The notes beneath the pieces are model-generated. The model saw only the letters and a list, made by a program, of their open reading frames with translations, did not search any database and was not told the origin of the DNA. From positions 1-41,530 of the IMG/VR virus record IMGVR_UViG_3300037047_000316: a DNA stretch of 41,530 bases; one strand, 5' to 3'. A program made the position numbers and the translations under genes. The stretch comes from a virus (lineage: Duplodnaviria; Caudoviricetes). Numbering within the stretch: the first letter of the stretch is position 1; every line of letters begins with the position of its first letter. Below, piece by piece: positions 1 to 41,530 of the stretch.

Positions 1-222
1 CTACAGCCATCCGAAGCGCGCCGGCCAGCGCACCTTGAGCCAGTTGCGGGCCATGGTGAGGCCGGAGCCGATGGCGCCGGTGAGCGCCGCCACCAGGACC
101 AGCTGCTGGTCCGGGGTCAGCGTGAATCCCTTGGCGGCCAGCCAGGCGGAGCCGAGGCCGACCGCGTAGGTGGCCAGGTGGACCACGCCCTTCTTTATGT
201 TTTTCGCGATTGAAAAGTCCAT
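1..222 (-). CDS. Small 2-TM membrane protein, holin-like (73 aa)
   Basis: Start MDFSIAK behind a GGAGG RBS; two hydrophobic segments and a basic C-terminus; at the end of the lysis cassette. Confidence 0.55.
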   Translation of the reverse strand: MDFSIAKNIKKGVVHLATYAVGLGSAWLAAKGFTLTPDQQLVLVAALTGAIGSGLTMARNWLKVRWPARFGWL

Positions 223-223
223 A

Positions 224-787
224 TTACCTCCGTATCTTGTCGTCCTGCCGGAGCCCGAAGTACCAGCCCACAATGGCGCCGGCCAGCTCCACCGCCGCGT
301 AGAGGCCGTACTTGACGCACTCCTGCAGCACCGCCCGGTCTATCCCCACCACCGTGATGCCGTAGATCACCACCCAGACACCGAGCCCGGTGTAGATGTA
401 GCACATGGCCGGCCGCAGGGAGCCGCGGATGAAGTCCAGCATGAACGCTATACCGAACAGGACATACCCCCAGAAGGACCGGTTGTCGGCCTCTCCGGTG
501 AAGAACTCTTTTATGCCCTGGCCGATGCCGAGCGTCTTGCTGTCGTGCTCATAGGAAGATGCCCGCATGGACGCCTCGGCCTTGATAGTCTCTATCAGGG
601 CGTTGGCGTTGCCGGTAGCCTTGGCGAGGTCCACAGCCAGGCGGGCGAGTTCCACCTCCTTGTCGCGGGCGGACTTGGCTTCCTTGTTGCCGAGCCACTT
701 CTGTATCAGAGAGGCCGCCACGCCCACCACGCCGCCCTTAAAGAAGCCGCCGACTGCCCCAATCATAGCTGTGATTATTCCGCTCAT
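224..787 (-). CDS. Putative holin, GTA 3TM-holin-like
   Basis: IRGSLRPAMCY...IVGWYFGLRQ pattern, several TM segments, N-terminal Gly-rich helix then a coiled coil; lysis context. Confidence 0.65.
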   Translation of the reverse strand: MSGIITAMIGAVGGFFKGGVVGVAASLIQKWLGNKEAKSARDKEVELARLAVDLAKATGNANALIETIKAEASMRASSYEHDSKTLGIGQGIKEFFTGEADNRSFWGYVLFGIAFMLDFIRGSLRPAMCYIYTGLGVWVVIYGITVVGIDRAVLQECVKYGLYAAVELAGAIVGWYFGLRQDDKIRR

Positions 788-796
788 AGATCCCCC

Positions 797-1297
797 TTAC
801 TTCCACGTCACGCTGGCGCCGATGAACCAGGTGGGCTTGCCGTAACACCTGTTCGGCGCGGTGAAGACCAGGTTGTACTGCGGCCCCACGAACAGCGCCA
901 CCGGGCTGTCTTGGGCCTGCAGGGCCTCGCGCAGGCTCGCCAGCGCGCCCGGCTTGGCCAGGCCGCCTATGACGCCCAGCAGGCCCGCGCGGGCCGCCGG
1001 CAGCAGATTCAGGCCGGTGCCGGCCGCCACAGAAGGGCCGCCCAGGCCGGCGCCCATGGTGCCGCCCAGGGTAAGCGGCACCCAGCCGCTCACGAAGGCC
1101 GCCAGCACGTTGTTCGAGGCCGGGGCCTTGTGGGTGACCACCGCCACGGTAATGCCCGCCGCGCTGCCGGTCCCGTCCATGGAAATGAACGTCCCGGCCG
1201 AGGTCTGCGGGGCCGCCAGGTCCAGCAGCCCGAAGTCTCTCGCCTGCACCGCGCCCGCCGCCAAGCAGAGCGCCACCGCTATGAGTATTTTTTTCAT
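797..1297 (-). CDS. Sec-signal-peptide protein, possible outer-membrane protein in the lysis cassette
   Basis: MKKILIAVALCLAAGAVQA|RD signal; ends in amphipathic strand WFIGASVTWK; ATGA overlap with the endolysin. Confidence 0.6.
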   Translation of the reverse strand: MKKILIAVALCLAAGAVQARDFGLLDLAAPQTSAGTFISMDGTGSAAGITVAVVTHKAPASNNVLAAFVSGWVPLTLGGTMGAGLGGPSVAAGTGLNLLPAARAGLLGVIGGLAKPGALASLREALQAQDSPVALFVGPQYNLVFTAPNRCYGKPTWFIGASVTWK

Positions 1298-1761
1298 GCT
1301 TCCTCCTGTTTATTTTCCGGCACCAGCCACAGCCGCGGCTTGGCGCCAAAAGCCCAATTGAGCGGCATCACGCCGTTCTCTTTGCCCACGTTGGCTACGC
1401 AGGGTATGTCCCATCGCATCCACTTGCCGCTGGTAAATCTGGCGGGGAAGGGATAGACCACCGCCACGTGGCCATGGCCCGGCATCTTGAGCGCCGCGAC
1501 CACCAGGGAACCCTTGTTGGCCTCGCCGAAGGCTTCGTCGAAGGTGAGCTCGCGGCAGGCGCTCTCCAGCTTGTCGGCCATGTAGTTCGCCAGCATCGGC
1601 CGGCCGCGCTCCTGATCCCAGACCAGGGCGCCCAGGCCGAAGCGGTCAAGGATGGCGTGGACGGCCAGGTTGCAGAAGGTGGTCCCGTCGGCCTTCGGCT
1701 CGAAGCCGGCGGCCAGCACGGCAGCGCAGGCACGGCGCACGTCAGCGGCGGTGCGGTTCAT
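1294..1761 (-). CDS. Endolysin, CHAP/NlpC-P60-like cysteine amidase/peptidase
   Basis: TFCN (Cys) and GHGHVAVV (His) motifs; lies among holin-like genes. Confidence 0.7.
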   Translation of the reverse strand: MNRTAADVRRACAAVLAAGFEPKADGTTFCNLAVHAILDRFGLGALVWDQERGRPMLANYMADKLESACRELTFDEAFGEANKGSLVVAALKMPGHGHVAVVYPFPARFTSGKWMRWDIPCVANVGKENGVMPLNWAFGAKPRLWLVPENKQEEA

Positions 1762-2057
1762 TTATTGCTCCTGTTCATCAGGCAGCTGCGCAGCTCGCGC
1801 ATATCCACGCCCAGGGCGCGCAGCTCAGTCAGGATGGCCTCCTGCTGGGCCTCGGAGCGGTCCACCTTGCGCTCGATGGTGGCCACGCGGGCCGGGAGGT
1901 CCTTGGCGTTGCCGAAGTACTGGCCGGCGGTAAAGGAGATCGAGCCGAACAGCAACAGGGCCGTTAAAAGGTTTTTGAGCAGGGTGGGCACATCGAAGAT
2001 GCCGGTGTGGTCCGAGCCGTTCTTCCTGCCGCCCAAAAGCTTAATAACCTTTTCCAT
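1758..2057 (-). CDS. Single-TM plus coiled-coil membrane protein (holin/antiholin-like, 99 aa)
   Basis: GGAGG RBS before MEKVIK; TM LLTALLLFGSISFTAG followed by a heptad coil; immediately upstream of the endolysin. Confidence 0.55.
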   Translation of the reverse strand: MEKVIKLLGGRKNGSDHTGIFDVPTLLKNLLTALLLFGSISFTAGQYFGNAKDLPARVATIERKVDRSEAQQEAILTELRALGVDMRELRSCLMNRSNK

Positions 2058-2244
2058 TGTTCCTCCACTTGTTGAGTATCTTGCGGCGCTTCTCATGCGC
2101 CTTTTCGACTGCCGCTTTCAACCGCGCTATCGGACTGCTGCTTTCCGGGATCTCCGGCTTCTTCTCCAGGTCATGGCCGTCAAAGACCTCAAGGCGCTGA
2201 GGCGGTCCTTCCTTGCGCCAGAGGTAAAACAGCCTGCCCTTCAT
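2041..2244 (-). CDS. Hypothetical basic protein (67 aa)
   Basis: MKGRLFYLW start with ATGA coupling to the upstream gene and a GGAGG RBS. Confidence 0.5.
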   Translation of the reverse strand: MKGRLFYLWRKEGPPQRLEVFDGHDLEKKPEIPESSSPIARLKAAVEKAHEKRRKILNKWRNNGKGY

Positions 2245-2687
2245 GCCTCCACCAGCCTTACGTCCAGCAGCACCGGCGCCCAGCGGCGTCCGGTCTGCGG
2301 CTCGTAGAAGCGCACCACGCCCTTGTCGTCCAGGTGCCAGATGAAGGCGTGCCAGCCCATGCCCTGCACGTTGGCCTCGATGTAGCCGAAGGCCAGCGCT
2401 TCCTTGCCCTTGGAGATCTTCGCCCAGCGCTCCTGCACCTTCGCCATGCACCCCACGGCGAAGTTGTCGCAGTCCCAGATCTCCTTGGTCCAGCCCTTGT
2501 AGTCGTTGGGGAACCAGCAGTCGAACAGGATCCTCTCGAACTCCGCTGACGAGATGCCGCGGTAGTCCCGGTCGCGCAGGAAGGGGGGATAGAGCGGCGC
2601 CAGCTGCTCCCTGAGCATGGCGCTGACTTCTTCGGTCGCCCAGGGGCGGCCGAGCTTCTCCCATTCTTTGCGCTTAAAGGGCCACAT
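2241..2687 (-). CDS. Papain/transglutaminase-like cysteine protease (agglutinin C-terminal-like)
   Basis: WDCDNFA (Cys), GWHAF (His) and FYEPQT (Glu) triad pattern. Confidence 0.65.
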   Translation of the reverse strand: MWPFKRKEWEKLGRPWATEEVSAMLREQLAPLYPPFLRDRDYRGISSAEFERILFDCWFPNDYKGWTKEIWDCDNFAVGCMAKVQERWAKISKGKEALAFGYIEANVQGMGWHAFIWHLDDKGVVRFYEPQTGRRWAPVLLDVRLVEA

Positions 2688-2690
2688 GGT

Positions 2691-3293
2691 TTACTCCGTG
2701 TAGTAGATCGTCAGCTTCACAAAGTCCGTGTACGGCACCGGCGTAGTGCCCAGGTTGGTGAACGTCCAGCCTATCTGCAGGCCGAAGCCGGCGTTGTTCA
2801 CGTCCGTGGGCGTCAGCGTGGTGCCCCAGAGGCTGTCCTGGGCGCCGAAGTCCAGCGTGGCGGGGGAAGCCGGCCAGGTTACGAAGGACGTCTTATTGTC
2901 GCCCGTCGCGGTGCCGGCCTTAACCAGCTTCACGTAGGTGTCGTAGGTGTTGGTGGGATCCGCGGAGTACTTGCGCCAGTACGCTATTACGCCGCGGATG
3001 GTAGCCCCGGCCGGGATAGAGAAGTTGAAGCCCTTGTAGTTGATGGTGCCGGCCAGGGAGTCCCCGTACCCGGAGGCGCCCACGCCCTGGGTGCAGTACT
3101 GAGTGTCCTCGGAGTAGCCGTAGGTCGGGTTGTCTATGGCCGCGCCCTGCTCGGTAATGGCCGAGTAGCTGGACGGGAACGCGGTGACCGACTTCAGCGA
3201 GCCGGCCTTGGTGGCCGCCACTACGCGGGTAGCCAGCATGGCGTGGCCGGGAACAGCGGCGAGCAGAAGCGCGAGGGTGATGATGGTTTTCAT
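2691..3293 (-). CDS. Putative tail-fibre tip/adhesin with Sec signal peptide
   Basis: Directly follows the tail fibre; beta-rich, rich in Thr/Gly/Tyr; MKTIITLALLLAAVPGHA|M signal. Confidence 0.6.
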   Translation of the reverse strand: MKTIITLALLLAAVPGHAMLATRVVAATKAGSLKSVTAFPSSYSAITEQGAAIDNPTYGYSEDTQYCTQGVGASGYGDSLAGTINYKGFNFSIPAGATIRGVIAYWRKYSADPTNTYDTYVKLVKAGTATGDNKTSFVTWPASPATLDFGAQDSLWGTTLTPTDVNNAGFGLQIGWTFTNLGTTPVPYTDFVKLTIYYTE

Positions 3294-3294
3294 G

Positions 3295-5364
3295 TTAGTA
3301 GTTCTGTCCTCCCAGGAAGCCGTAGTACACCCCGCCTATGTAGACGAGGGAGATGATGTCGGTCTTGCCGGCCGTGGTTGTCAGCGTGGGCGCGGTGGCG
3401 CTGGGCCACGATATCGTCGGCCACGTGATGGCCTTCGATCCCACGTTCTGCTTGACGAACAGCGTCAGGGACTGGCCGTCCTGCGCGCCGCTGAAGGTCA
3501 GCGTAGTGTTGTCGTTCAGCGACAGCCAGTACACCGACCCCGAAGACCATGACACGTCATAGGTCGTCGACACGGCCGCGCTGGACTTGGTTTCGGTGTA
3601 GGTGGTCAGCGCGGTGTTGCTGGACAGCGTGACGTTGCCGACCACGTGCAGGCGGCTGGCCGGGGTTATGGTTCCGATCCCGACGTTCCCAGACGTGTGG
3701 GCTATCGATAAATGCGTTACCGCTGATGTCCCGTCGTTGGTCATCTGACCTATTTCTAAAAGACCTGCATTATTATTAAAATAACGGGATCGTGTAATGC
3801 TTCCAGTATCGTCAAGGATAAGGCCGGGGGCATCGGATTTAATAGTCAGCCACGGGGCGGCGTATCCACTACGAAAAATAGGGGTCGCAGTTCCGATTCC
3901 CAAATTGCCCGAAGTCGCAAGGCGTAGCAATTCCGAAGATTCGTTTGTAACGCGGAATTGTTGGGTTCCGCGTAAGTGAAGATTTGTTCCTGCCCAGTCT
4001 GCGCTCAATTCCACGGCGGAAGGAGCAGATAAACTTTGAAGTCGGAGGGTAGCCGTACTGGTTCTTTCTATCTCTAAACCACTTCCAGACGCAAAAGCGG
4101 GGGAAGCAGTACCGACCCCGACATTTCCCTGCACAACCGCAAAAGAAGAAGCCCCGACAGAAAACTGATTCCCCGAAACTTCCACCTTTTCTGTGGTGGC
4201 CAATATCAGCCGGGAAGAAGTCGCGTCCGCGGTTCTTTCGCTCGCGATATAAGCGCCAATGGTATCTGAGGTAGAGTTCGCAAAATTAAGGCGAACCTGT
4301 GTCGCAGGGGTTGTGCTGTTTCTGCGAAGAAGAAGCCCGGAAGCCGCGCTTTCGGTTACTACGGTAAGCTTATTGGAAGTGCCGGCCGCGCCTATCCCGA
4401 CCATTCCGCTATTCACGGAAAGGGTATCGCCGCCCACGCTGAAAGCGTTGCCTTGCACCGTGATGGTCGAGGCAGTAGTTAACTGGCCCGTCATCTTGTC
4501 GCCGGACTTTGACACCCGGCTGTTGATGTCGGCCTGCAGGGCGGCCGTGGAGGTGATGACCCCGGTGAGGTTCGAGCCGTCGCCATAATAGGCGCTGGCG
4601 GTCATGGTGGAGGTGGCGCGGATGCCGCCGGTGACGTCCAGGGCGTAGGCCGGGGCGCCGTTGAAAAGGCCGAGCCCGGTATCGGTCCAGGTCGTGTGAT
4701 AGCCGCCCACAGGAGTGCGCGGATAGAGATAGAGCCTGTTCGCCATCACGCCGGCCACGTAGGGCTGGTGCCACAGCTTCCAGTTGTAATCTGCGGAGCC
4801 GTCGCTAGAGGACTTGAAGAAGATGTTGCCGCCGTTGTTCTCGTTGTTGCCCTTGAAGGTCAGCGACGGGTTGGCGTACTGGTTGAGCATTACATGCTGC
4901 GCCGTCATCGAGGACGTGGTCGTCAGCTGGCCGGTCATGAAGTCGCCGGCCTTGAGCACGTTGTTGGTGGCGGTCGTGGCCGTGGTAGCCGTCTGCGCGT
5001 TGCCGGTGATGGATAGCGCGTAGGTGCCGGTGGCCGAGCTCGGAATAATGCCGGTCAGGGTGGTGCCGTTGCCGTAGAATGCGGAGGCCGCCACGGAGGA
5101 CGTGAAGTTGGCCCAGCTGCTCGACACCAGGCCGCCGGTCAGCACCGGGGTGGACTTGAGCACGTAGTTGGCGATGGTCGTGGAGGAGAGCGCCGCGTCG
5201 TTTACTATGTCCAGGCTGTCGCGCACGCACCTGGCCCACACGTCGCCCCGGTCGCCATAGTTCGGCAGCTTCAGCATAAGGCCGCCCGGCTCCTGCGTGC
5301 AAGCCGCAAAGGCCGCGCCGTTCAAGCAGAAAGCCGCCACCGCGGCCAGCAGTAATTTCTTCAT
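3295..5364 (-). CDS. Tail fibre protein (689 aa) with N-terminal signal peptide
   Basis: Follows the tail hub with ATGA overlap; repeats K.GD.MTGQL, ASA.YG.G..LTG and GNVGIGT..P; C-terminal fibre domain ITWPTISWPSATAPTLTTTAGKTDII; signal MKKLLLAAVAAFCLNGAAFA. Confidence 0.85.
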   Translation of the reverse strand: MKKLLLAAVAAFCLNGAAFAACTQEPGGLMLKLPNYGDRGDVWARCVRDSLDIVNDAALSSTTIANYVLKSTPVLTGGLVSSSWANFTSSVAASAFYGNGTTLTGIIPSSATGTYALSITGNAQTATTATTATNNVLKAGDFMTGQLTTTSSMTAQHVMLNQYANPSLTFKGNNENNGGNIFFKSSSDGSADYNWKLWHQPYVAGVMANRLYLYPRTPVGGYHTTWTDTGLGLFNGAPAYALDVTGGIRATSTMTASAYYGDGSNLTGVITSTAALQADINSRVSKSGDKMTGQLTTASTITVQGNAFSVGGDTLSVNSGMVGIGAAGTSNKLTVVTESAASGLLLRRNSTTPATQVRLNFANSTSDTIGAYIASERTADATSSRLILATTEKVEVSGNQFSVGASSFAVVQGNVGVGTASPAFASGSGLEIERTSTATLRLQSLSAPSAVELSADWAGTNLHLRGTQQFRVTNESSELLRLATSGNLGIGTATPIFRSGYAAPWLTIKSDAPGLILDDTGSITRSRYFNNNAGLLEIGQMTNDGTSAVTHLSIAHTSGNVGIGTITPASRLHVVGNVTLSSNTALTTYTETKSSAAVSTTYDVSWSSGSVYWLSLNDNTTLTFSGAQDGQSLTLFVKQNVGSKAITWPTISWPSATAPTLTTTAGKTDIISLVYIGGVYYGFLGGQNY

Positions 5365-7874
5365 ATGATCTCCTCCAGAGTAGCGTCGGTCATCTCGTCG
5401 TCTTCGCGCTGCCGTATGCCCACCACCTTAAAAAGCTTCTCGCGGAACAGCATCTCGTTGCCGGCCTCGCCGAACGCCTGGCTGCCGAACTTCTGCAGGC
5501 GGTCGCCGAAGATGTAGTCCTTCTGCAGCGGGTCGTCGGCGTAGTCTATCTGCAGGGTGTCGCTCAGGTACAGGAACGGGATGAAGCGCAGCGTCATGCT
5601 GACGCGCAGGCGCTCCAGGTAGTTGTCGTCATGGATGATCTGCGCCACGCCCGAGGCTAGGTCCGCGTCGTTGGCCAGCAGGAAGTCGCTGGCCGTGTCG
5701 CTCTTGATGCGGTCGCCGAAGGTGTCCTGGCTGGTGGGGCTGGCTTCCGGCAGCGTGGCCGAGTTGTACTCGCGGTAGTAGTTGCCGTCGTAGGGCACCT
5801 GTGCCACGTTGATTATCTCGTTCCAGCCGGGCTTCACGCTGGAGATGGAGACTATGTCCTTGGCCGTCAGGTAGAGCAGCGGCGTGGTGGACGCGGACTT
5901 GGAGCGGAAGAAGAAGGTGCCGTCGCCGGCGAAGCCCCACTCGTAGTTGCACAGCTTGCCGAGCTTCTGGATGGCGGCGTAGCAGGTCATGCCGAGGAAG
6001 TTGGCCAGCGCCACGAAGATCTCGGAGGTGGTGAAGTTGGCCTTTACCTTATTGCACCAGGGGGAGAAGAACTTGCCTGCGCCTGGCGTGATGGCCACGC
6101 GGATCTTGAAGAACTGGCGCAGCTCAGCCAGGATCTGCGGCGTGGCCAGCACGAACTCGCCGTCCGTGTATGCCTGCCCGGAGGCCGCGTGCGAGGCCAC
6201 GTAGTAGGCGATGGTGCCGCCGTTGAGCGTCTCGGACTTCTCGATAATGCCCCACGCCTTGGGCACGGAGAGGATGTCGTACTCCTTGGAGGTGAACAGG
6301 GCCGCGTCGGCCGTGGGCGTGTCGCTCTCGAGGCCATCGGAAAAATACAGGTCGTCCAGGGACAGCGTGCCCGAGGAATAGCTCACCCAGAGCTGGCACA
6401 TGAAGAAGCCGCTGTAGAAGTCGTTGTCGGTAGTGGTGGCCTTCAGCACCTGGTCCACGTAGATCTTGAACTCCCCGCTATTGTCGCGGGTGACGTGGAA
6501 CTCGTGCTCGCCGGTGCCCAGGCCGGAGGCCACCGCGGTGTCGGTGCGCTGTATGCCGAAGCCGTACGACTGCTTGCGGAAGACCAGCGTGTCGGCGTTG
6601 TGGTCGTAGATCAGGCCGTAGCCGGCCACAAAGATGCCGCCGCCGTAGTTACTGGTGCCTGCGCACATAAACCAGAAGCCGGAGGAGACCATGATGCCGA
6701 TGGGGGCGCTGGCCGACAGTGAGCCCTTCCAGCGCCAGGTGCCGGAATGCTTGTTGAGGTTGGTGATGCCGTAGGCGATCATCTTCCCGTCAGGGCCCGG
6801 TGAGGTGGCCGTTAGCACCAGCTTGCCAGAGGCGGCCGAGGCGGCGGTGCCGGAGTCGTAAGCATAGACGGCCTGCCACTTCTCCATGGTGCCGTCCGCG
6901 AAGTCGTCTATCTTCAGCCACTTCTGCGCTATGCGGTCGCCGAGCGTGGTGGTGATGTTCTGCAGGGTGGAGCCGTCCTCCCACTCGGCCTGCAGGTCCA
7001 GCTGCTTGTAGCCGTTGATGCCGTTGGGGAATAGCACGTTCTCGATGATGCGCTCGCCGGAGGTGATGCCGGCCGTGTCGCACAGGGCGGCCACCAGGGT
7101 CTCTATCTTCTGCGTGCCGGCCCACTTGCGGCCGCTGGCGGTAGGAACTACCCCGGGAGCCGGCGCATCCGCAAAGGATATCTTGGCGCCCTCGCCCGGC
7201 TTGGCGGTGTTGGAGATGGTGTACTCTACGCCTTCCTGCATGGAAACGCCGTCAAGCTTCACGCCGTTGCCTTCCAGGTAGGCTACGCCTGTAGAGGTGG
7301 TGTAGAAGTCCTTGTTGCTGCCGTCGCCCGCGGCCGGCACCATGGCCTCGTCCGTGAAGGCCGTGGACAGCGTGGTCTTGGCGTCCTTGCCGCGCAGCTT
7401 CTCCTCGAAGCCCGTCAGCGTCATCTCGATGTAGCCGTCCCGCGGGTTGATGTTGTAGTCCGTCAGGTAGCCGGTGAACTGGCACACCAGCTCCTCGGTG
7501 CCGTCGGCCAGCTCGTAGCCGGAATAAATCTGGAACAGCGTCTTGTAGGCCTTGTAGCCGGCCGTGGCGATGTCGTCCGCGCCGAAGTAGCCGTAGACGT
7601 TGTAGGGCGACCACAGGTTGCGGTCGTTGTTGAGCGTTACGGTCAGGTTGCTGGTGCGGAACTCGTTGAGCTTGATGGTGTCGAGCTGCTGGACGATGGA
7701 GCCCACGGACTTGAAGTCGCGCATAGTGAGCGTCTTCCAGTTGGCCTCGTAAACAAAGGCCGAGCCGTTCCAGTACCGGCGCTTATAGCGCAGCTCGCGC
7801 ACCACGTACTTCTCGGTGCGGTTGTTCCAGGCGTTCACGAACGCCTGCGAGACGCGCTCGAGGACAGTGCTCAC
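5361..7874 (-). CDS. Tail tip/baseplate hub protein with an internal lectin-like (ConA/LamG-like) domain
   Basis: Second gene after the tape measure; hub-like segments (IETLVAALCDTAG; AIQKLGKLCNYEWGFAGDGTFFFR); beta-sandwich insert ...FHVTRDNSGEFKIYVDQV. Confidence 0.7.
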   Translation of the reverse strand: MSTVLERVSQAFVNAWNNRTEKYVVRELRYKRRYWNGSAFVYEANWKTLTMRDFKSVGSIVQQLDTIKLNEFRTSNLTVTLNNDRNLWSPYNVYGYFGADDIATAGYKAYKTLFQIYSGYELADGTEELVCQFTGYLTDYNINPRDGYIEMTLTGFEEKLRGKDAKTTLSTAFTDEAMVPAAGDGSNKDFYTTSTGVAYLEGNGVKLDGVSMQEGVEYTISNTAKPGEGAKISFADAPAPGVVPTASGRKWAGTQKIETLVAALCDTAGITSGERIIENVLFPNGINGYKQLDLQAEWEDGSTLQNITTTLGDRIAQKWLKIDDFADGTMEKWQAVYAYDSGTAASAASGKLVLTATSPGPDGKMIAYGITNLNKHSGTWRWKGSLSASAPIGIMVSSGFWFMCAGTSNYGGGIFVAGYGLIYDHNADTLVFRKQSYGFGIQRTDTAVASGLGTGEHEFHVTRDNSGEFKIYVDQVLKATTTDNDFYSGFFMCQLWVSYSSGTLSLDDLYFSDGLESDTPTADAALFTSKEYDILSVPKAWGIIEKSETLNGGTIAYYVASHAASGQAYTDGEFVLATPQILAELRQFFKIRVAITPGAGKFFSPWCNKVKANFTTSEIFVALANFLGMTCYAAIQKLGKLCNYEWGFAGDGTFFFRSKSASTTPLLYLTAKDIVSISSVKPGWNEIINVAQVPYDGNYYREYNSATLPEASPTSQDTFGDRIKSDTASDFLLANDADLASGVAQIIHDDNYLERLRVSMTLRFIPFLYLSDTLQIDYADDPLQKDYIFGDRLQKFGSQAFGEAGNEMLFREKLFKVVGIRQREDDEMTDATLEEII

Positions 7875-8689
7875 CCGACCTCCCTTACGTCAAAGCTGAG
7901 GTCGTAGCCTGCCCCCTTGTAGTAGTCCGAGTTCTGCACCCTGGGCGGCGCCACGAAGCGGCACAGGTAGATCTCGCCCGGCTTCTCGTAGGGCTCCGGG
8001 TAGAACAGGAAAGTGGGGTACTCGCGGCACAGGGCCTTCATCTCGGTCAGCTCCGCGTCGGTCACGTAGGAGAACTTGAAGGCGCCGCCGTAGAACTCCG
8101 CGGAGGCGGCCGAGCGCTTGATATAGGAGATGTTCTCCGAGCCGTCGGCCATGGTCAGCACGCGCACGTTGTTCCTGGGGGCGCGCGCCATGGGGTGCAC
8201 CGGGTCGGCCGTCATCTGCCGTATCAGCCCCGCCGCCACCACCGTCCCGAGCACCTTTTCCTCGTTGGCCGTCTGGGTGGTGGTGGCGGTCACGCGGATG
8301 AAGTTGGCGCTCTTTACGCCGGCCGACAGGTCGAGGACGTACTGCGGCGCGGCGTGGTCCGCCACGGTATAGACCGTGTGGAAAGAGGAGCCGTTGTCAT
8401 CCGACAGCTGAATGGTGAACGACTTGAAATTGATGTTGAGCAGCGCCAGCAGCGCGATGTCGGTGCGCAGCACCTGGGTGATACCCTCATAGAGCGCTAT
8501 GTCGAGGGTCTCCGTCACGGTGTCGTCGGAGCCGCCGGAGTTCCAGGTGGCGTAGGGGTCCATGTCCACCACGCGCTCCGCGAGCGCCTGCATGGAGGAG
8601 GCGGTCAACACGCCGCCGGCCAGCACCACGTCCCGGTTGATGTAGTTCTTGGTTAAAAAGATGGGGTTCGCTCCGAGCGCCAGGTTCAT
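7871..8689 (-). CDS. Distal tail protein-like
   Basis: Immediately after the tape measure; C-terminus ...YDLSFDVREV is typical of Dit-like proteins. Confidence 0.6.
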   Translation of the reverse strand: MNLALGANPIFLTKNYINRDVVLAGGVLTASSMQALAERVVDMDPYATWNSGGSDDTVTETLDIALYEGITQVLRTDIALLALLNINFKSFTIQLSDDNGSSFHTVYTVADHAAPQYVLDLSAGVKSANFIRVTATTTQTANEEKVLGTVVAAGLIRQMTADPVHPMARAPRNNVRVLTMADGSENISYIKRSAASAEFYGGAFKFSYVTDAELTEMKALCREYPTFLFYPEPYEKPGEIYLCRFVAPPRVQNSDYYKGAGYDLSFDVREVG

Positions 8690-10677
8690 ACGCCTCTCCC
8701 TTCGTAGCGGTCCGATAGGTTACGCATCTGCAGGGCCAGCGCTATCGCCTCGGCCGACTCGTTGCCCAGGGCCGCCAGCAGCTGGCGGATCTGCTCCTCG
8801 CTGATGTTGCTGCCGCCCAGGTTGATAGTTACGCCGCCCAGGTTGACCACCACGCCGCCGCCGGCCGCCATGGAGTCGTCTCCGCCAGGCCGCGCCGCGG
8901 GCGCGAAGCCGGACCGGCTGCCGCTGCCCTTACCGGCCAGCACGCCGCGCGCGAAGTCCGCGGCCTTGGAGTCCGGCACCACGCTCTCCGGCTCGCCGCC
9001 TTCGCCTATCAGCGCGTAGGTGGGGTTGTAGACGCGGCCGCCCTCGGCGAACACCTTGACGCCGAACAGCGTGCCGGTGCCGCCGGTCAGGGCGCTGAGC
9101 ACGGCCGCCTTCACTATCATGGCCGTCAGCTGCGCTATCACCTGGCTGGCCAGGTTCTTGAAAAGGGATTCGAAGGTCTGCGAGAAATTCTTGCCCGAGA
9201 CCAGCATCTGGGCCGTGGCCTGGCCGAAAGCGTTGGCAAGGCCCTCGAAGGTCTGCTTGCCCACATCGGCAATGCGGGCGTTGGCGTCCATGTTGTACTT
9301 CGCCCAATCGTTGAGGCCCTGCTTCCAGTTGGTCAGCCCGGCCTGCTCTATCTGCTTTTTCTTAAGTGCCAGCGAGTCCTGGATGGCCGCTATCCGCTCG
9401 GCCGAGCGCACTTCTTCCTCGCCTACCTTGTTCTTGGTCTCCGTGACCACCGCTATCTCGGCCTCGGCGTAGCGCTGGAGGATGGCTATCTTCTCCTCGT
9501 TCATCAGCATCTTGTCGGCCAGCTCGATAGCCTCCTGCCGGCGTAGCTCCTCGAGGCGCTTGTTCATCTTCTCGAGCTCGGCCTGCGCTTCCTTCTCGGT
9601 CTCGGCCGCCCGGAACTCGGAGACCTCCACCAGGTTCTGCTTGGCGGCGGCCTTCTGGCCCGTCCAGATAGCCTTCAGCTTGGCGTCGCCCGAGGCCATT
9701 ATCTCGGCCTGCTTGGCGATGTCGTCCTTGAGCATCTGCAGCAGATCCTTGCCGAGCTGCACGGCCGAGTCCTTGGCGGCCCGCAGGCGGCCGGTGAACA
9801 GGTTGAAGACTATCTCTACCACGCCTTCCACCAGGCGGCGTATGCCGGCGGCCGCGGAGGCCACCTCCTGCATAACCTGGGCGAAGATCTGCCCCACGCC
9901 CACGGCTACCGACTTTAGGACTATCATCACCGGGCCGCCGACCACGTCCATGAAGCTCTGGAAGGCCGGCAGGACGTCGCTGAACATGGACTTGCCGGCG
10001 TCCTTGAGCTGCCGGCCCACGTCCGCGAACGAGAGCGCCGCGCTGGCCGCCTTGGTGGAGGCCCCGCCGTAGGTGGCCCCCAGCTTGTTCAGGGCTTCCT
10101 CGTTGCTGGTCACGCCCTCGAGCTGCGCGCCGAACTCCTGGCGCATCATCATCAGGCCGCGCTGCGCCCCGCCGGCGGCCCGGGAGAGCATGTCCAGCGT
10201 GCTCTCGAAGTTCTTGCCGGTGGCGATGGCTATGTCCTGCGAGAGCTGCACCAGCTTCATAGCCTGGTCGAGGTCCTTCACGCGCTGGATGGTGCGCCCC
10301 AGGGCGCCTATGGCTACGTCGTCCTCGATGTGCGCGGCCTGCTGCATGGCGGCCGCCCACAGGGCTATGCGCTCGCGGTTGGTTTCAAAGGAAAGGCCGA
10401 GGGCGTCCATCTGCGCTTTCAGTATGCGCAGCGCCTCCTGCTCGGCCGCGGCCTCCTGGATGGCCGTCTTGAGGAACGCCAGCACCGCCGTGGCCGAGGC
10501 CAGCTTGGTCATGGCCCCGGCCAGCCCGGCGAGCTGCTCGGAGGAGCCCAGCGACGACTGCCCGAGGCCCTCAATGGCTTTACCGGTATCGGTAACCTGC
10601 CCCTTGAGGACCTCGAGCTCTCCGGTCTGCTTGTTGACCCGGATGGTTATCGAAAGGTCTCCGAGATTCTCGGCCAT
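8686..10677 (-). CDS. Tail tape measure protein (663 aa)
   Basis: Ala-rich helical/coiled-coil sequence; N-terminal MAENLGDLSITI; C-terminal FAEGGRV...LIGEGGEPESVVP motif. Confidence 0.9.
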   Translation of the reverse strand: MAENLGDLSITIRVNKQTGELEVLKGQVTDTGKAIEGLGQSSLGSSEQLAGLAGAMTKLASATAVLAFLKTAIQEAAAEQEALRILKAQMDALGLSFETNRERIALWAAAMQQAAHIEDDVAIGALGRTIQRVKDLDQAMKLVQLSQDIAIATGKNFESTLDMLSRAAGGAQRGLMMMRQEFGAQLEGVTSNEEALNKLGATYGGASTKAASAALSFADVGRQLKDAGKSMFSDVLPAFQSFMDVVGGPVMIVLKSVAVGVGQIFAQVMQEVASAAAGIRRLVEGVVEIVFNLFTGRLRAAKDSAVQLGKDLLQMLKDDIAKQAEIMASGDAKLKAIWTGQKAAAKQNLVEVSEFRAAETEKEAQAELEKMNKRLEELRRQEAIELADKMLMNEEKIAILQRYAEAEIAVVTETKNKVGEEEVRSAERIAAIQDSLALKKKQIEQAGLTNWKQGLNDWAKYNMDANARIADVGKQTFEGLANAFGQATAQMLVSGKNFSQTFESLFKNLASQVIAQLTAMIVKAAVLSALTGGTGTLFGVKVFAEGGRVYNPTYALIGEGGEPESVVPDSKAADFARGVLAGKGSGSRSGFAPAARPGGDDSMAAGGGVVVNLGGVTINLGGSNISEEQIRQLLAALGNESAEAIALALQMRNLSDRYEGRGV

Positions 10678-10678
10678 G

Positions 10679-10921
10679 TTACTTAATCACCACCTTGATG
10701 TCGGCCGAGTCTATCACCTGCTTGGTGGCCTCCACGCACTGCGTGTGGCTGCCGCCGCGCCGCTTGAACGCCTTGTAGATGGCCACGATTATCAGGTCGT
10801 AAGCCACCGACTCGTCGTTGTGCTGCAGGCGGGCCAGCTCGTCAAGCTGGCCTTTCTCCGCCTTGGTCACCGCCGTGACTATCGCCTCGGCGGGTATGCC
10901 TTTACCTTTCTTGTCTGCCAT
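10679..10921 (-). CDS. Putative tail assembly chaperone (80 aa)
   Basis: Lies between tail tube and tape measure; GGAGG RBS. Confidence 0.5.
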   Translation of the reverse strand: MADKKGKGIPAEAIVTAVTKAEKGQLDELARLQHNDESVAYDLIIVAIYKAFKRRGGSHTQCVEATKQVIDSADIKVVIK

Positions 10922-10936
10922 TTAGCCCTCCTGGTC

Positions 10937-12241
10937 TCAGTACGACGCGACCTTGTTGGTGAGGTCCACCTGCACCAGCTTGCCGTCGGTCACGCTGTAA
11001 ACCGCTTCGAACGTGGCCTGGGCCCCGAGCAGGCCGTCCAGGTCGCCGTAGGGGAACGCCTTGTAGGCGATCTTGTAGAGGTTGATGTCCACGGCCTCCT
11101 TGGTGGTGCCGGCCAGCGTGTCGCCCTGAATCAGGAACTGCAGGTAGTTCGTGGTGTTGGCGATGAACTTGGCACGCTCGGTCTCGTCTTCGAAGTAGAC
11201 GGTCAGCGAGCCCTCTATCTTCATGCGCGCCGGCGCCAGCACGTCCACGGCCACCTGGCTGCCGGGGTTGCGCTTGGCGAACAGGCCGGAGTCCAGGGAC
11301 AGGGACCACTCCTTCACGTTGGTCATGGCCGCGCCGCCCAGCTTCACGGCCACGTGCTGGAAGGTCAGCGGGGTGGCTTCGTCGGTGTAGACCGGGCTGC
11401 CGATGTCGCCGGTGGCCTCGTCCAGGCCGAGCAGCTCGGTGTCGTGCTGCACGAAGCCGTCCGCGTTGCCCTTGATCATCATCTTCTTGACGGCCACGCC
11501 GTTGTACTTCTTCACGCCAAGGGAGCGGTCGATGAAGAACGTGTACGTGGGCGGCTGAACGCCGGAGGGCAGCAGGTAGGTGTGCTTGTGCACCCGGTTG
11601 GCCACCGCCACGTCCGAGGTGGCCGCGATCGCGGAGGCCGTGTCGGCGTCGTTGAAGCCCAGCAGGGCGCGCGCCGAGGTGGCTTTGTTGGTGCCGGTGT
11701 TCCACTGCAGCACGAACACGCCGGCGCTCTTGGTGATGGTGAATTTGCGCGTGGCGGTGTCGTAGGCCACCGTGTAGGTGTCGGCGCCGTTGGCGGCTTC
11801 CAGCTGGTCCTTCACCAGCTTGCAGAAGGTGCCGGCGGTCGCGCTCGAGGCGCCTACCGGGTACGAGCCGGCCGTCAGGGTGGCGGCTACGGCGGCCCCG
11901 CCGTCCTCGGCCAGGTCTATCTTGTCGTTGACGCCGGCTTCCACCGTGACCACGCTCTGCTCGGCCGAGGAAGGGTTGCCGAGCAGCATCTGCAGGAACT
12001 CACCGAAGTTGCTGGTGCGCACGGGCGCGGTGACCTTGCCGTCCGTGACCTTCACGCCGGAGTGCGAGGGGTAGGCGGCCTTAATGCCGCGCAGGCCCTT
12101 GTCTTCCAGCAGTTCCAGGCGGTGCGAGATCTCCGAGCCGGGATCGACCGACAGCCACTTAGTGGCGGTCGTCTCGGCGGTCAGGCGGGTGCCCTCTTTC
12201 TTGAGTCCCCACCGTTTTGCTTCAAGGCTGAATGGTGACAT
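10937..12241 (-). CDS. Major tail tube protein with an inserted decoration domain
   Basis: Position; N-terminal RWGLKKEGT, HKHTY and YTFFIDR motifs; C-terminal VQVDLTNKVASY typical of siphophage tube proteins. Confidence 0.8.
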   Translation of the reverse strand: MSPFSLEAKRWGLKKEGTRLTAETTATKWLSVDPGSEISHRLELLEDKGLRGIKAAYPSHSGVKVTDGKVTAPVRTSNFGEFLQMLLGNPSSAEQSVVTVEAGVNDKIDLAEDGGAAVAATLTAGSYPVGASSATAGTFCKLVKDQLEAANGADTYTVAYDTATRKFTITKSAGVFVLQWNTGTNKATSARALLGFNDADTASAIAATSDVAVANRVHKHTYLLPSGVQPPTYTFFIDRSLGVKKYNGVAVKKMMIKGNADGFVQHDTELLGLDEATGDIGSPVYTDEATPLTFQHVAVKLGGAAMTNVKEWSLSLDSGLFAKRNPGSQVAVDVLAPARMKIEGSLTVYFEDETERAKFIANTTNYLQFLIQGDTLAGTTKEAVDINLYKIAYKAFPYGDLDGLLGAQATFEAVYSVTDGKLVQVDLTNKVASY

Positions 12242-12253
12242 GGTTCTTTCTCC

Positions 12254-12742
12254 TTATCTGGCTGAAGCCCCGTCGGTGAGGACGGTAGCCCGCATTGTAA
12301 TTTCCGCAGTTCTGAAGGGAAACAGCTCCGCTTCAAATTTGGTCTCCGGGAACGAGAAGTAGTTGCAGCGCTTGCCGGTGCCGTCGTAGTTCAGGTCCGG
12401 GTACACTTCCAGGGCGTTCTTGATGTCGTTGACGAAATCCAGTATGCCCTTGTTGCTGGTGTCGCCCACTATCTGCTTGTCGAAGTCGGAGCACTCCATG
12501 AAGCAGACGATGCGCAGGCTGAAGCGCAGCAGGCGGCGCCGCGTGGTGGTGCCTTCGTCCTCGGTGGTCACGCCCGGCTCCAGGAGCGTGAGGGGGAAGG
12601 CGTTCTCGGGCACGCCGCCGCGCACGCCATCGAGCACGGCCTTCATGTAGCCCTGGCCGCCGGCATGGGTGTGGTAGATGGAGGCCGCTTTCAGGATCTC
12701 GCGGACAGCCACGAAGATTTTATTTTCCACCGTACTTGCCAT
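12254..12742 (-). CDS. Putative tail terminator/completion protein
   Basis: Directly upstream of the tail tube; size and the FPLTLLEP motif fit. Confidence 0.55.
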   Translation of the reverse strand: MASTVENKIFVAVREILKAASIYHTHAGGQGYMKAVLDGVRGGVPENAFPLTLLEPGVTTEDEGTTTRRRLLRFSLRIVCFMECSDFDKQIVGDTSNKGILDFVNDIKNALEVYPDLNYDGTGKRCNYFSFPETKFEAELFPFRTAEITMRATVLTDGASAR

Positions 12743-13295
12743 CGGCCGCCCCCTTTAGCCAGTCCATGAAGATCTGGCGGATAACTGTCTTGTCTGCTTC
12801 CTGAACCATCATGAACGGCCGCGCCGGTATGCGCTTGCCGCCCTTGAGGTGCATCACGTAGGAGCGCACGCGGGACTCGCCGGTGCGGGCGTTCCGGATG
12901 AAGGTGTCTATGACTACCTCGGAGGCCGTGGTAACGCCGCCCTCGTGCATCTTGCGGGCGTAGCTGACGTTGGTCTTGGCGCCGAAGGTGCCGCCCTGGG
13001 CGTCCACCGCGGCATGGGGCACTACGGAGCCCTCCAGGCGGCCGGTATCGCGCAGCGGCACCGGGTTCAGGTTCTGCTTGCCGCGCCGGTGCGCCCGGAT
13101 GAACCTGGTCAGGGGGGAGAGCTCCTCCCACTTCTGCGGGCGGCCGCCGGCCACGAAGTTGCGCTGCACGGAGGCCGTAACCACGGTGGCCGCCTGCTTG
13201 TAAGGCAGGATGGCGCCTAGATAAGCCTTCAGCGCATCCACGTTGCCGAGGGTGCGCTGCAGGCCGTCTATCCGGGTTACGATCGCTACGCTCAT
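12720..13295 (-). CDS. Virion morphogenesis protein (Mu gpG / Phage_tail_S-like)
   Basis: RNFVAGGRPQKWEELSP, LRDTGRLEGS, TNVSYARKMHEGG and IPARPFM motifs. Confidence 0.85.
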   Translation of the reverse strand: MSVAIVTRIDGLQRTLGNVDALKAYLGAILPYKQAATVVTASVQRNFVAGGRPQKWEELSPLTRFIRAHRRGKQNLNPVPLRDTGRLEGSVVPHAAVDAQGGTFGAKTNVSYARKMHEGGVTTASEVVIDTFIRNARTGESRVRSYVMHLKGGKRIPARPFMMVQEADKTVIRQIFMDWLKGAADGKYGGK

Positions 13296-13304
13296 GCCGG
13301 CTCC

Positions 13305-14036
13305 TTAAGGCTTGGTGTGGACCACGGCCTTGATGTTCAGGGCCCCGGCCGTGGGCGCGGTCACGTCCATGCGCAGGTAGCGGTAGTTGAACTCGCCCAG
13401 GTCGCGCCCGAACGTGAGGCCGCCGGCCACGTAGTGCCCCGTGGTCGCGCTGGAAACGGCCAGGTCCACGAAGGCCGAGTTGTCGTTGCTGGCCTTGAAG
13501 GCGAAGACCGGGCTGCCGGCGATCGCCAGCGGGGCCAGGGTGTAGGTCTGGGTGCCGGTGTTGGTGGAGGAAACCAGCACTATCGGGTCGCCGGCCACGG
13601 CCTGCGCGGACGTGGTGGCCAGCTGCACTATGTTGGCGCTGGCCGGGATGGCGTAGTAGGTGGTCTCGGCCGTCAGGGGGCCGGGCACGGTGCCCGCGGT
13701 GGCCTTCAGAAGCACCGGCAGGCCCAGGGGGAAGCCGTGCGCCGCGGCCGTAATGTTGGCCGAGCCCATGGCTATCGCGTTGGTGGAGAAGGCCACGGAG
13801 CTGTAGCTGCCGGAGCTGTAGGTCACCGTCAGCGCGGCGCGGGTGGCCTTGTAGTAGTCCAGGTCGAGCAGGTAGGTCTGGTTATACGCCAGGCCGGTGT
13901 TGAGCGCCAGGTTGCCGGCATAGGCATAGCCCATGCTGGTCTTGCTGAGGTCGCCCGTGGCGTCCTCGCCGGCGCGCGAAACCCCGGCCATGAAGCCCAG
14001 GGTCAGAACTGCCGCTAACAAAATGAATTTCTTCAT
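13305..14036 (-). CDS. Structural-type protein with Sec signal peptide, in the neck region
   Basis: MKKFILLAAVLTLGFMAGVSRA|G; AHGFPLGLPV...PGPLTAETTYYAI...VQLATT module common in phage structural proteins; ATGA overlap with the adaptor gene. Confidence 0.7.
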   Translation of the reverse strand: MKKFILLAAVLTLGFMAGVSRAGEDATGDLSKTSMGYAYAGNLALNTGLAYNQTYLLDLDYYKATRAALTVTYSSGSYSSVAFSTNAIAMGSANITAAAHGFPLGLPVLLKATAGTVPGPLTAETTYYAIPASANIVQLATTSAQAVAGDPIVLVSSTNTGTQTYTLAPLAIAGSPVFAFKASNDNSAFVDLAVSSATTGHYVAGGLTFGRDLGEFNYRYLRMDVTAPTAGALNIKAVVHTKP

Positions 14037-14509
14037 GAGGGGTCTCCTGTTACCGAATCGTCGATGTAGGAGTCGTCTATCTCCGTGCCGAGGTTCTCGG
14101 GGGCGGCCATCGTCAGCGCCCGCTTAACCGAGGACGTGCTTATCTGCACGCCGCCGGAGGACTTCGCTACGTTGGGGATGACAAGGGTGCCCGCGACGAG
14201 CTTGTTGATAAGCTCGTCGAAGGCGTCCTTGTAGGGCTTCCAGCCGTCCGCACCTCCCTGGGAAGGGGCCGAGTTCTTGTAAATGTCGCGGATAACAGCG
14301 TACCTGGTGTACAGGATAGAGAGCTGCTTCACTAACGCCGGCGTAGCTGTGAACGGTACCGTGTACCCGACCGCGGCTAAAGCCGCGTCAATCACTGCAT
14401 CAGCTTCCGCGATGCGTGTGTTTATGTCGGCAGGGTCCGTCCAGCTCGCCTGAGTTATGACTTTTACAAGCGCCTGGTCCTTTGCCTCAGTGGAGGTGCA
14501 GTAGGCCAT
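14033..14509 (-). CDS. Head-tail adaptor (Mu gp36/DUF1320-like)
   Basis: MAYCT start and IAEADAVIDAAL...YTVPF...PALVKQLS. Confidence 0.8.
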   Translation of the reverse strand: MAYCTSTEAKDQALVKVITQASWTDPADINTRIAEADAVIDAALAAVGYTVPFTATPALVKQLSILYTRYAVIRDIYKNSAPSQGGADGWKPYKDAFDELINKLVAGTLVIPNVAKSSGGVQISTSSVKRALTMAAPENLGTEIDDSYIDDSVTGDPS

Positions 14510-14512
14510 GGT

Positions 14513-14884
14513 TTAGTTCGCCCTCTTCTGCCAGACGGAGCAGGTCACCCTGCCGTCGGCGTCTTCCACTTTGGCCTTCACGATGAAGTTGCCGGACACC
14601 ACCCACTGCTCCTTGAGGAGCTCAGCGAAGTTGAGGGTGAACGACGTGCCAGTGGCGACGGAGATGCTGAACTTCAGCGTCGTGCCGTCGTAGAAGTGGA
14701 ACGTATTGGCGGCCGCGTAGGTGTTAACCACGCAGGCCTCCACGATCGTCCCGTTGCTCTGCGAAGCCTTCAGGGTTGCGCCAGAGAGGCTCGTGGTCGA
14801 GGTGACGAGCTCGGCTTTCGCCGAGCCCGCCCCGACCATCATGAAGGCGGCCACGAGGGCCGCGCCGAGGAGTATTTTCTTCAT
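14513..14884 (-). CDS. 123-aa beta-rich protein with Sec signal peptide, immediately after the MCP (possible head decoration)
   Basis: True start MKKILLGAALVAAFMMVGAGSAKA|E behind an AAGGAG RBS, inside track ORF 14513..15589; two Cys in the mature part. Confidence 0.7.
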   Translation of the reverse strand: MKKILLGAALVAAFMMVGAGSAKAELVTSTTSLSGATLKASQSNGTIVEACVVNTYAAANTFHFYDGTTLKFSISVATGTSFTLNFAELLKEQWVVSGNFIVKAKVEDADGRVTCSVWQKRAN

Positions 14885-14898
14885 CTGGTCAGTCTCCT

Positions 14899-15825
14899 TT
14901 AGGCGACCACAGCGCTCAGCAGGGCACCGGCCCCGGAGGCTATGATCTTTTCGTCGGTCTTGTCGGCCACCTTGAGGATGTCCGACTTGATGGCCTGCTC
15001 GCGCCATTTCTCGACCTGGCGGTAGCCCTGGCGGCGGAACACCTGGCCGAAGGTGATGGTCTTCAGGCCCGGGTTGCCCTTGTACGCCAGCACCACGTTC
15101 TTGCCCCAGACGTAGGAGCTGACCTCGGTGGCCGCGCCCTCGACCGAGGTGATCTGGCGGGCGCCGCCGACGAGCACTTCCTGCACGTCGAACAGCATGG
15201 CCAGCAGGGCCGGGGTCACGATGCGGGTGTTGGAGTCGGACAGCCTCGCCAGGATGGCGGGGTGGTTGCGCAGCACGTCGTACACCTGCTTGCCCAGGAG
15301 GATGACGTTGGCCGGCTTCATGATCTTGCCGTGGATCAGCGAGTTCATGGCGCGGACGTCCTCGATGGGGTCGGAGGCGGAGAAGTCGTCCCACTTCTTG
15401 GCGGCCGCGTTGGCGTGGCCGCTGGCGAACGAGCCCGAGGTGGTGGCCAGCGTGGCGATGCGGACCTCGTGGTCCAGCATCAGCGTGTCGCTGAGCATCT
15501 CGGCCGCGTCCGACTCGGGCTTCAGCGGGGCGTCGGCCTCGTTGCGGACCTCGTCCGGGATCGGGTGCTCGAGGGCGTACTCCTCGCACTTGAAGGAGTC
15601 CGAGCTCACGGACCAGTCCATGCTGGCCGCCCGGGTGCCGGGGGCCCGCTTGGTGCGGTACGTGCGCATGTTTTCCTTGCCGTAGATGAAGTACTTGTTG
15701 GAGTCCTTGTCTACGACCAGGGGCGGGAAGAGCCTCTCGCCGACCAGTTCCGCGTTCTGGTACTTGATGGAGAGGTTGGAAAGCGCGACGTCTATGTGGA
15801 CGTCGCTCGGTAAAGGTTTACCCAT
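14899..15825 (-). CDS. Major capsid protein (HK97 fold)
   Basis: DVHIDVALSNLSIKYQN, SDPIEDV and PANVILLG motifs; AAGGAGG RBS; position after the decoration gene. Confidence 0.9.
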   Translation of the reverse strand: MGKPLPSDVHIDVALSNLSIKYQNAELVGERLFPPLVVDKDSNKYFIYGKENMRTYRTKRAPGTRAASMDWSVSSDSFKCEEYALEHPIPDEVRNEADAPLKPESDAAEMLSDTLMLDHEVRIATLATTSGSFASGHANAAAKKWDDFSASDPIEDVRAMNSLIHGKIMKPANVILLGKQVYDVLRNHPAILARLSDSNTRIVTPALLAMLFDVQEVLVGGARQITSVEGAATEVSSYVWGKNVVLAYKGNPGLKTITFGQVFRRQGYRQVEKWREQAIKSDILKVADKTDEKIIASGAGALLSAVVA

Positions 15826-15846
15826 GTTAGTCTATCCTCCTTGTAG

Positions 15847-16239
15847 TTAAGCGACGTAGTCGTCGAGCAGAATCATCTCGAAGATCTCGCCGTCGGCGGA
15901 CGCGCCGGTGACGGCGACCCCGCATATGTGCTGCGCAGCGCCGGTGGCCGTGATGGCCTTGCCGTTGGCGTCGCTCTGGATCAGGTCACCGGCGGCGATT
16001 TCCTCGCCCGCCACGACCTTGCTGGAGACGCCCCTCGCGGTGCGGACCTGGGCGGCATAGCCCGAGGTAGGAGCGTTCTGGAGAACGCCCAGCACCTTCG
16101 CGTTGGCACCGGCGAGAACGACGTCGCCCTCATCGGTGTCCATCTTCACGAGGTAGTACTGCTTGGCGGAGAGGTCCGCCCCGGCCTGCATCGCCATGTC
16201 GGCGATGTTGAGTGCGTTAGAGCCTGCGGTCTTGGACAT
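15847..16239 (-). CDS. Capsid cement/decoration protein (DUF2190-like)
   Basis: AGADLSAKQYYLVK, VLGVLQNAP and AGEEIAAGDLIQSDANGKAI motifs. Confidence 0.8.
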   Translation of the reverse strand: MSKTAGSNALNIADMAMQAGADLSAKQYYLVKMDTDEGDVVLAGANAKVLGVLQNAPTSGYAAQVRTARGVSSKVVAGEEIAAGDLIQSDANGKAITATGAAQHICGVAVTGASADGEIFEMILLDDYVA

Positions 16240-16242
16240 TGT

Positions 16243-16764
16243 TTAGTCCTCCTTCTTTTCGGTCTGGGAAAGCTTCAGAAGCGCTTCGCGGTAGGAGCAC
16301 TTGTGCTCCTCGGCGTACTTCTCTGCTTTCACGGCCAGGTCGGCGTTGCGCACGTCGTCCTTGCCTTTGCCCGAGTTCTTGAACGTCTCCTCGAGCTTGA
16401 CGGTCGCGTCGGTGGACGCTTCGCCTTTTTCTTTGCCCTCAGGGGTTTCCCCGGTGGGCACGGCCTTGGCCTTGAGTATCTCCTCGGTGAGGGAGAGGAA
16501 GGCTTCGAGGGGCTGCACCTCTTTGTCGTCGAACTTCACGACGGCGCTCTGCGCGAGCGCCAGGGTCTTGAACTTCGGCTGCAGAGCCGGGATCAGGACC
16601 GCTTTGTGGGTGTCGCAGAAGGCCGCGATGCGGTCTTCCTTGCCCTTGAGCTCCAGGGCCTCGAGTTTCTTCTTCTGCTCCTCGCCGAATTTCAAGGCTT
16701 CGGCGGCTTTCTGGTCGCTGGCGGCCTTGTCGGCCTTGAGCGCCTCTATTTCCTGTTCGGTCAT
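16243..16764 (-). CDS. Nested in-frame scaffold protein (internal start MTEQEIEAL)
   Basis: AAGGAGG-tcaca-ATG at 16776-16762, in frame with the protease, analogous to Mu gpZ inside gpI. Confidence 0.7.
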   Translation of the reverse strand: MTEQEIEALKADKAASDQKAAEALKFGEEQKKKLEALELKGKEDRIAAFCDTHKAVLIPALQPKFKTLALAQSAVVKFDDKEVQPLEAFLSLTEEILKAKAVPTGETPEGKEKGEASTDATVKLEETFKNSGKGKDDVRNADLAVKAEKYAEEHKCSYREALLKLSQTEKKED

Positions 16765-17676
16765 TGTGACCTCCTTGTGGTTTTTCCCCGAAGCCTTGTC
16801 GGCGCCGGCGTCGCCGGCCTTACCGTGTTCTTCGGAAAGCTTGAATGCCGCGGCCGCTTCGGCCTCGGTGAGCAGCTGGCACTTCTCGTGCGGCACGAAC
16901 TGCTCGTACTTGTTGTTGTCGCGCAGGCTGTGGGTGGAGTAGGTGCCGTCCGGGTGCACCGCGTGGACCACGTGCACGTCCTCGCCGCCGTTGACCTTCA
17001 CCAGGGCGCCGTAGGGGTGGCGGTTGGCCGGCACCATCAGCTTGCCCGCGGGAGCGTCCTCGAGGCGCACAATAGCGACCTCGTCCTCGGAGTCGTCCAG
17101 CATGGCGGCCAGGGGCGTCATGCCCTTGACCTTGGGGACGTCGGCGCCCAGCCAGGCCACGGCGCGCAGCACCGGGCCCTTCACGCCGAACTCGCGCTTG
17201 GCGTGCTCGTCCAGGTAGATCTCGGAGGACACGCTGTTGTAGAGCTTCGCCTTGATCGCCTTAGCGACCAGGGCCGGCACGTCCACGAAGTCGGCGAAGA
17301 GGCTCGCACCCTTGCGGAACACGCGGGACACCCAGCCCACGGCCGGCAGGCCGTTGATCTTGGCGAAGGTCTGCGCGTCGTCATGGCCGAGCTTGGAGGG
17401 CGCGCGGTGCTTGCCCGCGGCTATCAGGTCGTTGGTATTCTTGACGATGGTGTCCAGGTCAGCCTCGGTGTACTTGCGGCCGTAGTAGGTGCCGGCCTTG
17501 AAGATCTCGCGGCCGGAGATCTCTTCCAGGGACTCGTGCTCCTGGCAGGCCAGGAACTGCTTGTGCGCCACGGCCATGCGCTGGTCGATGTTCGGGTACT
17601 TAGCCTTCATGTCGTCGTCGTTCATGAAGCGGGCGGTAAAGGCTTTCTCGGTCTCTTTGGTATCGGGCTTGAGCAT
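16243..17676 (-). CDS. Prohead protease/scaffold (Mu gpI-like)
   Basis: EIFKAGTY, KLGHDD, PAVGWV, YNSVSSEI and LGADVPKVKGM motifs; coiled-coil C-terminal half. Confidence 0.85.
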   Translation of the reverse strand: MLKPDTKETEKAFTARFMNDDDMKAKYPNIDQRMAVAHKQFLACQEHESLEEISGREIFKAGTYYGRKYTEADLDTIVKNTNDLIAAGKHRAPSKLGHDDAQTFAKINGLPAVGWVSRVFRKGASLFADFVDVPALVAKAIKAKLYNSVSSEIYLDEHAKREFGVKGPVLRAVAWLGADVPKVKGMTPLAAMLDDSEDEVAIVRLEDAPAGKLMVPANRHPYGALVKVNGGEDVHVVHAVHPDGTYSTHSLRDNNKYEQFVPHEKCQLLTEAEAAAAFKLSEEHGKAGDAGADKASGKNHKEVTMTEQEIEALKADKAASDQKAAEALKFGEEQKKKLEALELKGKEDRIAAFCDTHKAVLIPALQPKFKTLALAQSAVVKFDDKEVQPLEAFLSLTEEILKAKAVPTGETPEGKEKGEASTDATVKLEETFKNSGKGKDDVRNADLAVKAEKYAEEHKCSYREALLKLSQTEKKED

Positions 17677-17688
17677 GGCTCCTCCTGG

Positions 17689-19905
17689 TTATTTGAAACC
17701 CGCGTCCGGCTGTACGCCTGCGGGCGGGGGCGCGGACACGGTGAACTTCTCGTACTTGGTGACGGGTATCTTCATGCAGCGGCAGTTGAAGCCGTTAGGC
17801 GGCGTCCACAGCTTCCAGACGGGGTCGGTGGCCAGGTAGATGCGGCCGTCCATGCGCTCATGGTTGGAGCGCACGCGGTCGTCCAGGATGGCCGAGTACT
17901 GGAAGGCCACCACGAACTCGCGCATGTCGGGCGTGGTAAAGAAGGCGTCGCGGCTCTGGTTGTACGCCTCGGACACGTTGGTGCGCACGGCCGTCTCCAG
18001 GCGGGCCGCCAGCAGGTCCTCGGAGATGTCCGAGGCCACGCCAGGCTTGCCCACGTAGGGCTCCACGGCGCCCTGGATGTTGTGGTAGATGTCGCCGTAG
18101 GACTTGCCGGTCTTGATGCCGTTGTAGAGCTCGGCCTTGATGATGTCCAGCACCTTCTTCACGGTGACGTCGGTCATCCAGAAGGACTTGGCTTTGATGA
18201 ACTTCAGCACTTCCTCGGGGGTCATCCAGTCCAGGTCGGCGTGCTTGGCAACGGCGCGCACCTCGCGCCGGGCGTCGCGGCCGGCGAGGCGGGCCACGGA
18301 AAGCAGCTCGTCAGCGAACAGCTTGTTAAGGGCGCCCTTGCCGCGCAGGTCCAGCGCGTTGATGGCGGCCAGCTTGTTCTCCTCGATGATGCGGTCCTTC
18401 TGCACCTGCTCCATGCAGGCGTCCACCATGCCCTTCACCGCGGCCTGGGCTTCCGGCAGGATCCTGGCCACGGCCTCGTCCTGCACTTCCACCACGCCAG
18501 GGAAGTCCACCTTCTCCTCGAAGGCGGTCAGCTTGCGGCGGTAGCGCTTCTCCGCGAAGGACGCGGCGGTCGCGTCCGGGTACTCCGGCGCCGGCTTGCT
18601 GATGGGCTTGGGCGCGTTGACGGACTTGCTCGGGCGCAGCCGGTTGTCGGACTGGCCCTTGAAGCCGAGCATCTTGCGCAGCTGCTCCTCGTCTTCCGGG
18701 GTGGCGATGATGGCGCCCTGCTGCACGCACTTGAGGAACATCTCTATCTGCGGGTTGAGGTCCTCGGGGAACAGCGGCTTGAACTTGAAGGTGGGGTACT
18801 TGTAGACGCCGGTGTAGTTGTAGTCCACCAGGCGCTTGATAAGGGTGGCCATGGGGCCGGTGGAGAGGTCGCGCCCCAGGTAGTCCAGGTACATGACCAG
18901 GATGTCGAACTGCACCTGGCCGAGCGTGCCCACGCCGCCGCCCTCGCCCTTGGAGCTGCCGGTGGTCTTGCCGGCGCCGCTGGTGAGGGTCTGGCCCATG
19001 ATAACCTTGGCTATCTGCGCGTCGGCCTTCTCGATGATGTTGAGGAACGCCTCCGAGCCCTTGCCGGCCAGCTCCTTGAAGTCCACCTTGGTGCCGTCCG
19101 GCACGATGATGGCGTGCTCGATGCGCAGCTTGGTCAGCGCCACCAGGAACTCGTCCTGCTGCGCCTTGGTAAAGTGCTTGGGGTAGGTGCCGGTGGGGAT
19201 AGGCAGGCCGAACTTCTCCATGTACACGCCCATGGCGCGTATCATGGTCTGCTTCACCCACCACCACTGGTAGAGCGCGCGCAGGCGGGCCGTGCCGAAC
19301 ACGTTCTCGTAGCGCTTCATGAACGAGTACAGCAGGAACTTCTCGATGGGGTACTTGCGGCCGTACTCGGGGTAGGTGATGGCGACCACGCTCTGCGGGT
19401 TGCTGAAATCGTCCACGGCCACGTTGAAGTACTTGGGGTTCTTGCTCTTGATGGCCTGCAGGCCCACCTTGCCGGCGTAGGGGCCGTCCTCGTAGAAGCG
19501 GTGCACCAGCTCCTGCAGGGACCAGCCTATCTCGAGGCCGCCCATCACGTTGAGCAGCACGTTGTGGAAGCTGCAGCCGTCCTGCATGTTCTCGAGCGCG
19601 TAGCCCACAAAGTCCGCCACCTCGATGTCGCGGGGATCCTCGGAGGCCGCCTCTATCTCGTAGCCGGAGGAGAGCCGTATCAGCTTGAGCGCCGTGATGG
19701 AGAGGTTGACCTGGTCGTCGGTCATCATCTTCTCGTAGGCGTCGAACTTCTTCTTGGTGATCAGGTCGTCCGGGCTGTACTGCAGGGTCTCCATGCGGGA
19801 GTACTGCGAGTCCTGGGAGACCGCAACCTCCTGGGTAGGCAGAACCTCCCGGGTGGAGCCCGGGAGCTTGTCGGCGAAGCGGCGTACCAGGTCGGCTATG
19901 TTCAT
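17689..19905 (-). CDS. Portal protein (Mu gp29/DUF935-like) fused to a MuF/SPP1-gp7-like head morphogenesis domain
   Basis: Portal motifs MEKFGLPIPTGTYP and QIAKVIMGQTLTS; MuF motifs RLETAVRTN, YSAILDDRVRSNH and PPNGFNCRC, all in one ORF. Confidence 0.85.
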   Translation of the reverse strand: MNIADLVRRFADKLPGSTREVLPTQEVAVSQDSQYSRMETLQYSPDDLITKKKFDAYEKMMTDDQVNLSITALKLIRLSSGYEIEAASEDPRDIEVADFVGYALENMQDGCSFHNVLLNVMGGLEIGWSLQELVHRFYEDGPYAGKVGLQAIKSKNPKYFNVAVDDFSNPQSVVAITYPEYGRKYPIEKFLLYSFMKRYENVFGTARLRALYQWWWVKQTMIRAMGVYMEKFGLPIPTGTYPKHFTKAQQDEFLVALTKLRIEHAIIVPDGTKVDFKELAGKGSEAFLNIIEKADAQIAKVIMGQTLTSGAGKTTGSSKGEGGGVGTLGQVQFDILVMYLDYLGRDLSTGPMATLIKRLVDYNYTGVYKYPTFKFKPLFPEDLNPQIEMFLKCVQQGAIIATPEDEEQLRKMLGFKGQSDNRLRPSKSVNAPKPISKPAPEYPDATAASFAEKRYRRKLTAFEEKVDFPGVVEVQDEAVARILPEAQAAVKGMVDACMEQVQKDRIIEENKLAAINALDLRGKGALNKLFADELLSVARLAGRDARREVRAVAKHADLDWMTPEEVLKFIKAKSFWMTDVTVKKVLDIIKAELYNGIKTGKSYGDIYHNIQGAVEPYVGKPGVASDISEDLLAARLETAVRTNVSEAYNQSRDAFFTTPDMREFVVAFQYSAILDDRVRSNHERMDGRIYLATDPVWKLWTPPNGFNCRCMKIPVTKYEKFTVSAPPPAGVQPDAGFK

Positions 19906-21485
19906 CAGATCAGACCTTCCTCGAAGGAGATGTCCCCGATGGGACTGTCGGGCGCGTACTCGTGGACGGGTTCCGCGTGGTGCCCGGACGAGATGGCCGC
20001 GGCTACGGAGTTACTTGTGGCGCAATGGTCGGCGCCCCACACCGCCAGCACTACGGCGTCGGCCTTGTCGGGGGAATAGCCAAGGCGGTTCTTAAGGCCC
20101 CACTTGCTGCGGCTGCCGGACGCGGCCGTGCTTGAAGCGTGCTTGGGCTCAACCTCTATGCGACCGTCCGAGGTCAGGCGGTACTTCACAGCGCTCAATT
20201 GCGCCTGCAGCTCCATGTCCGCCGGCAAGCTGATAAGCAGGTTCTGCTCCCTGCTCGCGGGGTCGAGGCGGTCGCGCAGGTTCCACCACATCTGGCTGCG
20301 CTTGTTGACGAAGACCTCTTTGGCGGGGCGCCAGCGGTCGCCGTGCTGCACCATGCCCTCAGCTTCCTCGCCGCAGTCTACGCCTATGGCCGGCAGTTGC
20401 TGCTCAACGAGCCGGTCCACCGGGCCCCCGCCCATGCCGACCACGTCCAGGAACGCCCAGGTGGTGCGCTCGCCTTCGGTGCCGGACGGGTTACGCTCGG
20501 CGCGTAGCGCCTGGGCGAATACGCCGGTGGTGTACATGAGGTCGAAGTTGTGCCAAGAGGTGACCGGCTCGACCTCGCGGCCTTTTATGGGCGCGATAGC
20601 GCTGGAGTCATCGCCGAAGCGAGCGATGTCGCCGCCGAAGATGCGGAGCCCCTTGTTGTTGGCCTTCCGGTTGAAGGCGGACTCTATCCAGTCCAGGGGG
20701 ATAAGCGTGTCGGGCGCCGCGGTGGGGTACTCGTTGAGGACCTTCGAACGGTAGAAGTTGGACTTCTCGCCGTACTTCTTGGCCCACGCCTCCACGGCCT
20801 TGATGCTGATGGCGCCGGGGATCCACTCTGCCACGCGCTTCGGGTCGCTGTTCGGCAGGTCGTAGAAGGAAATGCTGACGTGCGCCCAGAGGGCGGCGTC
20901 CTTGTGCGCTACGTCGAAAGACGGGCCACTGGACACGACGCGATTGTGCAGCATGAGAATGTGCGCCGTACCGCCAGCCATCATGTTTTCGAGCTCGTCC
21001 ATGATGTCGCGGGAGATGCCGTGCGCGTCGTCCAGGATCAGCAGGTCGTGCGGGCCGTGTATGCCGTGCACGTTTTCGCCGCGGTCGGTGGAAAAACCCT
21101 CGTAGTACCAGTCGTTGGCGAACTCCACATGCGGCTTGTCGTAGATTTTGCAACCGAGCGGGGTGCCGTTGTTCTCGGCGGCGCGCACGAGCTTTGGGAT
21201 GTAGCCCCAGAGGTTGGTGTCCACCTGGCGGAAGGAGGGGGCGATGCTGAACACGCGAGAACCAGGGCCCCAGCGCAGGAGCCAGAGCAGGGTCAGCATG
21301 GCGGCGGTGTAAGTCTTGGTGGAGGAAACGCACCCGGAGCACTCGGTGCGGTCGTTATCAAACACGGTTCGGACCAGCTCTATCTGTTTTGCCCAGGGCT
21401 TCTGGCCTAAGAGCTTGCACATGGCCCAGCCCGGATCCTGATGGATTTTGTTCTGCAAGGTTGTGCCGCGCAGACGGGTGCTCAC
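19905..21485 (-). CDS. terL: Terminase large subunit
   Basis: Nuclease motifs GGDIARFGDD, LDVVGMGGG and SPDKADA; ATPase domain with variant Walker motifs; upstream of the portal. Confidence 0.9.
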   Translation of the reverse strand: MSTRLRGTTLQNKIHQDPGWAMCKLLGQKPWAKQIELVRTVFDNDRTECSGCVSSTKTYTAAMLTLLWLLRWGPGSRVFSIAPSFRQVDTNLWGYIPKLVRAAENNGTPLGCKIYDKPHVEFANDWYYEGFSTDRGENVHGIHGPHDLLILDDAHGISRDIMDELENMMAGGTAHILMLHNRVVSSGPSFDVAHKDAALWAHVSISFYDLPNSDPKRVAEWIPGAISIKAVEAWAKKYGEKSNFYRSKVLNEYPTAAPDTLIPLDWIESAFNRKANNKGLRIFGGDIARFGDDSSAIAPIKGREVEPVTSWHNFDLMYTTGVFAQALRAERNPSGTEGERTTWAFLDVVGMGGGPVDRLVEQQLPAIGVDCGEEAEGMVQHGDRWRPAKEVFVNKRSQMWWNLRDRLDPASREQNLLISLPADMELQAQLSAVKYRLTSDGRIEVEPKHASSTAASGSRSKWGLKNRLGYSPDKADAVVLAVWGADHCATSNSVAAAISSGHHAEPVHEYAPDSPIGDISFEEGLI

Positions 21486-21838
21486 TCCTGCACCCCTTCG
21501 CCGGTAATAAGGCTCTTGAGCGTGAAGGAGCCGCTATGCTCTACACGGTTTACGCTGCGCCACTTATCCGCCGCGCGGTTGCCGAGGAAGTAGAAAATGG
21601 ACGCCTCGCGCCCAGCCTTTACGTTTTCAAAAAGCTTATCCTCGGCCACGCAGACCTGGCTGAGCCTGGCCTCGTCCACCTGCTTCTTGAAGTTCTGGTC
21701 TTCGGTGATCCACTCGTAGAAGGCGTTGCGCCCTACCTTCGCGGCTTTGCACGCGGCCGTAATAGTGGACCCATTGCACAGGCTCTTGAGTATAGCCTGC
21801 TTGGTACCGTTGGGTTTGTAGGGTCCTTTTTTTGCCAT
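21482..21838 (-). CDS. terS: Terminase small subunit
   Basis: HTH TITAACKAAKVGRNAFYEW, AEDKLF and SIFYFLGNR...W motifs; overlaps the terL start. Confidence 0.8.
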   Translation of the reverse strand: MAKKGPYKPNGTKQAILKSLCNGSTITAACKAAKVGRNAFYEWITEDQNFKKQVDEARLSQVCVAEDKLFENVKAGREASIFYFLGNRAADKWRSVNRVEHSGSFTLKSLITGEGVQE

Positions 21839-21862
21839 GGCCGAGTTACCGTGCGGCCAGGC

Positions 21863-21894
21863 AAATAAATATCCCGGCCAGTTGACCGGGACAT
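21863..21894 (-). terminator. Intrinsic terminator-like hairpin 2 in the late leader
   Basis: Minus strand ATGTCCCGGTCA-AC-TGGCCGGGATAT followed by TTATTT. Confidence 0.55.
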
Positions 21895-21898
21895 TTTT

Positions 21899-21926
21899 AA
21901 AATGCTCCGGCACTCTGCCAAGAGCA
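21899..21926 (-). terminator. Terminator-like hairpin 1 in the late leader; its 5' arm is the GCTCTTGGCA motif
   Basis: Minus strand TGCTCTTGGCA-GAG-TGCCGGAGCA-TTTT. Confidence 0.5.
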
Positions 21927-21943
21927 ATTAATCCTACGCTTCA

Positions 21944-21973
21944 AGTATACCGTGCGCGGTTGACGTTTAGCAA
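21944..21973 (-). promoter_or_regulatory. Putative late promoter (sigma70-type)
   Basis: TTGCTA-N18-TATACT in the AT-rich gap upstream of terS; AGCAATTAA direct repeat at 21923 and 21969. Confidence 0.55.
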
Positions 21974-21983
21974 TTAACAAAAG

Positions 21984-22154
21984 TTAACATTTTGTCAGCC
22001 GGGCATATTCCTCGGGGTACTCACGCCGGAAGCGGGTGAGCCGCATCATGGCGCAGTGGTACGTCATGCAGCGCTTGGCCGTCCAGGTCTTGAGCGTGCC
22101 GGCCGCGTACGCCTTCACGATCTCCACGGACTCGGTGTAGGTGGCGGTCTTCAT
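21984..22154 (-). CDS. Small basic protein (56 aa) at the late-regulator position
   Basis: MKTATY start with GGAGG RBS and ATGA coupling; last early gene before the late promoter. Confidence 0.5.
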   Translation of the reverse strand: MKTATYTESVEIVKAYAAGTLKTWTAKRCMTYHCAMMRLTRFRREYPEEYARLTKC

Positions 22155-22333
22155 CTGCGCCTCCGCATATAGAGCCGGAACTGCCAGCTCCAGCGGAACA
22201 GGCTGAGGTAGAGCCAGGTGACCTCCATGGTGTCCATCTCGTGCGCCTCCCACATGAGGCGCGTGTCGCAGCAGAAGATAGGGCGCATCTCCACATGCAC
22301 CGCAATCTGGGGGAACCAGGGCGGCACCTTCAT
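22151..22333 (-). CDS. Hypothetical protein (60 aa)
   Basis: MKVPPWF start, ATGA-coupled, with RBS. Confidence 0.45.
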   Translation of the reverse strand: MKVPPWFPQIAVHVEMRPIFCCDTRLMWEAHEMDTMEVTWLYLSLFRWSWQFRLYMRRRR

Positions 22334-22590
22334 GCCTGCCTCCCGAGCGCGTCCTCTACGATGTCGCCGGACACTACGGCCACCGGCGGCTGCGAGTTGC
22401 CGTAGATCCGCAGAGTCAGCTCGCCGCGGAACAGGAACTTGACGCGCTCCCAGACCGACGGCAGCGCCCACACGCTGTTGAGCGTGCCGTCGTCGAAGCG
22501 CGTGACCGGCAGCGGCTTTATCTCGCCGGTGCCGATGTACTTGTTGGTGGTGTGCCACTTGGTGACAGGCTTGAACTCTTTGGTGTTCAC
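22330..22590 (-). CDS. Phage hypothetical protein
   Basis: AGGAGG RBS with GTG start; SVW...WERVKFLF.G.L.L.I.G..QPPV pattern seen in phage proteins. Confidence 0.6.
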   Translation of the reverse strand: MNTKEFKPVTKWHTTNKYIGTGEIKPLPVTRFDDGTLNSVWALPSVWERVKFLFRGELTLRIYGNSQPPVAVVSGDIVEDALGRQA

Positions 22591-22599
22591 GTGGTCCTC

Positions 22600-22848
22600 C
22601 TAGAACTCGATGTTGATGCGGGCCGGCTTGTGCCCGATAACGTCGGACAGGCTGCCCCTGGCCGCCGCGGCGGGAGCGTCCGGCACGACAGCGAACTGAC
22701 CCGTGCAGAAAGACCACGACGACGACGCGGTCTGGTCATTATTGAACGCGACAGCCATGTCTCCTCTCGGGCTGACGGCCGCGTCCACCTCCGAGCCTAC
22801 GGGAAAATACCCTGTCCCGGACACGTCGAACAGTATCTTGATTTTCAT
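22600..22848 (-). CDS. Hypothetical protein (82 aa)
   Basis: MKIKILF start, GGAGG RBS, coupled to the upstream gene. Confidence 0.5.
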   Translation of the reverse strand: MKIKILFDVSGTGYFPVGSEVDAAVSPRGDMAVAFNNDQTASSSWSFCTGQFAVVPDAPAAAARGSLSDVIGHKPARINIEF

Positions 22849-23114
22849 TTTGCCTCCTGGTTCTTCTTGCTCGCTTCCGTCACCTTGGCGCGGACGCCCG
22901 CGTTCATCTTCTCGAGGTGGCAGTGCTTGTACTTCTTGCCGCTCCCGCAAGGGCACGGCTGGTTGCGGCCGGGCTCGGTGAAGCCCTTGCGGAACGGGCC
23001 GGCGGCGCTGTTGTACTTGTACACGAGCGGGGCCTTCTTCTCCGGCCGCGGTGTCCCGTTAGAGACCGTCGCGGACACCGAGTCGTCTACGATAAGTGCT
23101 ACCTGCTTTTTCAT
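22845..23114 (-). CDS. SEC-C (SecA C-terminal zinc-binding) motif protein (89 aa)
   Basis: PGRNQPCPCGSGKKYKHCH; start MKKQVAL behind AAGGAG. Confidence 0.8.
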   Translation of the reverse strand: MKKQVALIVDDSVSATVSNGTPRPEKKAPLVYKYNSAAGPFRKGFTEPGRNQPCPCGSGKKYKHCHLEKMNAGVRAKVTEASKKNQEAK

Positions 23115-23290
23115 CTTCGCTCCTTTCCCCGGCACGTCCGGGGCACTATCACCTGCAGATCCTGGGAGAGCCGCGGCTTGCGCGCCTGCTCCCGCTCGTC
23201 GAAGTGCCCGCGCCGGCAGAAGCGCTGGCCGGGCTCTCCGGGCTGGTACTGCCGGCAGTCTGGCCGGCACAGGGGCGGGGTGTCCATCAT
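23111..23290 (-). CDS. Small Cys-containing hypothetical protein
   Basis: ATGA-coupled ORF MMDTPPLCRPDC. Confidence 0.45.
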   Translation of the reverse strand: MMDTPPLCRPDCRQYQPGEPGQRFCRRGHFDEREQARKPRLSQDLQVIVPRTCRGKERR

Positions 23291-23511
23291 AGCCGGAACT
23301 CCCCGATGCTCTCCTCCACGAACACGCGCACCGGCCCCACCTCGGCCAGGGCGCGGTGCGAGCCGCACAGCGGCAGGTAGGGCGTCAGTGGGCGGCCCTC
23401 GGCCGGGTGGGGCTTCCTGCACTCGGGCAGGCCGCAGATGTAGATGTCCTCGCCCTTGTGCAGCTCCGGGCGGCCGAGGATGGCGCAGCAGATGCGCTTG
23501 GCGGGCTTCAT
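23287..23511 (-). CDS. Small Cys/His-rich hypothetical protein
   Basis: ATGA-coupled ORF MKPAKRICC...CGLPEC...LCGSH. Confidence 0.45.
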   Translation of the reverse strand: MKPAKRICCAILGRPELHKGEDIYICGLPECRKPHPAEGRPLTPYLPLCGSHRALAEVGPVRVFVEESIGEFRL

Positions 23512-23813
23512 GCTTCCACCTCGTAAAGGTGCATGGTGGTCGGGTGCACGTTCACGTACTCGGCCCGCGGCGGCAGGATCATGGCCATGTGCGCCTGGTC
23601 GGGCACGAGCTTGTAGCGGGCCTCGCGTATCTCGTCCCAGGTGGGAATGCGCGAGGTATGGCTGATGCTCAGGTGCCAGCCCATGCGGCCGCCTTTCCCG
23701 AACGGCTCCTGGCCTACCAGGACGCGCAGCTGGCCGTCCGCAACGCGGCCCTCGTAGTTGCGCAGGCCTTTCCACGGCATGCGCTCGATGTATTCGGTGG
23801 GCGCTGTCTTCAT
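23508..23813 (-). CDS. Conserved phage protein of unknown function
   Basis: GWHLSIS...PTWDE....R...PPRAEYVNVHP..MHL motif that recurs in phages. Confidence 0.7.
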   Translation of the reverse strand: MKTAPTEYIERMPWKGLRNYEGRVADGQLRVLVGQEPFGKGGRMGWHLSISHTSRIPTWDEIREARYKLVPDQAHMAMILPPRAEYVNVHPTTMHLYEVEA

Positions 23814-24022
23814 AGTTTCTCCTGCGACTGGACACCGACCTCTATTGCGCTATCGCTTGCCAGAGGGGCGCGGCACAAAGACATCGTGGACCGAAATCCC
23901 CGGCGCTTGTAGTGGCGCGACATCGGCCTTACTCCGCCGCACTTAGGGCAAACTATCATCGCCTGATTAGGCTCTATCTTGTCGCACCTTTTACAGGTGC
24001 AACGGCTCATGGTGAGTATCAT
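23810..24022 (-). CDS. Zn-ribbon protein (70 aa)
   Basis: CKRC...CPKC; coupled start; lower-GC codons. Confidence 0.45.
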   Translation of the reverse strand: MILTMSRCTCKRCDKIEPNQAMIVCPKCGGVRPMSRHYKRRGFRSTMSLCRAPLASDSAIEVGVQSQEKL

Positions 24023-24216
24023 CCTTTTTCCTCCTCGGTCGTCACGGCCTTCTCTGCCTCCAGGCACTCCTTGCAGCGCAGGATCCCGCCGCCGAGGCAC
24101 CTGTACAGGTTGTGGGACAGCAGGCGACAGCCAGGGGGGCAGGCTTCGAGCCAGCGGCAGTGGTGGCAGTACTTGTCGTCGGCCGCTATCTTGATGCGGA
24201 TGGTGATGGTGGTCAT
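24019..24216 (-). CDS. Cys-rich hypothetical protein
   Basis: CHHC...C...RCKECLEAE. Confidence 0.5.
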   Translation of the reverse strand: MTTITIRIKIAADDKYCHHCRWLEACPPGCRLLSHNLYRCLGGGILRCKECLEAEKAVTTEEEKG

Positions 24217-24554
24217 GGGCGTGTCTCCTCGGCCTCTTTAAGAATTGCCTTGAAATCACGCCGGGCCATGCCGTCGGAGAGATACACGCTGTCCCACTCC
24301 CGCAGCCGCCTGACCATTATCTCGTAGATGCCGCACTTGAACAGGGAAGTCCCGGCCAGCTTACTCTCCGCATCCAGCTGCGCGCGCAGCGCCTTGATAC
24401 ACTCACGTTGCTTGCTGAGGCGGAACTCGTACTCCGCGAGGCGCGACAACTCCTGCTCTATCGCGGCGTTGAGCTCCCGCTCGATCGTCAGCCGGTCCCG
24501 CAGGCCGCCGTCCGGGCCGGTAATGCGGGCCTTGAGGTCGGTGAGGGCGCTCAT
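24213..24554 (-). CDS. Coiled-coil hypothetical protein
   Basis: ORF in an ATGA-coupled chain. Confidence 0.55.
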   Translation of the reverse strand: MSALTDLKARITGPDGGLRDRLTIERELNAAIEQELSRLAEYEFRLSKQRECIKALRAQLDAESKLAGTSLFKCGIYEIMVRRLREWDSVYLSDGMARRDFKAILKEAEETRP

Positions 24555-24943
24555 GACGGTCTCCTGAACCAGCTGGCGTCTCCTTCGGCGCTGGCGCAGT
24601 CCATGCCGAGCATGTACATGGCCGTGCGTCTGGTCCTCTCGGCGCAGGCCTTGGCTTCGTTCAGCTCCTGGTACATGGTGTCAGGCATGACTACGTAACC
24701 GGGGCCGAGGTACAGCGCGCGCTTGCCGGCCTCGATCGCGGCGCTAAACGTCAGAAAGGCGGAGTGGCACTTCCCGACCGTCCGCATGGGGATGATGAAC
24801 TCCGGTGTCCGCTCCGGCTCGTTTAGGATCAGGGCCTCAAGGCCGCGCTCGTACTCGCGGCAGATGGCCCAGGCGACCACGGCGCCGAGCAGAAAGGCGG
24901 GGCCGCCGATAACGAAGTACTGCCAGAGGTGGACGTTGTTCAT
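24551..24943 (-). CDS. Hypothetical protein with N-terminal TM segment
   Basis: WQYFVIGGPAFLLGAVVAWAIC; coupled ORF. Confidence 0.5.
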   Translation of the reverse strand: MNNVHLWQYFVIGGPAFLLGAVVAWAICREYERGLEALILNEPERTPEFIIPMRTVGKCHSAFLTFSAAIEAGKRALYLGPGYVVMPDTMYQELNEAKACAERTRRTAMYMLGMDCASAEGDASWFRRPS

Positions 24944-25776
24944 TTGAGCGCCCGCGCCAGCGCGGCCTCCACCCTGCCGTCCAGGTCGCTCTCCGTGATG
25001 CTGACGCTCTTGGCGACCTCCGCCTTTACCAGCGCTTCCAGGTCGGCCAGGCGGGCCTCCACGGCGGCCTCCACCAGGGCCGACAGGGCAGCCTTGAAGC
25101 CTTCGGGCTTGCGCCCTTCCTGCCGGGGCGCCTTGGCGGCCTGGGAGGCCTTCCCGCCCTTCCTGCCGGGGCGCCCGGCCTTCGCCGGCTTGGCGTCCAT
25201 CAGGCGCACGTACTTGCGGAACGTGGGCTCGCTTATGCCGTGCTTCTTGGCGAGCTCCAGCACCGCGGCGCGGGTGCGCTCCTCTACCAGGAGGCCCGCG
25301 TAGTCGGCGCGGATCTCCGCTATCTTCTCGTCTGTCAGTTTGGTCTTCATCGTTTTCTCCTTGGGGGTTTCCGTTTCGGTTTCTGCTGCCGGCGTCTCGG
25401 CCGGGGCGGCGTTCGTCTCAGCGGCGCGGGCCTTCTGTCTCGCGTAGGCCACGTAGCCGCGGACAGTCTTGCCGGACACGCCGTACTCCTTGGCGAGGTC
25501 GGCCGCGCTCTCACCGGCCAGGTAGCGGGCCGCTATACGGTCCTTCTGCTCCTGGCTGGTGGCGGTCATGCCCAGGTCGGCGGCGCTCACCGCGTTGCGG
25601 CCAGCCACCGCTGCCTGGTTGGCGGCCTTGCGCTTCTCCACCGCCGCCTCTATCTCGCGCCAGTTGGGTGCGGCGTTCTTTTCGCCGCACTCGGAGCAGA
25701 TGCAGTCCCGGCCGCCCAGGTGCATGTGCTCCTTGTAGTCGCCGCAGGTCTTGCAGTACAGGGTCGCGTCGGCCAT
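24940..25776 (-). CDS. Zn-ribbon plus helix-turn-helix DNA-binding protein
   Basis: CKTC...CSEC; GESAADLAKEYGVSGKTVRGYV; second HTH ELAKKHGISEPTFRKYV. Confidence 0.7.
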   Translation of the reverse strand: MADATLYCKTCGDYKEHMHLGGRDCICSECGEKNAAPNWREIEAAVEKRKAANQAAVAGRNAVSAADLGMTATSQEQKDRIAARYLAGESAADLAKEYGVSGKTVRGYVAYARQKARAAETNAAPAETPAAETETETPKEKTMKTKLTDEKIAEIRADYAGLLVEERTRAAVLELAKKHGISEPTFRKYVRLMDAKPAKAGRPGRKGGKASQAAKAPRQEGRKPEGFKAALSALVEAAVEARLADLEALVKAEVAKSVSITESDLDGRVEAALARALK

Positions 25777-25777
25777 A

Positions 25778-26263
25778 TCAGAACATCTCCTGGGGAATCG
25801 GCGCCGGCATGGCCCGCGGCTCGATGTGCTGGTCCGGGTTGTAGTCCTGGCCGAAGCTCGGCCGGAACTGCTTGGCCGTGGCTTCCTGCATGGCCTTGGA
25901 GAGCTTCACATGGCGCAGCACGCCGGTGCTCAGCTCCTCCTGGCTGAAGGTGGGCGTGGCCTTCGAGGCGCGCAGCAGGGAGAAGATGCTCTCCCGCGTG
26001 AAGCCGGCCGCGCGCCCGGCCTGCCACACGATCACGTCCTGGATGTAGCCGCACTGCACGCACCTGACGGTGCGGGCCACGTCCAGGTTGGGGCCGTCAG
26101 CCTTCTGCAGGCGCACCACCTCGCTGACCATCACGGTGCCGATGTCGGGCTGGCCGTATACGCCAGTGCTCACGAAGCAGTTCTTGCAGCGCACGGTGCG
26201 GTCCAGCACTACCGGCCCGTCCGCGCTGCTACCGCGCTTTTTCTTGCTGCTGTTCCAGCTCAT
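25778..26263 (-). CDS. Zn-finger protein downstream of the replication initiator
   Basis: RCKNC...RCVQC; GGAGG RBS. Confidence 0.55.
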   Translation of the reverse strand: MSWNSSKKKRGSSADGPVVLDRTVRCKNCFVSTGVYGQPDIGTVMVSEVVRLQKADGPNLDVARTVRCVQCGYIQDVIVWQAGRAAGFTRESIFSLLRASKATPTFSQEELSTGVLRHVKLSKAMQEATAKQFRPSFGQDYNPDQHIEPRAMPAPIPQEMF

Positions 26264-27233
26264 AGTTCCTCCTGAGTTCGTCCCACGTTATGCCATCGCC
26301 CCATTCAGGCTTGCTCCAGTCCTGCATGAGGTACTTCCAGTTCCAGTCCTTCTTGCTGTCGGCCTCGTACTCCCTGGCGAAGTCCTTGATGGCCACGCAG
26401 GCCCGCTCCGCGTCGCCGCCGTTGAGTGCGAGGAAGTCCTTGGCGTCGTAGAAGACGGCCTTGGAGCGCAGGTAGGAGCTGCGGGCTATGGCGTTGCAGA
26501 ACTCCACGCCCTTGGCCTCGCAGTAGGCGGCGGCTACCTTGAGAATGTCGGGTTCCGGGAATTGTCTTTTACTGCCGTTTGCTTTGTTCTCGGGCCCCGA
26601 GCCCTTAGGCGAGGGGGAAGAAGACGGCGAAGCCGGAGAGGGGGCGGGGCGGCTGGCCGGGGGGGGCGGGGCGGCGGCGGTATCAGTTTTAACCTTATCC
26701 GTAGCGACAACATTATCGTTATGGATAGCCTCCTCCCCTCCCCCTTTTCTCTTATTTAGTTTACTTTGTGGTTTTTCGGGGGAAGTTATCCCGACAGCTT
26801 GGGGGGTTTCTTCCGCTGGAAACTCCTGTGTGTCGGGATTTCTTACCGGTTTCCTCGTAAGAAACTCGGGACGGCCCGGAAGCGGACAGACCCGGTTCTT
26901 GTAGGCGTCGGCCACGTTGTCTACCAGCGCCTGGCACCAGATGACGCGGCTGTTGAACCACAGCTCGGGGTCGATGTTTTCCATCTTGGCCAGGGCGTTG
27001 AGTATCTCGATGGCGGTTTCTTCGGTGACGCGGGTTTTGCCCAGGAAGACCTGCCGGCGGTAGTTGTTGGTGAAGTCGAAGTAGTGCCCGTCCGCCTTGC
27101 AGAGTGACTCCAGGAGCTTGAACCAGAAGGCGTAGCCGTGGATGCCCCAGAGGCTTTCGAGGGTGGAGATGGTGTCTCCGCTGTCTGCCATGTGCGGGAA
27201 GTAGTCGACTGTCTGTTTGAGTGGGCGGGCCAT
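26229..27233 (-). CDS. Phage replication initiator (DUF4373/Lin1244-like N-terminus)
   Basis: MARPLKQTVDYFPH...GYAFWFKLLE; central low-complexity linker carrying iteron-like repeats. Confidence 0.8.
   Translation of the reverse strand: MARPLKQTVDYFPHMADSGDTISTLESLWGIHGYAFWFKLLESLCKADGHYFDFTNNYRRQVFLGKTRVTEETAIEILNALAKMENIDPELWFNSRVIWCQALVDNVADAYKNRVCPLPGRPEFLTRKPVRNPDTQEFPAEETPQAVGITSPEKPQSKLNKRKGGGEEAIHNDNVVATDKVKTDTAAAPPPPASRPAPSPASPSSSPSPKGSGPENKANGSKRQFPEPDILKVAAAYCEAKGVEFCNAIARSSYLRSKAVFYDAKDFLALNGGDAERACVAIKDFAREYEADSKKDWNWKYLMQDWSKPEWGDGITWDELRRNYELEQQQEKAR
26745..26870. repeat. Putative replication origin: iteron-like palindromes plus an AT-rich tract inside the initiator gene
   Basis: GTTTCTTCCGCTGGAAACTC and GTTTCCTCGTAAGAAACTC plus degenerate copies, next to TTTTCTCTTATTTAGTTTACTTT. 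Confidence 0.55.
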
Positions 27234-27523
27234 TACCGCACCGCCTTGAGTGCTACTACGGCCTCGTAGTTGGCTATCTCCCACGCCTTGAGCGCCATGT
27301 CGAAGTGTTCCTGGGTGGTGACGCCGGCTTTGGCGTCCTTCCAGATATCTTCTAACGCGGTCGCGGCGGCCTCCAGCTTGGCGTTTACGAGGGGTAAGGT
27401 GTCTTTAAGGTCCTTGGGGCTTATGCGGTGTCCCCAGGCCCTGGAGACGCGCTCTAAGGCCTTTTCTGCGGCCTTCTGGCGGCGGCGCTCTGCCGCGGCT
27501 GCTGATGTGGTGTTTGTGATCAT
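27233..27523 (-). CDS. Hypothetical helical protein (96 aa)
   Basis: ORF with RBS, TAATG-coupled to the initiator. Confidence 0.6.
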   Translation of the reverse strand: MITNTTSAAAAERRRQKAAEKALERVSRAWGHRISPKDLKDTLPLVNAKLEAAATALEDIWKDAKAGVTTQEHFDMALKAWEIANYEAVVALKAVR

Positions 27524-27524
27524 G

Positions 27525-27656
27525 TTATCTCCCTGCGAAGTAGGCCAGCGCTCCGAACATGAGCGCGGCGAGTGTGTAGACGGTGAGCCAGCCGGCCGGG
27601 GCGAGCTTGCGGCCGGTTCGGCGGATGTCTGGGGTTATTCGGTCCGGGTGTTGCAT
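27525..27656 (-). CDS. 43-aa single-TM peptide (not in the ORF track)
   Basis: AAGGAGG-cgaa-ATG; MQHPDRITPDIRRTGRKLAPAGWLTVYTLAALMFGALAYFAGR. Confidence 0.5.
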   Translation of the reverse strand: MQHPDRITPDIRRTGRKLAPAGWLTVYTLAALMFGALAYFAGR

Positions 27657-27826
27657 TTCGCCTCCTTGGGGGCCGGTGCCGGCGGGGGCAGGTGCGCGGC
27701 CTGGCAGCCGCCGCGCCAGTAGGCGCAGGTCTTGCCGGCAGCGTCCTTGCAGTCCTTGAAACCGGGGTGGTAGCAGGTGTCGTCGAGCGCCCAGGCGCCG
27801 CGGTTGGTGCGGGGGAAGAAGGTCAT
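27635..27826 (-). CDS. Cys-rich hypothetical protein (63 aa)
   Basis: MTFFPRT start behind AAGGAGG. Confidence 0.45.
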   Translation of the reverse strand: MTFFPRTNRGAWALDDTCYHPGFKDCKDAAGKTCAYWRGGCQAAHLPPPAPAPKEAKCNTRTE

Positions 27827-27969
27827 ACGGCCTCCTTCCAGAGGTGCTTGGCTATGGCCAGGCAGCCGCGGAGCCGCGTGGGGACCTCCCAGGCGCGTGT
27901 GGTGTGGCCTGGGCGGCGCAGGGTGAACCACCAGCCGGAGGGGATAGCGCGTCTTACGGTGATGCTCAT
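27823..27969 (-). CDS. 48-aa hypothetical protein (not in the ORF track)
   Basis: MSITVRRAIPSGWWF..., ATGA-coupled on both sides, GGAGG RBS. Confidence 0.4.
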   Translation of the reverse strand: MSITVRRAIPSGWWFTLRRPGHTTRAWEVPTRLRGCLAIAKHLWKEAV

Positions 27970-28343
27970 TTGCGTACCTCCAGCGGCTGGATGTAGGGCT
28001 TTCCATCGGCGGCGGCCGGCCCGATCAGGATCTCTTCGTTGTGGCAGTGCTTGCAGCGGTAGATGGTCCAGTTCTGGCCGGAGTAGAGGTAGGGGTTCTC
28101 GTGGTAGCGCATGGCGGCCAGCTCGTACTCGTGCTTGCTGTGCTCGCAGATGGTGCGCTTGGTGGTGTAGCGCACCGTGAAGGTGGCCGAGACCGTGAAC
28201 TTCTTGGCGCAGTTCTCACATTCGAGTTCAGCCTCTTCTTCGTCTGCCAGGTGGACGTCCTCGTAAGGGTGCTCGGCGCCGCAGTAGGGGCAGACTATTT
28301 CCTTCAGGCGTTCGGTGTCTTCCTGCTCGAGTATTTCCTTCAT
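27966..28343 (-). CDS. Zn-finger protein
   Basis: CPYC...CENC...CEH...CKHC. Confidence 0.6.
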   Translation of the reverse strand: MKEILEQEDTERLKEIVCPYCGAEHPYEDVHLADEEEAELECENCAKKFTVSATFTVRYTTKRTICEHSKHEYELAAMRYHENPYLYSGQNWTIYRCKHCHNEEILIGPAAADGKPYIQPLEVRK

Positions 28344-28663
28344 AAGATCTCCTTCTTGGCTTTCGCTATGGCGGCGCGGACCTGGTCCAGCAGCGGCCCG
28401 AAGCCTATTGCTCCCGAGGCCTCGGCCGCTTCGAGCGCGACCAGCATGTCCGGGGCCGCGGAAATCAACGCGGCGTTAGCGGCGTTCTGCTTGAACACGA
28501 AGCCGTCGGCGCAGGGGGCCACGTAAACGTGGAGGGTGTGTTCCGCGGATACCCACTGAGGCATGTCCTGCCTGTTCCAACCTTTGTTTCTCGCTTCCTG
28601 TTCCTTCCCTAACGGGCCGCTCGCTATCCACGGCCCCGGCGTGTATTTAGGCTTCTCGCTCAT
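28340..28663 (-). CDS. Conserved phage early protein
   Basis: KYTPGPW...ANAALISAAPDMLVAL...ARAAIAKA-type motif. Confidence 0.7.
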   Translation of the reverse strand: MSEKPKYTPGPWIASGPLGKEQEARNKGWNRQDMPQWVSAEHTLHVYVAPCADGFVFKQNAANAALISAAPDMLVALEAAEASGAIGFGPLLDQVRAAIAKAKKEIL

Positions 28664-29019
28664 ATCGCCTCCCTGGCGTAGTCCCGGTGCACCAGGATCG
28701 CGCAGCTGTTGCCCTTGGCGTTCTTGCGGCGGGCGCCGGTCTCCACCAGGACGGCGCCGTGGGCCGCGCTCTTGAGCTCGGTGACGCGGGGCCGGATGGA
28801 GAGCTCGTCTACTTCCAGGCCCATGCCCTGGAGGCGGTAGACCACCTCGTCCGCGGTGGCGCCGTTCGGGAAGAGCTTGTACTCCTGCTCCACCAGGCGG
28901 CGCAGGCGGTTGGCGTCGACCTTATCGAACGCCTCCGCGCTGCAGGCGGCCGCCGCCCCGGAGACCTGTGCCTCCGGGGTGGGGGTGCCCTGCTCGTCGA
29001 ACATGACGGGCTGCGTCAT
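28660..29019 (-). CDS. Winged-helix-like phage protein
   Basis: GATADEV...SIRPRVTEL...VETGARRKN motif. Confidence 0.65.
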   Translation of the reverse strand: MTQPVMFDEQGTPTPEAQVSGAAAACSAEAFDKVDANRLRRLVEQEYKLFPNGATADEVVYRLQGMGLEVDELSIRPRVTELKSAAHGAVLVETGARRKNAKGNSCAILVHRDYAREAI

Positions 29020-30593
29020 TCGTTGTCACCGTCCTCGTCTTCGTTCCAGCCCTTCTTGTCCAGCGGCACCTTCTTGTCGGCGTTCTGCTTTTTAACGGCA
29101 GCCTCGGTCTTGCGGCGCTCCAGCTCGAACTTCCAGTTGTCCTTGGCGGTCTTCTGTGCGGCGGCCTTGATGGCTTTGAGGTCCAAGCCGATAGCCGACT
29201 TAAAGGTCGCCACCAGTTCCGGCACGCTGTAAGTGTTCTCGTCCATCTTCATGAGCCAGAGCAGCTTGAAGATCAGGTTGGTATCGAGGTCGTTCGGGAC
29301 CACCTCGCTCCAGTCCTTGAGCCCGAGCGCCTCCGTGACGGCCTCCTTCACGCTGGCGGTCAGGTAATCCGGCACCAGTTGCACGGCCTGGTTGTGGTGC
29401 AGGGAGTAAGTGCTGACCAGCAGTTCGCGCACGAGCGCCTTGAGCGTGTGCATTTCGAAGTAAGCATCCTTTTCTTCGGCTTCCCTCTGCTCCGGGGTCT
29501 TAGAGGCCGGACCGCGGTCAGAAGGCCACAGCTCAGCTATCAGGGCCTTATCGGTGATCACAGCGAAGGCTTTGTGCTCGCCGGTGTCCACGTAGAAGCC
29601 GAAGCGCTCGGGGGTCTTCTTCATGGCCTCCTTGATCTCGGGCTTCTTGGTGAGCTCGTCCTTGATGACGGCGGTGTTCTTGCCGATGTTGTAGACGCTA
29701 TGGCCGCCTATCCAGCCGTAGGACATGGTCTTCTGGCCCAGGTACTTCATGCCCTTGAACTTCTTGGCGGAGAGGTCGGCCAGCTCGTTGTGGAAGGTCT
29801 CGGTCTTCTCGTTGAAGCAGGCGGTGTTGGTGCAGCGTCCTTCGTCGTCCTGGCCGGCCCCGTCAAAGAGCATCTTCTGGTTGGCGTCGTTGTACTGGCA
29901 GGTGCCGCAGGCTGCCTTGTCGAAGCAGGCGCCGCTCAGGCGGCAGCCGTAGTCCTGCTCTATCTTCTCGGCCAGCTCGCTCACGGTCAGGCTGCCGTCC
30001 GCTTCCAGCATCTCTTCCGCGGCCTCCTCGCGCTTGTCGGCCGGCACGCGCAGCAGCTGGTGGCCGTGGGCCGGGGTAATGCGGCCGTCGCGGATGGCGT
30101 CCCTTACATCCTCGGGCAGGCTCAGCAGGGAGATGGCGCGGTAGACGTAGGTCTCGGACTTGTCCACGCGCTCGGCCAGGGCCTTTACGTTGTAGCCGCC
30201 GTTGTCGAGCAGCTGCTTGAACGCCTGGGCTTCGTCCATGGGGTTGAGTGCTTCGCGCTGCAGGTTCTCGAGCGTCTGCACTTCGCGGGCCTGTTCCTCA
30301 TTGAGGTCGAGCACGCGGCCGGGGATGATTTTGAGGCCAGCTTCTATGGCGGCCCGCACGCGGCGGTGGCCGGCTACCAGGATGTAGCCGCCGTCAGGAT
30401 CCTGGCGGAGGATCACCGGCTGGAGCACGCCTACCTTCGCTATGTTGGCGGCGAGCTCCTTTATGTCGTAGTTGGTGCGAGCGTTGTCGCCGTTCACCAG
30501 AGTGTCGGGGTTGAAATTGCCGACCTCTATCTCCTTGTAGCCTTCGCCGGCGGAGGCCGTCTCTTTCTTAGTCTTCGTAGCTGTCTTGGTCAT
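29016..30593 (-). CDS. ParB/RepB/Spo0J-family protein (525 aa) with a Cys cluster
   Basis: GVLQPVILR, LVAGHRRVRAA, ENLQREALNPMDEA, HTH, CGTC...C.NTACF; start MTKT behind AAGGAG. Confidence 0.85.
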   Translation of the reverse strand: MTKTATKTKKETASAGEGYKEIEVGNFNPDTLVNGDNARTNYDIKELAANIAKVGVLQPVILRQDPDGGYILVAGHRRVRAAIEAGLKIIPGRVLDLNEEQAREVQTLENLQREALNPMDEAQAFKQLLDNGGYNVKALAERVDKSETYVYRAISLLSLPEDVRDAIRDGRITPAHGHQLLRVPADKREEAAEEMLEADGSLTVSELAEKIEQDYGCRLSGACFDKAACGTCQYNDANQKMLFDGAGQDDEGRCTNTACFNEKTETFHNELADLSAKKFKGMKYLGQKTMSYGWIGGHSVYNIGKNTAVIKDELTKKPEIKEAMKKTPERFGFYVDTGEHKAFAVITDKALIAELWPSDRGPASKTPEQREAEEKDAYFEMHTLKALVRELLVSTYSLHHNQAVQLVPDYLTASVKEAVTEALGLKDWSEVVPNDLDTNLIFKLLWLMKMDENTYSVPELVATFKSAIGLDLKAIKAAAQKTAKDNWKFELERRKTEAAVKKQNADKKVPLDKKGWNEDEDGDNE

Positions 30594-30955
30594 TTTCTCT
30601 CTCCTTGGGATTTGAATTTGCACTTGCTTCTGCTCGCTATTATGGCCTGCTTCTTCCTGGTGTCCAGCGCGTCCTTTTCGTTGGGCTTGCCTGTGTAGAA
30701 CAGCTCGGACGCATATAGCCACTCTGTCCGCCAGCTCACCAGGTAGTGCATGAAGTCCGCGTCCGTCGCCCGGCCGGCTCTGCTGTCCTGCCACGCCAGG
30801 GTCAGCATCTCCTGCCTGAAGCGCAGGTCGCACTGCAGGCACTGGTCGGTCCGGTTCGTCGGCTCCGGGAACTTGTGCGCCGCGTAGCCGGGCCAGACCT
30901 TCATCACGTCGTGGGCGGCCTTGACGAACTCCTTGCGGCGCTGTTCTTCGGTCAC
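30590..30955 (-). CDS. Hypothetical protein
   Basis: Coupled ORF with GGAGG RBS. Confidence 0.5.
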   Translation of the reverse strand: MTEEQRRKEFVKAAHDVMKVWPGYAAHKFPEPTNRTDQCLQCDLRFRQEMLTLAWQDSRAGRATDADFMHYLVSWRTEWLYASELFYTGKPNEKDALDTRKKQAIIASRSKCKFKSQGERK

Positions 30956-31524
30956 AGCCCCTCCATGCTGTCGGCCGACCAGGCTACCGCCGCCGCGTCG
31001 AACACGTCCGCGGGGAAGAATATCTCCCGCTTCTTTGCCGCATCAGGCTGGTACTTGGTCGGGATGCCGTAGAGGCTGGCCACGATTTCGCGGATCTGCG
31101 TGTCCTTGAGCTTGCCCTTCACGCCCAGGTTGGCGCGCACCGTGCTCGGGTGCAACTCCTCCCAGGCCAGCTCGGCGCACTCGCAGGCGGCCTTCATGGC
31201 GCCGCGCACCTCGATGCTTTCCTTGTTGTGGGCGCCGGCGCCGAGGAAGTACTGCTCGAAGGCCATGGCCGAGGGGCGCAGCTCCTGGAGCAGGGACTTC
31301 ACGGCGTTGAACCCGCTGGCGTAGAGGCGGGAGCGGTCCAGCTCCACGAAGCCTCCGGCCTGAAGTTCTCTGACTCCGGGGCGCCACTTCACCAGAGCCC
31401 AGCCCATGCGCAGGCCGGGGTCAATGGTGAGCACCGCAGGGCCGTTGCCGGCCACGGTCTCCATGCCGGGGCAGAGCCGGAAGCCGGCTCCGCCCTGCAT
31501 GATCGTCACCGAGTAGCGGGTCAT
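30952..31524 (-). CDS. RuvC-like Holliday junction resolvase
   Basis: TIDPG..MGWA, MAFEQ and DVFDAAAVA acidic motifs. Confidence 0.8.
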   Translation of the reverse strand: MTRYSVTIMQGGAGFRLCPGMETVAGNGPAVLTIDPGLRMGWALVKWRPGVRELQAGGFVELDRSRLYASGFNAVKSLLQELRPSAMAFEQYFLGAGAHNKESIEVRGAMKAACECAELAWEELHPSTVRANLGVKGKLKDTQIREIVASLYGIPTKYQPDAAKKREIFFPADVFDAAAVAWSADSMEGL

Positions 31525-31889
31525 TTCTTACCCCGGCCCTTCTTCTCTTCCTCCATCGGCAGGTACTGCTGCCTGTCGTTGTCGGTGATGTCCGTCGTCA
31601 GTTCGATGGCGCCGGTCTCGGGGTGCACGATGTCCTTGCGGCCCTCCTTCCAGTGGAACACCACCGGGCAGAGCATCTTGCGCAGCTCGCGGCCCTCGCG
31701 CACCTTGATCACCTGGCAGTCGATGGTGGCCTTGAGCATGGCCACGGTGGAGCTCACCGACTTCTTGATCATCTCCTTCTCGCTGAGCTCGAGGGTCTTG
31801 TCGGCGATGTTCTTGCGCAGCTGAGTCACCTCGTCGGCGGTGAAGGTGTGGATGGCGTCTCTCTCTATGGTCTGGGTATGGTTCGTCAT
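31521..31889 (-). CDS. Conserved phage hypothetical protein
   Basis: AAGGAG RBS; coiled coil then G.E.R...C.......G......PETG......T..DRQ pattern. Confidence 0.6.
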   Translation of the reverse strand: MTNHTQTIERDAIHTFTADEVTQLRKNIADKTLELSEKEMIKKSVSSTVAMLKATIDCQVIKVREGRELRKMLCPVVFHWKEGRKDIVHPETGAIELTTDITDNDRQQYLPMEEEKKGRGKK

Positions 31890-31903
31890 TTACTGATTTC
31901 TCC

Positions 31904-32884
31904 TTAGTTGGCTTCTTCGAACGTAACGTTCTGGCCGCCCAGGGCGGCGATGTCAGCGGCCACCTTTATCGGGCGGCTGGTGGCGAATACTGCGGTGAAG
32001 ACCATGGTCTTGACCGGCGCGGAGGACGCGACGGGGACAGCCACCGGGGGCTGCTCCGGCAGGGCGGCGGCGGGCATGGGCTCGGGGAGCGTCACCGAGG
32101 CGGGCTCCGTTTGGGCCGCTCTGGCCTTGGCGTCCTCCTGCTCCTGCTTCCTGAGCTCGATCTCGGCCTGCTCGCGGGCCACCTTCTTCTGCTGCAGGAT
32201 CAGTGTGGCGCGTTCCGGCGCGTCCGTGAGGTACTTCGACACCAGGAGGTCCAGCTCGGAGTCCGTAGCTGTCTCGCCGGCGGCTTCGTAGAGGTCGTAG
32301 ACCTTCACAAGCATGGCCGTGAACGTGGCCGAGTACTCCTTGGCTTCGGCTACGATCCTGGCCGACTCTTGCTCGAGCGCTTCCTGCATCTTAAGGATGG
32401 AGGACTTGCCCTTGATGGAGGCCGTCAGGAGCCACTCCGGCTGCTCCGAGGCGTTGCGCGGCTGGCGGCGGTGGGGGAACTCGGCCAGCGTGTCGGCCAG
32501 CTGCTTGAGCGCGGAGGCCACGGCGTCGGTCTTGAGCTTGTCCCTGCGCGTGGTCACGGCGCGGTTGAACTCGAGGCGCTTCTGCCTGGTCGTCTCCTTC
32601 ATGGTCTCGATTTCCTTGATGACCTTGGATACCTCGCCCTTGAGCGCCTTCTCGCGGATCTCCTCGAGCTTAGCCTCGGTGCGCTCGCACTCCGTGACGA
32701 ACTTCGCCGCGTCCACGAAGTCCTGGTCGGTCTCCAGGTTGGCAGCGTTGTAGCTGTCCAGCCAGTTCTTCCAGGAGTCGCGGATCTCCGGCAGCGTGTT
32801 CTTCTTGATGGAGCTCGTCACCGCGAACTCGATGGCGCCGGCGTCGAACACTCCCACAGCTTTTTCTTTAGTTGTCGTTTTCAT
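31904..32884 (-). CDS. Coiled-coil protein of the recombination module (DUF1351-like)
   Basis: Long helical protein next to the nuclease, SSB and Sak4 genes. Confidence 0.55.
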   Translation of the reverse strand: MKTTTKEKAVGVFDAGAIEFAVTSSIKKNTLPEIRDSWKNWLDSYNAANLETDQDFVDAAKFVTECERTEAKLEEIREKALKGEVSKVIKEIETMKETTRQKRLEFNRAVTTRRDKLKTDAVASALKQLADTLAEFPHRRQPRNASEQPEWLLTASIKGKSSILKMQEALEQESARIVAEAKEYSATFTAMLVKVYDLYEAAGETATDSELDLLVSKYLTDAPERATLILQQKKVAREQAEIELRKQEQEDAKARAAQTEPASVTLPEPMPAAALPEQPPVAVPVASSAPVKTMVFTAVFATSRPIKVAADIAALGGQNVTFEEAN

Positions 32885-32894
32885 AATTATCTCC

Positions 32895-33650
32895 TTAAGC
32901 CCACAGCTCCTTGGTCATGCTGTTGTTGAGGTCGAAGGCGTTCTTGAACGCCGTCAGCGCGGCCTCGAGGTTCACCGGCCGGGGTTCGAAGTCGTCGGCC
33001 TTGTCCTTACCGAAGCGCACCACGATGGCCTCGTCTACGGCCAGGCCGTAGGTTTCCTTGAACGCCTGCGCGTAGGCCGCCACCTGCAGCGGGTACTCGT
33101 CGCGCAGCGCGTTGGAGGTCTTCCAGTCGAGCAGGACCAGGCGGCCGTTCTTCCTGCGGGCGATGGCGTCCAGGCGGCCGCCGTAGCCGATGGAGACGCT
33201 GGCCACGCTGACGTCGCCGCAGATGAACTCGAGCTCTTCGCCCTGCAGCCAGGTCATGAAGTTCTCGAAGCCCTTCTGCGCCTCGGGGTCCAGCGTGGGG
33301 GCCTTGCCCATGATGAAGGCGTCGATGGCGTTGTGCACCCGGGTGCCCAGGTCCGCGGCCGAGTCCTTTATCTTGTCCGGCTGGCGGTCGGCGCGCTGCA
33401 TCAGTTCGTCCAGGGCGACATGGTTCAGCTGCTCGCCGGTGTCCATGAAGCCCAGGATCTCGGCTTTCGCCAGCTTCAAGGCCTCGCGCCGCGCCCAGAT
33501 CATGAGCGCGTTGGTCTTGCCGCCGCCGATTATTCCGAGGATCTTCGTCACGGAGATGAACGTCTTAGTCCCCACCGTGTAAAGATGCTGTCTGCGGTAC
33601 TCCTTGAAGCCGACCTCGTAGAGGGGCTTGGGTAACGTTGCGATAGGCAT
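32895..33650 (-). CDS. PD-(D/E)XK (Cas4/RecB-like) exonuclease
   Basis: SVTKIL, GTRVHNAI, YGGRLDAI, LLDWKTS and LQVAAYA motifs. Confidence 0.85.
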   Translation of the reverse strand: MPIATLPKPLYEVGFKEYRRQHLYTVGTKTFISVTKILGIIGGGKTNALMIWARREALKLAKAEILGFMDTGEQLNHVALDELMQRADRQPDKIKDSAADLGTRVHNAIDAFIMGKAPTLDPEAQKGFENFMTWLQGEELEFICGDVSVASVSIGYGGRLDAIARRKNGRLVLLDWKTSNALRDEYPLQVAAYAQAFKETYGLAVDEAIVVRFGKDKADDFEPRPVNLEAALTAFKNAFDLNNSMTKELWA

Positions 33651-33665
33651 ATTCGTTTCTCCTTG

Positions 33666-34175
33666 TTAGAACGGAACGTCGTTGCCGTCCATCGGGCTCG
33701 GCATGGGCGCCGGCGCGGGCATCTCCGGCTTATCGTCGGGGAGGGCGTAGGCTATGGACTTGATCTTGTTGCTGTACCTGGTGTAGTGCGTGCCGGAGTC
33801 CGCCACGTGGTCCTTCTCCTCCACGATCAGCTCGGCGCGGCACACGCGGCCGATGATGTCTGCCGGCCGGAAGTTGACCATGCTTTTGTCGATCGCGAAG
33901 CCGAGCGCCTTGAGGCCGTGCACCGCTATGCCGTGGCCGGCGTTGTCCTTGGGCAGCAGGGTCAGGTTGTGGAACAGCCACTTCCCGCATTTCTGCCCGT
34001 TGATGCCGAACTTGATGTTGAGCTTCGGGTCGCCGTTCTTCGACAGGCCGCGCTCCACGCTCCAGGCGGTCAGCGCGTAGCTGCCGGCCGGCACGTGGAA
34101 GGTGCGGGGCTTATCCGCGGCCTCGTCGACCGGGAAGCTCATGGGTTCGTTGATGTCCGTGATTTCTTTTTCCAT
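33666..34175 (-). CDS. Phage single-stranded DNA-binding protein (DUF669-like)
   Basis: VPAGSY, SKNGDPKLNIKF and acidic tail ending DVPF; follows Sak4. Confidence 0.75.
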   Translation of the reverse strand: MEKEITDINEPMSFPVDEAADKPRTFHVPAGSYALTAWSVERGLSKNGDPKLNIKFGINGQKCGKWLFHNLTLLPKDNAGHGIAVHGLKALGFAIDKSMVNFRPADIIGRVCRAELIVEEKDHVADSGTHYTRYSNKIKSIAYALPDDKPEMPAPAPMPSPMDGNDVPF

Positions 34176-34206
34176 TGTGTTATGTTCTCCTTGGGGTTTT
34201 TACTGT

Positions 34207-35202
34207 CTAAGCTTTGACCAGGTCGAAGCCTACGAGGAGGAGCTTGCCGCCCTCTTCCTTGTAGCTGACCTCTATCTCGGAGCCGGTCATGCTCTCGGCC
34301 CGCTGCGCGGCCGGCGCGGAGGCCGTTCCGTACAGGGCGGTGGAGCCCTTGAGCTTCACGCCGTAGCGCATGCCGGCGGCGGTCTTGGCGCTCTTGATCG
34401 TCTCGATGATGCCGCGGGCGGTCTTGACGGGCGCGGGCTGGCCAGCGGGCTGAGCCGCGGCGGCCGGCGCGGAGGCCGCGGGCTTCTCCGGGGCCGCGAC
34501 TATGGCGGGGATGGGCACGTCCTTGCCGCTTTCCAGCCAGGTCAGCAGGGTCTTGCCGGTCTCCTTGGTGATCTTGAAGAACTGGCCGTCGAACAGGCCG
34601 GTGCGGTCCTTGGTGGTGCTGGCGATGTGGTCCGGGTTGGTGATGTCCATCATCACGGTGAACTCGTACTCCATGCCGTCGCGCTGCACCGGGGCCAGGC
34701 CGACCTTGCGGATGATCGTCTTGCCGTGCTCGTTCTTTTCCTGGACGTACTCCTGCTTGGAGCGCATGGTGGCGATGACGTGGCAGGGGCTCTGCAGCAT
34801 GCTCTCCACCAGGGCGTTATGCTCCGGGGTGACCTTGCGCCAGGCGGCGTAGCTGTTGCCGCCGGTGTCGGCCATCCTGCCCTGCTTGTCCAGCAGGCCG
34901 CCGTCGCCGGCCCAGGCGTGGCTGAGGCTGTCGAGGATGACCGTGGTGTAGCCGGAGGTCTCAAACATGTTGAGCGCCTCCTTGTACTTCGCCACGGTGA
35001 AAGGCGCCTTGATGGGGATGATGTCGTATTCCCCGAGGTGGCTGTAGAGGTCGCCGCTGCCGTTCTCGGTGTCCACCATGCCGATCTTGCCGCCGATGCC
35101 GAAGGCCAGCATGAGCGCCGAGTAGGTTTTACCCGCGCCGCTGACGGAGGCTATGCCGAGCCTCAACTTCGCTTTCCGTCTTTCCGCTTTTCTGATTTCC
35201 AT
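34207..35202 (-). CDS. Sak4-like AAA ATPase (single-strand annealing recombinase, AAA_24)
   Basis: SGAGKTYSAL, VDTENGS, VILDSLSHAW, VIATMRSK and QRDGMEYEFT motifs. Confidence 0.9.
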   Translation of the reverse strand: MEIRKAERRKAKLRLGIASVSGAGKTYSALMLAFGIGGKIGMVDTENGSGDLYSHLGEYDIIPIKAPFTVAKYKEALNMFETSGYTTVILDSLSHAWAGDGGLLDKQGRMADTGGNSYAAWRKVTPEHNALVESMLQSPCHVIATMRSKQEYVQEKNEHGKTIIRKVGLAPVQRDGMEYEFTVMMDITNPDHIASTTKDRTGLFDGQFFKITKETGKTLLTWLESGKDVPIPAIVAAPEKPAASAPAAAAQPAGQPAPVKTARGIIETIKSAKTAAGMRYGVKLKGSTALYGTASAPAAQRAESMTGSEIEVSYKEEGGKLLLVGFDLVKA

Positions 35203-35246
35203 TGTAGTCTCTCCTTTCGTTTGAGTTTTGGGGTTTTAAGTTGAAC

Positions 35247-35993
35247 TTAAATAGAGATGACGCCCAGTCGCTTGAGCTCGAAGAAGCAGCGGGCTGTGGC
35301 CGCTATGTCGGCCGCGGCGTTGTGCGCCTCGGAGAAGTTCTCTCCGAACAGCTTGACGTGGAGTTCTTGGAGCTTGGGCCACTTGGGACCGCGAGGGCCA
35401 TTGAGATTGCAGTACCTGGCGGAGGCCGTCATGGTGCAGATCTTGCGGCGCGGAGGAACAACAGCCGGGATACCGAGGCGCACGAACTCGGCGGCGATTA
35501 TCTTCTCGTCAAAGTTCATGTTGTGCGCTACAAGAATCTCAGCCTGGCTGATGCGCTCGTGAAGCAGCTCCAGGACCACCTGCAGGTCCTTGCCTTCGAA
35601 CATGGCCTTGTCGGTGGTGATGCCGTGGATCCTGGCGGCCTGGTCAGGGATGGTAAAGCCGGAGGGCTTTACGATGGAGCTGTCTCCGTCCACCTTGTTG
35701 CCCTCGGTGTCGTAGGCCAGCCAGGCCAGCTGCACCAAGCGGGGCCAGTTGTCCAGGTCCGTTATTTTGGCATCGTAACGCTTGGGGAGGCCGGTGGTTT
35801 CAGTGTCGAAGAATAAGTACATGGCGGTTTCCTTTTTGTCCGGCTGGCCCTTGAGGTAGGCCATGAACTTCTCCGGAGCGTCGAATGTTAGTTTCTTAAG
35901 CTTCATCGCCTCGAAGTTCAGCGCCTTCTTGTTGCACAGCATGATCTCTATCACGCTCAGGTCCTGGTACTTCGGCGGCATTTTTATCTGCAT
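35247..35993 (-). CDS. DEDDh 3'-5' exonuclease (DnaQ-like)
   Basis: FFDTETTGLP, VAHNMNFD and AHNAAADI motifs; start MQIKM behind AGGAG (alternative start at MYLFFD). Confidence 0.9.
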   Translation of the reverse strand: MQIKMPPKYQDLSVIEIMLCNKKALNFEAMKLKKLTFDAPEKFMAYLKGQPDKKETAMYLFFDTETTGLPKRYDAKITDLDNWPRLVQLAWLAYDTEGNKVDGDSSIVKPSGFTIPDQAARIHGITTDKAMFEGKDLQVVLELLHERISQAEILVAHNMNFDEKIIAAEFVRLGIPAVVPPRRKICTMTASARYCNLNGPRGPKWPKLQELHVKLFGENFSEAHNAAADIAATARCFFELKRLGVISI

Positions 35994-36041
35994 ACTCTCC
36001 TGTCTGTTGCCGGGCCAGTTGGAGGCACGGCTTAAAACTTG

Positions 36042-36127
36042 CGGCGGCGGGCGGGAATTGTTCACCCGCTTTGCCTTCGCCCCGGATAAGAACTTCTCAA
36101 AACTCCGGAGCCGTACGTCACACCGCC
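36042..36127 (-). ncRNA. Degenerate tRNA-like structured RNA
   Basis: 7-bp acceptor-like stem GGCGGTG/CGCCGCC; T-arm-like GCGGG-N9-CCCGC; long central stem GCTCCGGA/TCCGGGGC; no canonical TTCGA loop. Confidence 0.4.
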
Positions 36128-36214
36128 TAAATTGGTGCCGGGACCCTGGGGGTTTGGGTTAGGGGGTTGGGCCCCGGCATTTGCGGTTCATAACGCCGCA
36201 AATCTTTTACTTTC

Positions 36215-36466
36215 TTACTTTCCTACTATGGCGAACCCGTTGAAACCCCACCGCACCAGCTGGCCGCCGAAGTACAGCGCCGCGGTTATCACCAGGGCGT
36301 TCTCGGTGCGGAAGATCCGGCGCAGCGCCCTGCAGAACTTGCCGGCGTACCACTTCACGTCCTCGCGCAGCGCGGCCTTCCAGCAGAGGCCGTGGGTGTA
36401 AAGCCCCGAGCCGTCCTCTTTGCCGATGACGTGGTGGGGGGTGCAGTAGCAGCACATGCGAGTCAT
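36215..36466 (-). CDS. Cys-rich protein with C-terminal TM segment (83 aa)
   Basis: AAGGAGATATATG start; CCYC...THGLC motif. Confidence 0.6.
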   Translation of the reverse strand: MTRMCCYCTPHHVIGKEDGSGLYTHGLCWKAALREDVKWYAGKFCRALRRIFRTENALVITAALYFGGQLVRWGFNGFAIVGK

Positions 36467-36474
36467 ATATCTCC

Positions 36475-36684
36475 TTACCTGTAGCGCTTGTTCAGTTCGC
36501 CGCCGGAGCCGTTCTTGTAGCCCCAGGCCGCGAAGTCCGCCAGCCGGAACCGCTTCACCCGGCCGAAGCGCATAAAGCTGATCTTGCCCGAGTCCGCCCA
36601 GGTGAGCACCGTGCGCCAGCCGTTCCTGGGGCTGAGCTTGAGCGCGGCGGCTACTTCCTGCGCGGTCAAAAATATATCGCTCAT
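36475..36684 (-). CDS. xis: Excisionase-like HTH (HTH_17) protein
   Basis: FLTAQEVAAALKL...TVLTWADSGKI...RFGRVKRFR. Confidence 0.75.
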   Translation of the reverse strand: MSDIFLTAQEVAAALKLSPRNGWRTVLTWADSGKISFMRFGRVKRFRLADFAAWGYKNGSGGELNKRYR

Positions 36685-37181
36685 GATATTGACCTCCTGT
36701 CGGCAAAACGCTTGCGATTGTTTTCTGATAGGGTGAGCCATTGGCAATTGCTTGGCTCATAATTTCCATCTGGATTAATTCGGTCTATCGTGAGATTTTC
36801 AGCGTAGCCGTGAGATATGGCCCAATCGTAAAACCGCTTAAAGTCACCGTTCCACGCTTCGCAAACCGCGATGCCTTTTGCCCCATAACAGTTGAACCTA
36901 ATGGTGTGTGGGTTGCTGCAGCGAGCTTTCATCGCCGACCAGATTCGATGCAGCCGGGTGTTGTATAGGCCATGAGTCCGGTGTGTTTCCTTTCTGATTT
37001 CATTTCTGTAGCATCCACAGCTTCTTGTATGCCCAGAGCCCAAATGACCACCAGCCACAAGCACAATATTCCCGCACTCGCAGAGACATTTCCACACACA
37101 GTTGCGGAGACTGTTGATATGCGAAAATTCGGTCACCTGTAGCCTGTGGAATCTGTGACCTACAAGATCCTTGCGTTTCAT
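36681..37181 (-). CDS. HNH homing endonuclease
   Basis: DLVGHRFHRL, WKCLCECGN, SCGC, IWSAMKARC and TIDRINPDGNYEPSNCQW motifs; low GC. Confidence 0.85.
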   Translation of the reverse strand: MKRKDLVGHRFHRLQVTEFSHINSLRNCVWKCLCECGNIVLVAGGHLGSGHTRSCGCYRNEIRKETHRTHGLYNTRLHRIWSAMKARCSNPHTIRFNCYGAKGIAVCEAWNGDFKRFYDWAISHGYAENLTIDRINPDGNYEPSNCQWLTLSENNRKRFADRRSIS

Positions 37182-37453
37182 AGCTTCCCCGGTATGCCTT
37201 CGCTTTCAAAATCCTCTGGGTCAAAGTAGACTTCTAGGGTGTTCATAATGCGTATCACATCGGCAGCTTTTGGCTCGTGGCGCCCAGCAAGAAGATATTC
37301 CATGCGGTCGGCTGAGACCCCAATCTTTTCCGCCATCTCCTTAATAGTCCACCGCTTCATGTGACGGAGGAGGGAGAGTTTGTCCGAGAACTTTAGGGCC
37401 ATAATCGCGTTGTCCCGTCTGTCGAGTACCTGAATCTTCTTGGGTTGACGCAT
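37178..37453 (-). CDS. cro: Cro-like XRE HTH regulator
   Basis: LRHMKRWTIKEMAEKIGVS....YLLAGRHEP; first leftward gene, divergent from cI. Confidence 0.75.
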   Translation of the reverse strand: MRQPKKIQVLDRRDNAIMALKFSDKLSLLRHMKRWTIKEMAEKIGVSADRMEYLLAGRHEPKAADVIRIMNTLEVYFDPEDFESEGIPGKL

Positions 37454-37471
37454 GGTTAAATTCGCTATAAT
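37445..37471 (+). promoter_or_regulatory. Candidate rightward (lysogenic) promoter
   Basis: TTGACG-N15-TATAAT; the hexamers are near consensus but the spacer is short. Confidence 0.35.
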
Positions 37472-37625
37472 CTATAGTTGGCAGCAAAAAATTGGGCCAG
37501 CTCCACGTTATGCTCTTGGCAGAGGTTTTCCGTGAAGCTGGCAGGCCCTTTGTTCGGTGCCTTCTTCGCCTTGCGGCGAATATCGTCTGTGTCGTCTTTG
37601 CCAAGAGCGTTGTCTAGTCTTGAAT

Positions 37626-37655
37626 AGTATTGCACAACATTGTGCAACTTGTCAA
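37626..37655 (-). promoter_or_regulatory. Leftward early lytic promoter with overlapping operator palindrome
   Basis: TTGACA-N18-AATACT with extended -10 TG; perfect inverted repeat TTGCACAA-CA-TTGTGCAA at 37630-37647. Confidence 0.7.
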
Positions 37656-37694
37656 GGGCTTTTTGGCACTGGGGATATTTACGACGGAGGATGT

Positions 37695-38312
37695 ATGTTC
37701 TTTGTTGATTACCTGAAGCGGTGGAATAAGGGCATATCTGATGGTGCTCCGCAACGTCTTGCGGAAAGACTTGGGATAAATCCAGGAACAGTATCGCGAT
37801 GGATAAGCGAGTCAAAGCCTCCGAAAGAGGAGTCACGTAAGCGCGTGGCTGACGAACTGGGAATTACCGTGGCAGAACTTGTCGCCAGCTTTGCCCCGCG
37901 CCATAAAGATTTGTCCGGACCTGAAATGGATGTTGCTTTTGCGGAAGTAATAGGAGTAGTTAGCGCAGAGACGTTTAAAGAACCGTCTGACGATGCTGTG
38001 CGTCTCGATGTTATTGACTATGTCTATAAGCGAAAGCCGGGGCGACGCACTTACGCTCTCCGTATTTCAGGATCTTGCATGGAGCCCAAGGCCAGTGACG
38101 GAGACTATGCGGTTATAGAAGAAACTTCCGATGTCCCAGATGGAGCGTTGGCTGTAATCTGTTGGGATGGCGAATGCACGCTAAAGCGCGTATATCATCG
38201 CTCCGATCATCTAGAGCTGCGCCCGGATAACCCTGAATATAAGATACTTCGACCAAAACTCAAGGACTGTCAGATTATTGGAATAGTAAAGAGCTTTCAC
38301 CGCAAGCCATAA
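37695..38312 (+). CDS. cI: CI-like repressor (XRE HTH plus S24 peptidase-like domain)
   Basis: QRLAERLGINPGTVSRWIS HTH; YALRISGSCMEP, TLKRV and LRPDNPEY; GGAGG RBS. Confidence 0.9.
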   Translation: MFFVDYLKRWNKGISDGAPQRLAERLGINPGTVSRWISESKPPKEESRKRVADELGITVAELVASFAPRHKDLSGPEMDVAFAEVIGVVSAETFKEPSDDAVRLDVIDYVYKRKPGRRTYALRISGSCMEPKASDGDYAVIEETSDVPDGALAVICWDGECTLKRVYHRSDHLELRPDNPEYKILRPKLKDCQIIGIVKSFHRKP

Positions 38313-38321
38313 GGAGAGGAT

Positions 38322-38633
38322 ATGTTCCTGATGTATTTTCTAATCGTGGTGGCGGGTGTATTCTTTGTTGTGAAAATGATTTCCGGCCAAAAGTCTGCTG
38401 GCGCGCCAGCGCAGATCTGCACGGCCTGCGGCAGCATGATCTACCCGGAGAAGGTTACGCGTGGTAGCTTCGTAATGGAGATCGTGCTCTGGCTGCTTTT
38501 TATCCTGCCCGGTCTGATATACAGCATCTGGCGCCTGACCACCAGGAAGGAAGTATGCCCGAAGTGCAAGTCTGATAAGTTTATACCAGCAGACAGTCCT
38601 AAAGGCAGAGAGTTGCAGCGTAATATCGCTTGA
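38322..38633 (+). CDS. Membrane protein with CxxC-hydrophobic-CxxC (LITAF-like) architecture; candidate superinfection-exclusion protein
   Basis: N-terminal TM; CTAC; IVLWLLFILPGLIYSIW; CPKC; co-oriented after cI. Confidence 0.6.
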   Translation: MFLMYFLIVVAGVFFVVKMISGQKSAGAPAQICTACGSMIYPEKVTRGSFVMEIVLWLLFILPGLIYSIWRLTTRKEVCPKCKSDKFIPADSPKGRELQRNIA

Positions 38634-38667
38634 TGACGATATCATTCTCATTTAAGGTCGGACTGAT

Positions 38668-38895
38668 ATGCATAACCCAAAGGAGAAAATTCGCTGTCCA
38701 CGATGTGGGATATCGCTCTACGATAATCCGCCTAAAATAAGTCTCTTGCTGGATTTCGATAAAAAGAACTGCATCGATACGATTTATTGCTCAGTATGCA
38801 ATTCGAATCTTACCAGCTTTCCTGATAAAGGCCGGCACGGCTACTCCGCCATGATCTCCTGCAAGCACAAGGGCACGCCGCCCTGGGAAAAATAA
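38668..38895 (+). CDS. Small Zn-finger protein
   Basis: CPRC...CSVC; ends one base before the integrase start. Confidence 0.45.
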   Translation: MHNPKEKIRCPRCGISLYDNPPKISLLLDFDKKNCIDTIYCSVCNSNLTSFPDKGRHGYSAMISCKHKGTPPWEK

Positions 38896-38896
38896 T

Positions 38897-39928
38897 ATGT
38901 CCAGGATCTACAAGCGGGGAAGCATTCACTGGTACGACGGCTTTGTGGACGGCAAGCGCGTGCGCCGGCCGCTCTCGCCCAGCATTAAGATCGCCCGGCT
39001 CAAGCAGGCCGAGCTGGACCTGGCCGCGGTGGACTCGCGCTACGGCCACCCCGGCGCCAAGTCCAAGCCCTGGCGCTTCTGCGTGGACAAGTACCTGGCC
39101 GCCTCGAGGCACGACATGAGCCCCACCACGCACGCGCACAACGAGCGCGCCTTCAAGATGTTCGAGGAGGCCTTCCACCCGCGCACCATGGCCGACATCA
39201 CCCCGGAGCGCCTCAACGACCTGAAGACGTTCATGGAGGACAAGAAGGTGGGCCTCTACGCCCGCGAGCGCGCCATCCGGGCCCTGAAGGCCGGCATGCG
39301 CCGCATGGAGATAAACGACGTGCTTCCCCCCCAGCGGTGGGACATTGTGCGCAACGTGAAACTGCCGCGGGGCCGGGTGGTGTTCTTCAAGCACGAGGAG
39401 ATGGTGACGCTCCTGAAAGCCTGCCGCAAGCCGCACTGGAAGAGCATCATCCTGCTCGGGGCCCGCTGCGGCTTGCGCGCCGGCGAGATCTACCACCTGC
39501 AGTGGGAGAACGTGCTCTGGAACAAGGGGCCGGACGGCAGCGTGGACATCTGCCCCAAGAAGGACTGGTCGCCTAAAGGGGGCAAGTCGCGCATAGTGCC
39601 CATGACCGCGGAGGTCGCGGCGCACCTGCGCCAGGAGCAGAAGCGGGCGAAGTCGGCTTACGTGGTGGCGGAGGGGGGGTGGCGGCCGTCAGGCATAGAC
39701 TCGGTCGGGCACGTGTTCAGCAAGATCCTGAAGGCGGTGGACCTGCAGGGCTTCATGCACAAGCTGCGCCACACCTACGGCAGCGACCTGGCGCGCGCCG
39801 GCTGTTCGGCCAAGCAGATCGCGGAACTGATGGGTCACTCCTCGCCGCGCATGACGGAGCTGTACATGCACCTGAGCCCGGAGGACGTGTCCGACAAGGC
39901 CCGGCTGCTGCAGCCCTACGGCGCGTGA
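38897..39928 (+). CDS. int: Tyrosine recombinase / phage integrase
   Basis: CGLRAGE (R), PKGGKSR (K), HKLRHTY (HxxR) and LMGHSS..MTELY (H, Y). Confidence 0.95.
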   Translation: MSRIYKRGSIHWYDGFVDGKRVRRPLSPSIKIARLKQAELDLAAVDSRYGHPGAKSKPWRFCVDKYLAASRHDMSPTTHAHNERAFKMFEEAFHPRTMADITPERLNDLKTFMEDKKVGLYARERAIRALKAGMRRMEINDVLPPQRWDIVRNVKLPRGRVVFFKHEEMVTLLKACRKPHWKSIILLGARCGLRAGEIYHLQWENVLWNKGPDGSVDICPKKDWSPKGGKSRIVPMTAEVAAHLRQEQKRAKSAYVVAEGGWRPSGIDSVGHVFSKILKAVDLQGFMHKLRHTYGSDLARAGCSAKQIAELMGHSSPRMTELYMHLSPEDVSDKARLLQPYGA

Positions 39929-39932
39929 GGGC

Positions 39933-39955
39933 TGTGCCATGTTTTGTGCCATGTT
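39933..39955 (+). repeat. Direct repeat TGTGCCATGTT x2, putative integrase arm-binding sites
   Basis: Copies at 39933-39943 and 39945-39955, immediately after the int stop. Confidence 0.6.
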
Positions 39956-40065
39956 GCCGCCGCATTAGACTACGTGGAACTGTACTAAACTGCGGTCAAT
40001 TACATAGGAGAAACGACGGTAAGGCGGGTTCTCATAGGGGAAACCGGAGCCCCGAGGCGGGCTCC

Positions 40066-40083
40066 TAGTCCCGGAGTTCCCGC
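40066..40083 (+). other. Putative attR core: tRNA 3'-end-like fragment
   Basis: (T)AGT-CCCGG-AGTTCCC-G-C parses as T-loop end, T-stem, acceptor strand and discriminator; a terminator follows and the sequence composition changes. Confidence 0.45.
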
Positions 40084-40087
40084 TTTC

Positions 40088-40126
40088 AAGGCCCTGGCAA
40101 AACAGTTTTGCCAGGGCTTTTTGTTT
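40088..40126 (+). terminator. Rho-independent terminator
   Basis: GCCCTGGCAAAAC-A-GTTTTGCCAGGGC followed by TTTTTGTTT. Confidence 0.8.
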
Positions 40127-40234
40127 GGTATAGTTGAATCATTCCGATGTTATGGGGTAATACACACGAGCAAACTAGGGACAGACACTGGTTTAGAATC
40201 TGGGGAGCGGCTCTTAATAACTTGATAATTAATC

Positions 40235-41530
40235 ATGGTTGGGGAATCATTCGTGAAAATATATCTTATTTTTCTGGTTTTGCTTGGGTTGTCCGGGAAT
40301 TACTGCTTTGCAGAGGGGGACGACGGTTCGGAAGAAATATTTATCGGCAAGTTTGCGGCGGTACAGAAGGCGGCAGCGCCTGTTAATACGGGGGTTGCAT
40401 ATCCTCTCTCTATGATCCCGCAACCGGTGGATTTGCGAGGGGGAAGCGTCGCCGGTTCAACCATGAGCTGGCATAGGTCGGAGAAATTGGTGGTTTCAAC
40501 TGACGTTGTATTCTCTGAGCAGTATCGCGGCGGGAGCGAACCGTACATACCTTACGGAGGCCAGTATTGCGGCGGCAGGGTGGCGCATTGGTTCGATGTG
40601 GATGGCTCCACCCTTTCATTTACCGAGGGCAGCAGGGGGCCTGAGTGTGCGGCTCTGCCGATTATGTCCTGGAAGACGAAAGGCGGCAGGGTGGTTTCGG
40701 CCGGCATAGAGCCTCTGCGCGGTTTGGAAGTTAATTCTTTATGGCATGCCGGAGATTACCTCGTTTTTTATGTAGATAGGGCGCCGCAGGCTTTTGGCCT
40801 TGCGTTCTGGAATGTCCAGGACCATAACTGGCACATAGTATCCTCGTTCGATATAGCCTTTTTGCGCAGTATCGAATATGGGGCGGCTTCTTTCGGGCAG
40901 ATCCCCGGGGGCGTTATTCTCAGATCTTCCGGGACGCTGGTGGCGTTCTTCCCGGGGAAGAGGGAGTGGGTGCTGCTGGAGCCCGCTGTCGATAAAGACG
41001 GGCATATACCGCCCGGCCGGGTCAGTTTGCTGGCGGAGGACTTGGTAAAAAAGCCTTTTAATAAAGCTTTCTCTACTGTTCAGGAATTCACTACCGCTTC
41101 AAGTCCGTTGATGGTCGAGCTTCCGAAAGGCAGCGGCAAGGAGGCCTGCTTCTGCTTCTGCGCCGAGATGCAGCTTTCAAAACTGCCGGACGACTATATT
41201 GGGAAAGAATCCATGTCATGGATAGAGAAGAAGCTGGCGGTGGACCAGTTCGGCTGTTTCCTCGTTCCGCGGAACGCACCGGAGCGGGTTATAACTTTAG
41301 GCTTTTTCCCCAGCCGGCGCGGCAGGGACTACAGGGGGGAATGTCTCGGGGTCAACTCGGACGGTATCCTGATCACCCGCGGTATAGGCGATACCTATGG
41401 CGATCAGCAGGTGTTCCAAGGCTATAAAGTGGACACTGTTACCGGCGAAGTCAAAGTGCTGCCAAACGACAGCTACCGAGTCCCCGCAGAAGTGTTGAAG
41501 GATAACCTGGGGGACATGGAGGGGGATTAG
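40235..41530 (+). CDS. Host hypothetical exported protein (start may be GTG at VKIYL)
   Basis: Signal-like VKIYLIFLVLLGLSGNYCFA|E; lies beyond the att region; no recognisable family. Confidence 0.6.
   Translation: MVGESFVKIYLIFLVLLGLSGNYCFAEGDDGSEEIFIGKFAAVQKAAAPVNTGVAYPLSMIPQPVDLRGGSVAGSTMSWHRSEKLVVSTDVVFSEQYRGGSEPYIPYGGQYCGGRVAHWFDVDGSTLSFTEGSRGPECAALPIMSWKTKGGRVVSAGIEPLRGLEVNSLWHAGDYLVFYVDRAPQAFGLAFWNVQDHNWHIVSSFDIAFLRSIEYGAASFGQIPGGVILRSSGTLVAFFPGKREWVLLEPAVDKDGHIPPGRVSLLAEDLVKKPFNKAFSTVQEFTTASSPLMVELPKGSGKEACFCFCAEMQLSKLPDDYIGKESMSWIEKKLAVDQFGCFLVPRNAPERVITLGFFPSRRGRDYRGECLGVNSDGILITRGIGDTYGDQQVFQGYKVDTVTGEVKVLPNDSYRVPAEVLKDNLGDMEGD

Follow-up and report, generated by a model that had tools for sequence, protein, structure and literature searches.

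Signal peptide-like leaders on the tail fibre and decoration-type proteins of a temperate siphophage suggest possible export before docking

Known exported phage proteins and the phage under study

Tailed phages are taught as being finished in the cytoplasm before lysis. The T4 Hoc and Soc proteins and the P22 tailspike, which are late-binding add-ons on finished particles, are cytoplasmic and leaderless, as are the jelly-roll cement proteins. Where a tailed-phage gene encodes a signal peptide, it is usually that of an exported prophage moron or lysis protein, such as lambda Lom and Bor, spanins and SAR endolysins, a pattern that fits the gene at 797-1297 of the phage described here, but not a fibre, cement-like proteins or nozzles. 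Virion proteins with cleaved leaders that pass via Sec/YidC are found in filamentous phages (pIII and pVIII of the Inoviridae), but those are membrane-anchored parts of an extruded ssDNA filament, whereas those reported here are soluble beta proteins and belong to a tailed phage of the HK97 type.

The Bdellovibrio MAT fibres are phage-fibre-like trimers with signal peptides that serve as chromosomally encoded cell-surface adhesins, 13 of 21 of them with an S74 domain (PMC10769870); the phage studied here has instead one fibre, coupled to the tail hub gene in a phage late operon, for which the domain search gave no S74 match. Signal peptides were noted in two Bacteroides phages, without a tie to virion parts in the accessible portion of the paper (PMC5723332). 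The literature listings searched, and the accessible part of 10.1101/2020.10.09.334284, gave no description of tailed-phage virion proteins being exported; subscription papers, the phi18:3 proteomics paper and bioRxiv supplements may mention such leaders.

The window, i.e., the whole 41.5-kb stretch of DNA that was analyzed, is a temperate long-tailed phage (siphophage, Caudoviricetes) of groundwater origin, with genes for terminase, portal, HK97-type capsid, tube, tape measure, integrase and repressor. Its host is probably a member of the Elusimicrobiota, because its closest relative, the Elusimicrobiota prophage L060, is 79-86% identical in sequence. The CI-like repressor and tyrosine integrase are encoded on the plus strand (37557..39928; phrog_4, E 1e-30; phrog_1, E 2e-43), and the same two proteins also occur on a 380-kb contig. 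The structural genes are located on the minus strand and include those for the terminase subunits, a Mu-like portal fused to a Mu F domain and a maturation protease (16243..21913, family matches), a cement-type protein (15847..16239; PF09956 Phage_cement_2, E 1e-8), the major capsid protein (14899..15825; phrog_1005, E 2e-82), a Mu gp36-like head-tail adaptor (14033..14509; PF07030, E 1e-7), and neck and terminator candidates, which were named by position alone, followed by tail tube, tape measure, Dit-like and hub proteins (5361..13295; PF18906 tube, E 4e-15; tape measure and tail PHROGs). No sheath gene was seen among the tail genes in 5361..13295.

Leader-bearing genes of the late operon

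A preliminary description of this DNA claimed that five late genes begin with signal peptides, and five open reading frames do start on the minus strand with the leaders it quoted, at 14513..14884, 13305..14036, 3295..5364, 2691..3293 and 797..1297. Leaders were called with a home-made n/h/c rule, not SignalP, which 6 of the 61 called genes in the window passed: these five and an early gene, a weak match whose start is probably miscalled. Five leaders are far above the chance rate of the rule, which 126 of 11,000 shuffled proteins passed, and they follow the plan of Sec/SPase I substrates, with a basic n-region, a hydrophobic h-region and small residues at -3/-1. By the same rule all core proteins were negative, namely the terminase subunits, portal, protease, capsid and cement proteins, the adaptor, the neck and terminator candidates, and the tube, tape measure, Dit-like and hub proteins, in agreement with the claim that the core is leaderless.

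Since leaders are found on the fibre and three decoration-type proteins and on none of the core, it is likely that they are produced outside the cytoplasm. We consider it moderately probable, from sequence, that the four proteins are exported, cleaved and docked late on particles. The host Sec system would export them and signal peptidase would trim them, while shells and tails would be assembled in the cytoplasm without these add-ons, and the mature proteins would dock on the particles once the inner membrane opens, at or after lysis. The export, the cleavage, the presence in particles and the timing of docking of the four are what we infer. A signal peptidase I gene was found in genome G179 and not in the incomplete genome G001.

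The leader genes were said not to be morons, and the analysis bore this out. The ends of the reading frames give the overlaps of four bases at 14033-36, 5361-64 and 1294-97, and the GC-rich codon style is shared, with GC3 values of 0.90, 0.93, 0.74, 0.89 and 0.91 for the five leader genes versus 0.84-0.95 for most core genes, so that foreign composition was not seen. Signals of their own were also lacking: within 1-20,000, three promoter-like sites were seen versus 2.5 expected (sigma-70 scan only), and 12 terminator-like sites versus 14.6 expected.

The 689-aa tail fibre (3295..5364, minus strand; phrog_9017 tail fibre, E 1e-7, and cyanophage fibre matches) carries its leader ahead of the N-terminal domain and possesses fibre-type repeats and a tip. 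It is encoded by the first gene past the hub, with a start that overlaps the hub stop (5361-64). The leader, Cys22 and Cys46 were kept in 4/4 sequences, including the fibre itself. Because the N-terminus had no match in cultured phages, the motif that we take to be an 'anchor' was named by eye.

The exported proteins might also stay with the cell: like the Bdellovibrio MAT fibres, they could act in the periplasm or at the surface of a lysogen or infected cell, as phage-derived adhesins, receptor blockers or decoys. Bacteria do export phage-fibre-like proteins with signal peptides (PMC10769870), and this reading agrees with genes that are optional and mobile within the operon and fits 797-1297 well. 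We nevertheless regard it as rather unlikely for the fibre and its companions, given that neither the window nor L060 has a second gene of fibre length past the hub besides that of the leader-bearing fibre, that no separate promoter or terminator was evident in the scan above, and that a search of G001 for a host paralogue of the fibre gave no clear match and one weak one.

The 243-aa protein (13305..14036, minus strand), whose start overlaps the end of the adaptor gene (14033-36), is a jelly roll with an inserted beta-barrel and a leader with predicted cleavage after SRA (22). In its model (pLDDT 81.9) the jelly roll gave Z-scores of 7.5-9.7 to YomS, XepA, the BPP-1 cement protein 3j4u_H (Z 8.3, rmsd 3.4, 111 aligned) and the KHP40 cement protein, and matched many unrelated non-phage jelly rolls too, so these scores are middling and not specific to cement proteins; a Foldseek search of the PDB gave no clear match. 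The inserted barrel matched a tail fibre family (phrog_38233, E 2e-6). The known cement or decoration proteins of BPP-1 (3j4u_H), KHP40 (7dou_4) and Carin-1 (8cjz_B) share fold and gene position with the proteins of the window, but the 243-aa protein differs in its leader and inserted barrel, and the phage has in addition a separate leaderless cement gene. The model and gene position suggest that the 243-aa protein is likely a capsid or neck decoration.

Unrelated sipho-, podo- and myophages carry relatives of the 243-aa protein in their structural modules, after the capsid gene (L066-L068 and L101-L104), after the portal gene (L003 and L099) or within the head module (L100), with a leader in each case. 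The position beside capsid or portal holds across phages with the exception of G179, where the relative, again with a leader, forms part of a long fusion protein that a contractile-tail prophage encodes past its baseplate genes. The leader was present in 25/26 members of one set of relatives, and in 82/94 full-architecture matches versus 1/56 barrel-repeat matches among the best 150 matches of the family profile, which contains leader columns and therefore favours leader-bearing sequences among these 150. Three of the five matches of this profile among 401 genomes were dropped as weak matches to sheath-type genes, and a match of 36 residues at a contig end (G188) was left out.

The 123-aa protein (14513..14884, minus strand; predicted cleavage after AKA (24)) is a small beta protein encoded directly after the capsid gene, and its gene has the same position in L060. 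The leader was present in 7/7 sequences, including the protein itself. Its mature part resembles unnamed 92-126-aa tailed-phage clusters (feature similarity 0.90-0.91; TM of predicted structures 0.76-0.81). The protein is likely a capsid decoration. A search of viral contigs for further loci with the capsid and 123-aa genes gave L001 alone, a 100% copy.

The 200-aa protein (2691..3293, minus strand), encoded after the fibre, is a single beta domain with a leader. In residues 41-200 it shares 31% identity with the N-terminal domain of 'tail tubular protein A' from a podophage (MW202478), which has no leader, and the domain is elsewhere fused to a podophage adaptor. The gene is optional, being missing from both L060 and L088. 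A methionine at the predicted +1 position of this protein, and one right after the predicted cleavage Ala in 10/94 members of the 243-aa family (by eye), would agree with two translation starts, from which would come one form for export and a second, without leader, that stays in the cytoplasm and alone enters the particle by ordinary assembly. However, the fibre, the 243-aa and 123-aa proteins, most family members and the nozzles described below have no such methionine, and the +1 methionine may be left over from an ancestor without a leader; we therefore judge two starts to be very improbable.

Family-wide conservation of the leader, as anticipated, holds for the 243-aa, 123-aa and fibre genes, in which the sequence drifts while the n/h/c plan stays and the starts of homologues are not located downstream of the leader; the count covers these three genes, since no full-length relatives of 797-1297 and 2691-3293 were found. 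The mature parts of four of the five leader-bearing proteins resemble phage virion proteins. Leaderless homologues exist in other phages, also as anticipated, and because the same domains occur without a leader elsewhere, including in the fibre of prophage L141, the leader is an addition; a quick tree of 41 leader and 9 leaderless rows showed clustering that cannot date it. In prophages of the same head type (L140 and L141) the capsid gene is followed directly by the adaptor gene, with the leader genes missing between them, and no leader was seen in the structural module of L141. By sequence comparison the leader genes are dispensable and mobile within the operon, with close relatives that lack the genes or the leaders.

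The idea that 797-1297 encodes a virion part was not supported. This 166-aa leader-bearing protein (minus strand), whose start overlaps the stop of 1294-1761, is encoded among lysis-type genes, had no family match and had no relative in viral contigs or in 147 loci; L060 has other exported-type genes in this slot. The lysis region probably includes it as an ordinary envelope protein, the outer-membrane-like assignment being made by eye. That region (1..2687, minus strand) contains small membrane and hydrolase-type genes whose lysis roles were read by eye, without library names; an Agglutinin_C match (E 1e-5) was under the cut-off, and a papain-like domain (2241-2687) is kept after the fibre in L060.

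Candidate podophage nozzles and Cellulophaga phage phi18:3

The gene that follows the SU10-type adaptor in podophage loci carries a leader in L003, L067, L093 and L096, and a hydrophobic leader without a canonical start in L066, L068 and L091. Its propeller best matched the podophage tail chains of Pa223, Pan3, VP1 and Pam1 (Foldseek, top three hits podophage tail chains; model pLDDT 37), PDB sequence searches gave no match, and phrog_511 is common to leader-bearing and leaderless post-adaptor proteins. The leader-bearing gene is a candidate nozzle gene at seven loci. No leader was found on the post-adaptor gene of L094, L095, L097 and L100 or of nine adaptor loci from Elusimicrobiota bins, in which one start is unsure and some contigs are possibly mis-binned.

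In the cultured Cellulophaga phage phi18:3 (KC821620), gp085-087, annotated as structural by MS/MS, carry leaders. These are 3 of the 12 MS/MS virion proteins in the 51 of 71 kb examined, the other nine having none, although such annotation neither shows cleaved N-termini nor excludes co-purified material. Like the window, phi18:3 is thus a tailed phage with consecutive virion-annotated proteins that have n/h/c leaders and with most others lacking them; it differs in being a Bacteroidota podophage, and its record is silent on leaders. Retention of the exported proteins by the cell leaves both the nozzle leaders and the phi18:3 virion data unexplained, and a nozzle as a cell-surface protein makes little sense.

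Alternatively, the leaders might remain uncleaved and act as membrane tethers or handles for insertion, keeping these parts at the inner membrane while particles are finished on its cytoplasmic face. Some nozzle leaders have just 13-16 residues, without a canonical start or basic n-region, and the cytoplasm is the easier location to envisage for a nozzle that seals DNA; but in most leaders a basic n-region precedes a hydrophobic core, with small residues at -3/-1, a plan that places the mature part outside. Cleavage before Gln is a Bacteroidota habit, with which the phi18:3 leaders, ending before Gln, agree. Tethering is therefore, in our view, a poor candidate, on a par with two starts.

Possible reasons for the proposed export and significance

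The reason for the proposed export was sought in several directions. Paired cysteines, put forward as a sign of folding in the periplasm, are present in two of the five mature parts (the 123-aa protein and the fibre) and not in the other three, the 243-aa protein having no cysteine and the 200-aa and 166-aa proteins one each; in addition, 71/100 members of the 243-aa family have 0-1 Cys. Oxidative folding as the reason was not upheld, with DsbB in 0/61 and VKOR in 0/61 host-family genomes (incomplete genomes), and disulfide catalysis appears unlikely from these sequences. N-glycosylation was likewise not supported, with no sequon excess, STT3 over the cut-off in 1/31 and TMTC in 2/31. Ser and Thr make up 20-26% of the four virion-type leader proteins versus 10-17% of core proteins, but 22% of leaderless relatives; this richness is also high without a leader, and O-glycosylation is therefore not shown. 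Export may, as a guess, give access to a periplasmic modification or chaperone, or, as another guess, keep sticky proteins out of the cytoplasm.

A wider possibility, which we hold to be doubtful, is that two-compartment assembly is used by a wide range of tailed phages with several morphotypes, with fibres, decorations and some podophage nozzles stocked in the periplasm and filled particles crossing the inner membrane before they are completed or infectious.

Were fibres and decorations exported first, particles would go through their last assembly step in the periplasm or the lysate, for which phi18:3 offers a cultured test case. The timing of lysis would then be part of morphogenesis, and host envelope enzymes could shape the virion surface. 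Phage fibres and the surface adhesins of bacteria would also have a direct path of exchange, and pipelines that class signal-peptide genes as non-structural would mislabel receptor-binding proteins.

Leader-bearing genes and the phage that carries them

The window holds a nearly whole temperate phage with integrase, repressor, replication genes and terminase. Its structural set comprises a Mu-like portal fused to an F domain, a protease, a leaderless cement, a capsid protein and a gp36-like adaptor, followed by a tail set of tube, tape measure, Dit-like gene and hub, and no sheath gene was seen in family searches of the called genes. The portal-Mu F-like domain fusion (17689-19905, minus strand) was found in prophages L060 and L140 as well. 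A 431-aa open frame past the integrase (40235-41530, plus strand), cut by the window end, had no match in family searches.

The nearest relative, prophage L060, shares gene order and leaders. RecA and adenosylhomocysteinase of the L060 genome cluster with named Elusimicrobiota proteins, and from this relative we infer a putative Elusimicrobiota host for the window phage. The L060 prophage ends some 12 kb away from a CRISPR array with cas genes that look type I-C-like on visual inspection (L088:17500-20000 and L089:1-8500). Proteins of the window phage were also present on a 380-kb contig, and the four sequencing runs with at least half of the sampled words were groundwater metagenomes, one of them possibly the window's own source.

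All five ORFs for which the preliminary description claimed leaders (signal-peptide-like N-termini with n/h/c regions) were present as described on the minus strand: 14513-14884 (123 aa), 13305-14036 (243 aa), 3295-5364 (689 aa), 2691-3293 (200 aa) and 797-1297 (166 aa). A custom n/h/c rule, passed by 126 of 11,000 shuffled proteins, was positive for 6 of the 61 called genes, namely these five and an early gene with a weak score and probably a wrongly called start. Leaders were absent from the core head and tail genes, also as described, and the proposed single late operon is consistent with ORF overlaps, codon use and a scan that found no excess of sigma-70 promoter-like or terminator-like sites. 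Paired cysteines had been claimed as well, but only two of the five proteins have two cysteines in their mature part.

Identity and conservation of the leader-bearing proteins

The confident model of the 243-aa protein (pLDDT 81.9) shows a jelly roll interrupted by a beta-barrel; the jelly roll matched phage cement and prophage proteins with Z of 7.5-9.7, as many unrelated proteins match too, and the barrel matched tail-fibre and baseplate families. The 123-aa protein is similar to small unnamed tailed-phage proteins; at 92-103 aa, the feature matches are as long as its mature part. Judged by position and homology, the 689-aa protein is a tail fibre. The 200-aa domain has its counterpart at the N-terminus of a podophage adaptor that lacks a leader. 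These four are virion-type, as proposed, but 797-1297 was removed from the virion set because it is located among lysis-type genes, had no relative among the viral contigs and loci compared, and is replaced in L060 by other exported-type genes.

A leaderless 148-aa protein (2241-2687, minus strand) with a weak Agglutinin_C match and Cys/His motifs has a counterpart immediately behind the fibre gene of L060 (58% identity); it is possibly a papain-like protease acting on fibre or envelope.

Family-wide conservation, a point raised in the preliminary description, was borne out for three genes, in which leaders persist while their sequence drifts. Counting the window's own sequences, leaders were present in 25 of 26 relatives of the 243-aa protein (the remaining one being N-terminally truncated), 7 of 7 of the 123-aa protein and 4 of 4 fibres. 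Among the best 150 matches to the 243-aa family profile, whose leader columns bias the ranking, 82 of 94 with full architecture passed the leader rule versus 1 of 56 with barrel repeats. Inspected by eye, the 12 misses comprised five with a longer leader or one behind a mis-called start, five truncated sequences and two truly leaderless proteins. The same split jelly roll, with 5-11 barrels, also occurs in proteins that lack a leader, so this fold does not depend on one. A Met directly follows the predicted cleavage Ala in 2691-3293 and in about 10 of 94 members of the 243-aa family, and may be a remnant of the start used by an ancestor without a leader.

Leaders in other phages

Members of the 243-aa family occur among the structural genes of unrelated phages. 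Podophages L066-68 and siphophages L101-104 have the gene downstream of the capsid gene, L003 and L099 downstream of the portal gene, and L100 within the head module. In genome G179, a prophage with a contractile tail carries it as a fusion to a protein of 800 aa that comes after the baseplate genes. Fibre-type genes of L093, L099, L103 and L104 also had leaders, as did 3 of 12 MS/MS-annotated structural proteins in the fetched part of the cultured Cellulophaga phage phi18:3 genome. Two podophages (L003:7050-7841, L096:6576-7364) have another family with leaders, of about 262 aa, immediately downstream of the capsid gene; it had no match in family libraries. In further podophages (L066:10702-15537, L067, L068, L091-L093), the capsid and adaptor genes are separated by blocks of genes that look glycosyltransferase- and methyltransferase-like on visual inspection and possibly serve virion glycosylation.

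The large gene after the SU10-type adaptor, a putative tail nozzle whose low-confidence model best matched podophage tail chains, has a leader in podophages L003, L067, L093 and L096. In L066, L068 and L091 it has a leader without a canonical start, and homologues in L094, L095 and L097 start at about the mature N-terminus. The leader frames without ATG, GTG or TTG at the leader (L066:16190-16240, L068:15957-16000, L091:9960-10010) are overlapped by the adaptor stop as ATAA (L066, L068) or CTGA (L091), resembling ATGA coupling; an alternative would be an ACG/ATC start after a GGAGG-like site, and the frames may belong to a frameshifted adaptor-nozzle fusion.

The window's capsid type occurred in 6 of 401 Elusimicrobiota genomes, and four further prophages were inspected. 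L140 lacks both capsid-linked leader genes and has two others after the tube; L141 has no leader genes in its structural module, and its fibre is leaderless; in L142 a single clear leader gene follows the adaptor; in L143 leaders are confined to lysis-like or unrelated genes. None of nine adaptor loci, from 8 of the 401 genomes, had a leader on the gene after the adaptor. Leader genes are thus optional, and the trait is patchy rather than a phylum rule.

Proposed export and late docking

We somewhat favor the prediction that the leaders are true Sec signals: they would direct fibre and decorations through Sec, the mature proteins would build up in the periplasm while the late genes are expressed, and docking on cytoplasm-built particles would follow once the inner membrane fails. 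T4 Hoc/Soc and the P22 tailspike bind finished particles, and the proposed docking would resemble that of these late-binding add-ons. Two other readings, dual starts in the leader genes and leaders acting as uncleaved tethers, are each improbable. Disulfide folding, previously suggested as the reason for export, did not hold, since neither DsbB nor VKOR was found in 61 host-family genomes and 71 of 100 members of the 243-aa family have at most one Cys. N-glycosylation as the reason found no support in host enzymes and sequons.

A rather unlikely alternative is that the leader proteins are cell-associated adhesins or decoys, like the Bdellovibrio MAT fibres (PMC10769870); the leader-bearing nozzles are what this reading explains least readily. 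Searches of the open-access literature turned up no account of tailed-phage virion proteins being exported. The leader-bearing nozzles are also most surprising for export with late docking, because the nozzle seals the packaged DNA (P22 gp10, T7 gp12). In the boldest reading, particles would reach completion, sealing included, only past the inner membrane, which we consider rather unlikely.
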